DNA of 48,907 bases. It comes from Planctomycetota bacterium. Lineage in GTDB: Bacteria; Planctomycetota; Phycisphaerae; Sedimentisphaerales; Anaerobacaceae. Below, in pieces: positions 1-48,907 of this stretch (position 1 is the stretch's first letter; each line of letters begins with the position of its first letter). A model generated the notes under the pieces. The model was not told the origin of the DNA and did no database searches. It was given only the letters and a program-made list of their open reading frames with translations. The position numbers were made by a program, and so were the translations under genes. The stretch covers positions 1-48,907 of the forward strand of contig DAOWID010000023.1 in the NCBI GenBank assembly GCA_030641115.1, given 5' to 3'.

Positions 1-141
1 CCAACACGGTCCACACAGTAGCCCTTCGGTATCAGGGCATGGCGAAACTCTTTTAGTCGGGCCTGGTACTGGCCCTTGCCGGCGTCCATCAGCATCTTTG
101 TCGTTACGGGCAAGTTGATTTTGCAGTGGAACTTGAACAGG
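1..141. repeat. Terminal direct repeat (copy 1), identical to 48767-48907
   Basis: Base-by-base identity of the first 141 nt with the last 141 nt of the window. Confidence 0.95.
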
Positions 142-266
142 ACATAGACCGCATACAGCTTCGCCCACAGCCGCTTTTCTTCGGCCTCAGATACAGACGG
201 ATTGAACAGCAGCTCTACCGTACCGCCTGACTCGAAATCCATTACTCTTTGTTCCTGTAGCTCCAT
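1..266 (-). CDS. Hypothetical protein, N-terminal part of an ORF that wraps the circular junction
   Basis: ATG at 266 (AGGAA 4 nt upstream) or at 242. The frame stays open to base 1 and continues in frame into 48766..48649, giving about 127 aa in the circle. Confidence 0.5.
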   Translation of the reverse strand, partial: MELQEQRVMDFESGGTVELLFNPSVSEAEEKRLWAKLYAVYVLFKFHCKINLPVTTKMLMDAGKGQYQARLKEFRHALIPKGYCVDRV

Positions 267-302
267 CTAATTCCTGTTCGCCCACTGGTATCTAATAAAT
301 CC

Positions 303-575
303 CTACCAATACTCCCACAACTCCGGCTCATTCCTGTTCGCTAATTGGTCGGCGACAAACCGACACCATTGTTTAGAATAAAGCCCAACAACATAATCGC
401 CTTCATCGTGGGTCAAAAACCAATCAGAAACAGTCGACGCTGTCATACCCAACAACGGCCCGAAATGCGGATTACTCAGCATCAACATTCGCTGCTCAAT
501 TAAATGTTGCTTTTCCATTTTTCGTATCCAGCTTCGATTTTCTCTCGATATAGTTTTGCAAACTTTCTTATCCAT
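303..575 (-). CDS. Small putative helix-turn-helix DNA-binding protein
   Basis: ATG at 575 with GAGAGGGA about 6 nt upstream. The segment LSNPHFGPLLGMTASTVSDWF looks like an XRE/Cro-type HTH. The longer track form (to 638) lacks an RBS. Confidence 0.4.
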   Translation of the reverse strand: MDKKVCKTISRENRSWIRKMEKQHLIEQRMLMLSNPHFGPLLGMTASTVSDWFLTHDEGDYVVGLYSKQWCRFVADQLANRNEPELWEYW

Positions 576-892
576 CGCAGTCCCTCTCGTTGTTCGCCAG
601 CAAACGATGTACAGTTTGGCCCTCTGAGGTCTCCACATTCAACGCGGTCTTTTGCCCACATCTCTATTTCCTTACAAATTACTATTCGCCGCAAAGCATC
701 GCCACCACCAATCCCCTCCGCTATAAGTTGCAGCGCATACCAGTCCGCCAGTCGCTCTGGACCCATTCCAGAAGGAGCAATCGGCACACAGGGCTGATTT
801 TTTAGCAAAAGGCGAATTGTTCTTTGTGCTGGCTTTGTTAAAGTCTGCCAAAGCATATCTTGGTCAATTAACTGGTTTACTTGTGAATCCAT
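500..892 (-). CDS. Hypothetical protein
   Basis: 130-aa ORF abutting 893..1165 in the minus-strand gene array. No motif recognised. Its 3' end overlaps the next ORF by 76 nt. Confidence 0.4.
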   Translation of the reverse strand: MDSQVNQLIDQDMLWQTLTKPAQRTIRLLLKNQPCVPIAPSGMGPERLADWYALQLIAEGIGGGDALRRIVICKEIEMWAKDRVECGDLRGPNCTSFAGEQREGLRWIRKFAKLYREKIEAGYEKWKSNI

Positions 893-1165
893 CTATTCCT
901 CAACTTGGTCCTGTATTATGGTCCGCCGCGTATATTCCAAAGCCTCTGCCATTGTTTTTCTGTCGCCGTGATAATAGCTCCCCGTCCACCCACTCACCTC
1001 TTTTAAGAACACTTCCCCGCACCGACCACAAACCGTTCCTCGATAATGGTCAGTCCAATCAGAAAACGCACCCTGCTTGATATGCAAAGTCTCTGTTACC
1101 GCCTCTGTAGGTTTATGACCCAAAAGCCTACACTTAATTCTGTTCCACCTACTCATTTCGCCCAA
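893..1165 (-). CDS. Hypothetical Cys-containing protein (C-x3-GHK ... CGRCG, DUF1660-like by eye)
   Basis: 90-aa ORF, tightly packed with its neighbours. KCRLLGHKP and CGRCG motifs. Confidence 0.45.
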   Translation of the reverse strand: MGEMSRWNRIKCRLLGHKPTEAVTETLHIKQGAFSDWTDHYRGTVCGRCGEVFLKEVSGWTGSYYHGDRKTMAEALEYTRRTIIQDQVEE

Positions 1166-1374
1166 CCTTTCTTTGGCCTTACTTCAACCCCGCAATAATT
1201 CTCAGGGCAGCAAAACAACGCCCAAAATATGCCGCAAATAATATCTATGAACTTATGAATCCAGAGCGGCGCAGAATGACAGTGCGTTTTAGTGCTCGAA
1301 TCGATGAGGGTTCGTCTTTTTGTTGTTCTCATTTCTTTTTGTCTCTCAAACATTTTTCTGCGCCGCCTTACCAA
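1153..1374 (-). CDS. Hypothetical small protein with a hydrophobic C-terminal half
   Basis: 73-aa ORF. Basic N-terminus, then IICGIFWALFCC hydrophobic stretch. Confidence 0.3.
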   Translation of the reverse strand: MVRRRRKMFERQKEMRTTKRRTLIDSSTKTHCHSAPLWIHKFIDIICGIFWALFCCPENYCGVEVRPKKGWAK

Positions 1375-1446
1375 ACTATTTTTCTCTACTTAACCAAATT
1401 GCCTACAGCAATCTCAATCCAAGACGGTCTCCTTTCTACCTTACAG

Positions 1447-1647
1447 CTATTTTGAGTTTTCGATTGCTGTTCGCGCAAATATCAATGCTGCGCCCAATAC
1501 GACCATCTGGATTCCTTCCACAGTTGTCGGCTCAATGGTCATGCCTATTGCATCACCGAGCGCTGTCAGAAACGGTGTCACCATCAAAAACAATGATGTC
1601 CATACCGTCCTGCGTTGCCAGAATGGTTTTTGTGGTATTTCTGCCAT
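1447..1647 (-). CDS. Holin-like small membrane protein (2 predicted TM segments)
   Basis: ATG at 1647 preceded by AGGAGA (7-nt spacer) overlapping the upstream stop. 66 aa with hydrophobic stretches TVWTSLFLMVTPFLTALG and IQMVVLGAALIFA. Confidence 0.5.
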   Translation of the reverse strand: MAEIPQKPFWQRRTVWTSLFLMVTPFLTALGDAIGMTIEPTTVEGIQMVVLGAALIFARTAIENSK

Positions 1648-1657
1648 AGTCTGTCTC

Positions 1658-1924
1658 CTATCTTTTGGCCAATAAAACGGTTCCAACAATACTCGCAATT
1701 CCAGCGATAAGCCAACCAACGCCAGTGGCTTGAGGACTGCCGGTTGCTACGCCTATCGCGCTTGTTGCCGCACCTGCGGCGTGTGCCGCAGTTACCCACG
1801 TCTGCACATCGCAAGGGTCGAGCGTTACCGCTCCGAATGGGTCCTCAGCGGTAGCGTTTTCTAAAGCGCATCCAACCATCAGCAGACAAAACAAAAGCCC
1901 GATAATTAAGATTCGTTTGTTCAT
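1658..1924 (-). CDS. Lipoprotein-signal protein with a C-terminal TM anchor (unimolecular-spanin-like topology)
   Basis: N-terminus MNKRILIIGLLFCLLMVGC (lipobox-like MVGC). C-terminus GWLIAGIASIVGTVLLAKR. 88 aa, lying between rusA and the holin-like ORF. Confidence 0.5.
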   Translation of the reverse strand: MNKRILIIGLLFCLLMVGCALENATAEDPFGAVTLDPCDVQTWVTAAHAAGAATSAIGVATGSPQATGVGWLIAGIASIVGTVLLAKR

Positions 1925-1942
1925 TGTGTTACTCCTTTCAAA

Positions 1943-2365
1943 TTAGGTTAAAGTTTCCACCAGCACTTCAGTGCGTGGCTTTTTGTCGTATCGCTTAAAA
2001 ACAGCCAGGGTGCATATCACAGAATCATCCCGCCAAAACACGCCATTCAAACTATCCAAAATAAACTTTGTGAGATTGTCGAGGTCGGGACGTTTAGCCG
2101 CCCATAACGGAGCTGATGATTTGAGCTGCCCTGTGTTTTTCCCCGTTCCATAGTGCCCTTTTGGACGAGACAAAAAGAACAGAACAGTCAAAGCAATAGG
2201 CTCATCAATTGGCTTGTCCGGCGCGTGTTCTTGTACGGTTTTGAGAAAGTCATTGCGCTCATCTGCGCTCGGGTCATATCTACGGGCAAACTTACCAACC
2301 TTGACCGTCCGATGCCGCTTCTGTGCCTTCGGGTCGCCTAATACTGTGAATTTAATTTGTGTCAT
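1943..2365 (-). CDS. rusA: RusA-family Holliday junction resolvase
   Basis: 140 aa. PDLDNLTKFILDSLNGVFWRDDSVI matches the RusA catalytic Asp-rich motif, and the size is typical. Confidence 0.9.
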   Translation of the reverse strand: MTQIKFTVLGDPKAQKRHRTVKVGKFARRYDPSADERNDFLKTVQEHAPDKPIDEPIALTVLFFLSRPKGHYGTGKNTGQLKSSAPLWAAKRPDLDNLTKFILDSLNGVFWRDDSVICTLAVFKRYDKKPRTEVLVETLT

Positions 2366-2393
2366 TACTTATCCCGTTCTGTGTTACGCTTTT

Positions 2394-2648
2394 TCATTTC
2401 TTGCCTTGTGACGTTCGGTTTTGCATTCCTGCACATTCCTTCTCCGCGTTGCACCACATCAAATGAACACTACAGAAGGGCAGGCGAATAAAAACGTGAT
2501 AGTGCGTGTAAGTAGGGAAAGCCATAGGGCCGTATTCAATTCCTAATACAACCGCCCACAAAAGCCGCACGTAAATCTCTAAACGGTATCGCCTACAAAT
2601 CCACACACGCCACGACCAACTATGACCAAACATTCTTGCTTTTACCAT
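2394..2648 (-). CDS. Hypothetical protein
   Basis: 84-aa ORF, Trp/Cys-rich and hydrophobic. No recognised motif. Confidence 0.35.
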   Translation of the reverse strand: MVKARMFGHSWSWRVWICRRYRLEIYVRLLWAVVLGIEYGPMAFPTYTHYHVFIRLPFCSVHLMWCNAEKECAGMQNRTSQGKK

Positions 2649-2773
2649 ATCATTTTCCTTTCAGGGCTTGACCTTCAACGACCGCTCTAAGTTCAAACAT
2701 TCTTCTTCTACAGCTTCTCTGTCTGCCTTCTTCCTGCCACAGTGGGCTTGACATTGAATCTCTAATAATCTTC

Positions 2774-3163
2774 TCACCGCTGCTTATTCTCAGCTTGAAC
2801 CTTGCGGCATTCAGTTTCGCCTTCGAGGGCTTGCAAAATATCCGCCGCTCGTTGTTGGGCATCTTCGGCCAAGGGTAGACATTCATAAGCTACCTTGCCC
2901 ATAAAATTGGCCTGAGAGTTCAATAGCTTCCTCAGCTGTTTGTTCTCGGCCCTTAATTCCACAACCTCGTCCGCCCACGCAGCTAAAGATTTATCGCCTT
3001 TGCGCAGAGCTTCGTTCTCCCGCAACATATTCTCAGCCTTGAATCTGTCCTTGCATAGGCCCAACTGCTTTTCGAGTTTAAGTATATGCTTCTCAAGAAG
3101 GTTTTTTCTCTCTTTCAGCAACGCCGCATCAAAGGCTGCTTGTAGGTTTTTCTGTCGTGCCAT
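2774..3163 (-). CDS. Hypothetical coiled-coil protein
   Basis: 129-aa ORF, heptad-like and K/E/L/Q-rich. Start abuts the stop of 3163..3654. Confidence 0.55.
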   Translation of the reverse strand: MARQKNLQAAFDAALLKERKNLLEKHILKLEKQLGLCKDRFKAENMLRENEALRKGDKSLAAWADEVVELRAENKQLRKLLNSQANFMGKVAYECLPLAEDAQQRAADILQALEGETECRKVQAENKQR

Positions 3164-3654
3164 TAGTCGCTGCCTTTCTTTGTTTTCTTTGTTTTCTTTG
3201 CTATCTCGATATGTAAATCACAGGCATAATCGCCTTGGTGCTTACCATCACATACCAGGGGTTGTATCGCTATAATGTCATCCATCGCACCCTCAAGCTC
3301 CGCTATCCGCTTGGTCTGGGTCTCCATTTCTTTATAGCACTCCTCCTGTCTGTTTATAATCTCCTGATAGTCGCAAATTATCTTGCGTGTGCCGACCAAG
3401 ATTTTCTCAAGCTTCGCTATTCGCTTGGCTTTGTTTCCAATCTCGTTTTGTAAGGCACAGGCTTTATTAAACCATTCGGTCGATTCTTTTTTGGCGGTAG
3501 CAAGGTCGGCTTCCACATCCACCGCAACTGCATACGCCAGCGGCGCAAATTTCTTGTAAGATACTTTGTGTTTTTTGCAGAAATAAAGCAGAGACATCTT
3601 GCCTTTATTGACTGCGATATAATCCTTGATGATTTCGATTGGTTGCTCAGTCAT
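3163..3654 (-). CDS. Hypothetical coiled-coil protein
   Basis: 163-aa ORF. Overlaps the upstream gene end by 8 nt, suggesting translational coupling. Confidence 0.6.
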   Translation of the reverse strand: MTEQPIEIIKDYIAVNKGKMSLLYFCKKHKVSYKKFAPLAYAVAVDVEADLATAKKESTEWFNKACALQNEIGNKAKRIAKLEKILVGTRKIICDYQEIINRQEECYKEMETQTKRIAELEGAMDDIIAIQPLVCDGKHQGDYACDLHIEIAKKTKKTKKGSD

Positions 3655-4573
3655 TTTCTGCTTCCTTTCTTCGTTTCAATTCCTCTGCTATTAGCGGCCT
3701 CCGGCCTATGTTTGCATTACCCACCAGCATCTTGGCTAACCGCTCGCTTGAAAAGTCGCGTAGCTGTTCTTGAAAGTCCCGCTTGGCATTCTCGGCCCGC
3801 TCATGTTTAGCCCGTTCCATATTGGCCTTTTGCCGCTCTTCTGCCTCCTGTTCCCTGTTTTTTGTTCCTTGCTGCTCAAGGATTTTGGTGTAGTTGGTTT
3901 CGTTCTTGAGTATCCAGTCCACGTTTGCCCGCCAACCACTATCGTTCTTGCCGGTATGAAACGATGATTTTGAGAGCGCATCGATTATCTGTTGCCACTT
4001 TGCAGCAAAAACCGACTCGCTCATACGGGCAAGAAACTTTCTCTTGCGTTCAGTGGTTGCGGATTGGATTTTGGGGAGATTGGGTTTACTATTCCAGTGT
4101 TGAATAAAATCAGTAAGTGTAACAATTTCTTTATCTTCTTTTATAGAAGATGAAGTAGAAGTAGAAGAATAGGGTGTTACTTCGCCGTTACCTTGCTGTT
4201 TCTTCTTCTCCCGACACCTATAAACTCGCTTTCTTACATCCATACGGGCCTTATATTCCCCGTGCATACGCCTGTTAATGATTGTTACTTTTCCGCTACG
4301 AAATGAGACACTTGCAAATTTCAACGAATTATTAACAGCAAAGAACTCTTTGAGTTCGTCCGGGCGGCATCCAAGCACACGACAAAATTGCTCTTTAGAC
4401 AGCCGGATTTTGCCCTGTTCCGGTGCATCCCACATTCGCATTAAGAGATTAAACCACACCCCCTGCGCACACATAGACGAACCCTTCACGTCAAAAGCCC
4501 GCCACCAATCAGCCGGATAGAATTGTAAAGAAGGTCGTTCGTTCATTTGCTTCCTTGCGGCATTATTTGTCAA
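3647..4573 (-). CDS. DUF1376 (YdaU-like) putative replication-initiation protein
   Basis: N-terminus LQFYPADWW...GVWFNLLMRMW resembles the DUF1376 signature. 308 aa, in the replication neighbourhood. Start is uncertain: TTG at 4573 or ATG at 4546. Confidence 0.65.
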   Translation of the reverse strand: MTNNAARKQMNERPSLQFYPADWWRAFDVKGSSMCAQGVWFNLLMRMWDAPEQGKIRLSKEQFCRVLGCRPDELKEFFAVNNSLKFASVSFRSGKVTIINRRMHGEYKARMDVRKRVYRCREKKKQQGNGEVTPYSSTSTSSSIKEDKEIVTLTDFIQHWNSKPNLPKIQSATTERKRKFLARMSESVFAAKWQQIIDALSKSSFHTGKNDSGWRANVDWILKNETNYTKILEQQGTKNREQEAEERQKANMERAKHERAENAKRDFQEQLRDFSSERLAKMLVGNANIGRRPLIAEELKRRKEAEND

Positions 4574-4577
4574 TCCG

Positions 4578-4727
4578 TTACTGTTTACTCCGTTCTCGTA
4601 AATACTCCTGCAAGTCCCGCCTGCGGCCTGTTTGTGCAGTACGTTTTGCAGTCTTGAGTCGCCGCCTAAAGGCTTCCTCCTCGCCCCTTTCTCGGCAGCA
4701 GGTTTCGCAGGTACAAGACTTACTCAT
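4578..4727 (-). CDS. Possible 49-aa Cys-rich/basic peptide
   Basis: ATG at 4727 overlapping the YopX stop. Sequence MSKSCTCETCCRERGEEEAFRRRLK... Below the track length cutoff. It fills an otherwise empty gap. Confidence 0.25.
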   Translation of the reverse strand: MSKSCTCETCCRERGEEEAFRRRLKTAKRTAQTGRRRDLQEYLRERSKQ

Positions 4728-5187
4728 CTTTGGCCTCCAGTAAATGAGGGTGTTCCCAGGCGTTGCCGATGACCTCTAAATCTTCTGTGCCAAAGTTGTC
4801 TCCATCAGGGTAGTAAAAGCTCCACTCCTTACCCCTAACCAAAACAATCTCAAATCCACCTACGCCCAAAAGGGAGTATTTTATTACACCGATTGCCCCG
4901 TTATATTTTTTGCAGTTTTCGGGGGCATCCTCGCGGTATCTTTTAACCACATCCCCCTTATATATCTCTTTATCTTTCTTATCCTTGGTGCTCGTGCATT
5001 GCCCTACGCTTTCGGGCTGGACTTCAGTCATACCACAGATTCCATCCATAAATGTAGCGTCAGGCGTTGTGCTACAAAGTTCCGCATCATCAAGAACGAT
5101 AAAATGCTTGCCTTCAACAACGCAGTGATAGCCCTCAACCCTGCGATTTGTTTTTATTGTCCAGCCTCTGTATTTCCCGTTAGGCAT
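4720..5187 (-). CDS. YopX-family protein
   Basis: C-terminus LEVIGNAWEHPHLLE matches the characteristic YopX ending (EVIGNIhENPELL). 155 aa. Confidence 0.8.
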   Translation of the reverse strand: MPNGKYRGWTIKTNRRVEGYHCVVEGKHFIVLDDAELCSTTPDATFMDGICGMTEVQPESVGQCTSTKDKKDKEIYKGDVVKRYREDAPENCKKYNGAIGVIKYSLLGVGGFEIVLVRGKEWSFYYPDGDNFGTEDLEVIGNAWEHPHLLEAKDE

Positions 5188-5375
5188 TGGTCGTCTCCGT
5201 TTTCTGCTTGTTCGGGCTCTGCCCTGTCTCTGACCTTGACCAGTTCATCTCGTGGCGTAATAGAAATCACCACACCGTCATACTCGAACTTGATTTTGCC
5301 CCCGTCCAGTGTTTGTAATTTTGCTGCCCTTACGAGTTCAAGAACCTTTTGTTTGTGTTCTACTTTCTTAGCCAA
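5154..5375 (-). CDS. Hypothetical protein
   Basis: 73-aa ORF in the operon, overlapping the YopX start. Confidence 0.5.
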   Translation of the reverse strand: MAKKVEHKQKVLELVRAAKLQTLDGGKIKFEYDGVVISITPRDELVKVRDRAEPEQAENGDDQCLTGNTEAGQ

Positions 5376-5477
5376 AGCTGTCGAACGCGCAATCTGAAAC
5401 TGTTTATAGACTCGTGCCGCATCTATAATGGCTTTGGCGTTTTCGGGTTTTCTTTTTTTGCCATTTTCTGAATCCTT

Positions 5478-5927
5478 TCATTTTGGTTTTGTACTTTTGT
5501 CCTGGTTTTTGATTTCCGGTGTTTGATACCATCCGGTTTTATTCCAATTTCTATTAGGTGGCTCTACTGCATAACCCGCTTTTGCCAATGTAATTATGCA
5601 GTCGTCGATGTATCGTGAGTATTCCTGCCGGTTCAGTTTTGATAGGGCCTTTCTATAATTATGACGCTTACCCTCAACTTGCGGTGAGTGGTGGCGGCGG
5701 AGGGCATCATCCAACTCATCTTTGAGATAGCCCAAATCCTCTGCTGCTGCCAAGACAACGGCGAAATAGTAACCTCTTTGCTCTGCGGTCGGGTCTTTGC
5801 CTCGCAGCTCGATAGTTACTTCAACTTCTTTGCCCTGCCACTTAGGGCTTGTTAAAAAGGCCCGTATTTGGTCGTTCCAGTCCCAAGTTATCGCAGCCAA
5901 CTCTATTTTGCCGAAAAACGTAGGCAT
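5478..5927 (-). CDS. Possible NinB/Orf-like recombination mediator
   Basis: 149 aa, next to ssb. The layout (VEVTIELRG...EQRGYYFAVV ... LNRQEYSRYIDDCIITLAKAGY) parallels lambda Orf by eye. Confidence 0.4.
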   Translation of the reverse strand: MPTFFGKIELAAITWDWNDQIRAFLTSPKWQGKEVEVTIELRGKDPTAEQRGYYFAVVLAAAEDLGYLKDELDDALRRHHSPQVEGKRHNYRKALSKLNRQEYSRYIDDCIITLAKAGYAVEPPNRNWNKTGWYQTPEIKNQDKSTKPK

Positions 5928-5944
5928 CCTTGCCCCTTAATCCC

Positions 5945-6352
5945 TTAAAATGGAATATCATCATCATCGTTGGATGTGTTCGCTTGTCTCTGTGGTGGGC
6001 TTTGTGGCTGCGCAGGTTCAGCTTTAGTTGTGCCGACAAACTGGAAGCTCTCTACTGTGATGCGGTGCTTGCTGCACTTCCGCCCATCTTGAGCGGTCCA
6101 GCTATCAAAGGTCAAGCGGCCCTCAACAAACAAAGGTGCGCCCTTTGATAGATATTTATTGATATTCTCGGCTGTTCTGCCAAAAGCGCGACAGTCAACA
6201 AAGCACGCTTCCTCCCTATCCTCACCATTCTTACTTTTCCATTTTCGGTTGACGGCAAGGCCGAAATCCACCACCGCCGTTTGGCTCGGCAGATACGATA
6301 GCTGTGGTTCGCGGGTCAAGTTGCCCGCCAACATTACTTTGTTGTAATTCAT
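5945..6352 (-). CDS. ssb: Single-stranded DNA-binding protein
   Basis: OB-fold N-terminus (MNYNKVMLAGNLTREPQL...) and acidic tail ending DDDDIPF. Confidence 0.95.
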   Translation of the reverse strand: MNYNKVMLAGNLTREPQLSYLPSQTAVVDFGLAVNRKWKSKNGEDREEACFVDCRAFGRTAENINKYLSKGAPLFVEGRLTFDSWTAQDGRKCSKHRITVESFQFVGTTKAEPAQPQSPPQRQANTSNDDDDIPF

Positions 6353-6354
6353 AA

Positions 6355-7179
6355 CTATTCCTTTCCATTGTTATTATTCCAGTCTGCCTCTGCATCGGAG
6401 TAAACAATCCCGTGAAAGCCAGCAAGTTTCAGGATAACCCTATCTTTTGCCCGTTTCTCAGCCATCGCAAAAGGATATGGCAGGAAAGTATTATCGGGGG
6501 ACGCCTCTCCGTATGACCACTCTTGAACATGAGCTATCGTACCCGCCAAACCCATTCGACCATTGACAAACAACACTACATTACGCCCATCTTTACCTTT
6601 ACCTTTGGCTTCAATCTTTTCATTGACTATGATTTGTGGCGGGTCGAATACAATCCCTGCCTTTGCCGCAATCTGTTCACAGTAGCGGTGGTAGATAATC
6701 CAGTTAGTTGTTGTCACCTGCGTTTTCTTATTTGTCCGAATACATGGCCAAAGTGCATCAGTGGCGGCAATGTCGTATTGGGCCAAGACTTGCTCAACTA
6801 TCGGGTCAAGAATCCCTTCTGCCTTTTCTTTTGTGTCAGGCGGCTCTGATGTGCCTTTAGGTGTTTTGTGTGCGATGATAAGCAATCGCCTTTCTACTTT
6901 TCCGCCTTTGTTTGTAAATTCATCAATAGTTGCACTTTCAATCAGTAGTTCACGGCCTTTGATAATCGGTATGTATGATTTGCCTGCCGTAATAGGAGCT
7001 ATCGCCCATATATGGCCGGACATATCCGTTACGCCTAAAGGCTGAGTCCATTCCTGGTTCGCCTGTTTTTTGGGCAGGGTTGGGTCAACTTGCTTTATCC
7101 CCCCCGCCGTTGTTACAATTACCGCCAAATCCTCTACCGTATCGCCAACAGGCAATCGTTTTGCTTCTTCAATTCGCAT
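6355..7179 (-). CDS. Putative Rad52/Sak-like single-strand annealing protein with an extra N-terminal domain
   Basis: ATG at 7179 with AAGGAG 7 nt upstream. C-terminal AMAEKRAKDRVILKLAGFHGIVYSDAE resembles the Sak/Rad52 motif (A..DA.KRA..R...G..G..LYD). It sits between ssb and the early genes. Confidence 0.5.
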   Translation of the reverse strand: MRIEEAKRLPVGDTVEDLAVIVTTAGGIKQVDPTLPKKQANQEWTQPLGVTDMSGHIWAIAPITAGKSYIPIIKGRELLIESATIDEFTNKGGKVERRLLIIAHKTPKGTSEPPDTKEKAEGILDPIVEQVLAQYDIAATDALWPCIRTNKKTQVTTTNWIIYHRYCEQIAAKAGIVFDPPQIIVNEKIEAKGKGKDGRNVVLFVNGRMGLAGTIAHVQEWSYGEASPDNTFLPYPFAMAEKRAKDRVILKLAGFHGIVYSDAEADWNNNNGKE

Positions 7180-7213
7180 TGTTATTCTCCTTTCATATAA
7201 AAACACTCAGGGG

Positions 7214-7423
7214 TCACTCCCCGTGCTGTTCAGGCTGAGTCTGCTGCCCCTGAGTGTTATCTTTCCTTTCGGCCTCGCTCATTAGTTTGTCCAGTGCAGC
7301 AACTTCCAATTTCATTTGCTTATGCTCGATTATTAGCCTGTCGCAGTGGCTATCCAAGCTTTCTAAGTACGCCAGATGCGTCTTACGATAAACACAATCC
7401 TTACACTTGATTGGCTCACTCAT
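7214..7423 (-). CDS. Hypothetical small protein (paralog of 7416..7589)
   Basis: 69 aa. IKCKDCVYRKTHLAYLESLDS is shared with the neighbouring ORF. ATGA start/stop overlap. Confidence 0.55.
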   Translation of the reverse strand: MSEPIKCKDCVYRKTHLAYLESLDSHCDRLIIEHKQMKLEVAALDKLMSEAERKDNTQGQQTQPEQHGE

Positions 7424-7589
7424 TTTGGGTTTCCTTTTTCCGTTCGGCCTTGCGGCTTAGTTCTTTTGCCGCCGGAACCGCCGCCTTAATTTCTATAAAT
7501 AGCTTATTGGCGCGACTCTCTAAGTTATCCAGATATGTCAAATATGCTTTGCGATAAGCACCATCCTTACACCTGATTGGCTTAATCAT
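7416..7589 (-). CDS. Hypothetical small protein (paralog of 7214..7423)
   Basis: 57-aa ORF below the track cutoff: MIKPIRCKDGAYRKAYLTYLDNLES... Preceded by AGGAGGCCCAAA. Confidence 0.5.
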   Translation of the reverse strand: MIKPIRCKDGAYRKAYLTYLDNLESRANKLFIEIKAAVPAAKELSRKAERKKETQNE

Positions 7590-7780
7590 TTTGGGCCTCC
7601 TTTTTCTATTTCGGTCTTATGTAAGGGACAGTAGTGTTTGCCGTCTTGCACCAACCAACCTTTTTCCTGTCGTAAATAATCCTGCCTTTCTCTATCTGTA
7701 GCGCGTAGGTTGAAACCTTCAAATCGCTCTAAACATTCGCCATCCCCATAATCACATTCTATAACTACCATCTCACTCAT
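7586..7780 (-). CDS. Hypothetical small protein
   Basis: 64 aa, ATGA-coupled at both ends. Ends EKGGPK. Confidence 0.55.
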   Translation of the reverse strand: MSEMVVIECDYGDGECLERFEGFNLRATDRERQDYLRQEKGWLVQDGKHYCPLHKTEIEKGGPK

Positions 7781-7958
7781 TTTGGGTCTTCACCTCATCT
7801 TTCCTTTCGGCCTCGCCGCAGAAATTTCCTTCAAGTTCTATCTTTAATAAGTGGTCGAGATAAACCGCCAACTCCTCAACAGAGAAGGTTTCTAATCGTT
7901 CTGGTTTTGCTCCTTTGTTTATTTCGCAAATTGCCGCGATGGTTTCAGCCTTGGTCAT
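7773..7958 (-). CDS. Hypothetical small protein
   Basis: ATG at 7958 preceded by AAAAGGAGGCCCAAA. 61 aa. Confidence 0.5.
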   Translation of the reverse strand: MTKAETIAAICEINKGAKPERLETFSVEELAVYLDHLLKIELEGNFCGEAERKDEVKTQNE

Positions 7959-8206
7959 TTTGGGCCTCCTTTTTCTGTTTCGGCCACCGAATAACAATCA
8001 TATCCCAACTCTTCCAAGGACCTTTTGATGGTTTTTTTTGCGAGGCTCTTTCTTGCTTCGTCCACAACCTCGCCATTTTTCCATGTTACAATAACGCGGA
8101 GGAAGTCACCTGAGACTACAACGCCTTCACACAAATCGGCGGCTCGCATCATCTGGCCGATATGTGGCACGGGGCTTGTTTGTGCTATAAAAGCCACACT
8201 TGTCAT
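7955..8206 (-). CDS. Hypothetical small protein
   Basis: 83 aa. Ends ETEKGGPK with an ATGA overlap. Confidence 0.55.
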   Translation of the reverse strand: MTSVAFIAQTSPVPHIGQMMRAADLCEGVVVSGDFLRVIVTWKNGEVVDEARKSLAKKTIKRSLEELGYDCYSVAETEKGGPK

Positions 8207-8388
8207 CTTTCAATCTCCATACATTTCGGCAGCCGTCTCCACGTTGCCAGTGCATATTCCTTGCGCTGTTCAGGTGTAAGCCATTCGGTCGAAAACTCGT
8301 CGAGGAACTGGCCGTCTACGATGTTCGGCTTGTTATGCCTGATTAGCGTAGTGTCGTGTTCAGTTGGCTTGGGGAGTAGGCGTATCAT
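8203..8388 (-). CDS. Hypothetical small protein
   Basis: 61 aa, coupled to both neighbours. Confidence 0.5.
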   Translation of the reverse strand: MIRLLPKPTEHDTTLIRHNKPNIVDGQFLDEFSTEWLTPEQRKEYALATWRRLPKCMEIER

Positions 8389-9677
8389 TATAGAAAAATC
8401 CCGTGTGCGTTCTCTAACATCGTTACCATTTGGTTGATTAGATAATCCTGAAAGCCTCTTGTTTCATCGCGCATTTGCGACTCAAGATGAAAGCACTCCT
8501 CCATAATCGTTGTAACTATTTTCTTTTTGCCTAAGTCCATTACGCGGGGGGATAAATAAATTGTTTCACCCGTGGTGTGGCCGAGAATATTTTTATCCTC
8601 AAAAACAGCGATTTCTATCGGATGGTCTATTCTAATACCAATCTCTTGAAAAAACTGCATTGCTTCTTTAAGTAGAAATTCATCCCGTGTTGTTTTTTTG
8701 CTTATCAGAAAATTGGCATATAAATCGCCCTTTAGAAATGGGGTTTTGATGTCATCGCCAAAATAATTTATCAAACATTGCAATAGCGTGATGGGAATGA
8801 TTGCTGTATTGGGCTTGCCTACCAATTCGCTATAGTGGCCTGCCATTTCAAGGGGCAACACGGTTTTGCCGGTAAAGTATTTTAGCCATGTGGGATTGAA
8901 GACTTTGGCATGTCGCCAGCTAATATTATATTCTAATACAGTCTTTATAGTGTCACCGCTACACGCGGTCACAAGCTTGTCAATCATAGTTTCGGTAGCA
9001 GATTCGCCCCATATACGCGCCATGGCTTCACGCAACTGGAAACTATATCGGATTAGCCGACTTTCTGTAATGTCGATATGTTTTAAGTCATAATCAAAAA
9101 GTGATGGGCTTGGTTCGTCATAGCAGCGTATTCCCTTTCGGTACACAGAGATGTTTGTTTCAAGAGGAAACATAACCGTTCCCGTGTCACAGCCAGCGTG
9201 TATTTTCCGGTCTCGTGCAAAGTATCTGTCCCAGTTATTAAGGATTGCTTCAATTTGCTCATTGCCAGTGATGGTTATATAGAATTGTGTCTGGCCTTCG
9301 ATTGGGACTATTTCTTCTACGACCTCAGAATTAAACTCTTCCTCATCAAGGGCGTTGCAATAAACCTCTCGCACTGCCTGCCAGAGCTTCCAGTCGATTC
9401 CCATTTCGGTAGTAAGGTTGGTTTTTTGGTCGGCGATTGTTAAAACTCGAAACTCTTCCCCTCGAAACTGCTCTGTAACCGTACTAAGAGAAATAGGCTT
9501 TAGTCCCGACCAAATGTTAAGCTCAATGCCTTCACGGAGAAAAACTGTCAGCGCATACTTTAGGCCAGAGCCAAAATAGCCTATCTTGGATTCGTCATCT
9601 CTTTTGGTACATGCGCCAAGCAACAAAAAAGCGTTTGTCTCAATTTCTATGCTGTTACTAATTTTCAGGTACTTCAT
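8388..9677 (-). CDS. Large orphan protein (429 aa), function unknown
   Basis: ATG at 9677 with AGGAG 8 nt upstream. Contains IGYFGSGLKYAL and REVYCNALDEE motifs and a C-terminal MEECFHLES. I cannot assign a family. Confidence 0.75.
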   Translation of the reverse strand: MKYLKISNSIEIETNAFLLLGACTKRDDESKIGYFGSGLKYALTVFLREGIELNIWSGLKPISLSTVTEQFRGEEFRVLTIADQKTNLTTEMGIDWKLWQAVREVYCNALDEEEFNSEVVEEIVPIEGQTQFYITITGNEQIEAILNNWDRYFARDRKIHAGCDTGTVMFPLETNISVYRKGIRCYDEPSPSLFDYDLKHIDITESRLIRYSFQLREAMARIWGESATETMIDKLVTACSGDTIKTVLEYNISWRHAKVFNPTWLKYFTGKTVLPLEMAGHYSELVGKPNTAIIPITLLQCLINYFGDDIKTPFLKGDLYANFLISKKTTRDEFLLKEAMQFFQEIGIRIDHPIEIAVFEDKNILGHTTGETIYLSPRVMDLGKKKIVTTIMEECFHLESQMRDETRGFQDYLINQMVTMLENAHGIFL

Positions 9678-9762
9678 ACCGGCGCTCCTACATAAGCCAG
9701 CCACATACAAAAGAACAACAGGGCCGTGCAAACTACTAAATAGATTGTGCGAAATAGGGTTT

Positions 9763-9963
9763 TCATTCTTTTCGTGCCCTTCTTGCCATTATACTCCTCG
9801 CTATGTGTGCAACGATTTTCTCAAGCTGGAAACTTATCCACCAACAATTAGTAGTTGTTGCGCCCTGGCATTCGGACACCAATTTTTTTAGTTCGCGCGT
9901 TGGGCACTCCTCAATAGCGTCCCAGAGCAAGCTGCTCAATTTGTCGAGTCTTTTAAAGGCCAT
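9763..9963 (-). CDS. Hypothetical small protein
   Basis: 66-aa ORF with an ATG start; the first gene after the non-coding segment. Confidence 0.45.
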   Translation of the reverse strand: MAFKRLDKLSSLLWDAIEECPTRELKKLVSECQGATTTNCWWISFQLEKIVAHIARSIMARRARKE

Positions 9964-10652
9964 AATTTAACCTTTCAAATCTGGGGGCCAGCCACACCCA
10001 AACCGGCCCCCGGTTTACGGACTTGCAAATGCAAGCCTCCTACTATGTTCACTTATAATTCCAGGGCTCGGTCGGAAACGATCCATCCAAGAAAGCCAAC
10101 CGAACCCGTCTTATGGAAAAGACGTTATAATTCCAGCCCAGCCGGCCCACACCCAGAAAACCAGCCGGGCTCTAAAAAACACCCAGAGTAGACTTCAAAA
10201 AACCTGGCGGCAAGCGGATGGAGTTATACCAACCTCGAAAGTTTGGTAGCTGTCACGCCGCCGCCAGGGGTTATTCGCAAAAGCCAGCCGGAAATCCATC
10301 CAAAAAACCGGCCGGCTTCGGAGGAGGGTGATGAAAAGCAATTAGGACAGGGTTGGCGGGCAGGATTGGCCCAAAAGTCCTCTGGGCCCGCATTCTCTTG
10401 GCCGCTACCTTGCTTCCTCGTAGCATACGGTCTGGAGGAGGACGCCCGTAGTCATCAACTCGCCCGCGTTTCACACACGCCGCCGCCAACCCTAATTCGG
10501 GAGGATAATTACGGGGCCAGCGGGCAGGCCCAACCCACTAATAAAATCGACAGCCTGCTTGTCCCACCCAGTCCACGGCTCGCGCCGCCGCCGAACCCCT
10601 TTCCAAATAATAGGCTCATGACTGCCACTATGAGGACTATTTGACACGACCA
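9964..10652. other. ORF-poor, GC-rich, hairpin- and repeat-dense non-coding segment (attP arm and/or structured RNA)
   Basis: No credible ORF. Four related hairpins (9983-10011, 10068-10103, 10136-10170, 10283-10316). Repeats: TTATAATTCCAG x2, CCAGCCGG x3, GCCGCCGCC x3. Nested helices also present. Confidence 0.6.
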
Positions 10653-10699
10653 TCTGACTGGGGGTCAAGAGGTCGCTGGTTCAAGTCCAGTCGCCCCGA
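10653..10699 (+). other. attP core candidate: 3' portion of a tRNA-Pro(GGG)-like sequence
   Basis: Reads as anticodon loop CTGGGGG, variable loop AGGTC, T-arm GCTGG-TTCAAGT-CCAGT, acceptor 3' strand CGCCCCG plus A73. There is no matching 5' half upstream. It overlaps the integrase 3' end. Confidence 0.7.
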
Positions 10700-11621
10700 T
10701 TAAGGCGGTTCGGGCTTGGTTTAACAGCGAGTCTCTTGTGGCCGTGTAATAATTAATGGTGGTTTCTATTTGGGAATGGCCTGCGATTTGCATCACTTGA
10801 TGCGGTTGTAGGCCATTTTCCAATAACATCGTGATTCCGGTACGTCTCAGGTCGTGATATGTTCCGTGTTTGATTCCCGCACGTTTGCGTATCCGGTGGA
10901 ACTCCCTGTTAAAGTTGGCTATCGGGCACTTTCTCGTCGCGTGTGTAAGTCTGTCTCTGTGGGCCATGAGCCATTGATAGCGTTTAGGCGGAACCAGTAA
11001 ATAGGGCTGTCTGTCCGGCAGTTCACAGGAGATTGTAACAAGCAAGCTGTTAGCTTCCGGCGTTAAAGGAATCTCCCTGGTGTCATAATCTTTGGGCTGA
11101 AATCGCCACGTTCCAAGCCTTTCGGAGTCCTCTTTCGGCTGAACAGTTAAAACACCTTTGCGAAAGTCCACATCGGCAAGAGTTGTATTAAGTACCTCGC
11201 CTCGTCTGAGTAGGAGTCCAAGCAATACTATCGCCCGCCACCACATATTAGGAGCTTGGCCGACAATCGCTCGGATTTCCCACGATTCGTAGATTCGTAT
11301 CTTTTGCCTTTTCGGGACCCGGAACAGCTTAATCGCCGCAAAAGGGTTTTTAGGGATTTCCTCGTCCAGTACTGCCTGACTAAAAATCGGCCTAATCGAC
11401 TTTACATAGATATTGGCACTGGTTTTCTTGACCTTATGCAAGAGCCAATTCTTGAACCGTTCGGCATCGCCTATTGTAATATCACCAATGGGCTTATCCT
11501 GCAAAACCTCAGCAAGATACCGAACAACTAAGGCCGTCAGACTTCGCGTTGATTCCTCTATGCCTCGATGCTCGTTTAGATACGTCTGTGCGTACATAGT
11601 GATATTTGGGGTCTGCTGCAT
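10665..11621 (-). CDS. int: Tyrosine recombinase / phage integrase
   Basis: 318 aa. N-terminal SAM-like domain. C-terminal HDLRRTGITMLL...AGHSQIETTINYY provides the R..H-x-x-R..Y catalytic signature. Confidence 0.95.
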   Translation of the reverse strand: MQQTPNITMYAQTYLNEHRGIEESTRSLTALVVRYLAEVLQDKPIGDITIGDAERFKNWLLHKVKKTSANIYVKSIRPIFSQAVLDEEIPKNPFAAIKLFRVPKRQKIRIYESWEIRAIVGQAPNMWWRAIVLLGLLLRRGEVLNTTLADVDFRKGVLTVQPKEDSERLGTWRFQPKDYDTREIPLTPEANSLLVTISCELPDRQPYLLVPPKRYQWLMAHRDRLTHATRKCPIANFNREFHRIRKRAGIKHGTYHDLRRTGITMLLENGLQPHQVMQIAGHSQIETTINYYTATRDSLLNQARTALIGATGLEPATS

Positions 11622-11668
11622 GATTAGCCTCCTTTCGTGTCCTTATCGCAGCAGCCATGAGCCGTAAC

Positions 11669-11697
11669 AGCTTACAGCCGCCGCATCACACAGTCAA
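11669..11697 (-). promoter_or_regulatory. Candidate sigma70-like promoter for int
   Basis: Minus strand: TTGACT, 17 nt, TAAGCT, about 45 nt upstream of the int ATG. RBS AAAGGAGG. Confidence 0.3.
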
Positions 11698-11767
11698 CCC
11701 CACAGTCATTCGCCACGCTTTTATCCTATTAACTTGTCAATGAGCTATAATTATACAGATTTAGGTG

Positions 11768-11893
11768 TTATTCTAAATCGTTGTTAAGCTCTTCCAAAAT
11801 TTCTTCCTTAGAACCACGCCATCCACTATCAATTACTTTTTGAAGCGAATCCCGTGCATCCCAATATGTCACACTTGTTTCTTCTTCGGTCAT
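11768..11893 (-). CDS. Possible 41-aa acidic peptide
   Basis: ATG at 11893 with GAGAAGGA upstream. The longer track form overlaps the upstream gene. Confidence 0.3.
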   Translation of the reverse strand: MTEEETSVTYWDARDSLQKVIDSGWRGSKEEILEELNNDLE

Positions 11894-11898
11894 CTTTC

Positions 11899-12156
11899 TT
11901 AATCCTTCTCTGCCTCGGCAATGGCAACTTTGCGTTGCTCTTTTAATTTTGGGCATACGTTCCAATGACATTTCAAAAGGCTGTAGTATTCATCACCTAT
12001 CCAGAATGGTCGCGTTCTGCCTTGCCTGTCTTTTCTTTTACAATACAGTTGAGAACTTTCGGGCCTCATATTGTGAACACCTCTGTCGTTAAGCCCTAAA
12101 CTAAAAAGCTCACAATCTACCCGTGAGAACCTATACCAACCTTCAGGCTTTTTCAT
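11899..12156 (-). CDS. Hypothetical protein
   Basis: 85-aa ORF. Ends IAEAEKD, like the upstream gene. Confidence 0.5.
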   Translation of the reverse strand: MKKPEGWYRFSRVDCELFSLGLNDRGVHNMRPESSQLYCKRKDRQGRTRPFWIGDEYYSLLKCHWNVCPKLKEQRKVAIAEAEKD

Positions 12157-12159
12157 TTC

Positions 12160-12495
12160 TTAATCCTCCGGCTCTGCCTCGGCAATAGTGGCTGTTAATA
12201 TATGCACGGTTCTATGGGATTCTCGCTGTCCCAGTTCTAAAAGTCTTTGGCGTCCACGTTTGCAAGCATCCACCAATTTCCCCACCATCCCATCTTCTTC
12301 AAAAGCGTTCCAGCGACGGACGAACTCTTTGGCGACTTCTCCCGCAGGGCCGATGCTGCTGTAATCGCATATTGCAACGGTGCGGCCTTTTGGGCCGACA
12401 ATGTAAATGTCGTGCATTGTGCTAAGTCTTAATTTCCCTTTTGTATGTTCCATATTCTTAATTCTGTTGTTCTTGTTTTCAGCCATATAAACCAT
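12160..12495 (-). CDS. Hypothetical protein
   Basis: 111-aa ORF. Ends IAEAEPED. Confidence 0.55.
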   Translation of the reverse strand: MVYMAENKNNRIKNMEHTKGKLRLSTMHDIYIVGPKGRTVAICDYSSIGPAGEVAKEFVRRWNAFEEDGMVGKLVDACKRGRQRLLELGQRESHRTVHILTATIAEAEPED

Positions 12496-12518
12496 ATAAA
12501 GCCTTATCTGTCAGGGGG

Positions 12519-13160
12519 TTAGGAAACCTTATAAATGTTGCCGTCAACTTTTAGGCTTTTCGGCAAGCTCTTAATCTGTGTGCCTTCGAGGTTAAGCCAG
12601 CCGCCTACGCTCTTGAGCTGGCCCAAGCTCTTAATCTGTGTGCCTTCGAGGTTAAGCCAGCCGCCTACGCTCTTGAGCTGGCCCAAGCTCTTAATCTGTG
12701 TGCCTCTGAGGTAAAGGGAGCCGCCTACGCTCTTGAGCTGGCCCAAGCTCTTAATCTGTGTGCCTCTGAGGTAAAGGGAGTCGCCTACGCTCTTGAGCTG
12801 GCCCAAGCTCTTAATCTGTGTGCCTTCGAGGTAAAGGGAGTCGCCTACGCCTTTTTTGACCCATTGCGGAATAATGCTTGATACCAATACGGTCAGGCAT
12901 TTTTCCTGCCAATAATCTTGTTTTTCCTCAAACCACGAAGGCAAAGTACCTTCTTCGTCAACCTTAAAATCCCAATCATCGGGATTGGTTGATGTCAACT
13001 CATCAGTCGGCCAAAGCTCAATCCGCACAAAGTTGCGGTCAACCAGCTTGTTGTCTTTGAGACCAAGAACCTCAACTAATGGCGCGTGGTCGTTACTGTC
13101 CATCAAATAGTCCGGTTCTTCCTGAAACCGCCTAACTATCATTCCCTTGCCGATACACAT
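12519..13160 (-). CDS. Leucine-rich-repeat protein with a unique N-terminal domain
   Basis: C-terminal half is five 20-aa units of L.L.GTQIKSLGQLKSVGG, an LRR-like pattern. 213 aa. Confidence 0.8.
   Translation of the reverse strand: MCIGKGMIVRRFQEEPDYLMDSNDHAPLVEVLGLKDNKLVDRNFVRIELWPTDELTSTNPDDWDFKVDEEGTLPSWFEEKQDYWQEKCLTVLVSSIIPQWVKKGVGDSLYLEGTQIKSLGQLKSVGDSLYLRGTQIKSLGQLKSVGGSLYLRGTQIKSLGQLKSVGGWLNLEGTQIKSLGQLKSVGGWLNLEGTQIKSLPKSLKVDGNIYKVS
12564..12850. repeat. Tandem 60-bp repeat, about 4.8 copies (encodes the LRR units)
   Basis: Consecutive 60-nt sequence lines 12541-12840 are nearly identical. Adjacent copies are pairwise identical. Confidence 0.95.
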
Positions 13161-13261
13161 AATTTTCCTCAGATTTTCCTTGATTTTCGTGTTAAGATAG
13201 GTAAGATAGAGTTTATGCAGGTAAACAGCATAGCAGCCTGCACGGACGCGGAAATCGACCT

Positions 13262-13295
13262 GAAAAGACGGGGCAATCTCTTGTCCCGCCCCGTC
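13262..13295 (-). terminator. Rho-independent terminator-like hairpin downstream of the tRNA
   Basis: Minus strand: GACGGGGC, 13-nt loop, GCCCCGTC, followed by TTTT. Confidence 0.55.
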
Positions 13296-13305
13296 AGGCC
13301 CATAA

Positions 13306-13377
13306 TAGCAGGGGCAGGAGTTGAACCTGCGACCTCGTGGTTATGGGCCACGCGAGCTGCCACTGCTCCACCCTGCA
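13306..13377 (-). tRNA. tRNA with CAT anticodon (Met, fMet or Ile2-type), atypical
   Basis: Hand-folded cloverleaf: acceptor xGCAGGG/CCCTGCx, D-arm GAGC-AGTGGCA-GCTC, anticodon arm CGTGG-CCCATAA-CCACG, variable loop AGGTC, T-arm GCAGG-TTCAACT-CCTGC. No encoded CCA. Confidence 0.8.
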
Positions 13378-13386
13378 TAATAATCG

Positions 13387-13447
13387 AAAAAAAGACCCTG
13401 TTGCTTAGGAGATGTCGGCTACGACCGTCAGACTTGGCAACAGGGCC
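13387..13447 (-). terminator. Terminator/attenuator-like long hairpin plus U7 just upstream of the tRNA
   Basis: Minus strand: GGCCCTGTTGC, 32 nt, GCAACAGGGTC (11 bp including one G-U), followed by TTTTTTT. Confidence 0.4.
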
Positions 13448-13538
13448 AGGCAGAACAAAGCTAATCCTTTGCCCTGTTTGCTTTATTTGGATTGTCGTAG
13501 CCATCTTGATTCTCCTATTAACTTTCAATCGTGCCAGT

Positions 13539-13567
13539 AGTGTATCGGATGGATTGGGATTTGTCAA
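13539..13567 (-). promoter_or_regulatory. Candidate early sigma70-like promoter (minus strand)
   Basis: TTGACA (13567-13562), 17 nt, TACACT (13544-13539). AGGAGA plus ATG (13504) lie about 28 nt downstream. Confidence 0.4.
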
Positions 13568-13623
13568 CACAAAAATATGTACCGAACTTGCTAATGTGTT
13601 CTAAATATTTATGTAGTAAGGAC

Positions 13624-13651
13624 TTGCAGGCCAAAATATTTTTTATATAAT
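13624..13651 (+). promoter_or_regulatory. Candidate sigma70-like promoter for the plus-strand island (near-leaderless)
   Basis: TTGCAG, 16 nt, TATAAT. The -10 ends 9 nt before the ATG at 13661. Confidence 0.45.
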
Positions 13652-13660
13652 CTTAAAATT

Positions 13661-14134
13661 ATGCCCAGCAAGATACATACAACTGTTGTGTTGACGTCAG
13701 AAGCTCAAGCCCTCAAAGATGCTATTGGCAAAATTTGGGGCTTGAAAACTATTTTTTCTTCAGGATTTATGTGGTTTGATATGTTGGCCCCTAAGCAAAA
13801 AATCAAGTTGAAAGGAATTGTTAATAATAATGGCGAGTTAAACCCAGAAATTCGCCAACTCATGATAGCAAAAAAGAATCTACGAAAGACCGCAAAAACC
13901 AGAACGGTTACATGGTTAGATATTGTCCTATCTGCTCACGACAAACTCGCGGATGCAGATTTTGCGCAATTGTGGGAATCAACACCAAGAGAGGCGCGGC
14001 AAAAATTTATCGCTCTTATCCGGCAGGATACGCCGAAAAGTCGGGCTGCTGCAAAAAGTCTTGTTGACGCTGCTGAAGCTCACGAAGCAAAGATTCACAA
14101 AAAGACTCGCGGCAAGTCCGCAACAATTCAGTAA
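13661..14134 (+). CDS. Hypothetical protein, possible ribbon-helix-helix repressor-like regulator
   Basis: 157 aa, one of only two plus-strand genes, divergent from the early promoter. N-terminus KIHTTVVLTSEAQALKDAIGKIWG fits a strand-helix pattern. Basic C-terminal tail. Confidence 0.7.
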   Translation: MPSKIHTTVVLTSEAQALKDAIGKIWGLKTIFSSGFMWFDMLAPKQKIKLKGIVNNNGELNPEIRQLMIAKKNLRKTAKTRTVTWLDIVLSAHDKLADADFAQLWESTPREARQKFIALIRQDTPKSRAAAKSLVDAAEAHEAKIHKKTRGKSATIQ

Positions 14135-14326
14135 TTTGTTGGAGTTCCAGCTCTTTTTGAAAGTCGATAATTTGGGCGTGAGGGTTTAACATAGGTGTAT
14201 CTCCCGTACAAATACGGAGTTATGAGACCGTCGCGGTTTTCGCAACATCGCTTCATTTTGCTCGTAACGACCTCATAGTGGCATTATTGAGACAGTGAAA
14301 GAAAAGTCAAGGGGAAAGTAGGAGAT

Positions 14327-14983
14327 TTGAAAATGAAAAAACTAACCTTACTGCTGTTGTTGCTGGCGATGGGATGTCAGCAGCCAAGCGAACAGGTTCG
14401 TAGCCAGTCTAAAGACTCACTTACATACCCAAGCGGCAAAACAGCTTGCGAAGAATTGCTGGTTGCCTTGGATTCCGACTATGGAGCAGATTGCCGTCAG
14501 CCTGCCCTCCAAAAATTCAATGAATTAGCGGCCCAAGGAAAAGTACCTAAACGCAATCCTGTTATGGCAACCTTGATAATGGTGCAATGCTACCAAGAGG
14601 CTAAGGCTAAATTGGTAGTGCCAGAACAGAGCAAATACAAGAGCGGGATAAATATCGAGTATTTCAATCAGCTATTTGGCCAGCAGCAAGATGCAGGACC
14701 GAACGAGCCGGCACCGCCCCTATATATACCAGAGATGTTCGTATCGCCCTATGAACCTCTTTACTCTGACGATTATGAATATGACTCACAGCTTGATGAA
14801 ATAGAAGAACGGCAACGAGCAATACAGAGCCAGATGTGGCAAGACCAACGGCGAAATGAAGATGTGCTACGCCAGATACAACACCAGCAACGATGGATGG
14901 AGATGCAACAGTTTCAGCAGCGCTCACTCGATGAGTTTCATCGCATGAGCGCAATTCCTGATGATGGTCCGTACTGGCCTTAG
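14327..14983 (+). CDS. Putative lipoprotein with a Gln-rich C-terminal region
   Basis: Likely ATG at 14333 (AGGAG upstream). MKKLTLLLLLLAMGCQQ has a lipobox-like signal. The C-terminus is Q/E/R-rich. Confidence 0.75.
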   Translation: MKMKKLTLLLLLLAMGCQQPSEQVRSQSKDSLTYPSGKTACEELLVALDSDYGADCRQPALQKFNELAAQGKVPKRNPVMATLIMVQCYQEAKAKLVVPEQSKYKSGINIEYFNQLFGQQQDAGPNEPAPPLYIPEMFVSPYEPLYSDDYEYDSQLDEIEERQRAIQSQMWQDQRRNEDVLRQIQHQQRWMEMQQFQQRSLDEFHRMSAIPDDGPYWP

Positions 14984-15303
14984 CCCCCGCCGTTCCTTTC
15001 CCTGATAAGCTTTTTGACCTCCTCGAACCCGGTACGCATATCCATTTTTATCTCCGTCTGCGTCGTTTCGATGTGTCGCATGCATTCCTCGATGCGGATT
15101 ATTGTTTTCTCATTCTTGTTGGCCACATCACATCCGTCAACTTTCAAATCCTTAACATCTTGCGCCGCCTCGCTTTTTAATTCCTTAACATCCTTCGGCG
15201 ACTGCTTCAGCTCCGTCCAGCCGGCAACAATGGCCGCAAAGATTCCAAGCAATGTTATAATTACACCCGCCGCTACCCATTTCGTTTTATTGTTTCGGTG
15301 CAT
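14980..15303 (-). CDS. N-terminally anchored coiled-coil membrane protein
   Basis: 107 aa. TM segment WVAAGVIITLLGIFAAIVAGW followed by a charged helical region. Last gene of the late operon; its stop overlaps the convergent lipoprotein gene. Confidence 0.6.
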   Translation of the reverse strand: MHRNNKTKWVAAGVIITLLGIFAAIVAGWTELKQSPKDVKELKSEAAQDVKDLKVDGCDVANKNEKTIIRIEECMRHIETTQTEIKMDMRTGFEEVKKLIRERNGGG

Positions 15304-15328
15304 TACATCAGTTCCTTATACATTCGTC

Positions 15329-18300
15329 TTATCCTGATTTGCGAGATTCAAGCTCTTTTCTCCACCCCTCAACCATTTCTTCCTTACCACTGTGCGGATG
15401 GCCTCTCGGATACAATTTGCCGCCCTTGCGCCGGTAAGAGGTTTTGTAAGTGTTTTTGGCAATGGCCTCTTTCAACTCATCCACCGTCATAATTTTTTCT
15501 ACCGCCGCTGTCGCTGATTTTGCCTGGTAATAAACCTCTCCTAACGGCGCTGAGTACGGCATCCCCGTCGCAACGGCAAGCAGTCCCGCTAATCCATTGG
15601 CTACCTGCCTGGCCGTCCTTTGCCATTTGGGTTTGTCCTTATCGCACCCGGACTTGAACTTCTCACCCGTTGCAAGCTGTTTTGCTAATTGTGCAGTATC
15701 GCCGACGACCCCTGTTGCGTCGAGGCTCAGGTCGGCGAAGATATTGCCGGTTCGTATGTCCTGCAGGCGGTGTGTGCGATACTGCGACCTGAATCGCTTT
15801 ATCGCCTCATAAGCCATGCCCTGTGCGATATTGCCAAATGCGGGCAGACTCACCAAATTCAGGGCTGCGTCAATTGGCAGTTGCCCTTTTAATTTCTCTA
15901 CTTCAGCCCGTGCAGCTAATTTGACCTTTTGCTGTCTCTCCTCATCATCAGAACTGATAGCGAATATCAATCCTAAAACCGCTGCCTTAACCCCCAATCT
16001 GACTAATCGTTTGACTAACGCCACTAAGGTATTGGCGTACAGCACACCACTTACCCGCTTACCGAACTCGACCGAATTTATACGTTTCTTCTTATAGTCG
16101 TCCAGCGCCCGCAGCAGTACGTTGTATTGTGCATTACGGGCCGACATGAACATCGTCGAACCTCTCAAAAATACATTTGGGCTCGAAGTAAGAATAGAGC
16201 GGTAAACCATGTCCCACTGCGGTTGGGTCTCCAGTGCTTGTTCGACGAGCTTTATGGCTCGTTCCTTAAATTCATCCGTCCCTCTTTTGAGTCCCGTTTC
16301 GGCGACTACCTTGTTCTGGGCGGCGAGATAGATGTGGTAAATAGCTTTCTGGTCGCCCCAGGTATAATGCCTGACGCCTTTTTCGGTAATAGTTGAACCC
16401 TTGAAGACTAATGTATCGAAGGCGTTTTGCGCCGCTGCCCCGCCCGTAACGAAATCAAACTGCCTGCCCGTCCACCTCATCCACAGTCGGGGTGATAAAT
16501 CCATCATCTCCTTGACTGCCCGCACAGGCACTTTCGGCAGTGCAGCTATATTCCTCAAGCCGTGAAAATGCTTCGGCTCAATGACCTCAAATGCGGCAGG
16601 GATACTTGCCGTCTGGACACCGTAACCACTCAGTCGCAGACTCAAGACCGATTTGCCGAAATTACTGAGAATCTTTGCGCCGGTTACATCAATAAACGTC
16701 CGGTCGGTGGCATGTCCCTGAACCCGCCGCAGCATGGTTATCAAGGCATCCAGCTCCCTGCCCCGCCCGAGCTTATTCATCTTGTCCTGCCACGCTTTAT
16801 CTCCGACCAGTGCCCGCAGGTCCCTCATGGCCATTGTCATACCATAATAAGTCGCATCGGATTGAAGCCCGGCGATAAATTCCTGTCGGAACGGCACAAT
16901 CCTTATCCTCTCGTTGCCGCCCGTGCGCGGCAGGTATCGGCCCTGGTTCTCTATGGAAACTGAAATGTCCGTAGCTGTACCTTCAACCGTTTTGCCCCTT
17001 GCCCTATGCACCGGCCAGTATTTTTTACTTCGTGCTATCTCGTAATTCTGATATTCCATTGATGTTTCGTTTATTGCCGGGGCCTGGTATTCAGTGTTTA
17101 TTTTGAAAGAGGCCTCTGACATCTTTTCCAGGGTCGGGTATGTGTTTTCTGCCAGTTCGATTATCTCCCGCAACTCCGAGAGCTGTGGTCGTCCGGTCAT
17201 AATGTGCGTCTTTTTCCTTATCACGTATAAACGGGAAGGGTCGCGCTCGTAAATTGTTATATTCAAACCTTTGGTTTTTAACAACCGCCGCAGGTTCCCT
17301 TCCGCCCTGATGTGCATATAAATTGATAACAGGTTGTCCAAATCTACCTTGAAAGTCTTTCCGCCGAGTGTGATGGGGACCTTTTTATCAAGCATTGTGA
17401 ACGTCTTGCCGTCCAGTCCCGTATCTGCAAACTCTTTCCTTGCCGCGAGAACAAACTCCTTCGCCTTGGCCGTTTTCTTTTCGTGGCCGTCATAAAGTCG
17501 GTCGGTTATCAATTCTACGGTAGCGGCGTTGTCTTTTCCCGTCAGCATCCCAACTAATGTTCTGGGCGTTGCCTGCGATGTGGTTAGGAGTTTACCGGCA
17601 AATCCGCCCGCCCCCTGCTTCTCTATCAGCGTTCCGGGCTCTTTAGTTCGCTGTGAAACTTCGCCCCTGGCGGTATGTACCAAGTCCCTGACCTTCTCAG
17701 CGCGAATGCGCTCTTTTATATCACCTTTGCGTGCCGCTATAGCCAGCAGGTGTTCAAGTGAAGCCTGGATATATCGCACTTGGTCGGCATCGAGTTCGCC
17801 GATATGTGTTTTGGATAATCGCATCAACTCCGTTGTCCTGGCATCCGGCATCCGCAGCACATCCGCCCCGTCCTCGGCAAGTGATTCAAGGGCATCGGCC
17901 ACAGTGCCGGAGACGTTCTTTATATAGTCCTGGCGACTCTCGAACTGCTCGCGCTTGGCCTCAGAGAGCTTTGCAATGTCGTACCTGGCTAAAACACCGA
18001 GAAGCTTGTCCCGGACATCTGACCGCAACTTACCCAGTTCCGTTGTGCCTCGCCGGTACTTGGTGCTTGTCTCTTTAACGAACTTTCTGAAATCACTTAC
18101 CGCCTGCCGGTGTTCGGCCCTATCAAGATAGGTGTCAATGGCCTCAGTCAATCTCTCGATTCGCTTATTGGTTTTGGCAGCCAGGATTCTCTTCGTGTAT
18201 CGGTACTGCTGCTCTTTGGGAACGTATTGCTTAACTATATCAAGTGCATCCTGCCGGTGCTTATCCGTAAGCTGACCGGCCATCCTAAAGGCGTCGAGCT

Positions 18301-20878
18301 TCTTCCTGCTCTCTACGAGTCCTGCCTTTCGACCTACCTTATACCCGACCTTCTCTTTTCCCTCCTGGGAAATCTCGGCCTCTGCTATCTTTTGGGGTGT
18401 GCCGAGTATCCTGCGTTCCTCTCTGGTCAGGCCGGGGCCCTTCGGATTGATTTGTACGAAATCGCCGTCAGGTTTGGTATCGGCGACGTGAAATCCCGCA
18501 ACAGTCTGCCAGAGGTATACAGGCTTTGCCGTGTTCTTCGCTATGTATCTCGCTGCCTGTATAGCATGTTTTTCTACATCGAAAACACTCTTACTCTTAA
18601 CAAACTTGGCGCCGCCATCCTTTATGCGGTAGTAACTGCCATGCTCCGGCTGTTTCTTGGCCTTCACCCACTTACCGTTTACCTGCCGAACATAAGCCTC
18701 AGTAGTAGTGCGAGCAGCATTAGTGAGTATCCGGTCGAGTTCCGGCGAGCGCGCTGCCCCAATAGATGTGGCGATTTCAGCCCCCCCTGGCTTTGCGGGT
18801 TGGGCTATACTTACTTGGTCACTACTAAAGACGATAACCTGCGGTTCTTTAATGGCATACATTCCCCCCTGTTGCCATCGCTTTACAATTATTCCATCAT
18901 ACCCTTCGGCTTGCAATCCTTCCTTTAGTAAGTCACTCATCTGCTGCGGCGAGGCTGACTTTGTTTTCGGCCAAACATATCGTTGCTCTAAATCTTTAAT
19001 TACTGCATTGGTCAAACTGTCTATAACAAAAGGGTTTTTAAGGTTGACTTCAACTTTCACAACCTTGCCCTTGTCGTATGTCTTGGCAAACTTTTTCGCA
19101 CCATATTGAGATTTGGAAAGGTATATTCCTTCTATGCCGACAACCAAATTAGGAGCAAAACCACCACCGAAATCGGGCCGCTTGGTCACGAAGCCCTCTT
19201 TTTGGATTTTGGAAAGATTCTCAGCAGATGTGCCGTGATAGTACACCTTCCCCTCTGGCTTTGCCTCTGCCGCTTTTGAGGGTGGTATGACACCTTTTTC
19301 CTTCTTCTCAGCAGCCTCAGCCAGCCTGGGCGGTACAATCGGCACTGCGGAAGGGGGACCGCCCATCGGCTCGGTTGTAACAGTTGCGCCCTCTGGCAGC
19401 CGTGAGAAGGTTGTACCGCCCGGATAGTAGCCTATTTCTTCGCCCTTGGCCGACCGGACGACTACAACGGTATCTGGCTTGGCAGCACCCTTCTTTGGCT
19501 TTTTCGGTCCAAGCAATTGGCGCCAATAGTCTTCTGAGGGAACCTTTTTCGCCAGTTCCTCTCTGGGTTTTCGCTTTCCGGGCAGTTTCGTCACCTTCCT
19601 CGCCGCCTCCCGCGTGAGCCCCTCAGCTACTATCTGTTCAGCCAGTTCAGCTTCTTTGCCCTTCATCTTGCCGTGATGGAGTTTTTTTGCGACAATGTCC
19701 ATAGCCTTGTCGATTTTAGGCTCAATATCCCTCAGTTGCCGCTCACCGATTCGCGTAGCATCCCTTAATGTCCTCTGGTAGTTGGCCTGAACCTGTGCAG
19801 GTTTCATTCCAGTTGCAATATCCTGCTGATATGCTTGTTTGGCCTGTTGCTGTCCTTGACTTATTGCTTTTTGGGCCTTGGCATATTCCGCTTTTTTCAG
19901 ATGCGACTTAAAGCTCTTGAGCCACTGGTTCTGCTTATGAATATCCCACCCCTGAAAGCCCATGCCAATACCCGTACTGACCGCAACATCGACCCAATCG
20001 CCGCCTTCCTTGTACGCCAAACCGCCAAATAAACCGCCGCCAGCAGCAACCTTTGTAGCCTTGCCGAGTGTCGATACGGATGGTATCTGACTTATGCCCT
20101 TCAGAGCTGTGTTTATCGCCGCTCCCCTGCCTGGCTTGCCGCCCGCAGCAATGTTCTGAATCTCCCATATTACCTGAGAAGGAGCACCTGGAAGGACCTT
20201 TTTGAGAAAGACCAACTGCGCAATGAAGCTGCCTATACCGGCAACCGTATCGGCGATGTAATCACCTGCGTTTTCGCTGGGTGGAATGTTGAATTTCGGG
20301 AATGGGTTTTCGTCCTCACCTATACCGTAAATCTCAGTAACCCCTTTGAGGTCCGGGTCATCTCTCGCCTGTGGCTTCTGGCCCAACTGCCACATGATTT
20401 CCTTCAACTCATCGTCATACCAATCCTCCGGGTACCGGGCCCGTCCCTTCATCCTCGCCTGTTGGACTTCGACGGCCTTAAGTAAAGCTGGACTGTCACT
20501 GGCACCCAAAATATCCGCAGGTCTGGCTACACCTTTATTCCAGAATTGCTTTAGCGTCCTCTCCACTACCTCCGCACCGGCGCCGAGCACTTCTGCCGCT
20601 CGGCCAGGTTCGGGCATAATAGGTGGTGCTTCAGGGTCCTCCGGGGCATAGCGTGTCGCAGGGTCAAGCTGTCGTGGCGGGATAACAAGCCCATCTGCGG
20701 TAGTAATCTGCGGTGGTGTGGCTTCGAGCTTGTTCTGTTGAACCTCCGGGTGTTCTCCTGCAAGCAGCGAGTCAAGAAACTCGATATTTATTCTGCTTTT
20801 CTGTGGCTTTGGTGGTTCGGCAATGGCAGTAGTAGAAACGCCCAATAATTCATCGAGATATTTTTCGTTTATCGGCAT
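15329..20878 (-). CDS. Giant (1849 aa) virion/ejection 'polyvalent' protein with an ADP-ribosyltransferase-like domain
   Basis: Single uninterrupted ORF following two internal-virion-like genes. Gly-zipper hydrophobic region around aa 205-310. YYHGT...GIYLSKS...KEPQVIVF at aa 543-690. Confidence 0.9.
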   Translation of the reverse strand: MPINEKYLDELLGVSTTAIAEPPKPQKSRINIEFLDSLLAGEHPEVQQNKLEATPPQITTADGLVIPPRQLDPATRYAPEDPEAPPIMPEPGRAAEVLGAGAEVVERTLKQFWNKGVARPADILGASDSPALLKAVEVQQARMKGRARYPEDWYDDELKEIMWQLGQKPQARDDPDLKGVTEIYGIGEDENPFPKFNIPPSENAGDYIADTVAGIGSFIAQLVFLKKVLPGAPSQVIWEIQNIAAGGKPGRGAAINTALKGISQIPSVSTLGKATKVAAGGGLFGGLAYKEGGDWVDVAVSTGIGMGFQGWDIHKQNQWLKSFKSHLKKAEYAKAQKAISQGQQQAKQAYQQDIATGMKPAQVQANYQRTLRDATRIGERQLRDIEPKIDKAMDIVAKKLHHGKMKGKEAELAEQIVAEGLTREAARKVTKLPGKRKPREELAKKVPSEDYWRQLLGPKKPKKGAAKPDTVVVVRSAKGEEIGYYPGGTTFSRLPEGATVTTEPMGGPPSAVPIVPPRLAEAAEKKEKGVIPPSKAAEAKPEGKVYYHGTSAENLSKIQKEGFVTKRPDFGGGFAPNLVVGIEGIYLSKSQYGAKKFAKTYDKGKVVKVEVNLKNPFVIDSLTNAVIKDLEQRYVWPKTKSASPQQMSDLLKEGLQAEGYDGIIVKRWQQGGMYAIKEPQVIVFSSDQVSIAQPAKPGGAEIATSIGAARSPELDRILTNAARTTTEAYVRQVNGKWVKAKKQPEHGSYYRIKDGGAKFVKSKSVFDVEKHAIQAARYIAKNTAKPVYLWQTVAGFHVADTKPDGDFVQINPKGPGLTREERRILGTPQKIAEAEISQEGKEKVGYKVGRKAGLVESRKKLDAFRMAGQLTDKHRQDALDIVKQYVPKEQQYRYTKRILAAKTNKRIERLTEAIDTYLDRAEHRQAVSDFRKFVKETSTKYRRGTTELGKLRSDVRDKLLGVLARYDIAKLSEAKREQFESRQDYIKNVSGTVADALESLAEDGADVLRMPDARTTELMRLSKTHIGELDADQVRYIQASLEHLLAIAARKGDIKERIRAEKVRDLVHTARGEVSQRTKEPGTLIEKQGAGGFAGKLLTTSQATPRTLVGMLTGKDNAATVELITDRLYDGHEKKTAKAKEFVLAARKEFADTGLDGKTFTMLDKKVPITLGGKTFKVDLDNLLSIYMHIRAEGNLRRLLKTKGLNITIYERDPSRLYVIRKKTHIMTGRPQLSELREIIELAENTYPTLEKMSEASFKINTEYQAPAINETSMEYQNYEIARSKKYWPVHRARGKTVEGTATDISVSIENQGRYLPRTGGNERIRIVPFRQEFIAGLQSDATYYGMTMAMRDLRALVGDKAWQDKMNKLGRGRELDALITMLRRVQGHATDRTFIDVTGAKILSNFGKSVLSLRLSGYGVQTASIPAAFEVIEPKHFHGLRNIAALPKVPVRAVKEMMDLSPRLWMRWTGRQFDFVTGGAAAQNAFDTLVFKGSTITEKGVRHYTWGDQKAIYHIYLAAQNKVVAETGLKRGTDEFKERAIKLVEQALETQPQWDMVYRSILTSSPNVFLRGSTMFMSARNAQYNVLLRALDDYKKKRINSVEFGKRVSGVLYANTLVALVKRLVRLGVKAAVLGLIFAISSDDEERQQKVKLAARAEVEKLKGQLPIDAALNLVSLPAFGNIAQGMAYEAIKRFRSQYRTHRLQDIRTGNIFADLSLDATGVVGDTAQLAKQLATGEKFKSGCDKDKPKWQRTARQVANGLAGLLAVATGMPYSAPLGEVYYQAKSATAAVEKIMTVDELKEAIAKNTYKTSYRRKGGKLYPRGHPHSGKEEMVEGWRKELESRKSG

Positions 20879-21783
20879 TATACCCCTGCCGTTGCGAATA
20901 ACTGTTGCAGCTCTTTCAGCGTCAGTTTCCGCATCTTTCCCGTCACCGGGTCTTTAATACCCTCCCGCCAAGCCTTCAGAATTATAGACATCCTTTCAGG
21001 GTCTCTGTTATACTCGTCCACAAAATCAATCGCGGGTAGCGCCTTTCCTAATTCTGTCAAGCTCTGCTGGTCTTGGGCGTTGGTAACACCAGCCTGCTCG
21101 AACGTCATAGGCTTGTTCTTGTTGGGTAGTGTTTCGGTAGACTCCTGGAAGAAATCGTCAACGGATAGCTGTTGTTTCTTACCTTCTGCCTTTACTTCCG
21201 TTCCCTTATCCGCAAAGGCGTTCACGCCTTCACTAAACATGCCCCGGTTGTCTACCTTCGGCCTTGCAACCGTCTTTTCGGCTTCCAGCGAGAAGGTGTC
21301 GGTTATGCTCTTGCTGATGCCAGCAAGGTCGGCCAGCATTCTGTCCTTCTCCTTTTGACCTGTTTGGGCCACCAACTCTTTAACTCCAGGTCTGTCGGTT
21401 ACGGACTGTGCGGCGGCATCGAAAAACGCGGCAGTTTCCTCTGGTATCTCATCACCGAATTTGTCGCGGGCACCCCGAATCTTACCGCTATCTACCGCCG
21501 CCTGCACCATCGGGTCCGTAGCACTACTGCCGGACCTACTGCTGCTGCCATATATAGTTCTGCCCTGCTCCATCGCAAGTCTCTGTTGCGCGCGCAGTAG
21601 GTTCTGACCCTCGCGACTATCTATAAGAGACTGCATCTCCGCCATCTTTGCTTGACGCGACTCTTCCTGGCGCTGTAGTTGTTGGACCCGCCCAGGTTGC
21701 AGGGCTGTTACCGCACCACCAACGAAATCACCAATAGGTTGGAAAATCCCAGCGCTTATATCTCTAAACAAATCCCTTGCCAT
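20878..21783 (-). CDS. Putative internal virion/ejection protein
   Basis: 301 aa, Q/A/E-rich. ATGA-coupled to the giant gene. Call is by position. Confidence 0.55.
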   Translation of the reverse strand: MARDLFRDISAGIFQPIGDFVGGAVTALQPGRVQQLQRQEESRQAKMAEMQSLIDSREGQNLLRAQQRLAMEQGRTIYGSSSRSGSSATDPMVQAAVDSGKIRGARDKFGDEIPEETAAFFDAAAQSVTDRPGVKELVAQTGQKEKDRMLADLAGISKSITDTFSLEAEKTVARPKVDNRGMFSEGVNAFADKGTEVKAEGKKQQLSVDDFFQESTETLPNKNKPMTFEQAGVTNAQDQQSLTELGKALPAIDFVDEYNRDPERMSIILKAWREGIKDPVTGKMRKLTLKELQQLFATAGV

Positions 21784-21804
21784 CGTTTTATCTCCTTTTT
21801 GCCG

Positions 21805-22719
21805 TCATGTGCTTGGTGTCGCCATTCCTTTTCCCAAGCCTTCAAAAAAGCCCGTTGTTCCTGCATATCCCAACCCCGGGCCCCAGCCACTACCACTACT
21901 ACTACTCTGGCTCCTGCTGAAATTCATACCAAGCAGCGTCAATAAGATACTGAGGTTCTCCGGGTCGGTAATCTGGTTCTCCTGTGCGAATTTCGTTATT
22001 TCCGCTTCAAGCTCTCTCTGTCCCTGCGTTTGTTCTGCTGCCCCTATCCCGAATATGGTGCCAAGCCCACCTATCTGCTGTGCCGCTATTTTGAGATTGT
22101 TCTGTATCTCCTGTGCCGGCACCTGGCCATAAGCCATAGCCTGCGGAACAGCCGCCTGTGTCCTGCCAGCCCGTGCCTCGTCGAGTGCCTGGTTGCGACC
22201 GAGAACGTCCCACTCAAGCTGTCCCCGCTCCTCAGCTAATCGGTCAGCAACGTCCATGCTCGCCTCGACCCGCTCGTGGCTCCTGCCAGACGCAAAGAAT
22301 CCAGGACCAGCATAAGCCTCATCAATAGCAGGGTTTATATCCTCCCGCAAGGTCGTCATTGCGGGGTCATAGTGCTTCGCCTTAAAGTACTCCGAAACAT
22401 CCTGGTCAGAGAGTTTCTGTGCGCCGAACTCTCCACCCATAAGCCCCTTGATTGCCGTCCCTGTTTCATCGAACAAAGGTGTGCCAGCGGACAGTGGATT
22501 AGAGAACAAGTCTGAGTAATTCCCAACCCCGGCCATAGCACCCTGCTGTAGGGTAGAAAAGGGCGTAACCCTTTCACCCTGCCATACATTCTCATTCTTA
22601 CCTAATTCGGGCTTATATAGTTTAAGTGCCTTCTTAAGCCCTCTCTTTTGGGCCTTGGTTTTGGTTTCGCTTGTTGTTGTGCTTTCCGTTTTAGACCCAC
22701 CACTATCGAAACACCCCAT
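21805..22719 (-). CDS. Putative internal virion/ejection protein
   Basis: 304 aa, Gly/Ala/Gln-rich with a Ser/Gly tail. Call is by position. Confidence 0.55.
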   Translation of the reverse strand: MGCFDSGGSKTESTTTSETKTKAQKRGLKKALKLYKPELGKNENVWQGERVTPFSTLQQGAMAGVGNYSDLFSNPLSAGTPLFDETGTAIKGLMGGEFGAQKLSDQDVSEYFKAKHYDPAMTTLREDINPAIDEAYAGPGFFASGRSHERVEASMDVADRLAEERGQLEWDVLGRNQALDEARAGRTQAAVPQAMAYGQVPAQEIQNNLKIAAQQIGGLGTIFGIGAAEQTQGQRELEAEITKFAQENQITDPENLSILLTLLGMNFSRSQSSSSGSGWGPGLGYAGTTGFFEGLGKGMATPST

Positions 22720-23183
22720 TAGACAATCTCCTTGATATAAGAAGTCTCAAATTTCTGCATCCCTATTCGCTCATAAAATCGGCAGACTTTATCATGTAAG
22801 CCAGAGGCGAGTGTGCTTGCGTTCATTATCAAATGCGAACACCCCTGCCGTTTCGCCCACCAGCGTGCGCAATCAACCAGCTTTAAGCTGCCCCTTCCCC
22901 TGAACTTTTCTAATACATACCAATAATGCTCGTTGGCTATCCTTTGGTCGCCGAGCGGACTCTTGAAATACTCAATCCCCATATAACCAACCACCACACC
23001 CTCTACCAGCAACAAAAACAGAGCGGCGTTCTCTCTTTCAATCAAAGAAGCCAAACCAGCATAATGCCTATCCGGGACGAGGGATATTCCCATCCCATCA
23101 CCGTTGCACTCAGCTTTCCACTGCAAGACTATGGGCTTTAAGTCCTCAATGTCCTCTTGGTTTATTGCGGTTCTTACTATCAC
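22719..23183 (-). CDS. GNAT-family N-acetyltransferase
   Basis: 154 aa. VVVGYMGIEY...EKFRGRGSLKL (R-x-x-G-x-G acetyl-CoA motif) ...FYERIGM. Confidence 0.8.
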   Translation of the reverse strand: MIVRTAINQEDIEDLKPIVLQWKAECNGDGMGISLVPDRHYAGLASLIERENAALFLLLVEGVVVGYMGIEYFKSPLGDQRIANEHYWYVLEKFRGRGSLKLVDCARWWAKRQGCSHLIMNASTLASGLHDKVCRFYERIGMQKFETSYIKEIV

Positions 23184-23524
23184 AGTGATAAAGTATCCTT
23201 ATAGTTTCCTGCCGCCGTCAGGGTAATCGGTAGTCGCTCCGACCTGACTTGCAGCTTCTTTTCATATCTGTCTTTTGTCCGGTTCATGCGTTTTGTAATC
23301 GCCTGTTTCAGAGCAATCGCCGTCTTTTCTGTCCGCGTCGGCAGGTAGTCTTTGACAGGGAATACCGCTCTTTTTGCCTTGTTAAATGGCACACCGAGCT
23401 GTATAAAATCACGCTTGCTCATATTGGTAACGATAATCTGACCGGTAAAGACATACGCCCTGATGTCCTTGCCGTGAAAGGCCCGCTTTACAACAGTCAG
23501 AATTTCGTATGAAACACTACTCAT
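23180..23524 (-). CDS. Hypothetical protein (tail-module position)
   Basis: 114-aa ORF, overlap-coupled. Confidence 0.55.
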   Translation of the reverse strand: MSSVSYEILTVVKRAFHGKDIRAYVFTGQIIVTNMSKRDFIQLGVPFNKAKRAVFPVKDYLPTRTEKTAIALKQAITKRMNRTKDRYEKKLQVRSERLPITLTAAGNYKDTLSL

Positions 23525-23708
23525 TCAACAAGTCCCTCTGTCGTTTCTCGTACAAATCATTGTCGGTCGTCTGCTCGAACAACGTTTTAATGTCCTGATA
23601 ATGGTTGCGGAGTATTTTCTGCAACCACGCCCGAAATTTCTCCGGGTCTTTCGGAACGTCCTGTACTGACCTGCTTATCATACCTTTATCCCATAATTGC
23701 GGGTTCAA
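23517..23708 (-). CDS. Hypothetical small protein
   Basis: 63-aa ORF, overlap-coupled. Confidence 0.5.
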   Translation of the reverse strand: MNPQLWDKGMISRSVQDVPKDPEKFRAWLQKILRNHYQDIKTLFEQTTDNDLYEKRQRDLLNE

Positions 23709-26025
23709 TTACGCTATAGTCACTAACTTGGAAAGCCGCGCCCAAGTAGTCTCTGAGCCTGAATTGGATTTTCTTACTGGTTGTATTGATAAATGTCTGG
23801 TAATTAGCCCAGTCCGCCGACAATGTTGTTACCACAGAATCAAAGTCCGGCTCCAGACCGTCGCCATCGCTGTAAAGGGTCTTTATTTCAGACAGGCTCA
23901 GTGCTCGGTCAAAAAGATTGAAACAGTCGCCCCACCCGCTACCAATACCTGCCCCTTCAACGCCGCCCAATATGAGGTCCGAGCCGCTATTGATTGAGCC
24001 TGTAACCGATGAAATATCTACCGACGTTTTCTCTGCTCCATTTATATAGATAGTGGCATTGCCGTTCCTGTTAAAAACAACTGCAATGTGGCTAAGGACG
24101 CTGCTTGAAAGTATGGTTGTGTCCGTATAAAGCACCGTATTTGTGCCATCATCTATTTCGATTCTTACTTTGCGGCCTGCTGTAATCTCAATGCTAAAGC
24201 CGCCAACACCAGTAACCCATTTGTAGAACATATAGCTTTGACCAATTACAACGGGATAATATGCGAATACGGCAGTAAAATCACCCGTTCCGAAATCCAG
24301 AGAAGTAGCATCTGGTATAGTGACCTGCTGCGGCCCAGACCCCAAGTAAAATGACCCGCCGCCGCAAAACCCCTCGCCTACTTGTAAGCCACTGGTCGCC
24401 TCGCTCGATACCCCGTCATTGCCCTCACCTGAATAGTCCTTTACTGTTGTGCCTGCATCGTTTTCGTTCATACGCCACGAACCTACGCAATCCTGAACGT
24501 CACCAGACCAACCCTCAGCTACCGTATCGAAATCACTGGTTCGCCAATCGACAATCAGGGATGTACCCTTAGCCGTGAACTCAAAGCCCGGCCATATCTT
24601 CTCCTTGCCCGGTACGCCCAAATCATACACCTCGGTTATATGCCTCGATGGAATATCAACGCTGTCATCCTGAATCAAATCACTGTCGTACTGGTAAACA
24701 TAGCCTGCCGAATCGCCCAATACGAGACGTTCATTTGTAAGCACCTCTGTCAAGACCTGGCGATACGTCGTCCCCGCCGTGACTGCTGCGGCGTAGGTCG
24801 TACCGAGTGTCACTGCTCGCGCATAAGACTGTCCCGTTTGATACGAGCCGGAACCTATTAAAGCAACAGACGTTATCCCGCCAGTCGGCCATTTATGGGT
24901 AAAGTCTCTTTTCATCCATGCCCCGGTCCGAATATCAATACCGTATGCCTCAATAGCGTATTCCCTATCGTTCGGCACAATGAAAAGCCAGAGCCTCGAA
25001 TTTTCAGCCCCCATACACAGCCAGCATCGGGCCTTGTAGTTAGGGTCCAAGTCTCTTTGCAGGTATCGGTGAATCTTGTGCCCTACGAGTTTGTAGTTCG
25101 ACCCGCCCCAATAGGCATATATGTTATAATCGTTACCCACAAAGTAGTGCACGTTGTTCTTGGAGAATAGAAGGTGAGGTGCCAAAAGCCCCAGGTCAGG
25201 CATTTCAATATCCGGTTCAAATACTCGTGTCCCGCCAACGTGGGTCAGGGACCAGATAGAATTGTTCTGATATTGAATCCATTGGGGGCCGAGCAAGGCA
25301 CCCCATACATTAAAACCACCTGTATCCAACAAATCAACATAGCCAGCTCCGTTACCAGCCCAAGACTCTAATTTACCAGCCTGCGGCCATCGTATCCGCT
25401 GATTGTTCTCGTGTAAGGTGTCAGCGGCATCGGACTCTAAGGGACTAATAAGAATCGGTCTGTTGTAAAAAGCCCCCATTTGCAAGGCGTAGTGGGTCGT
25501 GTAGCTACTGCCAACGGTATGATAGCCGTCCGCACCAACCAGGTCGGCAAAGTCCGCCTCAAACTTACCGGCCCACCTTTGGACCGGCGATATGCCCGTA
25601 CAGATGCAGCAGTGGTGATACCAATCATCGCCTGTTCCGTTCAGGGCAAGGCCGTCCGTGTGCAGAACACTCGCCATACTGATGGGATTGTAGATATTAG
25701 CAGCCAGAGGTTGTCCTGATTGTGTCACATCGTCCCATTCACTGTTGACATAGTCCCGATTGTAAATCTTGCCGCCAGTTACACTCAGGAAATGCTGCGT
25801 CTTATCGAGTTCCGAGTACATGAAATTGGCGAGTATCGCAGCGCCACTATCGAGCGGCAAGCTACCCGACTCCACCTGACCAAACCCGTAGGGTGTTTTT
25901 ATCGTGTCCCTGGAATAGAGTACGTTCTGAGAGCCGTCCGCCGCCGAGCCCCTCGGCAGCTCTGAGGGGTCTCTTATAGTGGCATCGAAGCCCTGAGCAA
26001 CCTGTCTGGTTAAAATAGAGTTCAT
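23686..26025 (-). CDS. Large tail protein carrying a LamG/concanavalin-like lectin domain
   Basis: 779 aa. Residues about 512-722 (SWRMNENDAGTTVKDYSGEGNDG...GDFTAVFAYY...HIAVVFNRNGNATIYINGA...LFDRALSLSEI) match the LamG_3 pattern. Size and position resemble a podoviral nozzle or tail protein. Confidence 0.8.
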   Translation of the reverse strand: MNSILTRQVAQGFDATIRDPSELPRGSAADGSQNVLYSRDTIKTPYGFGQVESGSLPLDSGAAILANFMYSELDKTQHFLSVTGGKIYNRDYVNSEWDDVTQSGQPLAANIYNPISMASVLHTDGLALNGTGDDWYHHCCICTGISPVQRWAGKFEADFADLVGADGYHTVGSSYTTHYALQMGAFYNRPILISPLESDAADTLHENNQRIRWPQAGKLESWAGNGAGYVDLLDTGGFNVWGALLGPQWIQYQNNSIWSLTHVGGTRVFEPDIEMPDLGLLAPHLLFSKNNVHYFVGNDYNIYAYWGGSNYKLVGHKIHRYLQRDLDPNYKARCWLCMGAENSRLWLFIVPNDREYAIEAYGIDIRTGAWMKRDFTHKWPTGGITSVALIGSGSYQTGQSYARAVTLGTTYAAAVTAGTTYRQVLTEVLTNERLVLGDSAGYVYQYDSDLIQDDSVDIPSRHITEVYDLGVPGKEKIWPGFEFTAKGTSLIVDWRTSDFDTVAEGWSGDVQDCVGSWRMNENDAGTTVKDYSGEGNDGVSSEATSGLQVGEGFCGGGSFYLGSGPQQVTIPDATSLDFGTGDFTAVFAYYPVVIGQSYMFYKWVTGVGGFSIEITAGRKVRIEIDDGTNTVLYTDTTILSSSVLSHIAVVFNRNGNATIYINGAEKTSVDISSVTGSINSGSDLILGGVEGAGIGSGWGDCFNLFDRALSLSEIKTLYSDGDGLEPDFDSVVTTLSADWANYQTFINTTSKKIQFRLRDYLGAAFQVSDYSVIEPAIMG

Positions 26026-26033
26026 CGCACCCT

Positions 26034-27260
26034 TTAGTAATAATCTATCTTGATTCTGTATGCGTTCCCCTGAATGTATGTGCCCACACTGCCTATTATG
26101 ACATTTGTTGCGTCATACGCGACGACAAAAGCGGAGTTTGCGGTCGCAGACTCATACATACCTTCGGCAAAATATGTGCTTGTATTGTCATTGTAAGCTA
26201 TAATATCAACGGCAAGGATATTAGCTGCTGTAACGCCATGCGCCACCGAAGTTGAATCATCTGCGTCCAGAGTGCCTATTAGATATTTGGTATATATTTG
26301 TGTGCTTACGCCATTTACATCGCAATATCTGTACCCATCGCCATCGTGTCCCACCACATTGTCCTGATACGCCTTTATAGACTGCTGGGACGCAACCTTG
26401 TTAGGGTCGTCCGAGGCCATATCATCCTCATCTAAAAACCAACTCACGCCGGACACGTCCGTCTCGGTAACATCGGTTGTATTGGAATCGACATAGGCTT
26501 TTATGCTCTGTTGAGTAGCGAGTTGGGTAGCTGAATCAGATGCCATATCATCTTCGTCGAGTACAGATACCGAATCGCCGACATCTATCGCGCCATCATT
26601 TTGAAGGACTAATGCAATCTTGGAAGGCGTGTTTGCATCGTTACCGTCGTTTACGACAAAGCGAATCCTGCCCTTCTGGTCGTCGGATGTGCCATCATGC
26701 GAAAACTCGATATAGCCAAGGGTTGCCTGTTCGCCACCCGATTGCTCACCGTAAGCCCGGATTTGAGACTCCCTACCGTTTTCCGTGTCCTCGTCCACTT
26801 CGTTGTGCAGATATAGGGCCAGAGAATTGGCATCGACAAGGTATCTTCCGAGCACTTCCCAGGTAGAATCACGCCAACGCTTCAATACTGGCGGGTCGAA
26901 GTTATCATCCAGCCACAACCTGCCCCTGTCCCTTGCAATATCGGACAAGGCTGCGGAATCGTCCGGTAAATTCGGTTCCGCCGTAGTACCTTCGTAACAT
27001 ACAGCTGAGCCGTTAAGGTGCCAACCGCCCGCTGAGCTGGTTGCAAGAGTGACATGCTCCCTGTTCATACGGATTGCTATACCTTTGCGCAGGTCGTACA
27101 ATTCTTTGTAGGCGTTGCCATGCGGCTGGTCTATGTCTGGACTGGTTATGTCCCACTTACTTCCATCCCAGGGGTCATGCGTGCCGCCCAATGCCAGAAT
27201 CACAAAGCAGCCGAGCAATGTTAATACCACCATTCCAAGCACAAATTTCTTATCCATCAT
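26034..27260 (-). CDS. Tail fibre-like protein
   Basis: 408 aa. Two copies of the LDEDDMASD..(A)(T/S)QQSIKAY(V/Q)D motif common in phage fibre proteins. The N-terminus is hydrophobic (VLTLLGC). Confidence 0.7.
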   Translation of the reverse strand: MMDKKFVLGMVVLTLLGCFVILALGGTHDPWDGSKWDITSPDIDQPHGNAYKELYDLRKGIAIRMNREHVTLATSSAGGWHLNGSAVCYEGTTAEPNLPDDSAALSDIARDRGRLWLDDNFDPPVLKRWRDSTWEVLGRYLVDANSLALYLHNEVDEDTENGRESQIRAYGEQSGGEQATLGYIEFSHDGTSDDQKGRIRFVVNDGNDANTPSKIALVLQNDGAIDVGDSVSVLDEDDMASDSATQLATQQSIKAYVDSNTTDVTETDVSGVSWFLDEDDMASDDPNKVASQQSIKAYQDNVVGHDGDGYRYCDVNGVSTQIYTKYLIGTLDADDSTSVAHGVTAANILAVDIIAYNDNTSTYFAEGMYESATANSAFVVAYDATNVIIGSVGTYIQGNAYRIKIDYY

Positions 27261-28155
27261 ACAATTCCTCTAAACATGTCGTGTTATAGTCCTCGTACTC
27301 ACTAAGCCAGTTCTCGAACAATGCCCTTGTCTTGAGGGCCTTACTCTCGAATCGCGGCTGGCTTAACGCTATTTCATCGTATATTTCCGCAAGAGAAAAC
27401 AAGATAAGTCCTTTGTCGGAGTTGGTCAGTTGGCAAGTTGACCCGGAGCTGTTAGTCAGGACCGTCGCCCAAGGCGTATAGTCAATATGCAGGTACAGGC
27501 CGTTGTAATCACTGGAAGCCGGACAGTTGAAATAGAGCACGTTCCCCTGCCTGGTATATTCGGTGGGTTCAGAAGCACCTTCGTTGGCGATGGGTATATA
27601 CTTCGCCCTGAACTCATCTAAGGGCCGATACTTCAAGCCTGCCTGCCGGGTACTGCCGGCGTTAAGAACCCATATATTGCCTATGTGGGCAGGAGTACTC
27701 AGTGTACTCAAGGGAATCGAGAATACTGTGGCTGTCCCTGCGGCAAGATTAGACTCATCGGCACCTGTTTGGGCAAAAGTAAATGTCGTAGTCAATGGTA
27801 CACTTGCAATCGTATGCTCGCCGTCAAAGGCATTCGTCTCGGAACCGCTGTCAACATCCTCTAACTTGACCTTCTGCCCGACGAGCATCAAATGCGCTGC
27901 TGAAGTCGTTACAGTAACGACATTAGAGCTTCTGGCAGCGCCGCCTATCGCTACCGTCTTGGCCGATGAAAGCCGATACGTTGTTTCGTCGTGGGCCTCA
28001 AGGTCAACCAGCCTCGGACACCGCCTAACGATGACTATCTGGGCCTCGTTTAGCGTGTCTAATACAAAATCTTCCGTAATCAGGGCCGGATCATTCTGTC
28101 TCGCACACCTGAGCCTAATCGTGTCGATTAAGTCCTCTACATTCTTATTAGCCAT
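27250..28155 (-). CDS. Putative virion (adaptor/tail) structural protein
   Basis: 301 aa. Call is by position between the enzyme cassette and the fibre. Central beta-rich insert. Confidence 0.55.
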   Translation of the reverse strand: MANKNVEDLIDTIRLRCARQNDPALITEDFVLDTLNEAQIVIVRRCPRLVDLEAHDETTYRLSSAKTVAIGGAARSSNVVTVTTSAAHLMLVGQKVKLEDVDSGSETNAFDGEHTIASVPLTTTFTFAQTGADESNLAAGTATVFSIPLSTLSTPAHIGNIWVLNAGSTRQAGLKYRPLDEFRAKYIPIANEGASEPTEYTRQGNVLYFNCPASSDYNGLYLHIDYTPWATVLTNSSGSTCQLTNSDKGLILFSLAEIYDEIALSQPRFESKALKTRALFENWLSEYEDYNTTCLEELYDG

Positions 28156-28159
28156 GTTT

Positions 28160-29461
28160 TCATCTCGCTACAGAAGTTACCCTTACTTGCCTTACGGGTC
28201 TTTCCGTCTCCGGCCTTACCTGTGTCCTCTCAATCTTCATAGAGCAGTAAGGACAGTTCAGCACCCCGGTAATGGGGCCGTAATATATCTCGCGGCAGCA
28301 CGGACAAGTCCATCGCACATCCCCTTCTTCTTGAACCAAATGGATACCCTCGACGAGATACTTCGGTTCTTTAGGCCAAGTATTCGGGATGTTCGTCTTT
28401 ATCTGCTTGCCTTTTATATGGTCGTTAATAAAACCAGCAGCCCTCTGACAAGCCTTGCCGTCTATCGGGCCGTAAAGGTGTGTCTGTAGTTCACCGTAAA
28501 CAGCTTCGTTGATATTCGAGAGGCCCGGAATCGCCCTCGCCAAATACCATTCCAACTCCCTATAAATTTTCAGCATCGGACTGACCTGAGCCAGTAACAG
28601 GTCGGGATTGACGTTGCAGAAGTTAAATGCGGGTATATTAAGCAGGTGAGCCTCAATCGCCATCGTCGAACCACTATGCACCAGAATATCAGCGTCCCTT
28701 AACACCACAGACGCAGGTGTGTCCTCGGGATGTATCTTGACGCAATCAGGCAGCTTTTTTTTGTACTCAGCAGTAGATTCGCCGGGCCGCACCTTCAATT
28801 CAAAAGCAAGTTCATCCTCAAACCACTTCGCCAGCTCCTTAATAGCTTCAATCCAAGTGTCCCTTGCCTTGCGGTGTAGTGCGTGCAGCTTTTCGTGGTA
28901 CTCTGATTCTTCCGGCAATCCAGTTTCGCAATACTCGCTCCTGCAATCCGCAGTAGAAAAGCCGGTTGCGAAGAGAACTGTTCTTTTGCGCCCTGTGTTT
29001 GTCTCGGAATACGGCTCGAAATACGGGTCGAAAGCGAACGCACCACACGCCTTTAATTTCTCTGCTGGCATGTGTCCTTGCTCAGCTATTATATCCGTAA
29101 ACTCTTGGCCCCAGGTAAGTTCCAAATCAACATAAGGTGAGTAATCCCAATTACCAAGAATGACCGTTTTATGGTCCTCGCTAAGTTTCTCAAACTGTTC
29201 CCGGGCTTGGCCGGCCTCTCCACGCCGGACGATAACTTCAATCCCCCACTCCTTGCATTGTTTGACGAAATCATATTTGTACTGACCACCTGGCATCGGG
29301 ACTACAATCACATCCGGCTTTTCATAATATACCGATTCTCTGGCAGCATACACAAAGTTGCGTACCAAAACCTCATGGCCATAGATGCGCAGTCCTTCCG
29401 CTAACATTTGGTCGATAAACTTGTCCCTCTGGTTGGTTAGTGTGTAAAGTCCGATTTTCAT
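28160..29461 (-). CDS. GT-B-fold (TagF/capsule-synthesis-like) transferase with a C-terminal zinc ribbon
   Basis: 433 aa. RKRTVLFATGFS and LRDADILVHSGSTMAIEAHLLNIPAF resemble GT-B C-domain motifs. Ends with CPCC...CPYC. Confidence 0.65.
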   Translation of the reverse strand: MKIGLYTLTNQRDKFIDQMLAEGLRIYGHEVLVRNFVYAARESVYYEKPDVIVVPMPGGQYKYDFVKQCKEWGIEVIVRRGEAGQAREQFEKLSEDHKTVILGNWDYSPYVDLELTWGQEFTDIIAEQGHMPAEKLKACGAFAFDPYFEPYSETNTGRKRTVLFATGFSTADCRSEYCETGLPEESEYHEKLHALHRKARDTWIEAIKELAKWFEDELAFELKVRPGESTAEYKKKLPDCVKIHPEDTPASVVLRDADILVHSGSTMAIEAHLLNIPAFNFCNVNPDLLLAQVSPMLKIYRELEWYLARAIPGLSNINEAVYGELQTHLYGPIDGKACQRAAGFINDHIKGKQIKTNIPNTWPKEPKYLVEGIHLVQEEGDVRWTCPCCREIYYGPITGVLNCPYCSMKIERTQVRPETERPVRQVRVTSVAR

Positions 29462-30516
29462 TTTAATACTCTTTCTTCTGTCCTGTTAGGGATACCCCTT
29501 GTGCGCCAATCGCCTTCGAGGGGGTTTTCTCCGTTATAAAAGTGTGTGCCCGGAAAAGGCTGGAACCTATAATTGCCGGAGATACATAGCGTTTTCCGGT
29601 TCTTGAACTTAAACGCTGCTGTTAATTGTCTGTCTTTGACTGTCTCACCGGGCAGGTAATACATCATCGAACAGCACACTGGCAGGTCAATCTGATTGCA
29701 AATATCCACACATCGCTGATGGTCCTCTACGGTTTCCTGCTTGTTGATAAGTTTTAACATTCTATCACTGCCGGACTCACCCCCGAAACGCACGCTTATA
29801 AAGCCCATAGCCTTCATTTTCTTGGCAATTTCCAGATTCACACAGTTAGAGCGAACAAAGCCCTTTAATCCAAACCTCTTGTTCAAGCCTTTAGTCATCC
29901 ACATCTCATATATCTGGTTGAACCTTGCCAGGTTTACTACGAACAAATCATCCATCGTGTAGAGGATATTTGATTCTGGATACATCCGGTCAATGCACAA
30001 TACCTCGTCCATAAAGTATTCCGCCGAATGGAACCTGACCTTGCCCCAATAGTTTTGAGAAGAGCAGAAATAACAATTCCAGGGGCATCCCCGGCTCGTA
30101 AGAATCGGGACCTCTTTGCCGCACGCGCCCCTGTAAGGAAGCTTTATAGTGTCAAGGTCTTCAATGTTCTCAGGACGCATTATTCTTTCAGTGGTCTTAC
30201 CATCTATAATATCCTGCAACGCTGTCTCGCCTTCACCGATAACTATATGGTCAAATGGATAGTCCTTCAATCCTTCCCACATAGTACCCTGCCCGCCAAT
30301 AACTACGGGGACATCGGCTGTTATTGCTATATCCACCGCTTCCTTCAGCCCGCCTACGGTAGAGCTCAGACCGATTAGGTCACAATCTGCAAGTTGTGTT
30401 CGGTCTTTGGCCAGTTCAATATCGGCACCAACGCAGTTGGCTTTCAGATAACCAATGCCAAGAGGCCACTCGCTTATGGGGTCCTCGCCACCACAGAGAT
30501 AAAACTTAATCTTCAT
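29458..30516 (-). CDS. B12-binding-domain-type radical SAM enzyme
   Basis: 352 aa. Rossmann-like N-domain, then SRGCPWNCYFCSS (CxxxCxxC) and a downstream GGESGS-like motif. Confidence 0.9.
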   Translation of the reverse strand: MKIKFYLCGGEDPISEWPLGIGYLKANCVGADIELAKDRTQLADCDLIGLSSTVGGLKEAVDIAITADVPVVIGGQGTMWEGLKDYPFDHIVIGEGETALQDIIDGKTTERIMRPENIEDLDTIKLPYRGACGKEVPILTSRGCPWNCYFCSSQNYWGKVRFHSAEYFMDEVLCIDRMYPESNILYTMDDLFVVNLARFNQIYEMWMTKGLNKRFGLKGFVRSNCVNLEIAKKMKAMGFISVRFGGESGSDRMLKLINKQETVEDHQRCVDICNQIDLPVCCSMMYYLPGETVKDRQLTAAFKFKNRKTLCISGNYRFQPFPGTHFYNGENPLEGDWRTRGIPNRTEERVLK

Positions 30517-30519
30517 TGG

Positions 30520-31182
30520 CTACACACCCCTTCCATAAAACATAGGAGCATAAACATCGCGCCCCTGATGGTCCTGTTTCTTGTAAATCCTTATCTGCTT
30601 CCATGCAAATTCAGGGCAATTCTGTTGCAACTGCTCAAACCACCAATCCTGGTTTTTGACAGTGATATGAAGGGGCGGGCATCCACTACAGGCCATCTTA
30701 ACGATAATTCCACTACCGCTTATCCTTGCCATCTCCTTTAGAATGTCAGGCATTTCGTCCTCTGGTAAATGCTCCAGCACATCAAAACTTACACAATAGT
30801 CAAACTCATTGTCCTTGAACGGATAAGGTGTTTCGGAGAGGTCGTGCTCAACAAACAGGTATTTGGACCTGTCATAAATCAGTTTATTGTCGAAAATGTC
30901 CACACCGGTAACGTCCACTTTTATATCCGATAACAAGTTGCACAATATACCATTACCACAACCAAGTTCGATAACGGATATGGGTTTAGGCTCATCTGTC
31001 CAGGGGTCATGGACAATACCGTCCTTGTCTCGCAGCAGATGAAGCCAATCACATACTACATACAGACCTTGATTTATTACCCGATAACGGGCGGAGGCCG
31101 TGTGCATCGTCCTGTATAAGTTTCTCTGACTATCTGCTATTTGTTGTAACGCTGTTTTCACGATAGTTTTCTCCTTCTTCAT
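30520..31182 (-). CDS. Class I SAM-dependent methyltransferase
   Basis: ATG at 31182. VIELGCGNGILCNLL (motif I) and DYCVSFDVLEHLP. The longer track form overlaps the upstream gene. Confidence 0.85.
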   Translation of the reverse strand: MKKEKTIVKTALQQIADSQRNLYRTMHTASARYRVINQGLYVVCDWLHLLRDKDGIVHDPWTDEPKPISVIELGCGNGILCNLLSDIKVDVTGVDIFDNKLIYDRSKYLFVEHDLSETPYPFKDNEFDYCVSFDVLEHLPEDEMPDILKEMARISGSGIIVKMACSGCPPLHITVKNQDWWFEQLQQNCPEFAWKQIRIYKKQDHQGRDVYAPMFYGRGV

Positions 31183-31255
31183 CTTCTTAAAGGTATAATC
31201 TCCTGCCAAGGGTGCTCCAAAAATAAAGAGCACCCTGGCAGAAGAAGGGTTTTCT

Positions 31256-31558
31256 TTAGTAGCCAAACAAGATGTAGTCGATGGTATCGGGTGAATTACC
31301 CGTACCCGTTCCATCTGCCTGTGAGATAGGTCCGCGTCTGGTGAACGTGACCTGACCATTCGACGGCGCACCAATCGTTGCCACAGCCGTTATACCGTCC
31401 TTCAACATCACGCCATGCCCAAACAAAACTTTTTTGAGTTTGGTAGCAATCGTGAAGGTCTGGCCGGACGCACCTGTTATACTCACGGCGTTGCCAATCT
31501 CCATTCGCACGCCGGCAAGCGTTACCATTTTCTGAATCATATTATCAAATGCTGCCAT
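31256..31558 (-). CDS. Hypothetical small virion-module protein (possible decoration protein)
   Basis: 100-aa beta-rich ORF downstream of the capsid genes. Confidence 0.5.
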   Translation of the reverse strand: MAAFDNMIQKMVTLAGVRMEIGNAVSITGASGQTFTIATKLKKVLFGHGVMLKDGITAVATIGAPSNGQVTFTRRGPISQADGTGTGNSPDTIDYILFGY

Positions 31559-31604
31559 AATTAAAACCTCCTTTCAAAAAGGTCGTCTCCAAAAGAGGTT
31601 TCAA

Positions 31605-32159
31605 TTAAGAGGTTGTGTCCGTTACCAGGCTGAACGCAGAAAACACGGCACAATCCGTATTAGTAGCAAGGTGGAACACGGCATAGCTCGAACTCGCAGC
31701 TAATACCATGTAACTCTGAGCTGATACGCCGCCGTCCGTAACATACGCAGCATCATCAAGGGTTGCGATAGTATCTTGTGGACAGACACCACCAACCCAA
31801 AACCATGCATAAGGCAGGGCGGTTGTTACTGAGGCAAGGGCTATCGCTATTGGTCCGGTCAAGCCCACTTCGCTGCCATCGTCATTTACGCAGAAATAAT
31901 CTCCCGAAGCTGCCGCCGCCGTGTGCATACCACAGGTGTCCCTGATAGTGGCCTCTGGCACAGCTCCGTCGACGAATTTGAGGTACATCAAGGTTGCCCA
32001 ACCATTGTTCGTCGCGTCATAAATCATGCGTTTAGTACCGAGGTCAAAGTCCTCAGTAGCCGATGGAGTTGTCCAATCAGACGGGTTTGGCCCATTAGTT
32101 ACTTCGCCCGGCCAGTTGTCTATCAAGTAGAACTCTGTTGACAAAATTCCTACTGTCAT
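31605..32159 (-). CDS. Hypothetical virion-module protein
   Basis: ATG at 32159. 184 aa, beta-rich, directly after the capsid gene. Confidence 0.55.
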   Translation of the reverse strand: MTVGILSTEFYLIDNWPGEVTNGPNPSDWTTPSATEDFDLGTKRMIYDATNNGWATLMYLKFVDGAVPEATIRDTCGMHTAAAASGDYFCVNDDGSEVGLTGPIAIALASVTTALPYAWFWVGGVCPQDTIATLDDAAYVTDGGVSAQSYMVLAASSSYAVFHLATNTDCAVFSAFSLVTDTTS

Positions 32160-32255
32160 AGTAGTACTCCCTTCAAAAATAAAGGTCGTTTGGGAAACTA
32201 ATTCGAGCACAACGCCACGTCCCAAGTTACGTTGCGCTATTACGCCGTCATGCTG

Positions 32256-33338
32256 TTAAGCGGTGACGTTTTCGTAGTACAGATTGGGACCCGGATGCCA
32301 GCAAACGAGGTTGCCTGCGAACAGGACCCTCGCCAGCGTCATATCCGAACCACCGGCAATCTTCTTCTGGTCGAAGAACTCGGTGAGCTTGAAGTCCCTG
32401 GACGGGTCGATGAACATGTCCCAATCCCGCAGATTCAGGCCGTAGACCCTCCGCTCAAGAGCGCCGATAGCATCAGAGGTTTCGCCCATGATGGTGTTGT
32501 TAGCCGCCTTGAGGAACGGGTCCTTGATTATCCTGCGACTGTCGAGAATCATCTCCGTAAAGCCCTGACGGGCAGTACGGTTGGCCTCGATCTTGTAGGC
32601 CATCGAACGGGCCTCAGCCTCGGCCTGTAAGGACAGCCAGAGAACACCACCGAGGATTGTTATCAGGTCGGTATTGTCGCTCTCGATGTCCTCTAAAGGC
32701 TCGAACCACGTGCGCATCTGCGCGATGCCGATTGCCACCGCAGTCGCCTGGACCGCTTGTGTGATGGTGCCACCCATCGGCTGGAACCAGAAGCCAGTAT
32801 CGGCCTTGGTGCCGGCACTGTACGTCCTGGTAACTTCGCCATAGGTAGTGTCAACTTCCAGAGCACTGTTCAAGCCCTGCATGTACTTGTTGCTGTCCGT
32901 CGCTTGGGTAGCAAGACTCGAATTGGCACTGCGGTAAAGCAACTTGCGCATGTGGACGCGAACGGCCTCGTTCGCCTTGCGCGTGCGGAACTTCGCCATG
33001 TTGTGGAGCTGTGTACCGTCCTTGGTCTGCCTGGCGTTTTCAAGTTCCTCGTCAATGTCAATCTGTACCGGACACTGGAATTTCTTCCTTTGGAACTTTA
33101 TTTCCTCGGTCGTGTCCTTAACACCGTGACTGAGCTGCTGGTTGACGTTGTAGTCCTGTACCAAATCCTCGTGGGTGTCAACGTCCGCTTCCCTGGTGTA
33201 CTTCTTACCGCCCTTGAACTGCAACGTCTTGCGCTCGAGCATAAGGGCCGTTACCGGATTCTTATGCATGTACTCAACCTCCCACGTGTTATCATGGAAA
33301 TCGCGGGTCAGGTTGTCCAAATCCTGATGAAAACTCAT
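32256..33338 (-). CDS. Major capsid protein (HK97-fold type, by position and size)
   Basis: 360 aa, immediately after the scaffold-like gene. Composition is typical of a capsid protein. Confidence 0.75.
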   Translation of the reverse strand: MSFHQDLDNLTRDFHDNTWEVEYMHKNPVTALMLERKTLQFKGGKKYTREADVDTHEDLVQDYNVNQQLSHGVKDTTEEIKFQRKKFQCPVQIDIDEELENARQTKDGTQLHNMAKFRTRKANEAVRVHMRKLLYRSANSSLATQATDSNKYMQGLNSALEVDTTYGEVTRTYSAGTKADTGFWFQPMGGTITQAVQATAVAIGIAQMRTWFEPLEDIESDNTDLITILGGVLWLSLQAEAEARSMAYKIEANRTARQGFTEMILDSRRIIKDPFLKAANNTIMGETSDAIGALERRVYGLNLRDWDMFIDPSRDFKLTEFFDQKKIAGGSDMTLARVLFAGNLVCWHPGPNLYYENVTA

Positions 33339-33355
33339 TGGTAAATCTCCTTAAT

Positions 33356-34225
33356 TCAACTTGTTCGGGCCGCTGCCGCCGCTTGCGCGTGTACTTCATC
33401 CAGCGAACCCTTTTTTAATTTAACTCCTGACAAGCTCGGCGGAGAACCACCACCTGAGCCTGTGTCGAGTGAGATAGAAGATTTGTCCTTACCGGCCTTT
33501 TCCTTGGCTTCCTTCGCGGCCTCTTTATAGCACTGCTCCATCGCCCGGGTCGCCTTGGTGGGCGAGCCCTTCTGCACCTTGCCGTCCGCCACACGCTGAT
33601 TGAACTTTGCAACGGCGGCGTTGCGGTGTTCCGTGCCGTATTCGGTGTCAAGACCCTGCAAAAGCTCGTTATAGTCAGCGTTGCGTGCGAGCTTGGCTGT
33701 GTCGGCCTTTGCTTGGACCTCATAATTGCTCTTCGCTTTTTCGAGATTCTCAATGCGGGTATCTTTCGCCTTAATAGCCCCTCTAAGCGAGTTGATGGCA
33801 TTCACCAGAGCAACATCAGTGCCTTCGTAATCCTCCGCCTTCAGCTCGGCGGTAGCAATGCCCTGGTCGGCAGCTTTTGATTCGAGAGCAGCAAGCTGTT
33901 CCTTGAGGCCCTTATTCTCCTGCTGTTGTGTATCAAGCTGGCCCTGGACCTCGGTAGCAGTAGCCTGAGCTTCCGCCGCTTGGTCTCGCGCCCGCTGCGC
34001 ATTGGCTTTTTCCTGGTCTAAAGCCTGCTGTGTCTTGGTGTAGACCTTGTTGTCTTTGAGGTCGGCCTCTTCCGCCTCGGCGATGGCCTTACTTACGGCA
34101 TCACCATCAGCTTTAGTTCCGCCTTCACCTTCAGAACCTTCAGGAAAGAACCGTACAAACGGCCCGTAAAATTTCGCCAATTCAATGGCCCGATGTTTCA
34201 TTTCTTCTTTTCTCGTACTCAACAT
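33356..34225 (-). CDS. Scaffolding protein
   Basis: 289 aa, A/E/K/Q-rich coiled coil, between portal and capsid genes. RBS AAAGGAG. Confidence 0.7.
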   Translation of the reverse strand: MLSTRKEEMKHRAIELAKFYGPFVRFFPEGSEGEGGTKADGDAVSKAIAEAEEADLKDNKVYTKTQQALDQEKANAQRARDQAAEAQATATEVQGQLDTQQQENKGLKEQLAALESKAADQGIATAELKAEDYEGTDVALVNAINSLRGAIKAKDTRIENLEKAKSNYEVQAKADTAKLARNADYNELLQGLDTEYGTEHRNAAVAKFNQRVADGKVQKGSPTKATRAMEQCYKEAAKEAKEKAGKDKSSISLDTGSGGGSPPSLSGVKLKKGSLDEVHAQAAAAARTS

Positions 34226-34357
34226 AATTGCGCTCCTTTCGTTTGAGACTTAGCCTCTTTCCGGGGCTTCTCTATAACCAGAGCCGGCTCTTTAGACCGA
34301 GCCTGTTTAGCCGACTTGGTTTAACAGGGCAGCAACGAGCGACCCTGATTGCTTCAA

Positions 34358-34401
34358 ATAAAAAAAACCCCTGCACATCCCATCAGAGAGACATACAGGG
34401 G
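34358..34401 (-). terminator. Rho-independent terminator-like hairpin upstream of the scaffold/capsid genes
   Basis: Minus strand: CCCCTG...CAGGGG extended stem (with G-U pairs) followed by eight T residues. Confidence 0.6.
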
Positions 34402-34447
34402 TATCTTTCAACTTGTCCTGCTAACGATATTTAGTTTTTACAAAGAG

Positions 34448-34672
34448 CTATTTCTTCGGACACTTTTCGCCGCGTGCCCGCCTGCGACCACTCAACCCCT
34501 TACGTGCCCTATCAGACCCTTTATAAGGACCTGACCCACTTCTTACACCTTTTTTGTTACGTCCCATACCTATTTCCCTTCTTCTACTCGCCATAAAATC
34601 CTTAGTGCCAAAGGCCCAAGATAAATCGAAAGCATTATCTCGCACCATTCGAGACCTATCGTCCATCGCCAA
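34448..34672 (-). CDS. Very basic Gly/Arg/Lys-rich small protein (start uncertain)
   Basis: 74-aa track ORF. Alternative model: a 39-aa peptide from the ATG at 34567 (MGRNKKGVRSGSGPYKGS...) plus a separate 57-aa hydrophobic ORF at 34570..34743. Confidence 0.35.
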   Translation of the reverse strand: MAMDDRSRMVRDNAFDLSWAFGTKDFMASRRREIGMGRNKKGVRSGSGPYKGSDRARKGLSGRRRARGEKCPKK

Positions 34673-34894
34673 AGTTCATAGGAAAGATAAATTCTTATTC
34701 CTCCACCCAAATAAATCACTTTGCCTTTGTTATACCAAGTCATAATCCTTTCCCTTCTTCATACTTCGTTCTTCGTGTTTCGTTAATGTCCTTCAAAACA
34801 CCATCCTTAAAGTTCAGTTCCAGCCTGCCGGTAAATCGTTTGTACCGCAACAGCAGGTCCTCCAAATACGCAACTATTCTTCTTGCGGCCTTAC

Positions 34895-35086
34895 TCATTG
34901 CTTCGCCCAATCAATCCTTGCATAGTTTTCCCGGTATGCTGGAGTTGCCGCTGTTAATCCACATTTCGGATGCTCCTTCATATACTCACGCTTGCCTCTG
35001 GCTTCGCCCTTCTGGACAGCGGCCTTCTCAGCAGTGTCCAAATCACCTGAGAAGATTGTCTTATTGTCGTCAGTTAATTCGCTCAT
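34895..35086 (-). CDS. Hypothetical small protein
   Basis: 63-aa ORF. Confidence 0.45.
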   Translation of the reverse strand: MSELTDDNKTIFSGDLDTAEKAAVQKGEARGKREYMKEHPKCGLTAATPAYRENYARIDWAKQ

Positions 35087-35280
35087 TATGTCGCCGTTTC
35101 ACCTTGCCGCTCAACATACTTATAAAGAACTCGCCAGGCGAGGACTATTCCAAAAACGCCTAAATGCACGTTTACAAAATGAGGGTAACACTCAAGGCCA
35201 AACAAGAACGCTCTTGCTTCAAAGTAAACGCTTATGTGTGGCTTTTGTAAGTGCAATATCTTTCTCGTGCTATACCACAT
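35086..35280 (-). CDS. Hypothetical small hydrophobic protein
   Basis: 64-aa ORF. Confidence 0.35.
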   Translation of the reverse strand: MWYSTRKILHLQKPHISVYFEARAFLFGLECYPHFVNVHLGVFGIVLAWRVLYKYVERQGETAT

Positions 35281-35296
35281 ATCAATTTTCCTTCTT

Positions 35297-35455
35297 CTAC
35301 CTCATGTTACGCACCTGTTTTATCTTTTTCATCTTACGTTCAAACTCGGCAAAGGTTATCTTGCCGGTAGCCAGCCTGTATCTCAGGTCTTCTTCTTTCC
35401 TGCTGGTTAAGCATGGCCGTCGCGTCTGACCTTTACCTGCCTGTCCGCTTACCAT
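35297..35455 (-). CDS. Possible 52-aa basic peptide
   Basis: ATG immediately after the portal stop. Sequence MVSGQAGKGQTRRPC...FERKMKKIKQVRNMR. Below the track cutoff. Confidence 0.3.
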   Translation of the reverse strand: MVSGQAGKGQTRRPCLTSRKEEDLRYRLATGKITFAEFERKMKKIKQVRNMR

Positions 35456-37549
35456 CTATGCTGCTCCCTTCTTCTTCTGCTCCGGTGGCCCTTCGCCCAT
35501 ATCCGGGGCCAACTGACCCGCCTGCACTAATAACTGGGCCAACTGCTGTAATTCCGGTATCGGCACCTGCTGTAAAAACGCCTGTACCTGCTCCGGTGGT
35601 AGTTGCATCAATAACTGGCCCATGCCAATAAACTGCCGGAATAGCTGCAAGCCTTTATATCTGGCAAGTATCTCTCGTCGCTTCGAGATATTTAGTACCC
35701 GCAGCATGTCCTCAATCATCGGGTTCGGTATCGGGTTCTCTAACAACTGATAAGCGGCTGCGTACTCCTGCTGCTTCTTCTGCTCGTCGAATGGTAGGGT
35801 TGATCCAGGCTCGATATTGACATCAAAGCGAACGTCAAGCATCATCTGGTCGGCCCGCATACCACTTTGCTTTTCGTCGGACAGCATCTTCATAAGCCGC
35901 TTCGGGTCATAGTTTCGCTGGCAGAGTTCAGCTACCAGTGTCATCGTATCGTCAATCCACTTATCGAGGAATATGCCCTGCAAGCCGACGTAATCCAAAG
36001 CGTTTTGATTGAGCCTGACAATCTCAGCCTTCGTTTGCTGGCCCTTCTCTGCTTCGCCCCTGGCTACCGGGTGCATAAACTCCTGAGCGTCAATGTCCTT
36101 CTTGAGGATTTCCGCCAACGTAGCAACAGCAGGGTCGAGAGGTGGATATTCGAGGTTCTTTATCTTATCGAGCTTGCCTCTTGCAGCCACGATGATTCTG
36201 CCGAGTCCGGTGATAGCATCCTTCTTACTGCGTACCTTCCCGTCCCGGCCCCTGGCCAAAGCCCCAGCCTCTACAACCTTCGTCGGGTCTGCCGTCCTTC
36301 TGACCTGATTGACCATCGAGCTTACGGTGATATTGAGGAAGTCATTGTTGTTCCGGGACATTTCAACGGCGTTACCACCCTGCCACATGTGCGGCAGAAT
36401 ATGATATGGCATCACGGTAAACGGCCATCGGCTCCCTTTATAAACCTGGTCCTCCTCCTTTGGATTGAGTATCGTCCTGCCTATCCGCAAGACAAACCGC
36501 CCATTCGGGTACAATGGCTCGCTGTATTCTTTAGTAACTTGCTTGGGCCAATCGGTAAGCGGCTTCATTGTTTTCGGGTCCAGGAATACTCCGGTTGTCT
36601 CCTCCTTGACAATCGTGCCCTGACGCAACAACAACTCTTCTGGCACGTTATCCTCTATCTTGACGTGCTTCTCCTCGTAGTCCCGCCAATATATTTCCTC
36701 AATATCGACGTACTGCTGCTTATCGCTGGATACGAGGTCGGCTGACAAACTGCCCGTAACAGTGCCTTGGCCGAGTATCAACGTAACCAACTTAGAGAAC
36801 ATATTCTGACGTGAAACTGAAAGCGCTTGGCCCTTCTGGTCTGTGTAAGTAATCATATCAGCAGCCGTATATTTTGGGTCGGAAGTGCTATAAGCCTCTG
36901 TCTCTATAGCTTTTTTATGGTCTTTCCAGCGGTTCTGTGCCCACTCAAGCTTCACCCTTCGGCGTGTGCCGCAGTTCTCGGCGGTTGCAAGGTTCTCGGC
37001 TGATGGGTCTGCCCAAAACAAAGCAGGATGCACGAAATACTCGTCGGCCTTACCCGTCCAGGACTTCATCACATCATCCCATCCACCTATAGGCCGGTTC
37101 TCCCACTGTGTCTTGCCGACCATATAGCCGAACACGCCACAGTCCAGCAGGCCCTTAATGAGCTTCAGCCGCATACTAAGCTCGTAGGGCGATTCCCACA
37201 GGTATTGTAAGTGTCCCGCCCACTTCTCAGCATACTCAGTAGCGCCCTCCTGCTCATCATCCCAGGCGTTAGTGAGTATCTTTGGATTATTACCAGCCAA
37301 TTTCGCTATCGTCTGGAACATCAAGGGGTATATACGGTTAAGGACTATGTACTCCCAATTTTCTTTCAGGTTCCAGCCCTGAAGCTGTTGGCTCCACACA
37401 TACTGGACGGCGGTAAACCACATGTCCATCCACTTCTTCGTTACCGTCATACCGGCATCTCGAATATCGTCGAGAAAAGCGTTAAGGTCAGGATGCTTGT
37501 CAGCTATCCCTGCCGGGTTCCCGTGAGTTGTACCTTCCTTTGGGTTCAA
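35456..37549 (-). CDS. Portal protein
   Basis: 697 aa. Call rests on its position between terL and the scaffold gene, plus size and composition. Confidence 0.7.
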   Translation of the reverse strand: MNPKEGTTHGNPAGIADKHPDLNAFLDDIRDAGMTVTKKWMDMWFTAVQYVWSQQLQGWNLKENWEYIVLNRIYPLMFQTIAKLAGNNPKILTNAWDDEQEGATEYAEKWAGHLQYLWESPYELSMRLKLIKGLLDCGVFGYMVGKTQWENRPIGGWDDVMKSWTGKADEYFVHPALFWADPSAENLATAENCGTRRRVKLEWAQNRWKDHKKAIETEAYSTSDPKYTAADMITYTDQKGQALSVSRQNMFSKLVTLILGQGTVTGSLSADLVSSDKQQYVDIEEIYWRDYEEKHVKIEDNVPEELLLRQGTIVKEETTGVFLDPKTMKPLTDWPKQVTKEYSEPLYPNGRFVLRIGRTILNPKEEDQVYKGSRWPFTVMPYHILPHMWQGGNAVEMSRNNNDFLNITVSSMVNQVRRTADPTKVVEAGALARGRDGKVRSKKDAITGLGRIIVAARGKLDKIKNLEYPPLDPAVATLAEILKKDIDAQEFMHPVARGEAEKGQQTKAEIVRLNQNALDYVGLQGIFLDKWIDDTMTLVAELCQRNYDPKRLMKMLSDEKQSGMRADQMMLDVRFDVNIEPGSTLPFDEQKKQQEYAAAYQLLENPIPNPMIEDMLRVLNISKRREILARYKGLQLFRQFIGMGQLLMQLPPEQVQAFLQQVPIPELQQLAQLLVQAGQLAPDMGEGPPEQKKKGAA

Positions 37550-37559
37550 CTTTTACTCC

Positions 37560-38075
37560 TTAGTTCACGCCTGATATAATCGCGCCGAATGTGGCCATTG
37601 TCGTAGCGCCGCCGTCGAGGTCTACTTCGAGGAACAAGTCCTGCCAACCATAAGCATCCACCTGCAAGATGGCTTGGCGGTTATTGCCACTGTCCAGGAC
37701 AGTTACCTCGTCGGACAGAACACCTGCCGTTGCCGTGATAGTATCGACCCATTTTGTATTGGTGAGAGTCGAGCCAGTAATGGGGTCAACAGCGCACACT
37801 TGTGTACCAAGGGTCATAACGCCTGAGACTAACAGTGTAATAGGTCCGAGCATTTTGCGTCTGCCATACAGCTTGTAGGTCATATCTTCATCAGCTGCGT
37901 CAGAGCCATAGCCGCTTATCAAGATACCAGCCACGTCCTTCATCTTTGCATCATTGAGACTGAAGATATTTGAACTCGGCCAGTCAGTAAATCCGAACGC
38001 CGCCAATGCCGTGTCATCAACGGCCACAACGTTACGCAACGAGTACCAGGGTAGCTTTATCGTGTTATTTATCAT
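37560..38075 (-). CDS. Hypothetical virion-module protein
   Basis: 171 aa, beta-rich, directly upstream of the portal gene. Confidence 0.6.
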   Translation of the reverse strand: MINNTIKLPWYSLRNVVAVDDTALAAFGFTDWPSSNIFSLNDAKMKDVAGILISGYGSDAADEDMTYKLYGRRKMLGPITLLVSGVMTLGTQVCAVDPITGSTLTNTKWVDTITATAGVLSDEVTVLDSGNNRQAILQVDAYGWQDLFLEVDLDGGATTMATFGAIISGVN

Positions 38076-38111
38076 TTGGTTGTTCTCCTTAAATTTAATC
38101 CCAAATTCCAG

Positions 38112-39701
38112 CTAAAACGTGCAGGTAGCCTTTATTGTCGCCCATTCCGTCCCCGTCCACATCAGGACCCAGGTCTCATCTACAGCATCAAAAGTTCCCA
38201 CCTCCGGGTCCTCCGTCTCGTGATTGGTAACAGAAACCGTGCTTGAATTACTTGCCTCGGTCATTACTATAGTAATCGTTTCGCCGATATAACGACCGCC
38301 TGGCAGGGTCGCTGTCACTGCAGCGCCCGATGAATCCACGGGAACTTCTCCCCACCACGGCTGCAGGGTTATCGTGCCGGTGGCTGTCCTTCCTACCGAC
38401 CTGTTGTTTCGGGCAACCAAACTGCTAATGGCGGTTTCTTCGTGAATTTTGTTCCCCTCACTCAGGACCGCAGGGGTCATATCATTGTCGACAATGGTTA
38501 TATTGCTGCAGCCGGTGCGCAGGTAGACTAACTGAGTGGGGGTAGTACTTGTATTTGACCATACATTCCCCTGCATAAGAACATAGCTTCCGGCAATTTC
38601 ACAGCTCCCCCAAGTATTGTATTCAAAATGATTGTTGAAAAGGCCCACATAACTACCCGTTGCCGAAACGTACAAGTCGGCCTTGCAGTCGTAGGTATAG
38701 CAGTTGGAAATAAGAACGCTGTTCCCGTCGACGTAGAACGCAGTCTTGTGTATGCCCTCCAAAATACAATTATTAATAACGATGCGCTTTGCCGTGCTTG
38801 TGACATGGATACCCTTTTTATATTCCGTCGTGGATGTCTTGAAGATACAATTCGAGATACTGATATTCTCCGCGTCTGATATATCCACAGCATCGGTTGC
38901 GAAATCTACAATCGTGCAATTACTCACGGCGATGTCTTTGGCGTGCTGGATATAAATACCGCTCTGCGTAGAGCCGGTGCCGTTAACATTGCTTACTGCG
39001 ATGTTTTCATTGTTCCGTCCATCTGTTTGCCATTCGATACAAATGTGTTCGGTTCCGGGGTTGCGACTAATGATATTACTGCAATTAATAAATGTACTCC
39101 CGTAACCAATAAAAACGGCATGATTACCCGAATTGACGGTAGTAATATTGTTTATCGTTCCATCATTGCAGTCGCTCACTATAAGCGTGTCCTTGTTTGT
39201 GTCACAAATATATAAATTACTTAAAGAGAACCGCTTCACTGTTTTCAAATATAACCCATACGAGGAAGCGCCGCCTTGCCCCGTGCCGTCGATTGTCATA
39301 TCAGAGACTACGACATCTGTCTTGGTATCAGCTTCCAACATAGTCTCCATAAGCGTAGCAGTTGCCTGGAAAATTGTATTACGGCCATAGCCCTTAAGAG
39401 TAAGGTAAGAACGCAGATTAATTTTGCCGTTAATGCTGAACGTTCCTTCGCCGGGAGAAACTTTGCCCCCAATAGCAGGCAGGGCGTCTATCGCCGCCTG
39501 TATCTGGACCTGGTCATCTACACCGTCACAAATATAATCAGCAGAGGCTCGAACCTTGGCAGACGCATCTGAGGCCGCCACAGAAAGAGTGTAGCCCGAC
39601 CCCCTGTCCGGCCCCTTCTTATGTCTGCCTCGTCCCCACCAGCCCTCAGCAACCGAGGTACACAACAATAGCAATACAAGCCCTACAATTAGCTTCTTCA
39701 T
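38112..39701 (-). CDS. Right-handed beta-helix (pectate-lyase-fold) glycanase/depolymerase-like protein with an N-terminal signal peptide
   Basis: MKKLIVGLVLLLLCTSVAEG signal. DDQVQIQAAIDALPAIGG...GTFSI start motif. Repeated N..I.N/ISNC beta-helix rungs. Confidence 0.85.
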   Translation of the reverse strand: MKKLIVGLVLLLLCTSVAEGWWGRGRHKKGPDRGSGYTLSVAASDASAKVRASADYICDGVDDQVQIQAAIDALPAIGGKVSPGEGTFSINGKINLRSYLTLKGYGRNTIFQATATLMETMLEADTKTDVVVSDMTIDGTGQGGASSYGLYLKTVKRFSLSNLYICDTNKDTLIVSDCNDGTINNITTVNSGNHAVFIGYGSTFINCSNIISRNPGTEHICIEWQTDGRNNENIAVSNVNGTGSTQSGIYIQHAKDIAVSNCTIVDFATDAVDISDAENISISNCIFKTSTTEYKKGIHVTSTAKRIVINNCILEGIHKTAFYVDGNSVLISNCYTYDCKADLYVSATGSYVGLFNNHFEYNTWGSCEIAGSYVLMQGNVWSNTSTTPTQLVYLRTGCSNITIVDNDMTPAVLSEGNKIHEETAISSLVARNNRSVGRTATGTITLQPWWGEVPVDSSGAAVTATLPGGRYIGETITIVMTEASNSSTVSVTNHETEDPEVGTFDAVDETWVLMWTGTEWATIKATCTF

Positions 39702-39928
39702 TCGGCCATCTCCTTTTCTTTCTCATCGTCAAGTAGTTCAAATTCCGCTGGGTCTTTCCTGGCCCCGAACAAGCCTTTATCCTCTACGGAATCATCCCCT
39801 TTACTCATCCGTATCTCGTAGGAAGCTTTCCAGCCGAGTCTAAAACCGACGATTGTTACCGCCACGCCGATAGCAAGGCCGACCACAAAGCAGATTATGG
39901 GGATGATTATTGGAATACACTCAGTCAT
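39698..39928 (-). CDS. Small membrane protein (1 N-terminal TM, acidic tail)
   Basis: 76 aa. IPIIIPIICFVVGLAIGVAVTIVGF. Confidence 0.55.
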   Translation of the reverse strand: MTECIPIIIPIICFVVGLAIGVAVTIVGFRLGWKASYEIRMSKGDDSVEDKGLFGARKDPAEFELLDDEKEKEMAE

Positions 39929-40107
39929 TTACTGAACTCCGGGCATACAACGTGCGTAATATCCGGCCCAAATACGGCTTCCGCCTCAAGGCCAATGAAC
40001 TTGGGTGTAGCCATCGCCAAGGCCACCATTACAACAATGAACATAATGATAAATGCGGTATTGGCTATTTTTGTCTTACTCACTCCCCAAATCCTCCAAC
40101 AGCTCAT
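39925..40107 (-). CDS. Small membrane protein
   Basis: 60 aa. TAFIIMFIVVMVALAMA. Confidence 0.45.
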   Translation of the reverse strand: MSCWRIWGVSKTKIANTAFIIMFIVVMVALAMATPKFIGLEAEAVFGPDITHVVCPEFSK

Positions 40108-40516
40108 CGCAGTACGCCGCCGTCAACTCGTCGCTACGACCTTCCTGCTCAGGCATATTTCCCTGCTCAATCATCTTCTTGAACCACTTGACCAACGTGG
40201 TCAGAGAGTGAGCATGTTGCCCTGAAATGGTTACATCTTTACTCTCTTTTACTGGCTTATTACAAGATGGACAGAGCAATTCCCCATCATCTCCTGGCTC
40301 GCAATCACCAACAAAACCAGCCCATAAACAAGCTATACAAAACATAGGCACTTCGGTTATTGACCGCAGCGTTTTTGCCGCTACCCTTCCCACACCCTGA
40401 CACATTGGGCATTTGATGAAATTCCGCTCTGCCGCCCATCCTACGGTACTGTGCCAGTGACCATCCCCTTTACATCTTGGACACATCACAAGTTGTTGTT
40501 TCCTTTCCTTACTCAT
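40076..40516 (-). CDS. Cys-rich protein with DnaJ-type CxxCxGxG zinc-finger motifs
   Basis: ATG at 40516 overlapping the terL stop. CPRCKGDG and CPMCQGVG, plus a later CPSC. Confidence 0.6.
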   Translation of the reverse strand: MSKERKQQLVMCPRCKGDGHWHSTVGWAAERNFIKCPMCQGVGRVAAKTLRSITEVPMFCIACLWAGFVGDCEPGDDGELLCPSCNKPVKESKDVTISGQHAHSLTTLVKWFKKMIEQGNMPEQEGRSDELTAAYCDELLEDLGSE

Positions 40517-42311
40517 AATCAGACATGTCCTCATATAAAAGGTCCAACCCGTCCGGATCCTCGCCCTCGTCATCAACGTCCATAGCACCCATAACGGCAA
40601 TAGGTCGCTCCGGTTTCTCGTCCGAGCGGTCCCAACTCAAATCCTCATTCAACGGGCATCGCTGATGTAATTGAACCAAGCCAGCTAACGTGATAACACA
40701 ATCGTCTTTCTCCCCTATCTCTGCCCTGGGCTTGCCATCCGGCCCCCACACATATACCCGCATCTCCTCAATAAAGCGAATATCAAAGACACCAAGCTCA
40801 TGTTCACGGCTTACTGTCTGAAGGTCGGCAATCATCGGCTTTTTGGTCAGTTGTGTAGTACGCCATCCGAGCTTCTTGGAGTCCTCTCGCTGGACCTCCT
40901 CTTCTTTGTACTCACGGCTGTAAATATACGGATAGTCAGCTTTCTTCATGGCGTCGAGGATACTCTGGCCGATAGAGTTCATCTCAGGACTCGCCCAGGC
41001 ATAATTGAAGTATTTGCAACCTAAGATGAATTGCTCCGCAAAATCAATGGTATCTGGCCTGCCATAGTAGGTCATAGGCACTTCGAAGTGGTTGCGGTCT
41101 AATATAGCAGCCACAGAACGGTCAGGGTCGCTCTTGGCATCATTCGGGTCAGATAACATCCCTTCAGCCACATCCCCAAAGCCTACGTAGCTGTGGTGCT
41201 TCACAGGCCACTTCCATACGGACCAGCAGTTCTCTTTGCGGTTTACATGGCGATACTTGACCTTGCCCCCATCCCCCTCATAAAACTCGATAGTAGCGGC
41301 TGGCGGCCTGCAATTCTTTGCCAGAACATCCAAGTCTATAGGCTTGAATACCGCCCGACCCGTGCTCTGGAAGGCTTCTCTTGCCGTCCTGGGATATTCA
41401 GCCTTGAACCTGCTTATATCATTGCCACACTTGTTCTGCACAGTCTGTAAGGCAAAGTATATCTGTTCTGGCGATAGCACCACATCCATTGCCAAGCCCT
41501 CTTTGACATACTCTTCCATCTCCGGGGTCATGTTCGGCACCGTCGTACAGCCTTGGGGTAATGTCTTTTGGTACTCGGGAAAGTCCTGCCACGATAAAAA
41601 GACGGGCAGATAACCAGTATAATCGTGCGGGTCCCTCCGCAATCTTTCCACAGCATCCCAATAATGCTTGTAAAACGCACCGCCTACGCCGTTTGCCGTT
41701 GATTCGAGAACTACCATAGTATCGGGCTCGTTAGGTACTTCTTGCAATAGGCCGAGCAGTTGGGTATCGGCATTGGCCCAAAACGCCACCTCTGTCGCAT
41801 GAACTTTTTGAGTAGTACCACCACGTCCGAGTGTTTTCGTGCCCGCCGTCTGGCACAGCATACTTGAGCGATGTGGTGGGCTGTACCTAATCTCTTTGGC
41901 CGAGGCCCTATCAGTCAGAAGCACAAGGTCTTTTGGCATTTCCTGTTGGAATGTCTCACACATACGAAATACCTTGTCGGTCGAGACCTTATCCATTGAG
42001 ACGATAGAACCATGCACGTTCGGCTTGCGATTAATGTCCTCAAAGATACACGCTTCGATGAACGTCGATATCCCCTCCTGACGAGCTTTGAGAACAACCA
42101 GCATAATCGGCAGATTGTGCTTGCGCTGTAGGGCAATGGCATTGTGGACCTTGAGCTGTGCCACATTGTGCACCAATGGCACGAGCTGGCTCTTCTTATC
42201 GACTATCTTCAGGTATTGCGATTGCCAGCCTAAAGACGTTCGCTTATAGTCGTCAAGCAGCTCTCTATTAAATTGTCTGCGGGGCGCTTCCGTTGCCGTT
42301 GCTACCACCAT
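40509..42311 (-). CDS. terL: Terminase large subunit
   Basis: 600 aa. VLKARQEGISTF (ATPase P-loop variant typical of Terminase_6), VLESTANG, and a C-terminal nuclease-size domain. Follows terS. Confidence 0.9.
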   Translation of the reverse strand: MVVATATEAPRRQFNRELLDDYKRTSLGWQSQYLKIVDKKSQLVPLVHNVAQLKVHNAIALQRKHNLPIMLVVLKARQEGISTFIEACIFEDINRKPNVHGSIVSMDKVSTDKVFRMCETFQQEMPKDLVLLTDRASAKEIRYSPPHRSSMLCQTAGTKTLGRGGTTQKVHATEVAFWANADTQLLGLLQEVPNEPDTMVVLESTANGVGGAFYKHYWDAVERLRRDPHDYTGYLPVFLSWQDFPEYQKTLPQGCTTVPNMTPEMEEYVKEGLAMDVVLSPEQIYFALQTVQNKCGNDISRFKAEYPRTAREAFQSTGRAVFKPIDLDVLAKNCRPPAATIEFYEGDGGKVKYRHVNRKENCWSVWKWPVKHHSYVGFGDVAEGMLSDPNDAKSDPDRSVAAILDRNHFEVPMTYYGRPDTIDFAEQFILGCKYFNYAWASPEMNSIGQSILDAMKKADYPYIYSREYKEEEVQREDSKKLGWRTTQLTKKPMIADLQTVSREHELGVFDIRFIEEMRVYVWGPDGKPRAEIGEKDDCVITLAGLVQLHQRCPLNEDLSWDRSDEKPERPIAVMGAMDVDDEGEDPDGLDLLYEDMSDYE

Positions 42312-42879
42312 TAACCCCTTCTATGCTCCTACTGTCCAGCCCTGTGCCTGCTGCCTCTGTTTCTGCTATCAGCCGTTTAATCTCCTCAACTGTGATTGGC
42401 TCTCTTCTCACTTCCTCAACCCTGTGGTCAATCTCCTTCTTATCGCTCCATCGGTGCGGTTGCCTGTTCTTCAGCCAGAATATCTGTGCTGTAACATCTG
42501 GAGCTATCCCTTTCCTAACAATCTTCGTTACAACCAATGACTCTTCAACGGCCTTCTCGGCTGTTTCCCCCTCTGGTATATCAGCAGCATCTACCTCGCC
42601 CTTATCAACAATCGCTGGTTCTTTAGTGATTTCATCGTAACTATAGCCTGTAGCACGTTTTAACAAGGATTGCTCGACAACCTGGCTATCAAATTCATCC
42701 TTGCCCTTTTTTAAGGACTGTAGAAACTGAGGATGCTGCTTTTTCCACACATTGATTGTCTTCTCCGACACCTTGAACTGAGCAGCTAAGTTCTTGTCTG
42801 TATAACCCTGTTGGCGGCACAATTCCCCCGCCTCCTCTACATATTCTGCTTTGTACTTAGTTGGCCTGCCTCCTGCCAT
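42268..42879 (-). CDS. terS: Terminase small subunit
   Basis: MAGGRPTKYKAEYVEEA...EKTINVWKKQHPQF...SLLKRATGY is the common HTH-type terS N-terminus. Confidence 0.85.
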   Translation of the reverse strand: MAGGRPTKYKAEYVEEAGELCRQQGYTDKNLAAQFKVSEKTINVWKKQHPQFLQSLKKGKDEFDSQVVEQSLLKRATGYSYDEITKEPAIVDKGEVDAADIPEGETAEKAVEESLVVTKIVRKGIAPDVTAQIFWLKNRQPHRWSDKKEIDHRVEEVRREPITVEEIKRLIAETEAAGTGLDSRSIEGVNGGSNGNGSAPQTI

Positions 42880-43199
42880 TACACCGCAACCCCCATAAGC
42901 TTATCTTCCCGGACTTCGGAATGTCTCAGTATATCACTAAATCCTTTATTTGCCTCACCGTTACGCCAGAAACCTTGAAGTACGTTATCTGGCAAAGAGA
43001 ACCGTGTACTGCAAGCTCCGCATTTGCCTTCAATTTCCATCCACTTGCTGCCACCTATACTCTTGCGTGAAAAGTACAAATCTTCAGAGGTACAGACCGG
43101 ACAGAACAATTTCTCCTCTTGCCTGATATGCTTTTCCACATCCAGCGCGGCGTGCAAAGCTGCCGATACCGTTTTGTTCGGTAGATAGACCAGTATCAT
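42879..43199 (-). CDS. Hypothetical zinc-ribbon protein
   Basis: 106 aa. CPVC...CGAC. Confidence 0.55.
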   Translation of the reverse strand: MILVYLPNKTVSAALHAALDVEKHIRQEEKLFCPVCTSEDLYFSRKSIGGSKWMEIEGKCGACSTRFSLPDNVLQGFWRNGEANKGFSDILRHSEVREDKLMGVAV

Positions 43200-43239
43200 A
43201 CCTATAATATCGGCATAAAGTGAGGTGGCAACTTAAGTT

Positions 43240-43653
43240 CTAATGGCCACGCTCAGCCTCTAAATCCATCAAAGCGCTGTGGCTATCAGCCTTCCGGGCC
43301 TCGGCTTTCATCTTCTTCAGGGTCCGAATAAGTATGCGATTCCGTCGATGTCCCCCTTTTTCTGAGAGTCCAGTTATTATGCGATTAATGGTATCGTAAG
43401 GTAATAAAACCCCCACTACTGGCTTGTCTCTGTCCAGCCTGGTCAACTCATCCCATAGTATCCCGTTTGTAGTTCTCAGGAGTTCTATGGTTCGTTCGAG
43501 ACGCTGCTCGCCATTCAGAAACCCTAATCGGTAGAACGTCCGTTCGGTTTCAGATATTTTGCGACGTTTCTTCTGTTTCGCTATCTTTGCCTTCATCCTC
43601 GGCGTCCTTGCCTTCAGTTGTTGCTGCTTTGTCTCCCTCTTGCTGCTCATCAT
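43240..43653 (-). CDS. Hypothetical basic protein (start uncertain)
   Basis: 137-aa track ORF that overlaps the upstream gene by 104 nt. An internal ATG at 43596 is possible. Confidence 0.45.
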
Positions 43654-44116
43654 ACATCTTCGCCTTCAGCAGCGACTCAAGTGTTAGTTCTTGTGCTTTT
43701 GAAAATCTACCCGTTGCTGTACGCTCTAATTGTTCAATCTGCTTTTCCAAGCCGTCAGCTTCCCGCCCTATGTTTGCGACTACATCGGCCTTGCTTTCAC
43801 AATTCAGCATCGCCAGTATTGTCTGTGTTGTCGAGTGGAGTTCGTGTGCGGCCTCTCGTAAGTAGGCAGTGTCAGCCTCTATCATCAGGCGGCGCGATTC
43901 AAATTTGCTTATTCGCTCCCGCATCTGCCACATGGCAATCATAACATTGCGGTTGCGCTTCTTCTCCCCAACTAGCTCTTTCTGTATTTCAGCCCTAAAC
44001 TCGTTCTTTAATTCACGTTCGGCCATTTCTGTGGCCTCCTTTCTTCGTAAACAACATTTCTTATATTTCCGGCCCGACCCACATGGGCACAACTCGTTAC
44101 GTCCTACTTTTACCAT
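43550..44116 (-). CDS. SEC-C motif protein with a coiled-coil C-terminal part
   Basis: N-terminus [13 protein letters not shown] is the SecA-type metal-binding motif. Confidence 0.7.
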
Positions 44117-44331
44117 TATTCAAACAGGCCCCTTTGCTTTTTCTGCAATCTTGTTAGCCTCTTTCGCAGCTCCTTAGTTTCCGCCTTTCTGCATTTCTCC
44201 GAACACTCAAACTTGACACACGCAGGCTCACCCCGCAATCTTGTCTCCTGTCGTTTACTACAGTATTCGCCGTCCCAAAATAAACAGTTTCGGCAGTAAT
44301 ACTGTATCTTGATTTTCGGCGCATCGGTCAT
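44116..44331 (-). CDS. Hypothetical Cys-rich small protein
   Basis: 71 aa. CRNC...C...C..C. Confidence 0.5.
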
Positions 44332-44359
44332 ATCAGCTTTTCCATAACGGCATTTGTCC

Positions 44360-45217
44360 TTATTTTTGCTCTTTTATTCGTTTTTTGCTCAATTCCACTT
44401 GGCTCTCTCGTATATCTATCCCCATCCACCTTCGGCCAAATTTCTCAGCAACGGCTAATGTTGTTCCGCTGCCGGAAAACGGGTCTAATGTGATACCGTC
44501 CGGCGGACAAAATGACTTGATGAAAAACTCTACCACCTGCTCAGCAAACGGGGCTTCGTTCTCGTGCGCAAGTTTACTGCCCATATTACCGCCGCCAACT
44601 TTGCAAGTAAGAATGTTCCCTGGGTTGGCTTTTTTGGGAGGATTATATGCTTGCTCTTCCATCTCCCCACTACATCGCCTTTTTCTATGCAACCTCACCC
44701 CTGTGCGCTTATTTCTCCGATACCCATCTTGTGTTCGATAACTCATCGCACCGCCAGGCTCATATTTGCAAGGCTGTCCCATTGCTGTATTATCCGACCA
44801 GGGCAGCTTGCCGCCGTTGGTGCAACAGATGATAAACTCGTAGTCATTTCTCAGCCAGTCCGGTCCGCCACTTCCAGGAATACCTATGCGGTGATATGCT
44901 GGCGGCTTGCGAAGCGTAATACCTGCCCGATGCAAATCCGCCATCAAGAGAACCGGCGTTGCCGACCACTGAAATTGTCTGGTCCTGCCCTCAACAACAA
45001 AAGCCACTAATCCCTTACAAACCCGCACACACTCTTTGATAATAGGGACCATCCAGTCCACCCAGGCCTGGCCCTTTAGCTTGAAGTCCATATTGTAAAG
45101 CCGTGCATCCTCATAAGGTGGACTACCGAAAACCAAATCCACTGAGCTGGTTGGCATCTCCTTCAGGACATCTTCTGCCCGTCCGCATACAATCTGATTT
45201 ACCGGCAAATCCTTCAC
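44360..45217 (-). CDS. DNA methyltransferase (N6-adenine/N4-cytosine, beta-class order)
   Basis: VDLVFGSPPYEDA (motif IV) comes before LDPFSGSGTTLAVAE (motif I). GTG start in a conserved RBS context. Confidence 0.9.
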   Translation of the reverse strand: MKDLPVNQIVCGRAEDVLKEMPTSSVDLVFGSPPYEDARLYNMDFKLKGQAWVDWMVPIIKECVRVCKGLVAFVVEGRTRQFQWSATPVLLMADLHRAGITLRKPPAYHRIGIPGSGGPDWLRNDYEFIICCTNGGKLPWSDNTAMGQPCKYEPGGAMSYRTQDGYRRNKRTGVRLHRKRRCSGEMEEQAYNPPKKANPGNILTCKVGGGNMGSKLAHENEAPFAEQVVEFFIKSFCPPDGITLDPFSGSGTTLAVAEKFGRRWMGIDIRESQVELSKKRIKEQK

Positions 45218-45486
45218 GGCTTCTCCCTTAGCTCTTGCAGTACCCTCAACATTGCAGCCCTGAAAGCTGCATTACACATTGCCTCGAAGTTCTCAACTTT
45301 GCCAAAAGAATCAAGACATCTTGCAACATCAGCCACCCACGACTTTTTGTATCCAGCAGCCATTACAGTCGCCAATTCCTCAACTGGTTGATGGGGATAT
45401 TTTGCAATTACCTCTTTTCCCACTCCACCTTTTTTGAGTACTTCATACAAAGCGTCTTCTATGTCCTGTTGAATCTGCGTAATCAT
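45214..45486 (-). CDS. Hypothetical small protein
   Basis: ATG at 45486 preceded by GGGAGAAGCCGAT. 90 aa. Confidence 0.5.
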   Translation of the reverse strand: MITQIQQDIEDALYEVLKKGGVGKEVIAKYPHQPVEELATVMAAGYKKSWVADVARCLDSFGKVENFEAMCNAAFRAAMLRVLQELREKP

Positions 45487-45773
45487 ATCGGCTTCTCCCT
45501 TATTCTTAATTCTTCCTGTATTGACTGATATATTCTTAACGCCTGCATCCATCGGGCATCTGGTGGGACTACAAGAAAGTGTCCCCCAAACAGAGCTAAG
45601 GCGGTGTGTCCCTCTTTGCGTGCACAATCCAGCGCGGCCTTGAAGGGATTATTTACTACCTGAAAATCCAGGCCCTCAATAACTCTATCACCAAACAAAA
45701 CATCACACTCGGCGGCAATATCCTCAAGAGACCGCTGGGTGGTTCTGGCTGCAAGCTCGTACAATAAGCTCAT
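45483..45773 (-). CDS. Hypothetical small protein
   Basis: 96 aa, same conserved start context. Ends REKPI. Confidence 0.55.
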   Translation of the reverse strand: MSLLYELAARTTQRSLEDIAAECDVLFGDRVIEGLDFQVVNNPFKAALDCARKEGHTALALFGGHFLVVPPDARWMQALRIYQSIQEELRIREKPI

Positions 45774-45786
45774 ATCGGCTTCTCCC

Positions 45787-45987
45787 TTACTTTCTCGCTG
45801 CCAAGAAACTAATCTTTTTCACGTTTTTATCTTCTGCCATTACCATTTTCCGCATATCACTCAGTCTGAAGGCTGAATTGTTATCAAGATTGTATGCGAT
45901 AATCGCAGACATACAGCCCTTCCTTGGCTTTTTCCAATCGACAAGGGCGGTGCAACTACGACAAACAGTATTTCCGTGTAAGCTCAT
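45787..45987 (-). CDS. Hypothetical small protein
   Basis: ATG at 45987 in the same conserved context. 66 aa. Confidence 0.45.
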   Translation of the reverse strand: MSLHGNTVCRSCTALVDWKKPRKGCMSAIIAYNLDNNSAFRLSDMRKMVMAEDKNVKKISFLAARK

Positions 45988-46814
45988 ATCGGCTTCTCCC
46001 TTTTCTGTAATTCTTCCAGCCATTCGGATGGGTCCTTACTGACCATACCGTTTATACACGCCTGCTTCATATATGTAGGTACACTCGCCTCCTTGCCCTG
46101 CCTGACTATTTTGAGAGCAGCATCTATAAAGCCATCCTGAAACTTGCCCGCCCTGCGCCCGAGTGATTGGCAGCCGAGGACGAGCCAGTCGAGAAGCCTC
46201 AATGATTCATATTCATTGATAACGCCAACTCGGTCTAAGTATTGACGGTATGTTTCCCCTGTGGCTTGATAATGATAAGGCGTCCACCTAAAGTCTATTT
46301 CGCCCAACAATGGCTCAATCGAAAGGCCCAGCTTGATATTGGCAAATCGACTTTTGAGTTCCAATAGGTGTGGTGTCCTCTTGTCCGCTAATTCCTGGTT
46401 CGGTGTGGTTGCCATAATGATTCGGTTGTCCGAAGGCCAGATGATAGACAGGTTCGCTGCAACCCGCTCAACTTGCTTGGTGGTCAATACCCAAACCAAA
46501 TCCGGCCTCTGGCGCATAACATCCCATGCCTCACTCCGCCACTCATCCGCCTGCGGCAAAAAGAAATCAGACCAGGGACAGACAAATACATAACTGCCAG
46601 GTTCCCACTTCCAATTGCGCCTATCCCTCGTCTGTGTCAACGGCTGATGCCAGGTAGCTTTTGATGTCCGCACTACCTTGTACGGATTATGGCCGTACCG
46701 CTTCATTCCCCTGTGCGCATAGCAATTAGCACACGAAGGGTCATCTTTAACGCCCGGACAGCCCATCCACGGGCCCCACGAGTACTCCACATAGTCTATT
46801 CCACTAATGCCCAT
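45984..46814 (-). CDS. Gp37/Gp68-family (DUF5131) protein
   Basis: N-terminus IDYVEYSWGPWMGCPGVKDDPSCANCYA matches the family signature (I.Wt..tWNp..GC...S.GC..CYA). 276 aa. Confidence 0.85.
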   Translation of the reverse strand: MGISGIDYVEYSWGPWMGCPGVKDDPSCANCYAHRGMKRYGHNPYKVVRTSKATWHQPLTQTRDRRNWKWEPGSYVFVCPWSDFFLPQADEWRSEAWDVMRQRPDLVWVLTTKQVERVAANLSIIWPSDNRIIMATTPNQELADKRTPHLLELKSRFANIKLGLSIEPLLGEIDFRWTPYHYQATGETYRQYLDRVGVINEYESLRLLDWLVLGCQSLGRRAGKFQDGFIDAALKIVRQGKEASVPTYMKQACINGMVSKDPSEWLEELQKREKPI

Positions 46815-46843
46815 TGTTCAGTCCTCAAAACCATTTATAATCT

Positions 46844-46948
46844 TCAATTTGGTCTTCCTATAGGGCCTTTTCCCTTTCCCCTACCTAAACCTCGACCTTT
46901 TCCTTTGCTTCTAATTTTAGATTTACCATCACATTTCTTTTTAGCCAT
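46844..46948 (-). CDS. Possible 34-aa Gly/Lys/Arg-rich peptide
   Basis: ATG overlaps the upstream stop. Sequence MAKKKCDGKSKIRSKGKGRGLGRGKGKGPIGRPN. Below the track cutoff. Confidence 0.25.
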   Translation of the reverse strand: MAKKKCDGKSKIRSKGKGRGLGRGKGKGPIGRPN

Positions 46949-47198
46949 CTTTTAACCCTTTCTTTGTCTCGTCAATTACATACACTTTTAATTCCTTCAC
47001 CGTTTTGCCGTGTTTGACGAATTTGCTTTTATAAAACAGGTCATAACCGTGCTTGGCTTGATACTGCCCATAGGGTGCGGAGGACATAATCTCCCACAGT
47101 CGCCAAGCTTTGGTCTTACCACCGCCGTACATTTCGCCGTCGTTAATGTAATGCGTGCGCCAAGTTCGAGTATATTCCCACTCAAACTCCATCTTCAA
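46941..47198 (-). CDS. Hypothetical protein
   Basis: 85-aa ORF, coupled to the upstream gene. Confidence 0.55.
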   Translation of the reverse strand: MKMEFEWEYTRTWRTHYINDGEMYGGGKTKAWRLWEIMSSAPYGQYQAKHGYDLFYKSKFVKHGKTVKELKVYVIDETKKGLKDG

Positions 47199-47812
47199 CC
47201 ACCTTTCTTGTCTTTGAGGGCTTGCTCAGGTAAAATTATTGGCTTCCAGTGGGTTACTTCGCTTAAAATGCCTTGTCCAAAGAGTTCCCATCCCCAATTG
47301 TTTTCCTCCATTTCGCCATAAAAACCCAAGGCCGGCGCTAGGGAATCTACGGCTTTGGCATTTAACAAAACCCACACTGTTGCAACGTTCTTTGGCAATC
47401 TCTCGCTTATGGGTATCCACCGATGTTTTTCCAGCGCCGACTCAAGCTCCGCTATCCGCTGGGCCTGCTCTTTATGATAATCACATTCCTGTAATAGTTT
47501 TCCCTCCTTGCTCCACATACAAGCACAACGGCCAGCAAGGTCGGCTTCAAGTTGCTCGATTATGGCTATCGCAGAGTCGCCGTGAGCTATACCTTTCAGC
47601 TTGTCGTTCTCGCCCTCAAACTCCGCGAGCCGCTGAGCCTGCTTGTTGCTCCAGTTCTTAATGCCCTCCTTGCTGATGTTTTTTAATAGTTCATTTTTAG
47701 ACTTGGCGACGGCGAGGTCGGCTTCTGCTTTTACTAATTTGTTTTTTAAGTCGCCGATTATAATCGTGATGTGTCCATCTAAAGCTGAACCAGCTTTTAT
47801 TTCTTCGCTCAT
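47195..47812 (-). CDS. Coiled-coil protein, member of a 3-gene mosaic paralog array
   Basis: 205 aa. Shares DNA blocks with 47809..48096 and 48093..48476. Confidence 0.6.
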   Translation of the reverse strand: MSEEIKAGSALDGHITIIIGDLKNKLVKAEADLAVAKSKNELLKNISKEGIKNWSNKQAQRLAEFEGENDKLKGIAHGDSAIAIIEQLEADLAGRCACMWSKEGKLLQECDYHKEQAQRIAELESALEKHRWIPISERLPKNVATVWVLLNAKAVDSLAPALGFYGEMEENNWGWELFGQGILSEVTHWKPIILPEQALKDKKGG

Positions 47813-48096
47813 TCTTTCACCTTGTCGTTCTCGCCCTCAAGCTCCGCGAGCCGCTGGGCCTGCTTGTTGCTCCAATTTTTGACACCCTCAATACTAAGCC
47901 TTTCTACAATAAGCCGCTGATTTTTAGGTTTTGTAATCAGGCTTATCGCTGTCGAAATAATGTTTTTTAATACCTCGTTTTTCTCTTTGGCGACGGCGAG
48001 GTCGGCTTGGAGCTTGGCAATCTTGACCTTCTGTGCGTTAGCCAGTGATATGGCCTTCTGTCCCTCTTCGCTGATTAGCATATCTTGCTCGCTCAT
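47809..48096 (-). CDS. Coiled-coil protein, mosaic paralog
   Basis: ATG at 48096 (AGGTGA upstream, ATGA overlap). MSEQDMLISEEGQKAISLAN... Confidence 0.55.
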   Translation of the reverse strand: MSEQDMLISEEGQKAISLANAQKVKIAKLQADLAVAKEKNEVLKNIISTAISLITKPKNQRLIVERLSIEGVKNWSNKQAQRLAELEGENDKVKE

Positions 48097-48476
48097 TTTT
48101 TCACCTTTGCAATCCACTTACCTATAACTCGCCTGCCAAATTCCTTTTCAATAACAAGAAGACCCTTTTCGGCAAGAAAACGCATCGCTTGTGCATTTGT
48201 GCTAATTGCCATACTGTCTAACGTTCCGTCTTGGCACGTACAATTTTGTGAAACGATTTCTTGGTTCAGTTCTACTATATCAACCTCAAGCTCCGCTATC
48301 CGCTGGGCCTGCTCTTTATGATAATCACATTCCTGTAATAGTTTTCCCTTGCTCCACATACAAGCACAACGGCCAGCAAGGTCGGCTTGGAACTCCGCAA
48401 TCTTGGCCTCCTGTGTATTAGCCAGTGAGATGGCCTTCTGTCCCTCTTCGCTGATTAGCATATCTTTCTTACTCAT
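48093..48476 (-). CDS. Coiled-coil protein, mosaic paralog
   Basis: 127 aa. MSKKDMLISEEGQKAISLAN... and LLQECDYHKEQAQRIAELE are shared with the other array members. Confidence 0.6.
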   Translation of the reverse strand: MSKKDMLISEEGQKAISLANTQEAKIAEFQADLAGRCACMWSKGKLLQECDYHKEQAQRIAELEVDIVELNQEIVSQNCTCQDGTLDSMAISTNAQAMRFLAEKGLLVIEKEFGRRVIGKWIAKVKK

Positions 48477-48499
48477 TTTTTCACCTCAAACTTAAAGCC

Positions 48500-48646
48500 T
48501 TAACCAAAAACATATTTAGCAAGCACACAGGGCTTTATTTGGCACTTTTCGCATACTTCTGGATGCTTCTTCAATTGCCTTAAAACTTTCGCTGCCTTTG
48601 CGTGCGTTAATGGTTTATTTGTACAGATTCGTTTTACAGGTTTCAT
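48500..48646 (-). CDS. Possible 48-aa Cys-containing basic peptide
   Basis: ATG at 48646 with GAGG upstream. Sequence MKPVKRICTNKPL...CEKCQIKPC... Below the track cutoff. Confidence 0.3.
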   Translation of the reverse strand: MKPVKRICTNKPLTHAKAAKVLRQLKKHPEVCEKCQIKPCVLAKYVFG

Positions 48647-48648
48647 TG

Positions 48649-48907
48649 TTAATCCTCAAACTTAAAGCCTGGCGGCGCAAGGTGCGCCAGCTTGTCGGAG
48701 CGTTCCTTGAAAAAAGTAGAATATCTTAGTTCGACAACTCTGTATGTATGAACGCCACCCTCGCCACCAACACGGTCCACACAGTAGCCCTTCGGTATCA
48801 GGGCATGGCGAAACTCTTTTAGTCGGGCCTGGTACTGGCCCTTGCCGGCGTCCATCAGCATCTTTGTCGTTACGGGCAAGTTGATTTTGCAGTGGAACTT
48901 GAACAGG
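48649..48907 (-). CDS. C-terminal part of the junction-spanning hypothetical ORF (see 1..266)
   Basis: In frame with 1..266 through the 141-bp overlap. The track ORF 48649..48879 starts at an internal TTG. Confidence 0.5.
   Translation of the reverse strand, partial: LFKFHCKINLPVTTKMLMDAGKGQYQARLKEFRHALIPKGYCVDRVGGEGGVHTYRVVELRYSTFFKERSDKLAHLAPPGFKFED
48767..48907. repeat. Terminal direct repeat (copy 2), identical to 1-141
   Basis: Exact identity with the window start. Confidence 0.95.

What the first reader, a model, noticed from the sequence alone, without database searches (positions are those of the whole stretch)
9964..10652. 0.69-kb ORF-free, GC-rich, hairpin-dense segment next to attP: large structured RNA or unusually long attP arm
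Seen in sequence: this is the only long stretch in a very gene-dense genome without a credible ORF, and it is visibly more GC-rich than its flanks.
- Four related hairpins with two conserved loop types. Loop CCACACCCA(A/G)AA occurs at 9983-10011 and 10136-10170. Loop ATCCATCCAA occurs at 10068-10103 and 10283-10316.
- All 5 stem mismatches are A:C on the plus strand, which means G-U pairs if the RNA is read on the minus strand, the direction of all flanking transcription.
- TTATAATTCCAG occurs twice (10053, 10125), each time just before a hairpin. GCCGCCGCC occurs three times (10257, 10479, 10584).
- A 9-bp helix (10203-10211 with 10260-10268) encloses a 6-bp hairpin (10227-10232 with 10243-10248). 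An 11-bp long-range pairing joins 10349-10359 with 10483-10493.

Caveat: part of the hairpin signal comes from direct repeats of the quasi-palindrome CCAGCCGG (10138, 10161, 10284). These could instead be arm-type integrase sites.

Established knowledge: large ornate RNAs such as GOLLD and ROOL are typically phage-borne and sit next to tRNA sequences.

Inference: either a novel large ncRNA transcribed downstream of int, or a P arm that extends much further than the roughly 150 bp seen in lambda.
Basis: partly seen in the sequence, partly recalled or inferred. Interest (0 to 1): 0.75.

Follow-up and report, generated by a model that had tools for sequence, protein, structure and literature searches.

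The report
Phage cluster of tRNA-like RNA genes
The gene-free stretch beside this phage's integration site is a small cluster of RNA genes on the minus strand, and its core is one member of a large family of tRNA-shaped RNAs, absent from Rfam, that I found in about a hundred uncultivated phage contigs.

Summary
The segment is neither one large ornate RNA nor a long attP arm.

On the minus strand, window 10349-10493 is a tRNA-like RNA with four parts:
- P1, a 9-11 bp terminal stem.
- P2, an invariant D-arm-like hairpin (GCGU-GUGUGAA-ACGC).
- P3, a hypervariable arm.
- P4, a T-arm.

About 95 distinct relatives turned up: 12 IMG/VR viral contigs, 4 contigs binned into Planctomycetota MAGs, and more than 80 metagenome contigs. 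Covariation is strong: 97% of cells pair, the score is 0.46 against 0.12 when shuffled, and 10-12 of 18 pairs show compensatory changes. Rfam, ARAGORN, cultured-phage records and a literature search give no match.

A covariance model built without the window scores this element at 44.6 bits. Its next two best hits in the whole window are the immediate neighbours on the same strand (10515-10596 and 10202-10269), so this is a tandem array of one canonical and two degenerate copies.

The rest of the segment is an anti-Shine-Dalgarno-like motif with an intrinsic terminator (seen in six other contigs) and five hairpins found only in this window.

The function is unknown. My best guess is a stable tRNA mimic whose variable arm is the effector.

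The parts
10349..10493 (-). Canonical tRNA-like RNA (copy B). P1 is 10493-10483 paired with 10359-10349. A CG linker lies at 10482-10481. P2, the D-arm-like hairpin GCGU-GUGUGAA-ACGC, is 10480-10466. P3, the variable arm, is about 10465-10414. P4, the T-arm, has its stem at 10413-10408 (one bulged A) paired with 10364-10360, and a 43-nt loop at 10407-10365 that contains the hairpin GGCCCA/UGGGCC.
   Evidence: The covariance model R1, built without the window, scores 10351-10491(-) at 44.6 bits, E=1.6e-9. The 21-mer at 10466-10486 is identical in 12 viral contigs. Covariation in 94-96 homologues supports the structure. RNAalifold predicts the same P1, P2 and P4 independently. An alternative 4-bp register for the T-stem (10405-10402) cannot be excluded.
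10511..10597 (-). Degenerate tRNA-like copy A. Its 5' end is GGGGUUCGGCGGCGGCG. It has no intact P2. It keeps AGCAGG...CCUGCCCGCUGGCCCC.
   Evidence: It is the second-best R1 hit in the whole window on either strand: 10515-10596(-), 17.3 bits, E about 0.02. It lies directly next to the top hit on the same strand. Direct repeats D6 and D8 link it to copy B.
10202..10269 (-). Short degenerate copy C. A 9-10 bp P1-like stem (CCUGGCGG...CCGCCAGG) is followed by CGGCGUG. There is no T-arm. UUUUUU follows at 10201-10196, so it resembles an intrinsic terminator.
   Evidence: It is the third-best R1 hit: 16.8 bits, E about 0.025. It folds at -32.7 kcal/mol, z=-4.4. A 70-nt unit of the same type occurs in the array of L070, at 79-148.
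10320..10339 (-). Anti-Shine-Dalgarno-like motif, CUUUUCAUCACCCUCCUCC.
   Evidence: The exact motif occurs once in the window. The same motif followed by a GC-rich hairpin and a U-run is present in L082, L096, L105, L160, L169 and L176. In L082 and L105 it comes just after a stop codon.
10279..10316 (-). Hairpin GCCGGCCGG-(16-nt loop UUUUUUGGAUGGAUUU)-CCGGCUGGC followed by UUUU. This is a probable intrinsic terminator for the int and tRNA-like transcript.
   Evidence: It folds at -17.6 kcal/mol, z=-3.4, on the minus strand. It occupies the terminator position of the module conserved in six other contigs. The simple terminator scan missed it because that scan only counts loops of 3-8 nt.
9983..10170 (-). 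Five further hairpins: 10170-10136, 10124-10107, 10103-10068, about 10040-10022, and 10011-9983. Two copies of CUGGAAUUAUAA lie at 10136-10125 and 10064-10053. Two G/U-rich loop types recur: UGGGUGUGG and UUGGAUGGAU.
   Evidence: The folds are, and the repeats. No hairpin with these loops was found in the other 196 loci (1.25 Mb in all, window included), so they cannot be tested by comparison. The stems share GCCGG/CCGGC with each other and with some T-stems in the family.
10653..10698 (+). attP core: the 3' part of a tRNA-Pro(GGG), from the anticodon loop CUGGGGG through the T-arm to the acceptor 3' strand and the discriminator A.
   Evidence: It aligns to the complete tRNA-Pro(GGG) of L082. 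Only the T-arm gives a weak Rfam signal.
10665..11621 (-). Tyrosine integrase gene. Its last 11 codons are antisense to the tRNA-Pro fragment.
   Evidence: Pfam Phage_integrase matches at 1e-17 and PHROG 1 at 1e-43.
9763..9963 (-). The next gene downstream, 66 aa, with ribosome-binding site GAAAGG. It marks the end of the RNA cluster.
   Evidence: It appears in the ORF list and the sequence. It was also called as a gene on the source contig. It has no family match.

Best explanation
**What is shown**
- The segment is a cluster of non-coding RNA genes on the minus strand, the same direction as int and every flanking gene.
- Its core, 10349-10493, belongs to a large family of tRNA-like RNAs in uncultivated phages. 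The family is not in Rfam.
- The shared architecture is a four-way junction:
  - P1 is a GC-rich terminal stem of 9 bp that is often longer.
  - P2 is an invariant hairpin in the D-arm position.
  - P3 is an arm of 20-224 nt with no shared sequence.
  - P4 is a T-arm, usually GCAGG-UUAGAAU-CCUGC.
- The window's copy has an expanded T-loop (type B).
- Two degenerate paralogues flank it, giving a tandem array like those in several other contigs.
- Downstream lie an anti-SD-like motif with an intrinsic terminator, which is a module shared with other phages, and then hairpins specific to this window.

**What is inferred**
- The array is transcribed with int from upstream. In some relatives each unit may have its own TTGACAAGTGAATA-like element instead.
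- The RNA folds into a tRNA-like L shape. A D-loop/T-loop pair (U-A changing to C-G) would replace the G19-C56 pair of tRNA.
- Host tRNA-handling enzymes (RNase P, RNase Z and modification enzymes) recognise it and release or stabilise a discrete small RNA.
- The invariant P2/T-arm chassis binds a conserved, probably host, partner. The variable P3 arm carries phage-specific activity.
- Plausible roles are a decoy or adaptor for tRNA-binding factors, in the manner of a Y RNA, or a decoy for tRNA-targeting defence nucleases.
For: **Family and structure**
- On a hand-trimmed alignment of 94 sequences, 97.0% of cells pair. The covariation score is 0.463 against 0.128 when shuffled, and at most 0.119 when partners are slid. 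Seven of 9 P1 pairs and 3 of 5 T-stem pairs show double changes.
- The model-made alignment of 96 sequences gives the same picture: 96.9% paired, score 0.458 against 0.123, and 12 pairs with double changes.
- RNAalifold predicts P1, P2 and P4 on its own.

**Strand**
- G-U pairs are common and A-C pairs rare in the stems.
- The T-loop reads UUNRAAU only on the minus strand.

**The window**
- The window's copy scores 44.6 bits with a model that excludes it. The next two hits are its neighbours.
- Comparable arrays occur in L070, L110, L136, L012 and L115.

**tRNA kinship**
- Eleven of 95 members lie within 300 nt of a true tRNA gene, always on the same strand.
- Diverged paralogues grade into odd tRNA-like genes.
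- D-loop position 4 and T-loop position 3 are associated: U/A 47, C/G 4, U/G 2, against 21 combinations that cannot pair.

**Trans-acting rather than gene-specific**
- Neighbouring protein genes are not conserved.

**Not coding**
- P3 length ranges from 20 to 224 nt.
- The overlapping ORFs have no family match.
Against: - There are no expression data. The 5' and 3' ends are unknown.
- P1 extends 2 or more bp beyond 9 bp in 41 of 95 members, and 5 or more bp in 11 of 95. No CCA is encoded. So the terminal stem does not look like a 7-bp acceptor with a free 3' end, and RNase P processing is conjecture.
- P2 is invariant because it was the search pattern, so its pairing has almost no covariation support.
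- The D-loop/T-loop association rests on few independent changes.
- No partner protein was found.
- The two flanking copies score only about 17 bits, with roughly calibrated E-values.
- The five downstream hairpins have no homologues and remain unexplained.
- The whole 689 nt does not fold unusually well.
Confidence: 0.55

Rival explanations
1. A cis-acting processing or retroregulation signal, not a trans-acting RNA. The tRNA-like folds would act as punctuation that host RNase P, Z or III cuts, setting the stability of the upstream and downstream mRNAs. In this window they lie just beyond attP, downstream of int. They would therefore be joined to int mRNA only on unintegrated phage DNA, as with the sib site of phage lambda, and would be separated from int in the prophage.
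For: - The elements always sit between genes that run the same way.
- In the window and in L095, L082 and L117, an element follows int.
- The long closing stems of up to 14 bp or more could be RNase III substrates.
- A terminator module follows.
- The position relative to attP matches lambda sib. That comparison rests on my own knowledge and was not tested here.
Against: - A processing signal needs only an acceptor stem and a T-arm. It does not explain an invariant 21-nt P2 segment across very different phages, or long and diverse P3 arms that fall into subfamilies.
- Only 4 of 95 members lie next to int.
- Tandem arrays and membership of tRNA clusters fit RNA genes better.
Confidence: 0.2
2. 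Real decoding tRNAs of unusual shape. They would be tRNA genes with a large intron or a giant variable arm that is removed or tolerated, and would then be aminoacylated and used in translation.
For: - The T-arm is canonical and the order is acceptor-like stem, then D-like arm.
- They sit next to tRNA genes.
- The same contigs carry a tRNA with a 46-nt insertion and other odd tRNAs.
- One phage encodes the RtcB ligase immediately downstream.
- The shortest member is 72 nt.
Against: - No member has a conserved 5-bp/7-nt anticodon arm.
- The Rfam tRNA model and ARAGORN do not detect the elements.
- The terminal stem is 9 bp or longer, with no discriminator-CCA.
- Positions 8-9 are CG, not UA.
- RtcB occurs in only one phage.
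- No bacterial enzyme is known that removes such insertions.
Confidence: 0.07
3. One large ornate RNA of about 0.7 kb, of the GOLLD/ROOL class, covering the whole segment.
For: - The whole segment is hairpin-dense and GC-rich, and all its structures favour the minus strand.
- There is some loop-to-strand complementarity between modules: 10301-10292 with 10225-10216.
Against: - No Rfam hit.
- The overall fold gives z=-1.5 only.
- Homologues share only the 145-nt module and the 26-nt motif, in different orders and contexts.
- Two internal hairpin-plus-U-run sites suggest the transcript ends inside the segment.
Confidence: 0.05
4. An extended attP arm or another DNA-level site, such as integrase/Xis arm sites or an origin.
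For: - The segment adjoins the attP core.
- It has repeated CCAGCCGG and TTATAATTCCAG motifs.
Against: - The conserved element occurs without an integrase in about 91 of 95 loci.
- Pairing is conserved while sequence is not, and there is a G-U asymmetry. DNA-binding sites would not show either feature.
- The short repeats sit in hairpin stems.
Confidence: 0.03
5. Decaying tRNA pseudogenes or selfish repeats with no function.
For: - Two of the three copies in the window are degenerate.
- Truncated variants exist in other contigs.
Against: - The canonical type keeps 97% pairing with many compensatory changes.
- It keeps an invariant 21-mer across about 95 divergent sequences.
- Together these indicate purifying selection.
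Confidence: 0.05

Closest known systems
Bacterial and phage Y RNAs with a tRNA-like module (YrlA; Deinococcus Yrn1/Yrn2; Chen et al. 2014, PMC4201824)
   Same: - Small non-coding RNAs with a T-arm and a D-like arm, closed by a stem formed from the 5' and 3' ends.
- Some are encoded by phages.
- Some are co-transcribed with tRNAs.
- The tRNA-like part is recognised by tRNA enzymes.
- Yrn1 has its ends at the position equivalent to the acceptor stem, as here.
   Different: - No Rfam Y-RNA match.
- No Ro60/TROVE gene was found in the proteins I scanned.
- The Rsr-binding motif GNCGAAN0-1G is not present as such. The closest stretch is GUG(U/C)GAAACG.
- YrlA has the permuted topology, with a closed acceptor stem.
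tRNA (Rfam RF00005) and phage tRNA gene clusters
   Same: - A canonical 5-bp T-stem with a 7-nt UUNRAAU loop abuts the 3' strand of the terminal stem.
- A 4-bp hairpin with a 7-nt loop sits in the D-arm position.
- Some members lie inside tRNA clusters on the same strand.
   Different: - There is no anticodon arm. A variable arm of 20-224 nt takes its place.
- The terminal stem is 9 bp or longer, with no free NCCA.
- The G18G19/C56 signature is replaced.
- Neither the tRNA model nor ARAGORN detects the elements.
tmRNA tRNA-like domain
   Same: The acceptor stem and T-arm are formed by the two ends of a longer RNA, with a large insertion between them.
   Different: - ARAGORN and the Rfam tmRNA models find nothing.
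- There is no G3:U70 pair, no tag reading frame and no pseudoknot series.
- tmRNA lacks a D-stem, whereas this family has an invariant one.
Phage T4 stable RNAs C and D (species 1 and 2) in the T4 tRNA cluster. This comparison rests on my own knowledge and was not tested.
   Same: They are phage-encoded stable RNAs of about 120-140 nt and unknown function, made from a tRNA gene cluster alongside the tRNAs.
   Different: Any relationship is unknown.
Lambda sib retroregulator, downstream of int across attP. This comparison rests on my own knowledge.
   Same: It is a structured RNA element lying just past attP, downstream of int. Integration would disconnect it from int.
   Different: - sib is a single RNase III hairpin.
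- Here the structures are tRNA-like units that mostly occur away from integrases.

Membership tests
tRNA (RF00005) | Detected by tRNA covariance and heuristic models | tested here: not met
   There is no tRNA hit in 9700-10900 at E up to 10. ARAGORN finds only tRNA-Met at 13306-13377. Family members in other loci are not called either.
tRNA (RF00005) | T-arm: 5-bp stem and 7-nt T-loop next to the acceptor 3' strand | tested here: met
   Of 95 members, 75 have a 7-nt loop, most often UUAGAAU (29 members). The stem covaries. The window's copy has an expanded loop (type B).
tRNA (RF00005) | Anticodon arm (5-bp stem, 7-nt loop) and a 7-bp acceptor stem with a free discriminator-CCA end | tested here: not met
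   P3 is 20-224 nt with no common stem-loop. P1 is 9 bp and often longer, and no CCA is encoded.
tmRNA | tRNA-like domain with G3:U70, a tag-peptide reading frame and pseudoknots | tested here: not met
   ARAGORN finds none. The Rfam tmRNA clan gives no hit at the elements. Position 3 of the inner seven-pair stem pairs with its partner as a standard pair.
Y RNA / YrlA | Match to the Rfam Y-RNA models | tested here: not met
   No hit.
Y RNA / YrlA | Encoded next to a Ro60/Rsr (TROVE) gene | tested here: inconclusive
   No TROVE domain appeared among the 33 window ORFs and 9 neighbour proteins I scanned. Neighbours are not conserved. Complete genomes of the relatives were not available, and the host's Ro60 status is unknown.
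GOLLD / ROOL / HEARO / OLE and all other Rfam 15 families | Covariance-model match | tested here: not met
   The whole window at gathering thresholds gives only tRNA-Met. The region 9700-10900 at E up to 10 with permissive filters gives two chance-level hits.
Lambda-type attP arm | Repeated arm-type integrase sites tied to an adjacent int gene, with sequence (not pairing) conserved | tested here: not met
   For the conserved element, int is adjacent in only 4 of about 95 loci, and compensatory changes preserve the helices. The window-only CCAGCCGG repeats could not be tested.
Intrinsic terminator | GC-rich hairpin followed directly by a U-run on the transcribed strand | tested here: met
   Window 10316-10283 is followed by UUUU, and 10269-10202 by UUUUUU, both on the minus strand. 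The first sits in a module that carries a hairpin and U-run in four of the six other contigs with the motif. The consensus scanner did not list either, because their loops exceed 8 nt.
New tRNA-like family (defined here) | P1 stem, then CG, then GCGU-GUGYGAA-ACGC, then a variable arm, then a T-arm, then the P1 3' strand, on one strand | tested here: met
   Window 10351-10491(-) scores 44.6 bits, E=1.6e-9, with model R1, which was built from 31 other members.

The most novel reading that the evidence does not exclude
These would be natural 'tRNA-scaffolded' RNAs, a phage-wide class. An invariant tRNA-like chassis (P1, P2 and the T-arm) would recruit host tRNA-processing or tRNA-binding machinery for stability and delivery. 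A hypervariable arm would act as an exchangeable effector. It might be a decoy or inhibitor of tRNA-directed defence nucleases, a Y-RNA-like adaptor for an RNA-decay enzyme, or a guide or aptamer. Tandem arrays would then be diversified arsenals.
Probability: 0.25. Interest if true: 0.85.

Novelty: new variant of a known kind. Interest (0 to 1): 0.62.

Why it matters
Phage-encoded tRNA mimics are few and mostly of unknown function. It is absent from Rfam.

- It is concrete enough to test directly: there is a 145-nt element, a defined strand and a calibrated covariance model.
- Its design is unusual: a 21-nt invariant hairpin region, a canonical T-arm and a wildly variable arm, often in arrays or among tRNA genes. 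This points to an interaction with conserved host tRNA machinery.
- That interaction bears on how phages manipulate, or protect themselves from, tRNA-centred processes such as anticodon-nuclease defences, RNA repair and RNA decay.
- For genome annotation, it explains a class of gene-free GC-rich gaps in phages that co-bin with Planctomycetota.

Tried and rejected
- **Rfam.** I searched the window at gathering thresholds, the region at E up to 10, and six related loci. Only ordinary tRNAs were found.
- **ARAGORN.** No tRNA or tmRNA at the elements.
- **Cultured-phage records (INPHARED).** Neither the 1.2-kb region nor a 72-nt member gave a real match.
- **Integrase relatives in IMG/VR.** None found.
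- **The 16-mer GCGGGCAGGATTGGCC in IMG/VR.** It gave 31 loci, but by the covariance model only 4 are real members: L010, L011 and L016 (also found with the 21-mer) and L021. The other 27 are chance matches.
- **The 19-mer in GTDB genomes.** It gave 30 loci, of which only 4 are real. All 4 are in Planctomycetota bins.
- **Conserved neighbour genes.** None beyond small synteny groups.
- **RtcB linkage.** Found in one phage only.
- **The 447-aa neighbour gene as a partner.** It co-occurs with the RNA only in the window and L001.
- **Motifs shared across P3 arms, or anti-SD enrichment in P3.** None found. GGAGG is in fact depleted.
- **Homologues of the four G/U-loop hairpins.** None in the other loci (1.25 Mb searched in all).
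- **Sigma-70 promoter scan of the region.** Nothing.
- **The TTGACAAGTGAATA-like motif in the window.** Its count is no higher than chance, although one copy lies upstream of int.
- **Literature.** A search for the invariant sequence gave no paper. The supplement of the 10,006-candidate catalogue of structured RNAs in viruses and phages is not held, so I could not check whether the family is listed there without a name.
- **Protein-coding reading of the segment.** No family hits. A length-modulo-3 test was not decisive.
Full report
**Setting**

The window is a phage genome. It matches a 48.8-kb metagenome scaffold, ENA ERZ23498673 scaffold_188. A mechanical gene call places 62 of 77 ORFs on the minus strand.

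- ORF 10665-11621(-) is a tyrosine integrase: Pfam Phage_integrase 1e-17 and PHROG 1 1e-43.
- Its last codons are antisense to 10653-10698(+). That stretch aligns to the 3' part (anticodon loop CUGGGGG, T-arm, acceptor strand) of a complete tRNA-Pro(GGG) found in a related locus.
- The attP assignment therefore holds.
- The segment in question lies between attP and the next minus-strand gene, 9763-9963.

**Checking the observation**

- The segment is 55.2% G+C against 48.5% for the window, the 98th percentile of equal-sized windows.
- It is the longest non-coding gap once two opposite-strand ORFs with no family match are set aside.
- The four loop-sharing hairpins fold much better as minus-strand RNA, at -21.3, -22.9, -11.3 and -17.6 kcal/mol, than as plus-strand RNA, at -14.5, -9.9, -6.0 and -12.7 kcal/mol. 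The difference comes from G-U pairs.
- Three of the four beat their shuffles at z of -3.4 or below.
- The 689 nt as a whole does not fold unusually well: z is -1.5 on the minus strand and -2.0 on the plus strand.

**The key lead**

A BLAST comparison against loci that had been fetched for an unrelated neighbour gene gave the first clue.

- Window 10466-10486 and 10355-10370 recur in another viral contig (L001/L010).
- There they sit in a different gene context.

Exact-pattern scans then found more copies.

| Collection | Result |
|---|---|
| IMG/VR viral contigs | The 21-mer occurs in 12 contigs |
| 185,579 GTDB species genomes | 4 real members, all in Planctomycetota bins (two Sedimentisphaerales, one Pirellulales, one unclassified); the other 26 pattern hits are chance |

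After removing duplicates there are about 95 distinct elements.

**Architecture**

Read on the window's minus strand, every member has the same four parts:
- **P1** is a terminal stem whose inner part is ...CGG/CCG....
- A **CG** linker follows.
- **P2** is the hairpin GCGU-GUG(U/C)GAA-ACGC.
- **P3** is an arm of 20-224 nt (median 89) with no shared sequence.
- **P4** is a T-arm directly abutting the 3' strand of P1.

The T-arm comes in two types.
- In 75 of 95 members the T-loop is 7 nt long, most often UUAGAAU (type A).
- In the others, including the window, a hairpin or short insert sits inside the loop, as UA...GCCAAU (type B).
- The outer stem of type B still covaries: GCAGG/CCUGC changes to GCCGG/CCGGC.

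**Covariation**

| Alignment | Cells paired | Covariation score | Shuffled | Slid (maximum) | Pairs with double changes |
|---|---|---|---|---|---|
| Hand-trimmed, gap-free, 94 sequences | 97.0% | 0.463 | 0.128 | 0.119 | 7/9 in P1, 3/5 in T-stem |
| Model-made, 96 matches | 96.9% | 0.458 | 0.123 | 0.092 | 12 of 18 |

- RNAalifold on an ordinary MAFFT alignment of 31 full-length members predicts the same three helices.
- The two outermost P1 pairs were not required by my extraction. They are still paired in about 80% of members, against 37.5% expected by chance.
- G-U pairs outnumber A-C pairs, and the T-loop reads correctly only on this strand. The RNA strand is therefore the window's minus strand.

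Two caveats apply.
- P2 is invariant because it was the search pattern, so its pairing is essentially untested.
- My extraction required most inner P1 and T-stem pairs. That inflates the percentage paired, but not the diversity of pair types.

There may also be a tertiary contact. D-loop position 4 (U or C) is associated with T-loop position 3 (A or G). The counts are U/A 47, C/G 4 and U/G 2, against 21 combinations that cannot pair. A pair here would be the analogue of the G19-C56 elbow pair of tRNA. This is suggestive only.

**The window's segment, module by module (minus strand, 5' to 3')**

Model R1 was built from 31 type-A members and does not include the window. Run over the whole window with filters off, it gives 10351-10491(-) at 44.6 bits, E=1.6e-9. 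The next two hits anywhere on either strand are 10515-10596(-) at 17.3 bits and 10202-10269(-) at 16.8 bits. Both are immediate neighbours on the same strand.

Arrays of one strong copy with diverged paralogues also occur in L070, L110, L136, L012 and L115.

| Order | Coordinates | Feature |
|---|---|---|
| 1 | 10597-10511 | Degenerate tRNA-like copy A |
| 2 | 10493-10349 | Canonical tRNA-like copy B |
| 3 | 10339-10320 | CUUUUCAUCACCCUCCUCC, resembling the anti-Shine-Dalgarno end of 16S rRNA |
| 4 | 10316-10283, then UUUU | Hairpin, probable intrinsic terminator |
| 5 | 10269-10202, then UUUUUU | Short degenerate copy C |
| 6 | 10170-9983 | Five further hairpins and two copies of CUGGAAUUAUAA |
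| 7 | 9963 | Ribosome-binding site and start codon of the next gene |

- The motif, hairpin and U-run module (rows 3 and 4) recurs in six other contigs. In two of them it comes just after a stop codon. It is therefore a 3'-end module shared among these phages and is not part of the tRNA-like RNA.
- The five hairpins in row 6 have no counterpart in the other loci (1.25 Mb searched in all), so they remain unexplained.

**Context of the family**

- Flanking protein genes are not conserved.
- An integrase lies upstream in only 4 of about 95 loci.
- Eleven elements lie within 300 nt of a true tRNA gene, always on the same strand. That accounts for 11 of the 21 tRNAs in 469 kb.
- A TTGACAAGTGAATA-like motif abuts the 5' end of 21 of 94 members and also precedes true tRNAs in the same contigs.
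- In the window, its one match lies 105 nt upstream of the int start codon. That count is no higher than chance.
- RtcB follows the element in one phage only.
- The neighbouring 447-aa gene is not a general partner.

**What it is not**

- No Rfam family matches, including GOLLD, ROOL, HEARO, OLE, tmRNA and Y RNA.
- It is not a detectable tRNA or tmRNA.
- It is absent from 50,697 deposited phage records.
- The invariant sequence appears in no searchable paper.
- A 2023 catalogue of 10,006 unnamed candidate structured RNAs from IMG/VR mentions tRNA-like candidates. I could not check it, so the family may be listed there without a name.

**Mechanism**

What is shown is a conserved, covarying, tRNA-like four-way-junction RNA on the gene strand. 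It is present here as one good copy and two decayed copies, followed by terminators.

What is inferred is that it accumulates as a stable small RNA whose tRNA-like chassis engages host tRNA-binding machinery, while the variable arm provides specificity.

- The closest analogues are Y RNAs with tRNA-like modules. These are also phage-borne, co-transcribed with tRNAs and closed by a terminal stem (PMC4201824).
- From my own knowledge, the T4 stable RNAs C and D are also comparable.

Some features argue against simple tRNA-style maturation.
- The closing stem is 9 bp.
- It extends by 2 or more pairs in 41 of 95 members.
- It extends by 5 or more pairs in 11 of 95 members.
- No CCA is encoded.

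The main rival is a cis-acting processing role. In this window that role could resemble lambda sib retroregulation, because integration would detach the array from int. However, only 4 of 95 members are linked to int, and a processing signal would not need an invariant P2 or elaborate P3 arms.

**Verdict**

The finding is a member, with two relics, of a new family of phage tRNA-like RNAs. Its structure is well supported and its function is unknown.

Noticed in passing
window 10320-10345 (+ strand reading); L082, L096, L169: Read on the plus strand, the conserved anti-SD-like motif becomes a perfect ribosome-binding site (GGAGGAGGG) followed by ATG and a tiny ORF. The ORF is MKSN* at window 10331-10345, MKS* in L082 and L096, and MKSL* in L169. 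In three other contigs the frame runs on. I could not decide which strand carries the function.
   Followed up: partly
window 11726-11742 (-); many loci: A TTGACAAGTTAATAG-type motif lies 105 nt upstream of the int start codon. The same motif (TTGACAAGTGAATA or CTTTGAAAAGTAAATA) sits 0-8 nt before 21 of 94 tRNA-like elements, and also before true tRNA genes in other contigs. It may be a compact promoter or a processing signal. Its spacing does not fit a sigma-70 -35/-10 pair.
   Followed up: partly
window 10665-10698; L082 1671-1747: The integrase C-terminus (...GATGLEPATS) is encoded antisense to the T-arm and acceptor strand of tRNA-Pro(GGG). In L082 a homologous integrase overlaps a complete tRNA-Pro(GGG). 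That locus may be a prophage junction or a phage that carries the whole tRNA.
   Followed up: partly
window 13306-13377 (-): A complete tRNA-Met(CAT) gene (Rfam 57.6 bits) lies 2.8 kb from the array. tRNA-Met is also the tRNA most often found next to family members elsewhere: 5 of the 11 adjacent tRNAs.
   Followed up: no
window 10301-10292 and 10225-10216 (-): The loop GGAUGGAUUU of the terminator hairpin is complementary, at 9 of 10 positions, to AACUCCAUCC inside the short copy C. This could be a loop-to-strand contact or an alternative fold.
   Followed up: no
L014 92-191 / L107 6305-6407; L110 5673-5766; L139 726-797: The same phage contigs carry other odd tRNA-like genes. One matches the tRNA model but has a 46-nt insertion in place of the anticodon arm. 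Two are ARAGORN 'tRNA-???' calls with two-base anticodons. Diverged paralogues grade from these into the family described here.
   Followed up: partly
L008 1025-2350 (= L150): One phage encodes an RtcB RNA ligase (Pfam 2e-115) that starts about 15 nt after its tRNA-like element. The link is not general.
   Followed up: yes
window 43200-43549: This is the second-longest stretch without an ORF (350 nt, 48% G+C). The family model gives no hit there. I did not examine it further.
   Followed up: no
L093, L173, L110 (P3 arms); L138, L155; L143, L175: The variable arms fall into subfamilies with their own conserved pieces. One has a second T-arm-like hairpin, ACGG-UAGAAAU-CCGU. Another shares GAUGGGCAGUAAAG. 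A third shares GGUAAGCUAUCUCA. The arms are therefore diverse but not random.
   Followed up: no
L062/L072, L063, L070: The only real matches among 185,579 species-representative genomes are contigs binned into Planctomycetota MAGs. These contigs are 5-62 kb long and may themselves be phage DNA, so the host assignment is suggestive only.
   Followed up: partly

What the first reader, a model, noticed from the sequence alone, without database searches (positions are those of the whole stretch)
28160..31182. SAM-MTase, B12-type radical SAM and GT-B/zinc-ribbon enzyme cassette wedged between head and tail genes
Seen in sequence: three tightly coupled genes (a 4-nt overlap at 29458-29461 and a 3-nt gap at 30516/30520) interrupt an otherwise structural late operon. 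They lie between the capsid gene with two small virion-module ORFs (31256-33338) and the tail genes (from 28155 down).
- A class I SAM methyltransferase (VIELGCGNG, DVLEHLP).
- A radical SAM enzyme with a Rossmann-like N-domain and SRGCPWNCYFCS.
- A 433-aa GT-B/TagF-like transferase ending in a CPCC...CPYC zinc ribbon.

Established knowledge: B12-dependent radical SAM enzymes typically methylate unactivated carbons of sugars, phosphonates or peptides. Glycosyltransferases inside structural operons glycosylate virions in some mycobacteriophages.

Inference: this is a late-expressed pathway that builds or attaches a C- or O-methylated glycan or polyol-phosphate. The target could be a virion protein (candidates are the 100-aa and 184-aa ORFs just upstream, the capsid or the fibre) or the host envelope. 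I know of no described phage virion-modification system that uses a B12-type radical SAM enzyme.
Basis: partly seen in the sequence, partly recalled or inferred. Interest (0 to 1): 0.8.

Follow-up and report, generated by a model that had tools for sequence, protein, structure and literature searches.

The report
Phage head-tail sugar-attachment enzyme cassette
Three enzyme genes between this phage's head and tail genes most likely attach and chemically tailor a sialic-acid-like sugar late in infection, probably onto a head protein, and the transferase is a fixed gene at that spot in hundreds of uncultured phages.

Summary
Three tightly coupled minus-strand genes lie between the head genes and the head-to-tail adaptor:
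- a class I SAM methyltransferase (30520-31182);
- a radical SAM enzyme with a B12-binding-like N-domain (29458-30516);
- a 433-aa GT-B enzyme with a C-terminal four-cysteine zinc ribbon (28160-29461).

**Not an insertion.** The GT-B gene sits next to the head genes in about 30 related loci. The methyltransferase is usually beside it. The B12-like radical SAM gene is an accessory found in a subclade.

**The sugar.** The GT-B protein matches only two families: Tannerella forsythia pseudaminic/legionaminic-acid transferases (BFO_1060) and TIGR04396. Both matches fall below the curated cut-offs. In nine relatives from three phage groups its homolog lies among nonulosonic-acid genes (PseB, PseI, a CMP-activating enzyme). 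The window has none of these, so its donor sugar would come from the host.

**The tailoring pair.** The methyltransferase and radical SAM enzyme occur together elsewhere. They are fused in one protein and adjacent in three glycan-type loci.

Best reading: a late-expressed module that transfers and tailors a nonulosonic acid, probably onto a head protein. The acceptor, donor and cobalamin use are unproven. I found no published description.

The parts
30520..31182 (-). Class I SAM-dependent methyltransferase (220 aa from the ATG at 31182). It is the usual upstream partner of the GT-B gene.
   Evidence: Pfam Methyltransf_23/11/25 above gathering scores, with only generic NCBIfam matches. Homologs lie directly upstream of the GT-B gene in L001-L006, L008-L013 and L015. 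Homologs also lie beside radical SAM homologs in L031-L033 and are fused to one in P0166.
29458..30516 (-). Radical SAM enzyme with an N-terminal Rossmann, B12-binding-like domain (class-B-like architecture). It is an accessory member of the cassette.
   Evidence: PF04055 scores 64 bits and PF02310 26.5 bits, the latter below its cut-off. NCBIfam best hits are all B12/radical SAM families, all below cut-off. C144/C148/C151 are invariant in 26 homologs. The AF2 model has pLDDT 93.4. Foldseek full-length matches are MgmA, TsrM, MiaB, AprD4 and OxsB at TMq 0.7-0.76. Homologs occur in L005, L006, L009 and L011, always in the order methyltransferase, radical SAM, GT-B.
28412..29461 (-). GT-B catalytic body (residues 1 to about 350) of the 433-aa transferase-like protein. 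It is related to the nonulosonic-acid transferase family BFO_1060 and to TIGR04396.
   Evidence: NF046086 E 8e-26, aligned over 5-364 of 365 model positions, and TIGR04396 E 7e-23, both below curated cut-offs. AF2 pLDDT is 89.9. Foldseek finds GT-B fold neighbours at E about 1e-11 and TM about 0.5. There are 129 and 192 homolog clusters, all on phage-size contigs. Invariant motifs are RRGEAG, DLExWG, LFAT, KVRPGE and HxGSTxAxE.
28226..28324 (-). C-terminal four-cysteine zinc ribbon of the transferase (C386, C389, C403, C406).
   Evidence: All four cysteines are invariant in 34 homologs. The model shows four short strands at residues 382-412. The ribbon is present in most phage homologs, including unrelated phage groups, and lies outside the region aligned to the bacterial models. 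It is absent from the L024-L028 and L030 subgroup.
31199..31245 (-). Strong RNA hairpin between the stop codon of the 100-aa head-module ORF and the methyltransferase start. It probably separates the abundant head transcripts from the enzyme genes.
   Evidence: Free energy is -36.2 kcal/mol, z -6.7, with 0 of 200 shuffles as stable. Hairpins of different sequence occupy the same position in L006, L001, L012 and L008. It has no T-tract, so the terminator scan did not call it.
31605..32159 (-). 184-aa head-module protein. It is a candidate acceptor, by inference only.
   Evidence: It is conserved directly after the capsid gene in all SU10-like relatives. The extreme C-terminus carries a conserved (A/V)-D-T-T-(S/A/G) tail in 12 of 15 close loci. 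It matches no Pfam or PHROG family.
31256..31558 (-). 100-aa head-module protein. It is a second candidate acceptor, by inference only.
   Evidence: It is conserved between the 184-aa ORF and the cassette. It has conserved GQVTFTR and SADT segments.
27250..28155 (-). Head-to-tail adaptor homolog, which forms the downstream boundary of the cassette.
   Evidence: Its homolog in L003 and L004 carries Pfam PF24175 SU10_adaptor. It follows the GT-B gene in most relatives.

Best explanation
The cassette is a late-expressed glycan attachment and tailoring module.

**The transferase.** The 433-aa protein is a GT-B transferase of a phage-specific branch related to bacterial nonulosonic-acid (pseudaminic/legionaminic) transferases. 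It most likely takes a CMP-activated nonulosonic acid and transfers it to an acceptor made at the same time as the virion. This phage has no genes to make such a donor, so the host would supply it. The acceptor is most probably a head protein: the 184-aa or 100-aa protein encoded just upstream, or the capsid protein. The phage-specific C-terminal zinc ribbon may dock the enzyme on its acceptor.

**The tailoring pair.** The class I methyltransferase and the class-B-like radical SAM enzyme are a coupled pair that modifies the sugar or the sugar-acceptor product. The methyltransferase would add an O- or N-methyl group. The radical SAM enzyme would perform a C-methylation or an AprD4-like radical dehydration or rearrangement.

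**Expression.** A conserved hairpin upstream lowers or separates expression of the enzymes relative to the abundant head proteins.

**Shown:** enzyme folds and families, conserved position, co-occurrence with nonulosonic-acid genes in relatives, and the methyltransferase/radical SAM linkage.

**Inferred:** donor identity in this phage, the acceptor, the chemistry of the radical SAM step, the role of the zinc ribbon and the role of the hairpin.
For: 1. **Family.** The only family matches of the GT-B protein are NF046086 (BFO_1060 family glycosyltransferase, E 8e-26, full-length) and TIGR04396 (E 7e-23).
   - BFO_1060, Tanf_01245 and TFUB4_00887 are the T. forsythia transferases whose deletion removes the terminal Pse or Leg derivative from the O-glycan (PMC5420450).
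   - That organism has a separate, biochemically proven PseG (PMC5378307).
2. **Fold.** The model has a GT-B fold.
3. **Association with nonulosonic-acid genes.**
   - In L024-L028 and L030 the homolog lies among PseI (327 bits), PseB (387 bits), an aminotransferase, a PseH-like GNAT, a FemAB-like protein and a CMP-transferase.
   - In L018, L022 and L023, which are other phage groups, it lies near NeuB and/or CTP_transf_3.
4. **Position.**
   - The gene lies after capsid, 184-aa and 100-aa genes and before the adaptor in the window and in L001-L006, L008, L010-L015 and L019. L021 shows the same upstream order but ends inside the gene.
   - In L023 it lies just after an unrelated HK97-type capsid gene.
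5. **Independent evolution of the parts.** The transferase is retained while the biosynthesis genes come and go. This fits a transferase using a host or phage donor.
6. **Methyltransferase/radical SAM coupling.** The two are fused in P0166. They are adjacent in L031, L032 (a NeuB, GT2, DegT glycan cluster) and L033 (a pyruvyl-transferase context).
7. **Radical SAM architecture.** The fold matches MgmA, TsrM, OxsB and the sugar-acting AprD4.
8. **Operon structure.** The genes are tightly coupled, with no internal promoter or terminator above background and a conserved upstream hairpin.
Against: - The matches to BFO_1060 (91 bits against a cut-off of 200) and TIGR04396 (81.5 against 125) are below the curated cut-offs, so this is a related family and not a member.
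- No member of the phage family has been studied experimentally, and none has a solved structure.
- The phage Pse-type cassettes contain no recognisable PseG. The GT-B protein could therefore be the missing nucleotide-sugar hydrolase. Its best structural neighbours are UDP-GlcNAc 2-epimerases.
- The window has no donor-biosynthesis genes and the host is unknown, so donor availability is assumed.
- The T. forsythia enzymes act on a sugar of a lipid-linked glycan, not on a protein.
- The acceptor is inferred from gene order only. The C-terminal DTT tail of the 184-aa protein is missing in L010, which still has the cassette.
- Cobalamin dependence is unproven.
Confidence: 0.5

Rival explanations
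1. Host-surface conversion. The same enzymes cap or tailor a host glycan (O-antigen, capsule, S-layer or flagellin glycan) with a modified nonulosonic acid. This would change the receptor and block superinfection or stop progeny adsorbing to cell debris. Virions would not be modified.
For: The phage is temperate, with an integrase at 10665-11621. The closest characterised relatives (BFO_1060 family) act on a sugar of a cell-surface glycan. The methyltransferase and radical SAM homologs occur in cellular-type glycan clusters.
Against: The genes are embedded in the late head-tail gene string, with 3-4 nt junctions and no promoter of their own above background. The position next to capsid genes recurs in at least three unrelated phage groups. 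As far as I know, known conversion genes sit near int/att and are expressed from the prophage. The zinc ribbon is phage-specific.
Confidence: 0.2
2. The GT-B protein is a nucleotide-sugar hydrolase or hydrolysing epimerase, not a transferase. It would be a PseG or LegG analogue that completes the phage Pse-type pathway. In the window clade it would act on host UDP-sugars.
For: The L024 and L025 cassettes contain PseB, an aminotransferase, PseH-like, PseI and a CMP-transferase but no recognisable PseG. The GT-B protein is the only unassigned candidate there. Its top Foldseek neighbours are UDP-GlcNAc 2-epimerases.
Against: It has no sequence match to the PseG or NeuC models at E<=0.1. The matched family (BFO_1060) coexists with a proven PseG in T. 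forsythia and behaves genetically as the transferase. Some homologs match the TagF/TagB transferase family PF04464. A lone hydrolase retained in more than 100 phages that lack the rest of the pathway is hard to rationalise. Foldseek TM-scores of about 0.5 do not separate epimerases from transferases.
Confidence: 0.12
3. The methyltransferase and radical SAM enzyme modify a virion protein directly, for example by side-chain C-methylation as MgmA does on methyl-coenzyme M reductase. This would be independent of the sugar transferase.
For: The best structural match of the radical SAM enzyme is the protein glutamine C-methylase MgmA (E 2.5e-16, TMq 0.73). NCBIfam hits include RiPP and MCR methylases. 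Other phage relatives carry SPASM-type radical SAM genes next to the GT-B gene.
Against: Homologs at 50-58% identity lie in glycan-type loci beside NeuB, GT2, DegT, pyruvyl-transferase or Capsule_synth genes, with no obvious peptide substrate. The sugar-acting AprD4 matches equally well (TMq 0.76). In phages the gene is always wedged between the methyltransferase and the GT-B gene.
Confidence: 0.1
4. The cassette hypermodifies phage DNA by glycosylating and methylating bases, with the zinc ribbon binding nucleic acid.
For: To my knowledge, GT-B enzymes, methyltransferases and radical SAM enzymes all occur in known phage DNA hypermodification pathways. The zinc ribbon resembles RNA polymerase subunit P/Rpo12-type ribbons at a non-significant E-value of 0.16, and JGI annotates two homologs that way.
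Against: No hydroxymethylase, kinase or other base-activating gene was found in the window ORFs scanned. The position is next to capsid genes, not the replication module. The associated sugar genes in relatives make CMP-nonulosonic acids, for which I know of no DNA-linked precedent.
Confidence: 0.04

Closest known systems
Tannerella forsythia nonulosonic-acid transferases Tanf_01245, TFUB4_00887 and BFO_1060 (NCBIfam NF046086), and the uncharacterised TIGR04396 'surface carbohydrate biosynthesis protein' family
   Same: There is full-length sequence similarity over the GT-B body (E 8e-26 and 7e-23). Both are linked genomically to CMP-Pse/Leg biosynthesis genes. In strain UB4 only a putative methyltransferase separates the transferase gene from the CMP-Leg biosynthesis locus. 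This resembles the phage methyltransferase and GT-B pair.
   Different: Scores fall below both curated cut-offs, so this is a separate, phage-restricted branch. The phage protein adds a C-terminal four-cysteine zinc ribbon. It is encoded in a virion structural module. The bacterial enzymes cap a lipid-linked O-glycan, whereas the phage acceptor is unknown and possibly a protein.
Virion glycosylation in mycobacteriophages (Che8, Corndog; Freeman et al. 2023, recalled from my own knowledge and cited in papers listed), and chlorovirus capsid glycosylation with a glycosyltransferase/methyltransferase protein (A064R; own knowledge; review PMC4691112 listed)
   Same: In both, virus-encoded glycosyltransferases, with methyltransferases in some cases, are thought or shown to decorate capsid or tail proteins. 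In the phage cases they use host nucleotide sugars.
   Different: The enzyme families differ. No nonulosonic acid, radical SAM enzyme or zinc-ribbon transferase is involved in those systems. Here no virion glycan has been observed.
Radical SAM enzymes with a B12-binding-type N-domain: MgmA (9ccb), TsrM (6wte), OxsB (5ul4), and the architecturally similar cobalamin-free AprD4 (6fd2)
   Same: They share a two-domain architecture of an N-terminal Rossmann domain and a radical SAM barrel, at TMq 0.7-0.76. The CxxxCxxC motif is present. AprD4 acts on an aminoglycoside sugar.
   Different: At 352 aa it is much smaller, with no C-terminal extension. No NCBIfam family cut-off is reached. Cobalamin binding and the substrate are unknown. 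It is paired, and sometimes fused, with a class I methyltransferase.
Flagellin nonulosonic-acid glycosyltransferases (Maf, FlmG)
   Same: They transfer Pse or Leg directly to Ser/Thr of an abundant, self-assembling structural protein in the cytoplasm. This is the mode proposed here for a head protein.
   Different: There is no sequence relationship, since no hit appeared in the family scans. The comparison is functional only.

Membership tests
Class I SAM-dependent methyltransferase (Pfam Methyltransf_23/11/25) | Rossmann-type SAM-binding domain with a glycine-rich motif I, scoring above the Pfam gathering threshold | tested here: met
   PF13489 scores 52.5 bits (cut-off 27) and PF08241 51 bits (cut-off 21.2). 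Motif VIELGCGNG is present.
Radical SAM superfamily (PF04055) | CxxxCxxC cluster motif in a partial TIM barrel, scoring above the gathering threshold | tested here: met
   The score is 64.4 bits against 29.5. C144/C148/C151 are invariant in 26 homologs. The barrel appears in the AF2 model.
Class B (cobalamin-dependent) radical SAM enzymes | N-terminal B12-binding Rossmann domain | tested here: inconclusive
   PF02310 scores 26.5 bits, below its cut-off of 32.1. The SxL...GG-like spacing is present but there is no DxHxxG. The fold matches MgmA, TsrM and OxsB, and equally the non-cobalamin AprD4 and MiaB. All B12/radical SAM NCBIfam hits are far below cut-off.
Class B (cobalamin-dependent) radical SAM enzymes | Bound cobalamin cofactor and methyl transfer through methylcobalamin | not testable with these tools
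   This requires purified protein, UV-visible or EPR spectroscopy and an activity assay.
BFO_1060 family glycosyltransferase (NF046086; nonulosonic-acid transferases) | Whole-protein score at or above the curated cut-off of 200 bits | tested here: not met
   The score is 91 bits, E 8e-26, although 5-364 of 365 model positions align. This makes it a relative, not a member.
BFO_1060 family glycosyltransferase (NF046086; nonulosonic-acid transferases) | Genomic linkage to a CMP-Pse or CMP-Leg biosynthesis locus | tested here: inconclusive
   The feature is met in relatives L018, L022-L028 and L030. It is not met in the window or its closest relatives, which have no biosynthesis genes.
BFO_1060 family glycosyltransferase (NF046086; nonulosonic-acid transferases) | Transfer of a nonulosonic acid from its CMP donor | not testable with these tools
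   This needs an enzyme assay or genetics.
TIGR04396 surface carbohydrate biosynthesis protein | Score at or above the curated cut-off of 125 bits | tested here: not met
   The score is 81.5 bits, E 7e-23. JGI nevertheless labels several homologs with this name.
TagF/TagB CDP-glycerol glycerophosphotransferases (PF04464) | Match to the Glyphos_transf domain | tested here: not met
   The window protein has no Pfam hit at E<=0.01. Seven of the 120 listed homologs of the L024-type branch carry a precomputed PF04464 hit. A TagF-like capsule polymerase (8a0m) ranks only 36th in Foldseek.
PseG, NeuC and LegG nucleotide-sugar hydrolases | Match to the PseG or hydrolysing 2-epimerase models | tested here: not met
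   No such NCBIfam hit appears at E<=0.1. Structural similarity to non-hydrolysing UDP-GlcNAc 2-epimerases is only at the fold level, with TM about 0.5.
Phage virion glycosylation systems | A glycan covalently attached to virion proteins that depends on the phage genes | not testable with these tools
   Only the gene position next to the head genes could be tested. That feature is met.

The most novel reading that the evidence does not exclude
A large, uncultured group of tailed phages decorates its heads with nonulosonic, sialic-acid-like sugars, using a phage-specific zinc-ribbon GT-B transferase encoded next to the capsid gene. There are at least 300 homolog clusters, spread over at least three capsid lineages. 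Some phages carry the whole CMP-pseudaminic-type pathway in the structural operon. Others, like this one, use the host donor and add a methyltransferase plus a class-B-like radical SAM enzyme that makes a C- or O-methylated or deoxygenated derivative. This would be the first nonulosonic-acid glycosylation of a virus particle by its own enzymes. It would also be the first radical SAM tailoring step in virion modification.
Probability: 0.35. Interest if true: 0.85.

Novelty: new variant of a known kind. Interest (0 to 1): 0.66.

Why it matters
Nonulosonic acids (sialic, pseudaminic and legionaminic acids) are surface sugars used by bacteria for immune evasion, motility and recognition. I know of no phage shown to put them on its own particle. 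If these phages do so, several things follow.
- It would reveal a widespread way for virions to change their surface chemistry, for example to mimic the host, avoid sticking to debris or mucus, or resist enzymes.
- It would assign a function to a family of several hundred 'hypothetical' phage proteins.
- It would provide a soluble, self-contained nonulosonic-acid transferase. Such enzymes are scarce tools in glycobiology.
- It would provide a compact 352-aa class-B-like radical SAM enzyme paired with a methyltransferase for sugar tailoring.

Even if the target is the host surface, the module would be a new type of phage-encoded surface conversion.

Tried and rejected
- **Reference phages.** Nucleotide and protein searches of the INPHARED phage collection with the region and with the GT-B protein found nothing. 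There is no cultured relative.
- **Single-protein scan.** A scan of viral contigs with the single protein found nothing. The alignment-based scan was needed.
- **Solved structures.** Sequence searches with the GT-B protein and with its profile gave no meaningful hit.
- **Bacterial genomes.** The genome-contig scan returned one locus, L030. It is a 52-kb phage-like contig binned with a Thermodesulfovibrionales MAG. No bacterial chromosomal context for the GT-B family was obtained.
- **Hydrolase or transferase.** I tried to settle this from bacterial contexts by searching with a distant homolog. The search again returned only phage-size contigs.
- **Other cellular loci.** The GT-B profile found no credible homolog in the three radical SAM homolog loci L031-L033.
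- **Other sugar genes in the window.** None was found.
- **Literature.** Five searches for phage nonulosonic-acid or virion glycosylation systems produced no relevant description. Two papers that looked promising (PMC8402811, PMC6292376) were irrelevant.
- **Acceptor motif.** I considered the conserved C-terminal DTT(S/A) tail of the 184-aa protein as an acceptor motif. It happens to fit the Bacteroidota O-glycosylation sequon D(S/T)(A/I/L/V/M/T) quoted. The evidence is suggestive only, and L010 lacks the tail.

Full report
**1. What is in the window**

The window is a temperate podovirus-like phage genome with nearly all genes on the minus strand. In transcription order the late region reads:
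- small terminase-like gene 42268-42879 and large terminase 40509-42311;
- beta-helix tailspike-like protein 38112-39701;
- portal 35456-37549, with SU10/PHROG portal matches;
- scaffold-like 33356-34225;
- capsid 32256-33338;
- a 184-aa ORF (31605-32159) and a 100-aa ORF (31256-31558);
- the three enzymes;
- a 301-aa adaptor homolog (27250-28155);
- a fibre (26034-27260) and a 779-aa virion protein;
- ejection-type proteins, including a 1849-aa ART-PolyVal protein.

An integrase lies at 10665-11621.

**2. The three proteins**

*Methyltransferase.* It is a generic class I SAM enzyme above Pfam thresholds. It matches no specific NCBIfam family.

*Radical SAM enzyme.*
- It scores 64 bits on PF04055 and has an invariant C144/C148/C151 triad.
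- Its N-terminal 110 residues match the B12-binding domain below threshold.
- All its best NCBIfam hits are B12/radical SAM families, none near cut-off.
- A confident AlphaFold model (pLDDT 93.4) aligns over its whole length with the cobalamin enzymes MgmA, TsrM and OxsB. It aligns equally well with AprD4, a cobalamin-free sugar diol-dehydratase, and with MiaB/RimO (TMq 0.66-0.76).
- The class-B-like architecture is therefore established. Cobalamin use and methylase chemistry are not.

*Third protein.*
- It has no Pfam hit and no solved relative by sequence.
- It folds confidently (pLDDT 89.9) as a GT-B enzyme followed by a four-strand zinc ribbon.
- Its only family matches are NF046086 (BFO_1060 family glycosyltransferase, E 8e-26, full length) and TIGR04396 (E 7e-23). 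Both are below the curated cut-offs.
- BFO_1060, Tanf_01245 and TFUB4_00887 are the T. forsythia enzymes required for adding the terminal pseudaminic or legionaminic acid derivative to the S-layer O-glycan (PMC5420450).
- That bacterium also has a separately proven PseG hydrolase (PMC5378307).

**3. Relatives**

The GT-B protein has 129 homolog clusters at 41-78% identity, and a sister branch has 192 more. All are about 430 aa and all sit on phage-size contigs. I read 30 related loci: L001-L004 by exact look-up, L005-L029 from IMG/VR and L030 from a MAG. I annotated them with profiles built from the window's proteins.

Results:
- **(a) Position of the GT-B gene.** It lies after capsid, 184-aa and 100-aa genes and before the adaptor in the window and in every SU10-like close relative whose locus covers that region. 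Those are L001-L006, L008, L010-L015 and L019. L021 shows the same upstream order but ends inside the gene.
- **(b) Methyltransferase.** It lies directly upstream of the GT-B gene in most of these loci. It is absent from L014, L019 and L021.
- **(c) B12-like radical SAM gene.** It occurs only in L005, L006, L009, L011 and the window, always between the methyltransferase and GT-B genes. Equal contig lengths suggest about 20 more contigs carry both genes.
- **(d) Other radical SAM genes.**
  - A small (284-304 aa) radical SAM-like gene follows the GT-B gene in L001, L006-L009 and L012.
  - A further radical SAM gene directly follows the GT-B gene in L018.
  - A SPASM-type radical SAM gene lies about 2 kb downstream in L022.
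- **(e) Full sugar pathway in relatives.** In L024-L028 and L030 the GT-B homolog (28-33% identity) sits inside a pseudaminic-type pathway. The pathway comprises:
  - PseI (327 bits) and PseB (387 bits);
  - a class III aminotransferase;
  - a PseH-like GNAT and a FemAB-like protein;
  - a CMP-transferase;
  - in some loci a formyltransferase and a PIG-L deacetylase.

  All lie between the adaptor and fibre genes.
- **(f) Other phage groups.** In L018, L022 and L023 the homolog again lies near NeuB and/or a cytidylyltransferase. In L023 it follows an HK97-type capsid gene of a different family.
- **(g) No donor pathway in the window.** The window has no nonulosonic-acid biosynthesis gene.

**4. 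The methyltransferase/radical SAM pair**

The radical SAM enzyme has more than 500 homologs. Those at 50-58% identity lie on contigs of 97-340 kb. In three such loci a homolog of the window's methyltransferase lies beside it. The neighbours are glycan enzymes:
- NeuB-cupin, GT2, DegT, Polysacc_synt_2 and NTP-transferase in L032;
- a polysaccharide pyruvyl-transferase, a sulfotransferase and a second radical SAM enzyme in L033;
- Capsule_synth in L031.

One protein, P0166, fuses the two domains. The pair is therefore a mobile glycan-tailoring unit that one phage subclade inserted next to its transferase.

**5. Expression**

No promoter-like or terminator-like site above shuffled background lies inside the cassette. 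A very stable hairpin (-36 kcal/mol, z -6.7) sits between the 100-aa ORF and the methyltransferase gene. Equivalent hairpins of different sequence occupy the same spot in four relatives. I read this as a boundary that keeps the head transcripts abundant and lets a lower level of read-through express the enzymes. This is inference.

**6. Best explanation and rivals**

The most economical reading is a late-expressed module in which the conserved GT-B enzyme transfers a CMP-activated nonulosonic acid. The host supplies the donor here, and the phage supplies it in some relatives. The acceptor is made at the same time as the virion. The methyltransferase and radical SAM pair tailor the sugar.

The recurrent position beside capsid genes in three capsid lineages points to a head protein as acceptor. 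So does the phage-specific zinc ribbon. The 184-aa protein has a conserved extreme C-terminal (A/V)DTT(S/A/G) tail in 12 of 15 close loci and is the leading candidate, but L010 lacks the tail.

Rivals:
- host-surface conversion (0.2);
- the GT-B protein as a PseG-like hydrolase (0.12), because the phage pathways lack a recognisable PseG and the top fold neighbours are UDP-GlcNAc 2-epimerases;
- direct protein modification by the methyltransferase/radical SAM pair (0.1);
- DNA hypermodification (0.04).

The hydrolase rival is weakened in three ways. The matched family behaves as a transferase alongside a genuine PseG. Some homologs hit the TagF/TagB family. The gene also persists alone in more than 100 phages.

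**7. Comparison with what is known, and novelty**

By function the system resembles mycobacteriophage and chlorovirus virion glycosylation, and flagellin nonulosonic-acid glycosylation. By sequence it is a new, phage-restricted branch near the BFO_1060 and TIGR04396 transferases. It fails both curated thresholds, so I do not file it as a member.

Searches of the held literature found no description of a phage-encoded nonulosonic-acid transferase in a structural module. They also found no radical SAM enzyme in virion modification.

I rate it a new variant of a known kind, with interest 0.66. The enzyme identities and the conserved architecture are solid, and the link to nonulosonic acids is new and testable. 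The donor, the acceptor and the radical SAM chemistry remain inferred.

Noticed in passing
window 31199-31245 (-); also L006:6199-6243, L001:9120-9163, L012:7208-7303, L008:7356-7397: A very stable hairpin lies immediately after the stop codon of the 100-aa head ORF and is preceded by a CUUCUUCU-like run. Its position is conserved in relatives but its sequence is not. It may be an attenuator or transcript-stabilising element separating the head genes from the enzyme genes.
   Followed up: partly
window 31605-31619 (-), the C-terminus of the 184-aa ORF; homologs in L001-L015: The extreme C-terminal tail (A/V)-D-T-T-(S/A/G) is conserved in 12 of 15 close relatives although the preceding residues vary. 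It happens to fit the Bacteroidota O-glycosylation sequon D(S/T)(A/I/L/V/M/T). It is a possible acceptor site.
   Followed up: partly
L001:11269-12177, L006:9321-10193, L007:1264-2178, L008:9215-10129, L009:3181-4035, L012:9321-10193; L022:11513-12409; L018:2531-3481: Several relatives carry other radical SAM genes near the GT-B gene. One is a small type of about 290 aa that directly follows it. A further radical SAM gene directly follows it in L018, and a SPASM type lies about 2 kb downstream in L022. At least three kinds of radical SAM enzyme have therefore been recruited near this transferase in phages. L006 and L009 carry both the B12-like and the small type.
   Followed up: partly
L024:3696-9817, L026:2801-11134, L030:2350-12000: Complete-looking pseudaminic-type CMP-sugar pathways lie inside the structural operon, between the adaptor and fibre genes, of related phages. 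They include formyltransferase, PIG-L deacetylase and FemAB-like tailoring genes but no recognisable PseG.
   Followed up: partly
window 22719-23183 (-): A GNAT acetyltransferase (PF00583, E 7e-8) is embedded among the tail and ejection-protein genes. A homolog occupies the same position in L001 (16651-17115).
   Followed up: no
window 15329-20878 (-): An 1849-aa protein has an ART-PolyVal ADP-ribosyltransferase domain (E 9e-13). It lies downstream of ejection-type proteins and is probably an injected internal virion protein. Relatives have it too (L001).
   Followed up: no
window 38112-39701 (-) and 26034-27260 (-): The beta-helix tailspike-like protein between the terminase and portal genes starts with a signal-peptide-like sequence (MKKLIVGLVLLLLCTSVAEG). 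The 408-aa fibre starts with a hydrophobic, transmembrane-like segment. Both are unusual for virion proteins.
   Followed up: no
window 10665-11621 (-), 13306-13377 (-), 44360-45217 (-), 45984-46814 (-): These regions hold a tyrosine integrase, a tRNA-Met gene, an N6/N4 DNA methylase and a DUF5131 protein. The phage is temperate and methylates DNA.
   Followed up: no
P0166 (579 aa): This is a natural fusion of a class I methyltransferase domain and a homolog of the radical SAM enzyme (67% identity over 95% of the query). It is Rosetta-stone evidence that the two enzymes act together.
   Followed up: partly
L030 (JALHSV010000264.1, 52 kb): This phage-like contig with the same head-tail layout and a Pse-type cassette is binned in a Thermodesulfovibrionales MAG. 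It is the only host hint obtained, and it may reflect a binning artefact or a prophage.
   Followed up: no
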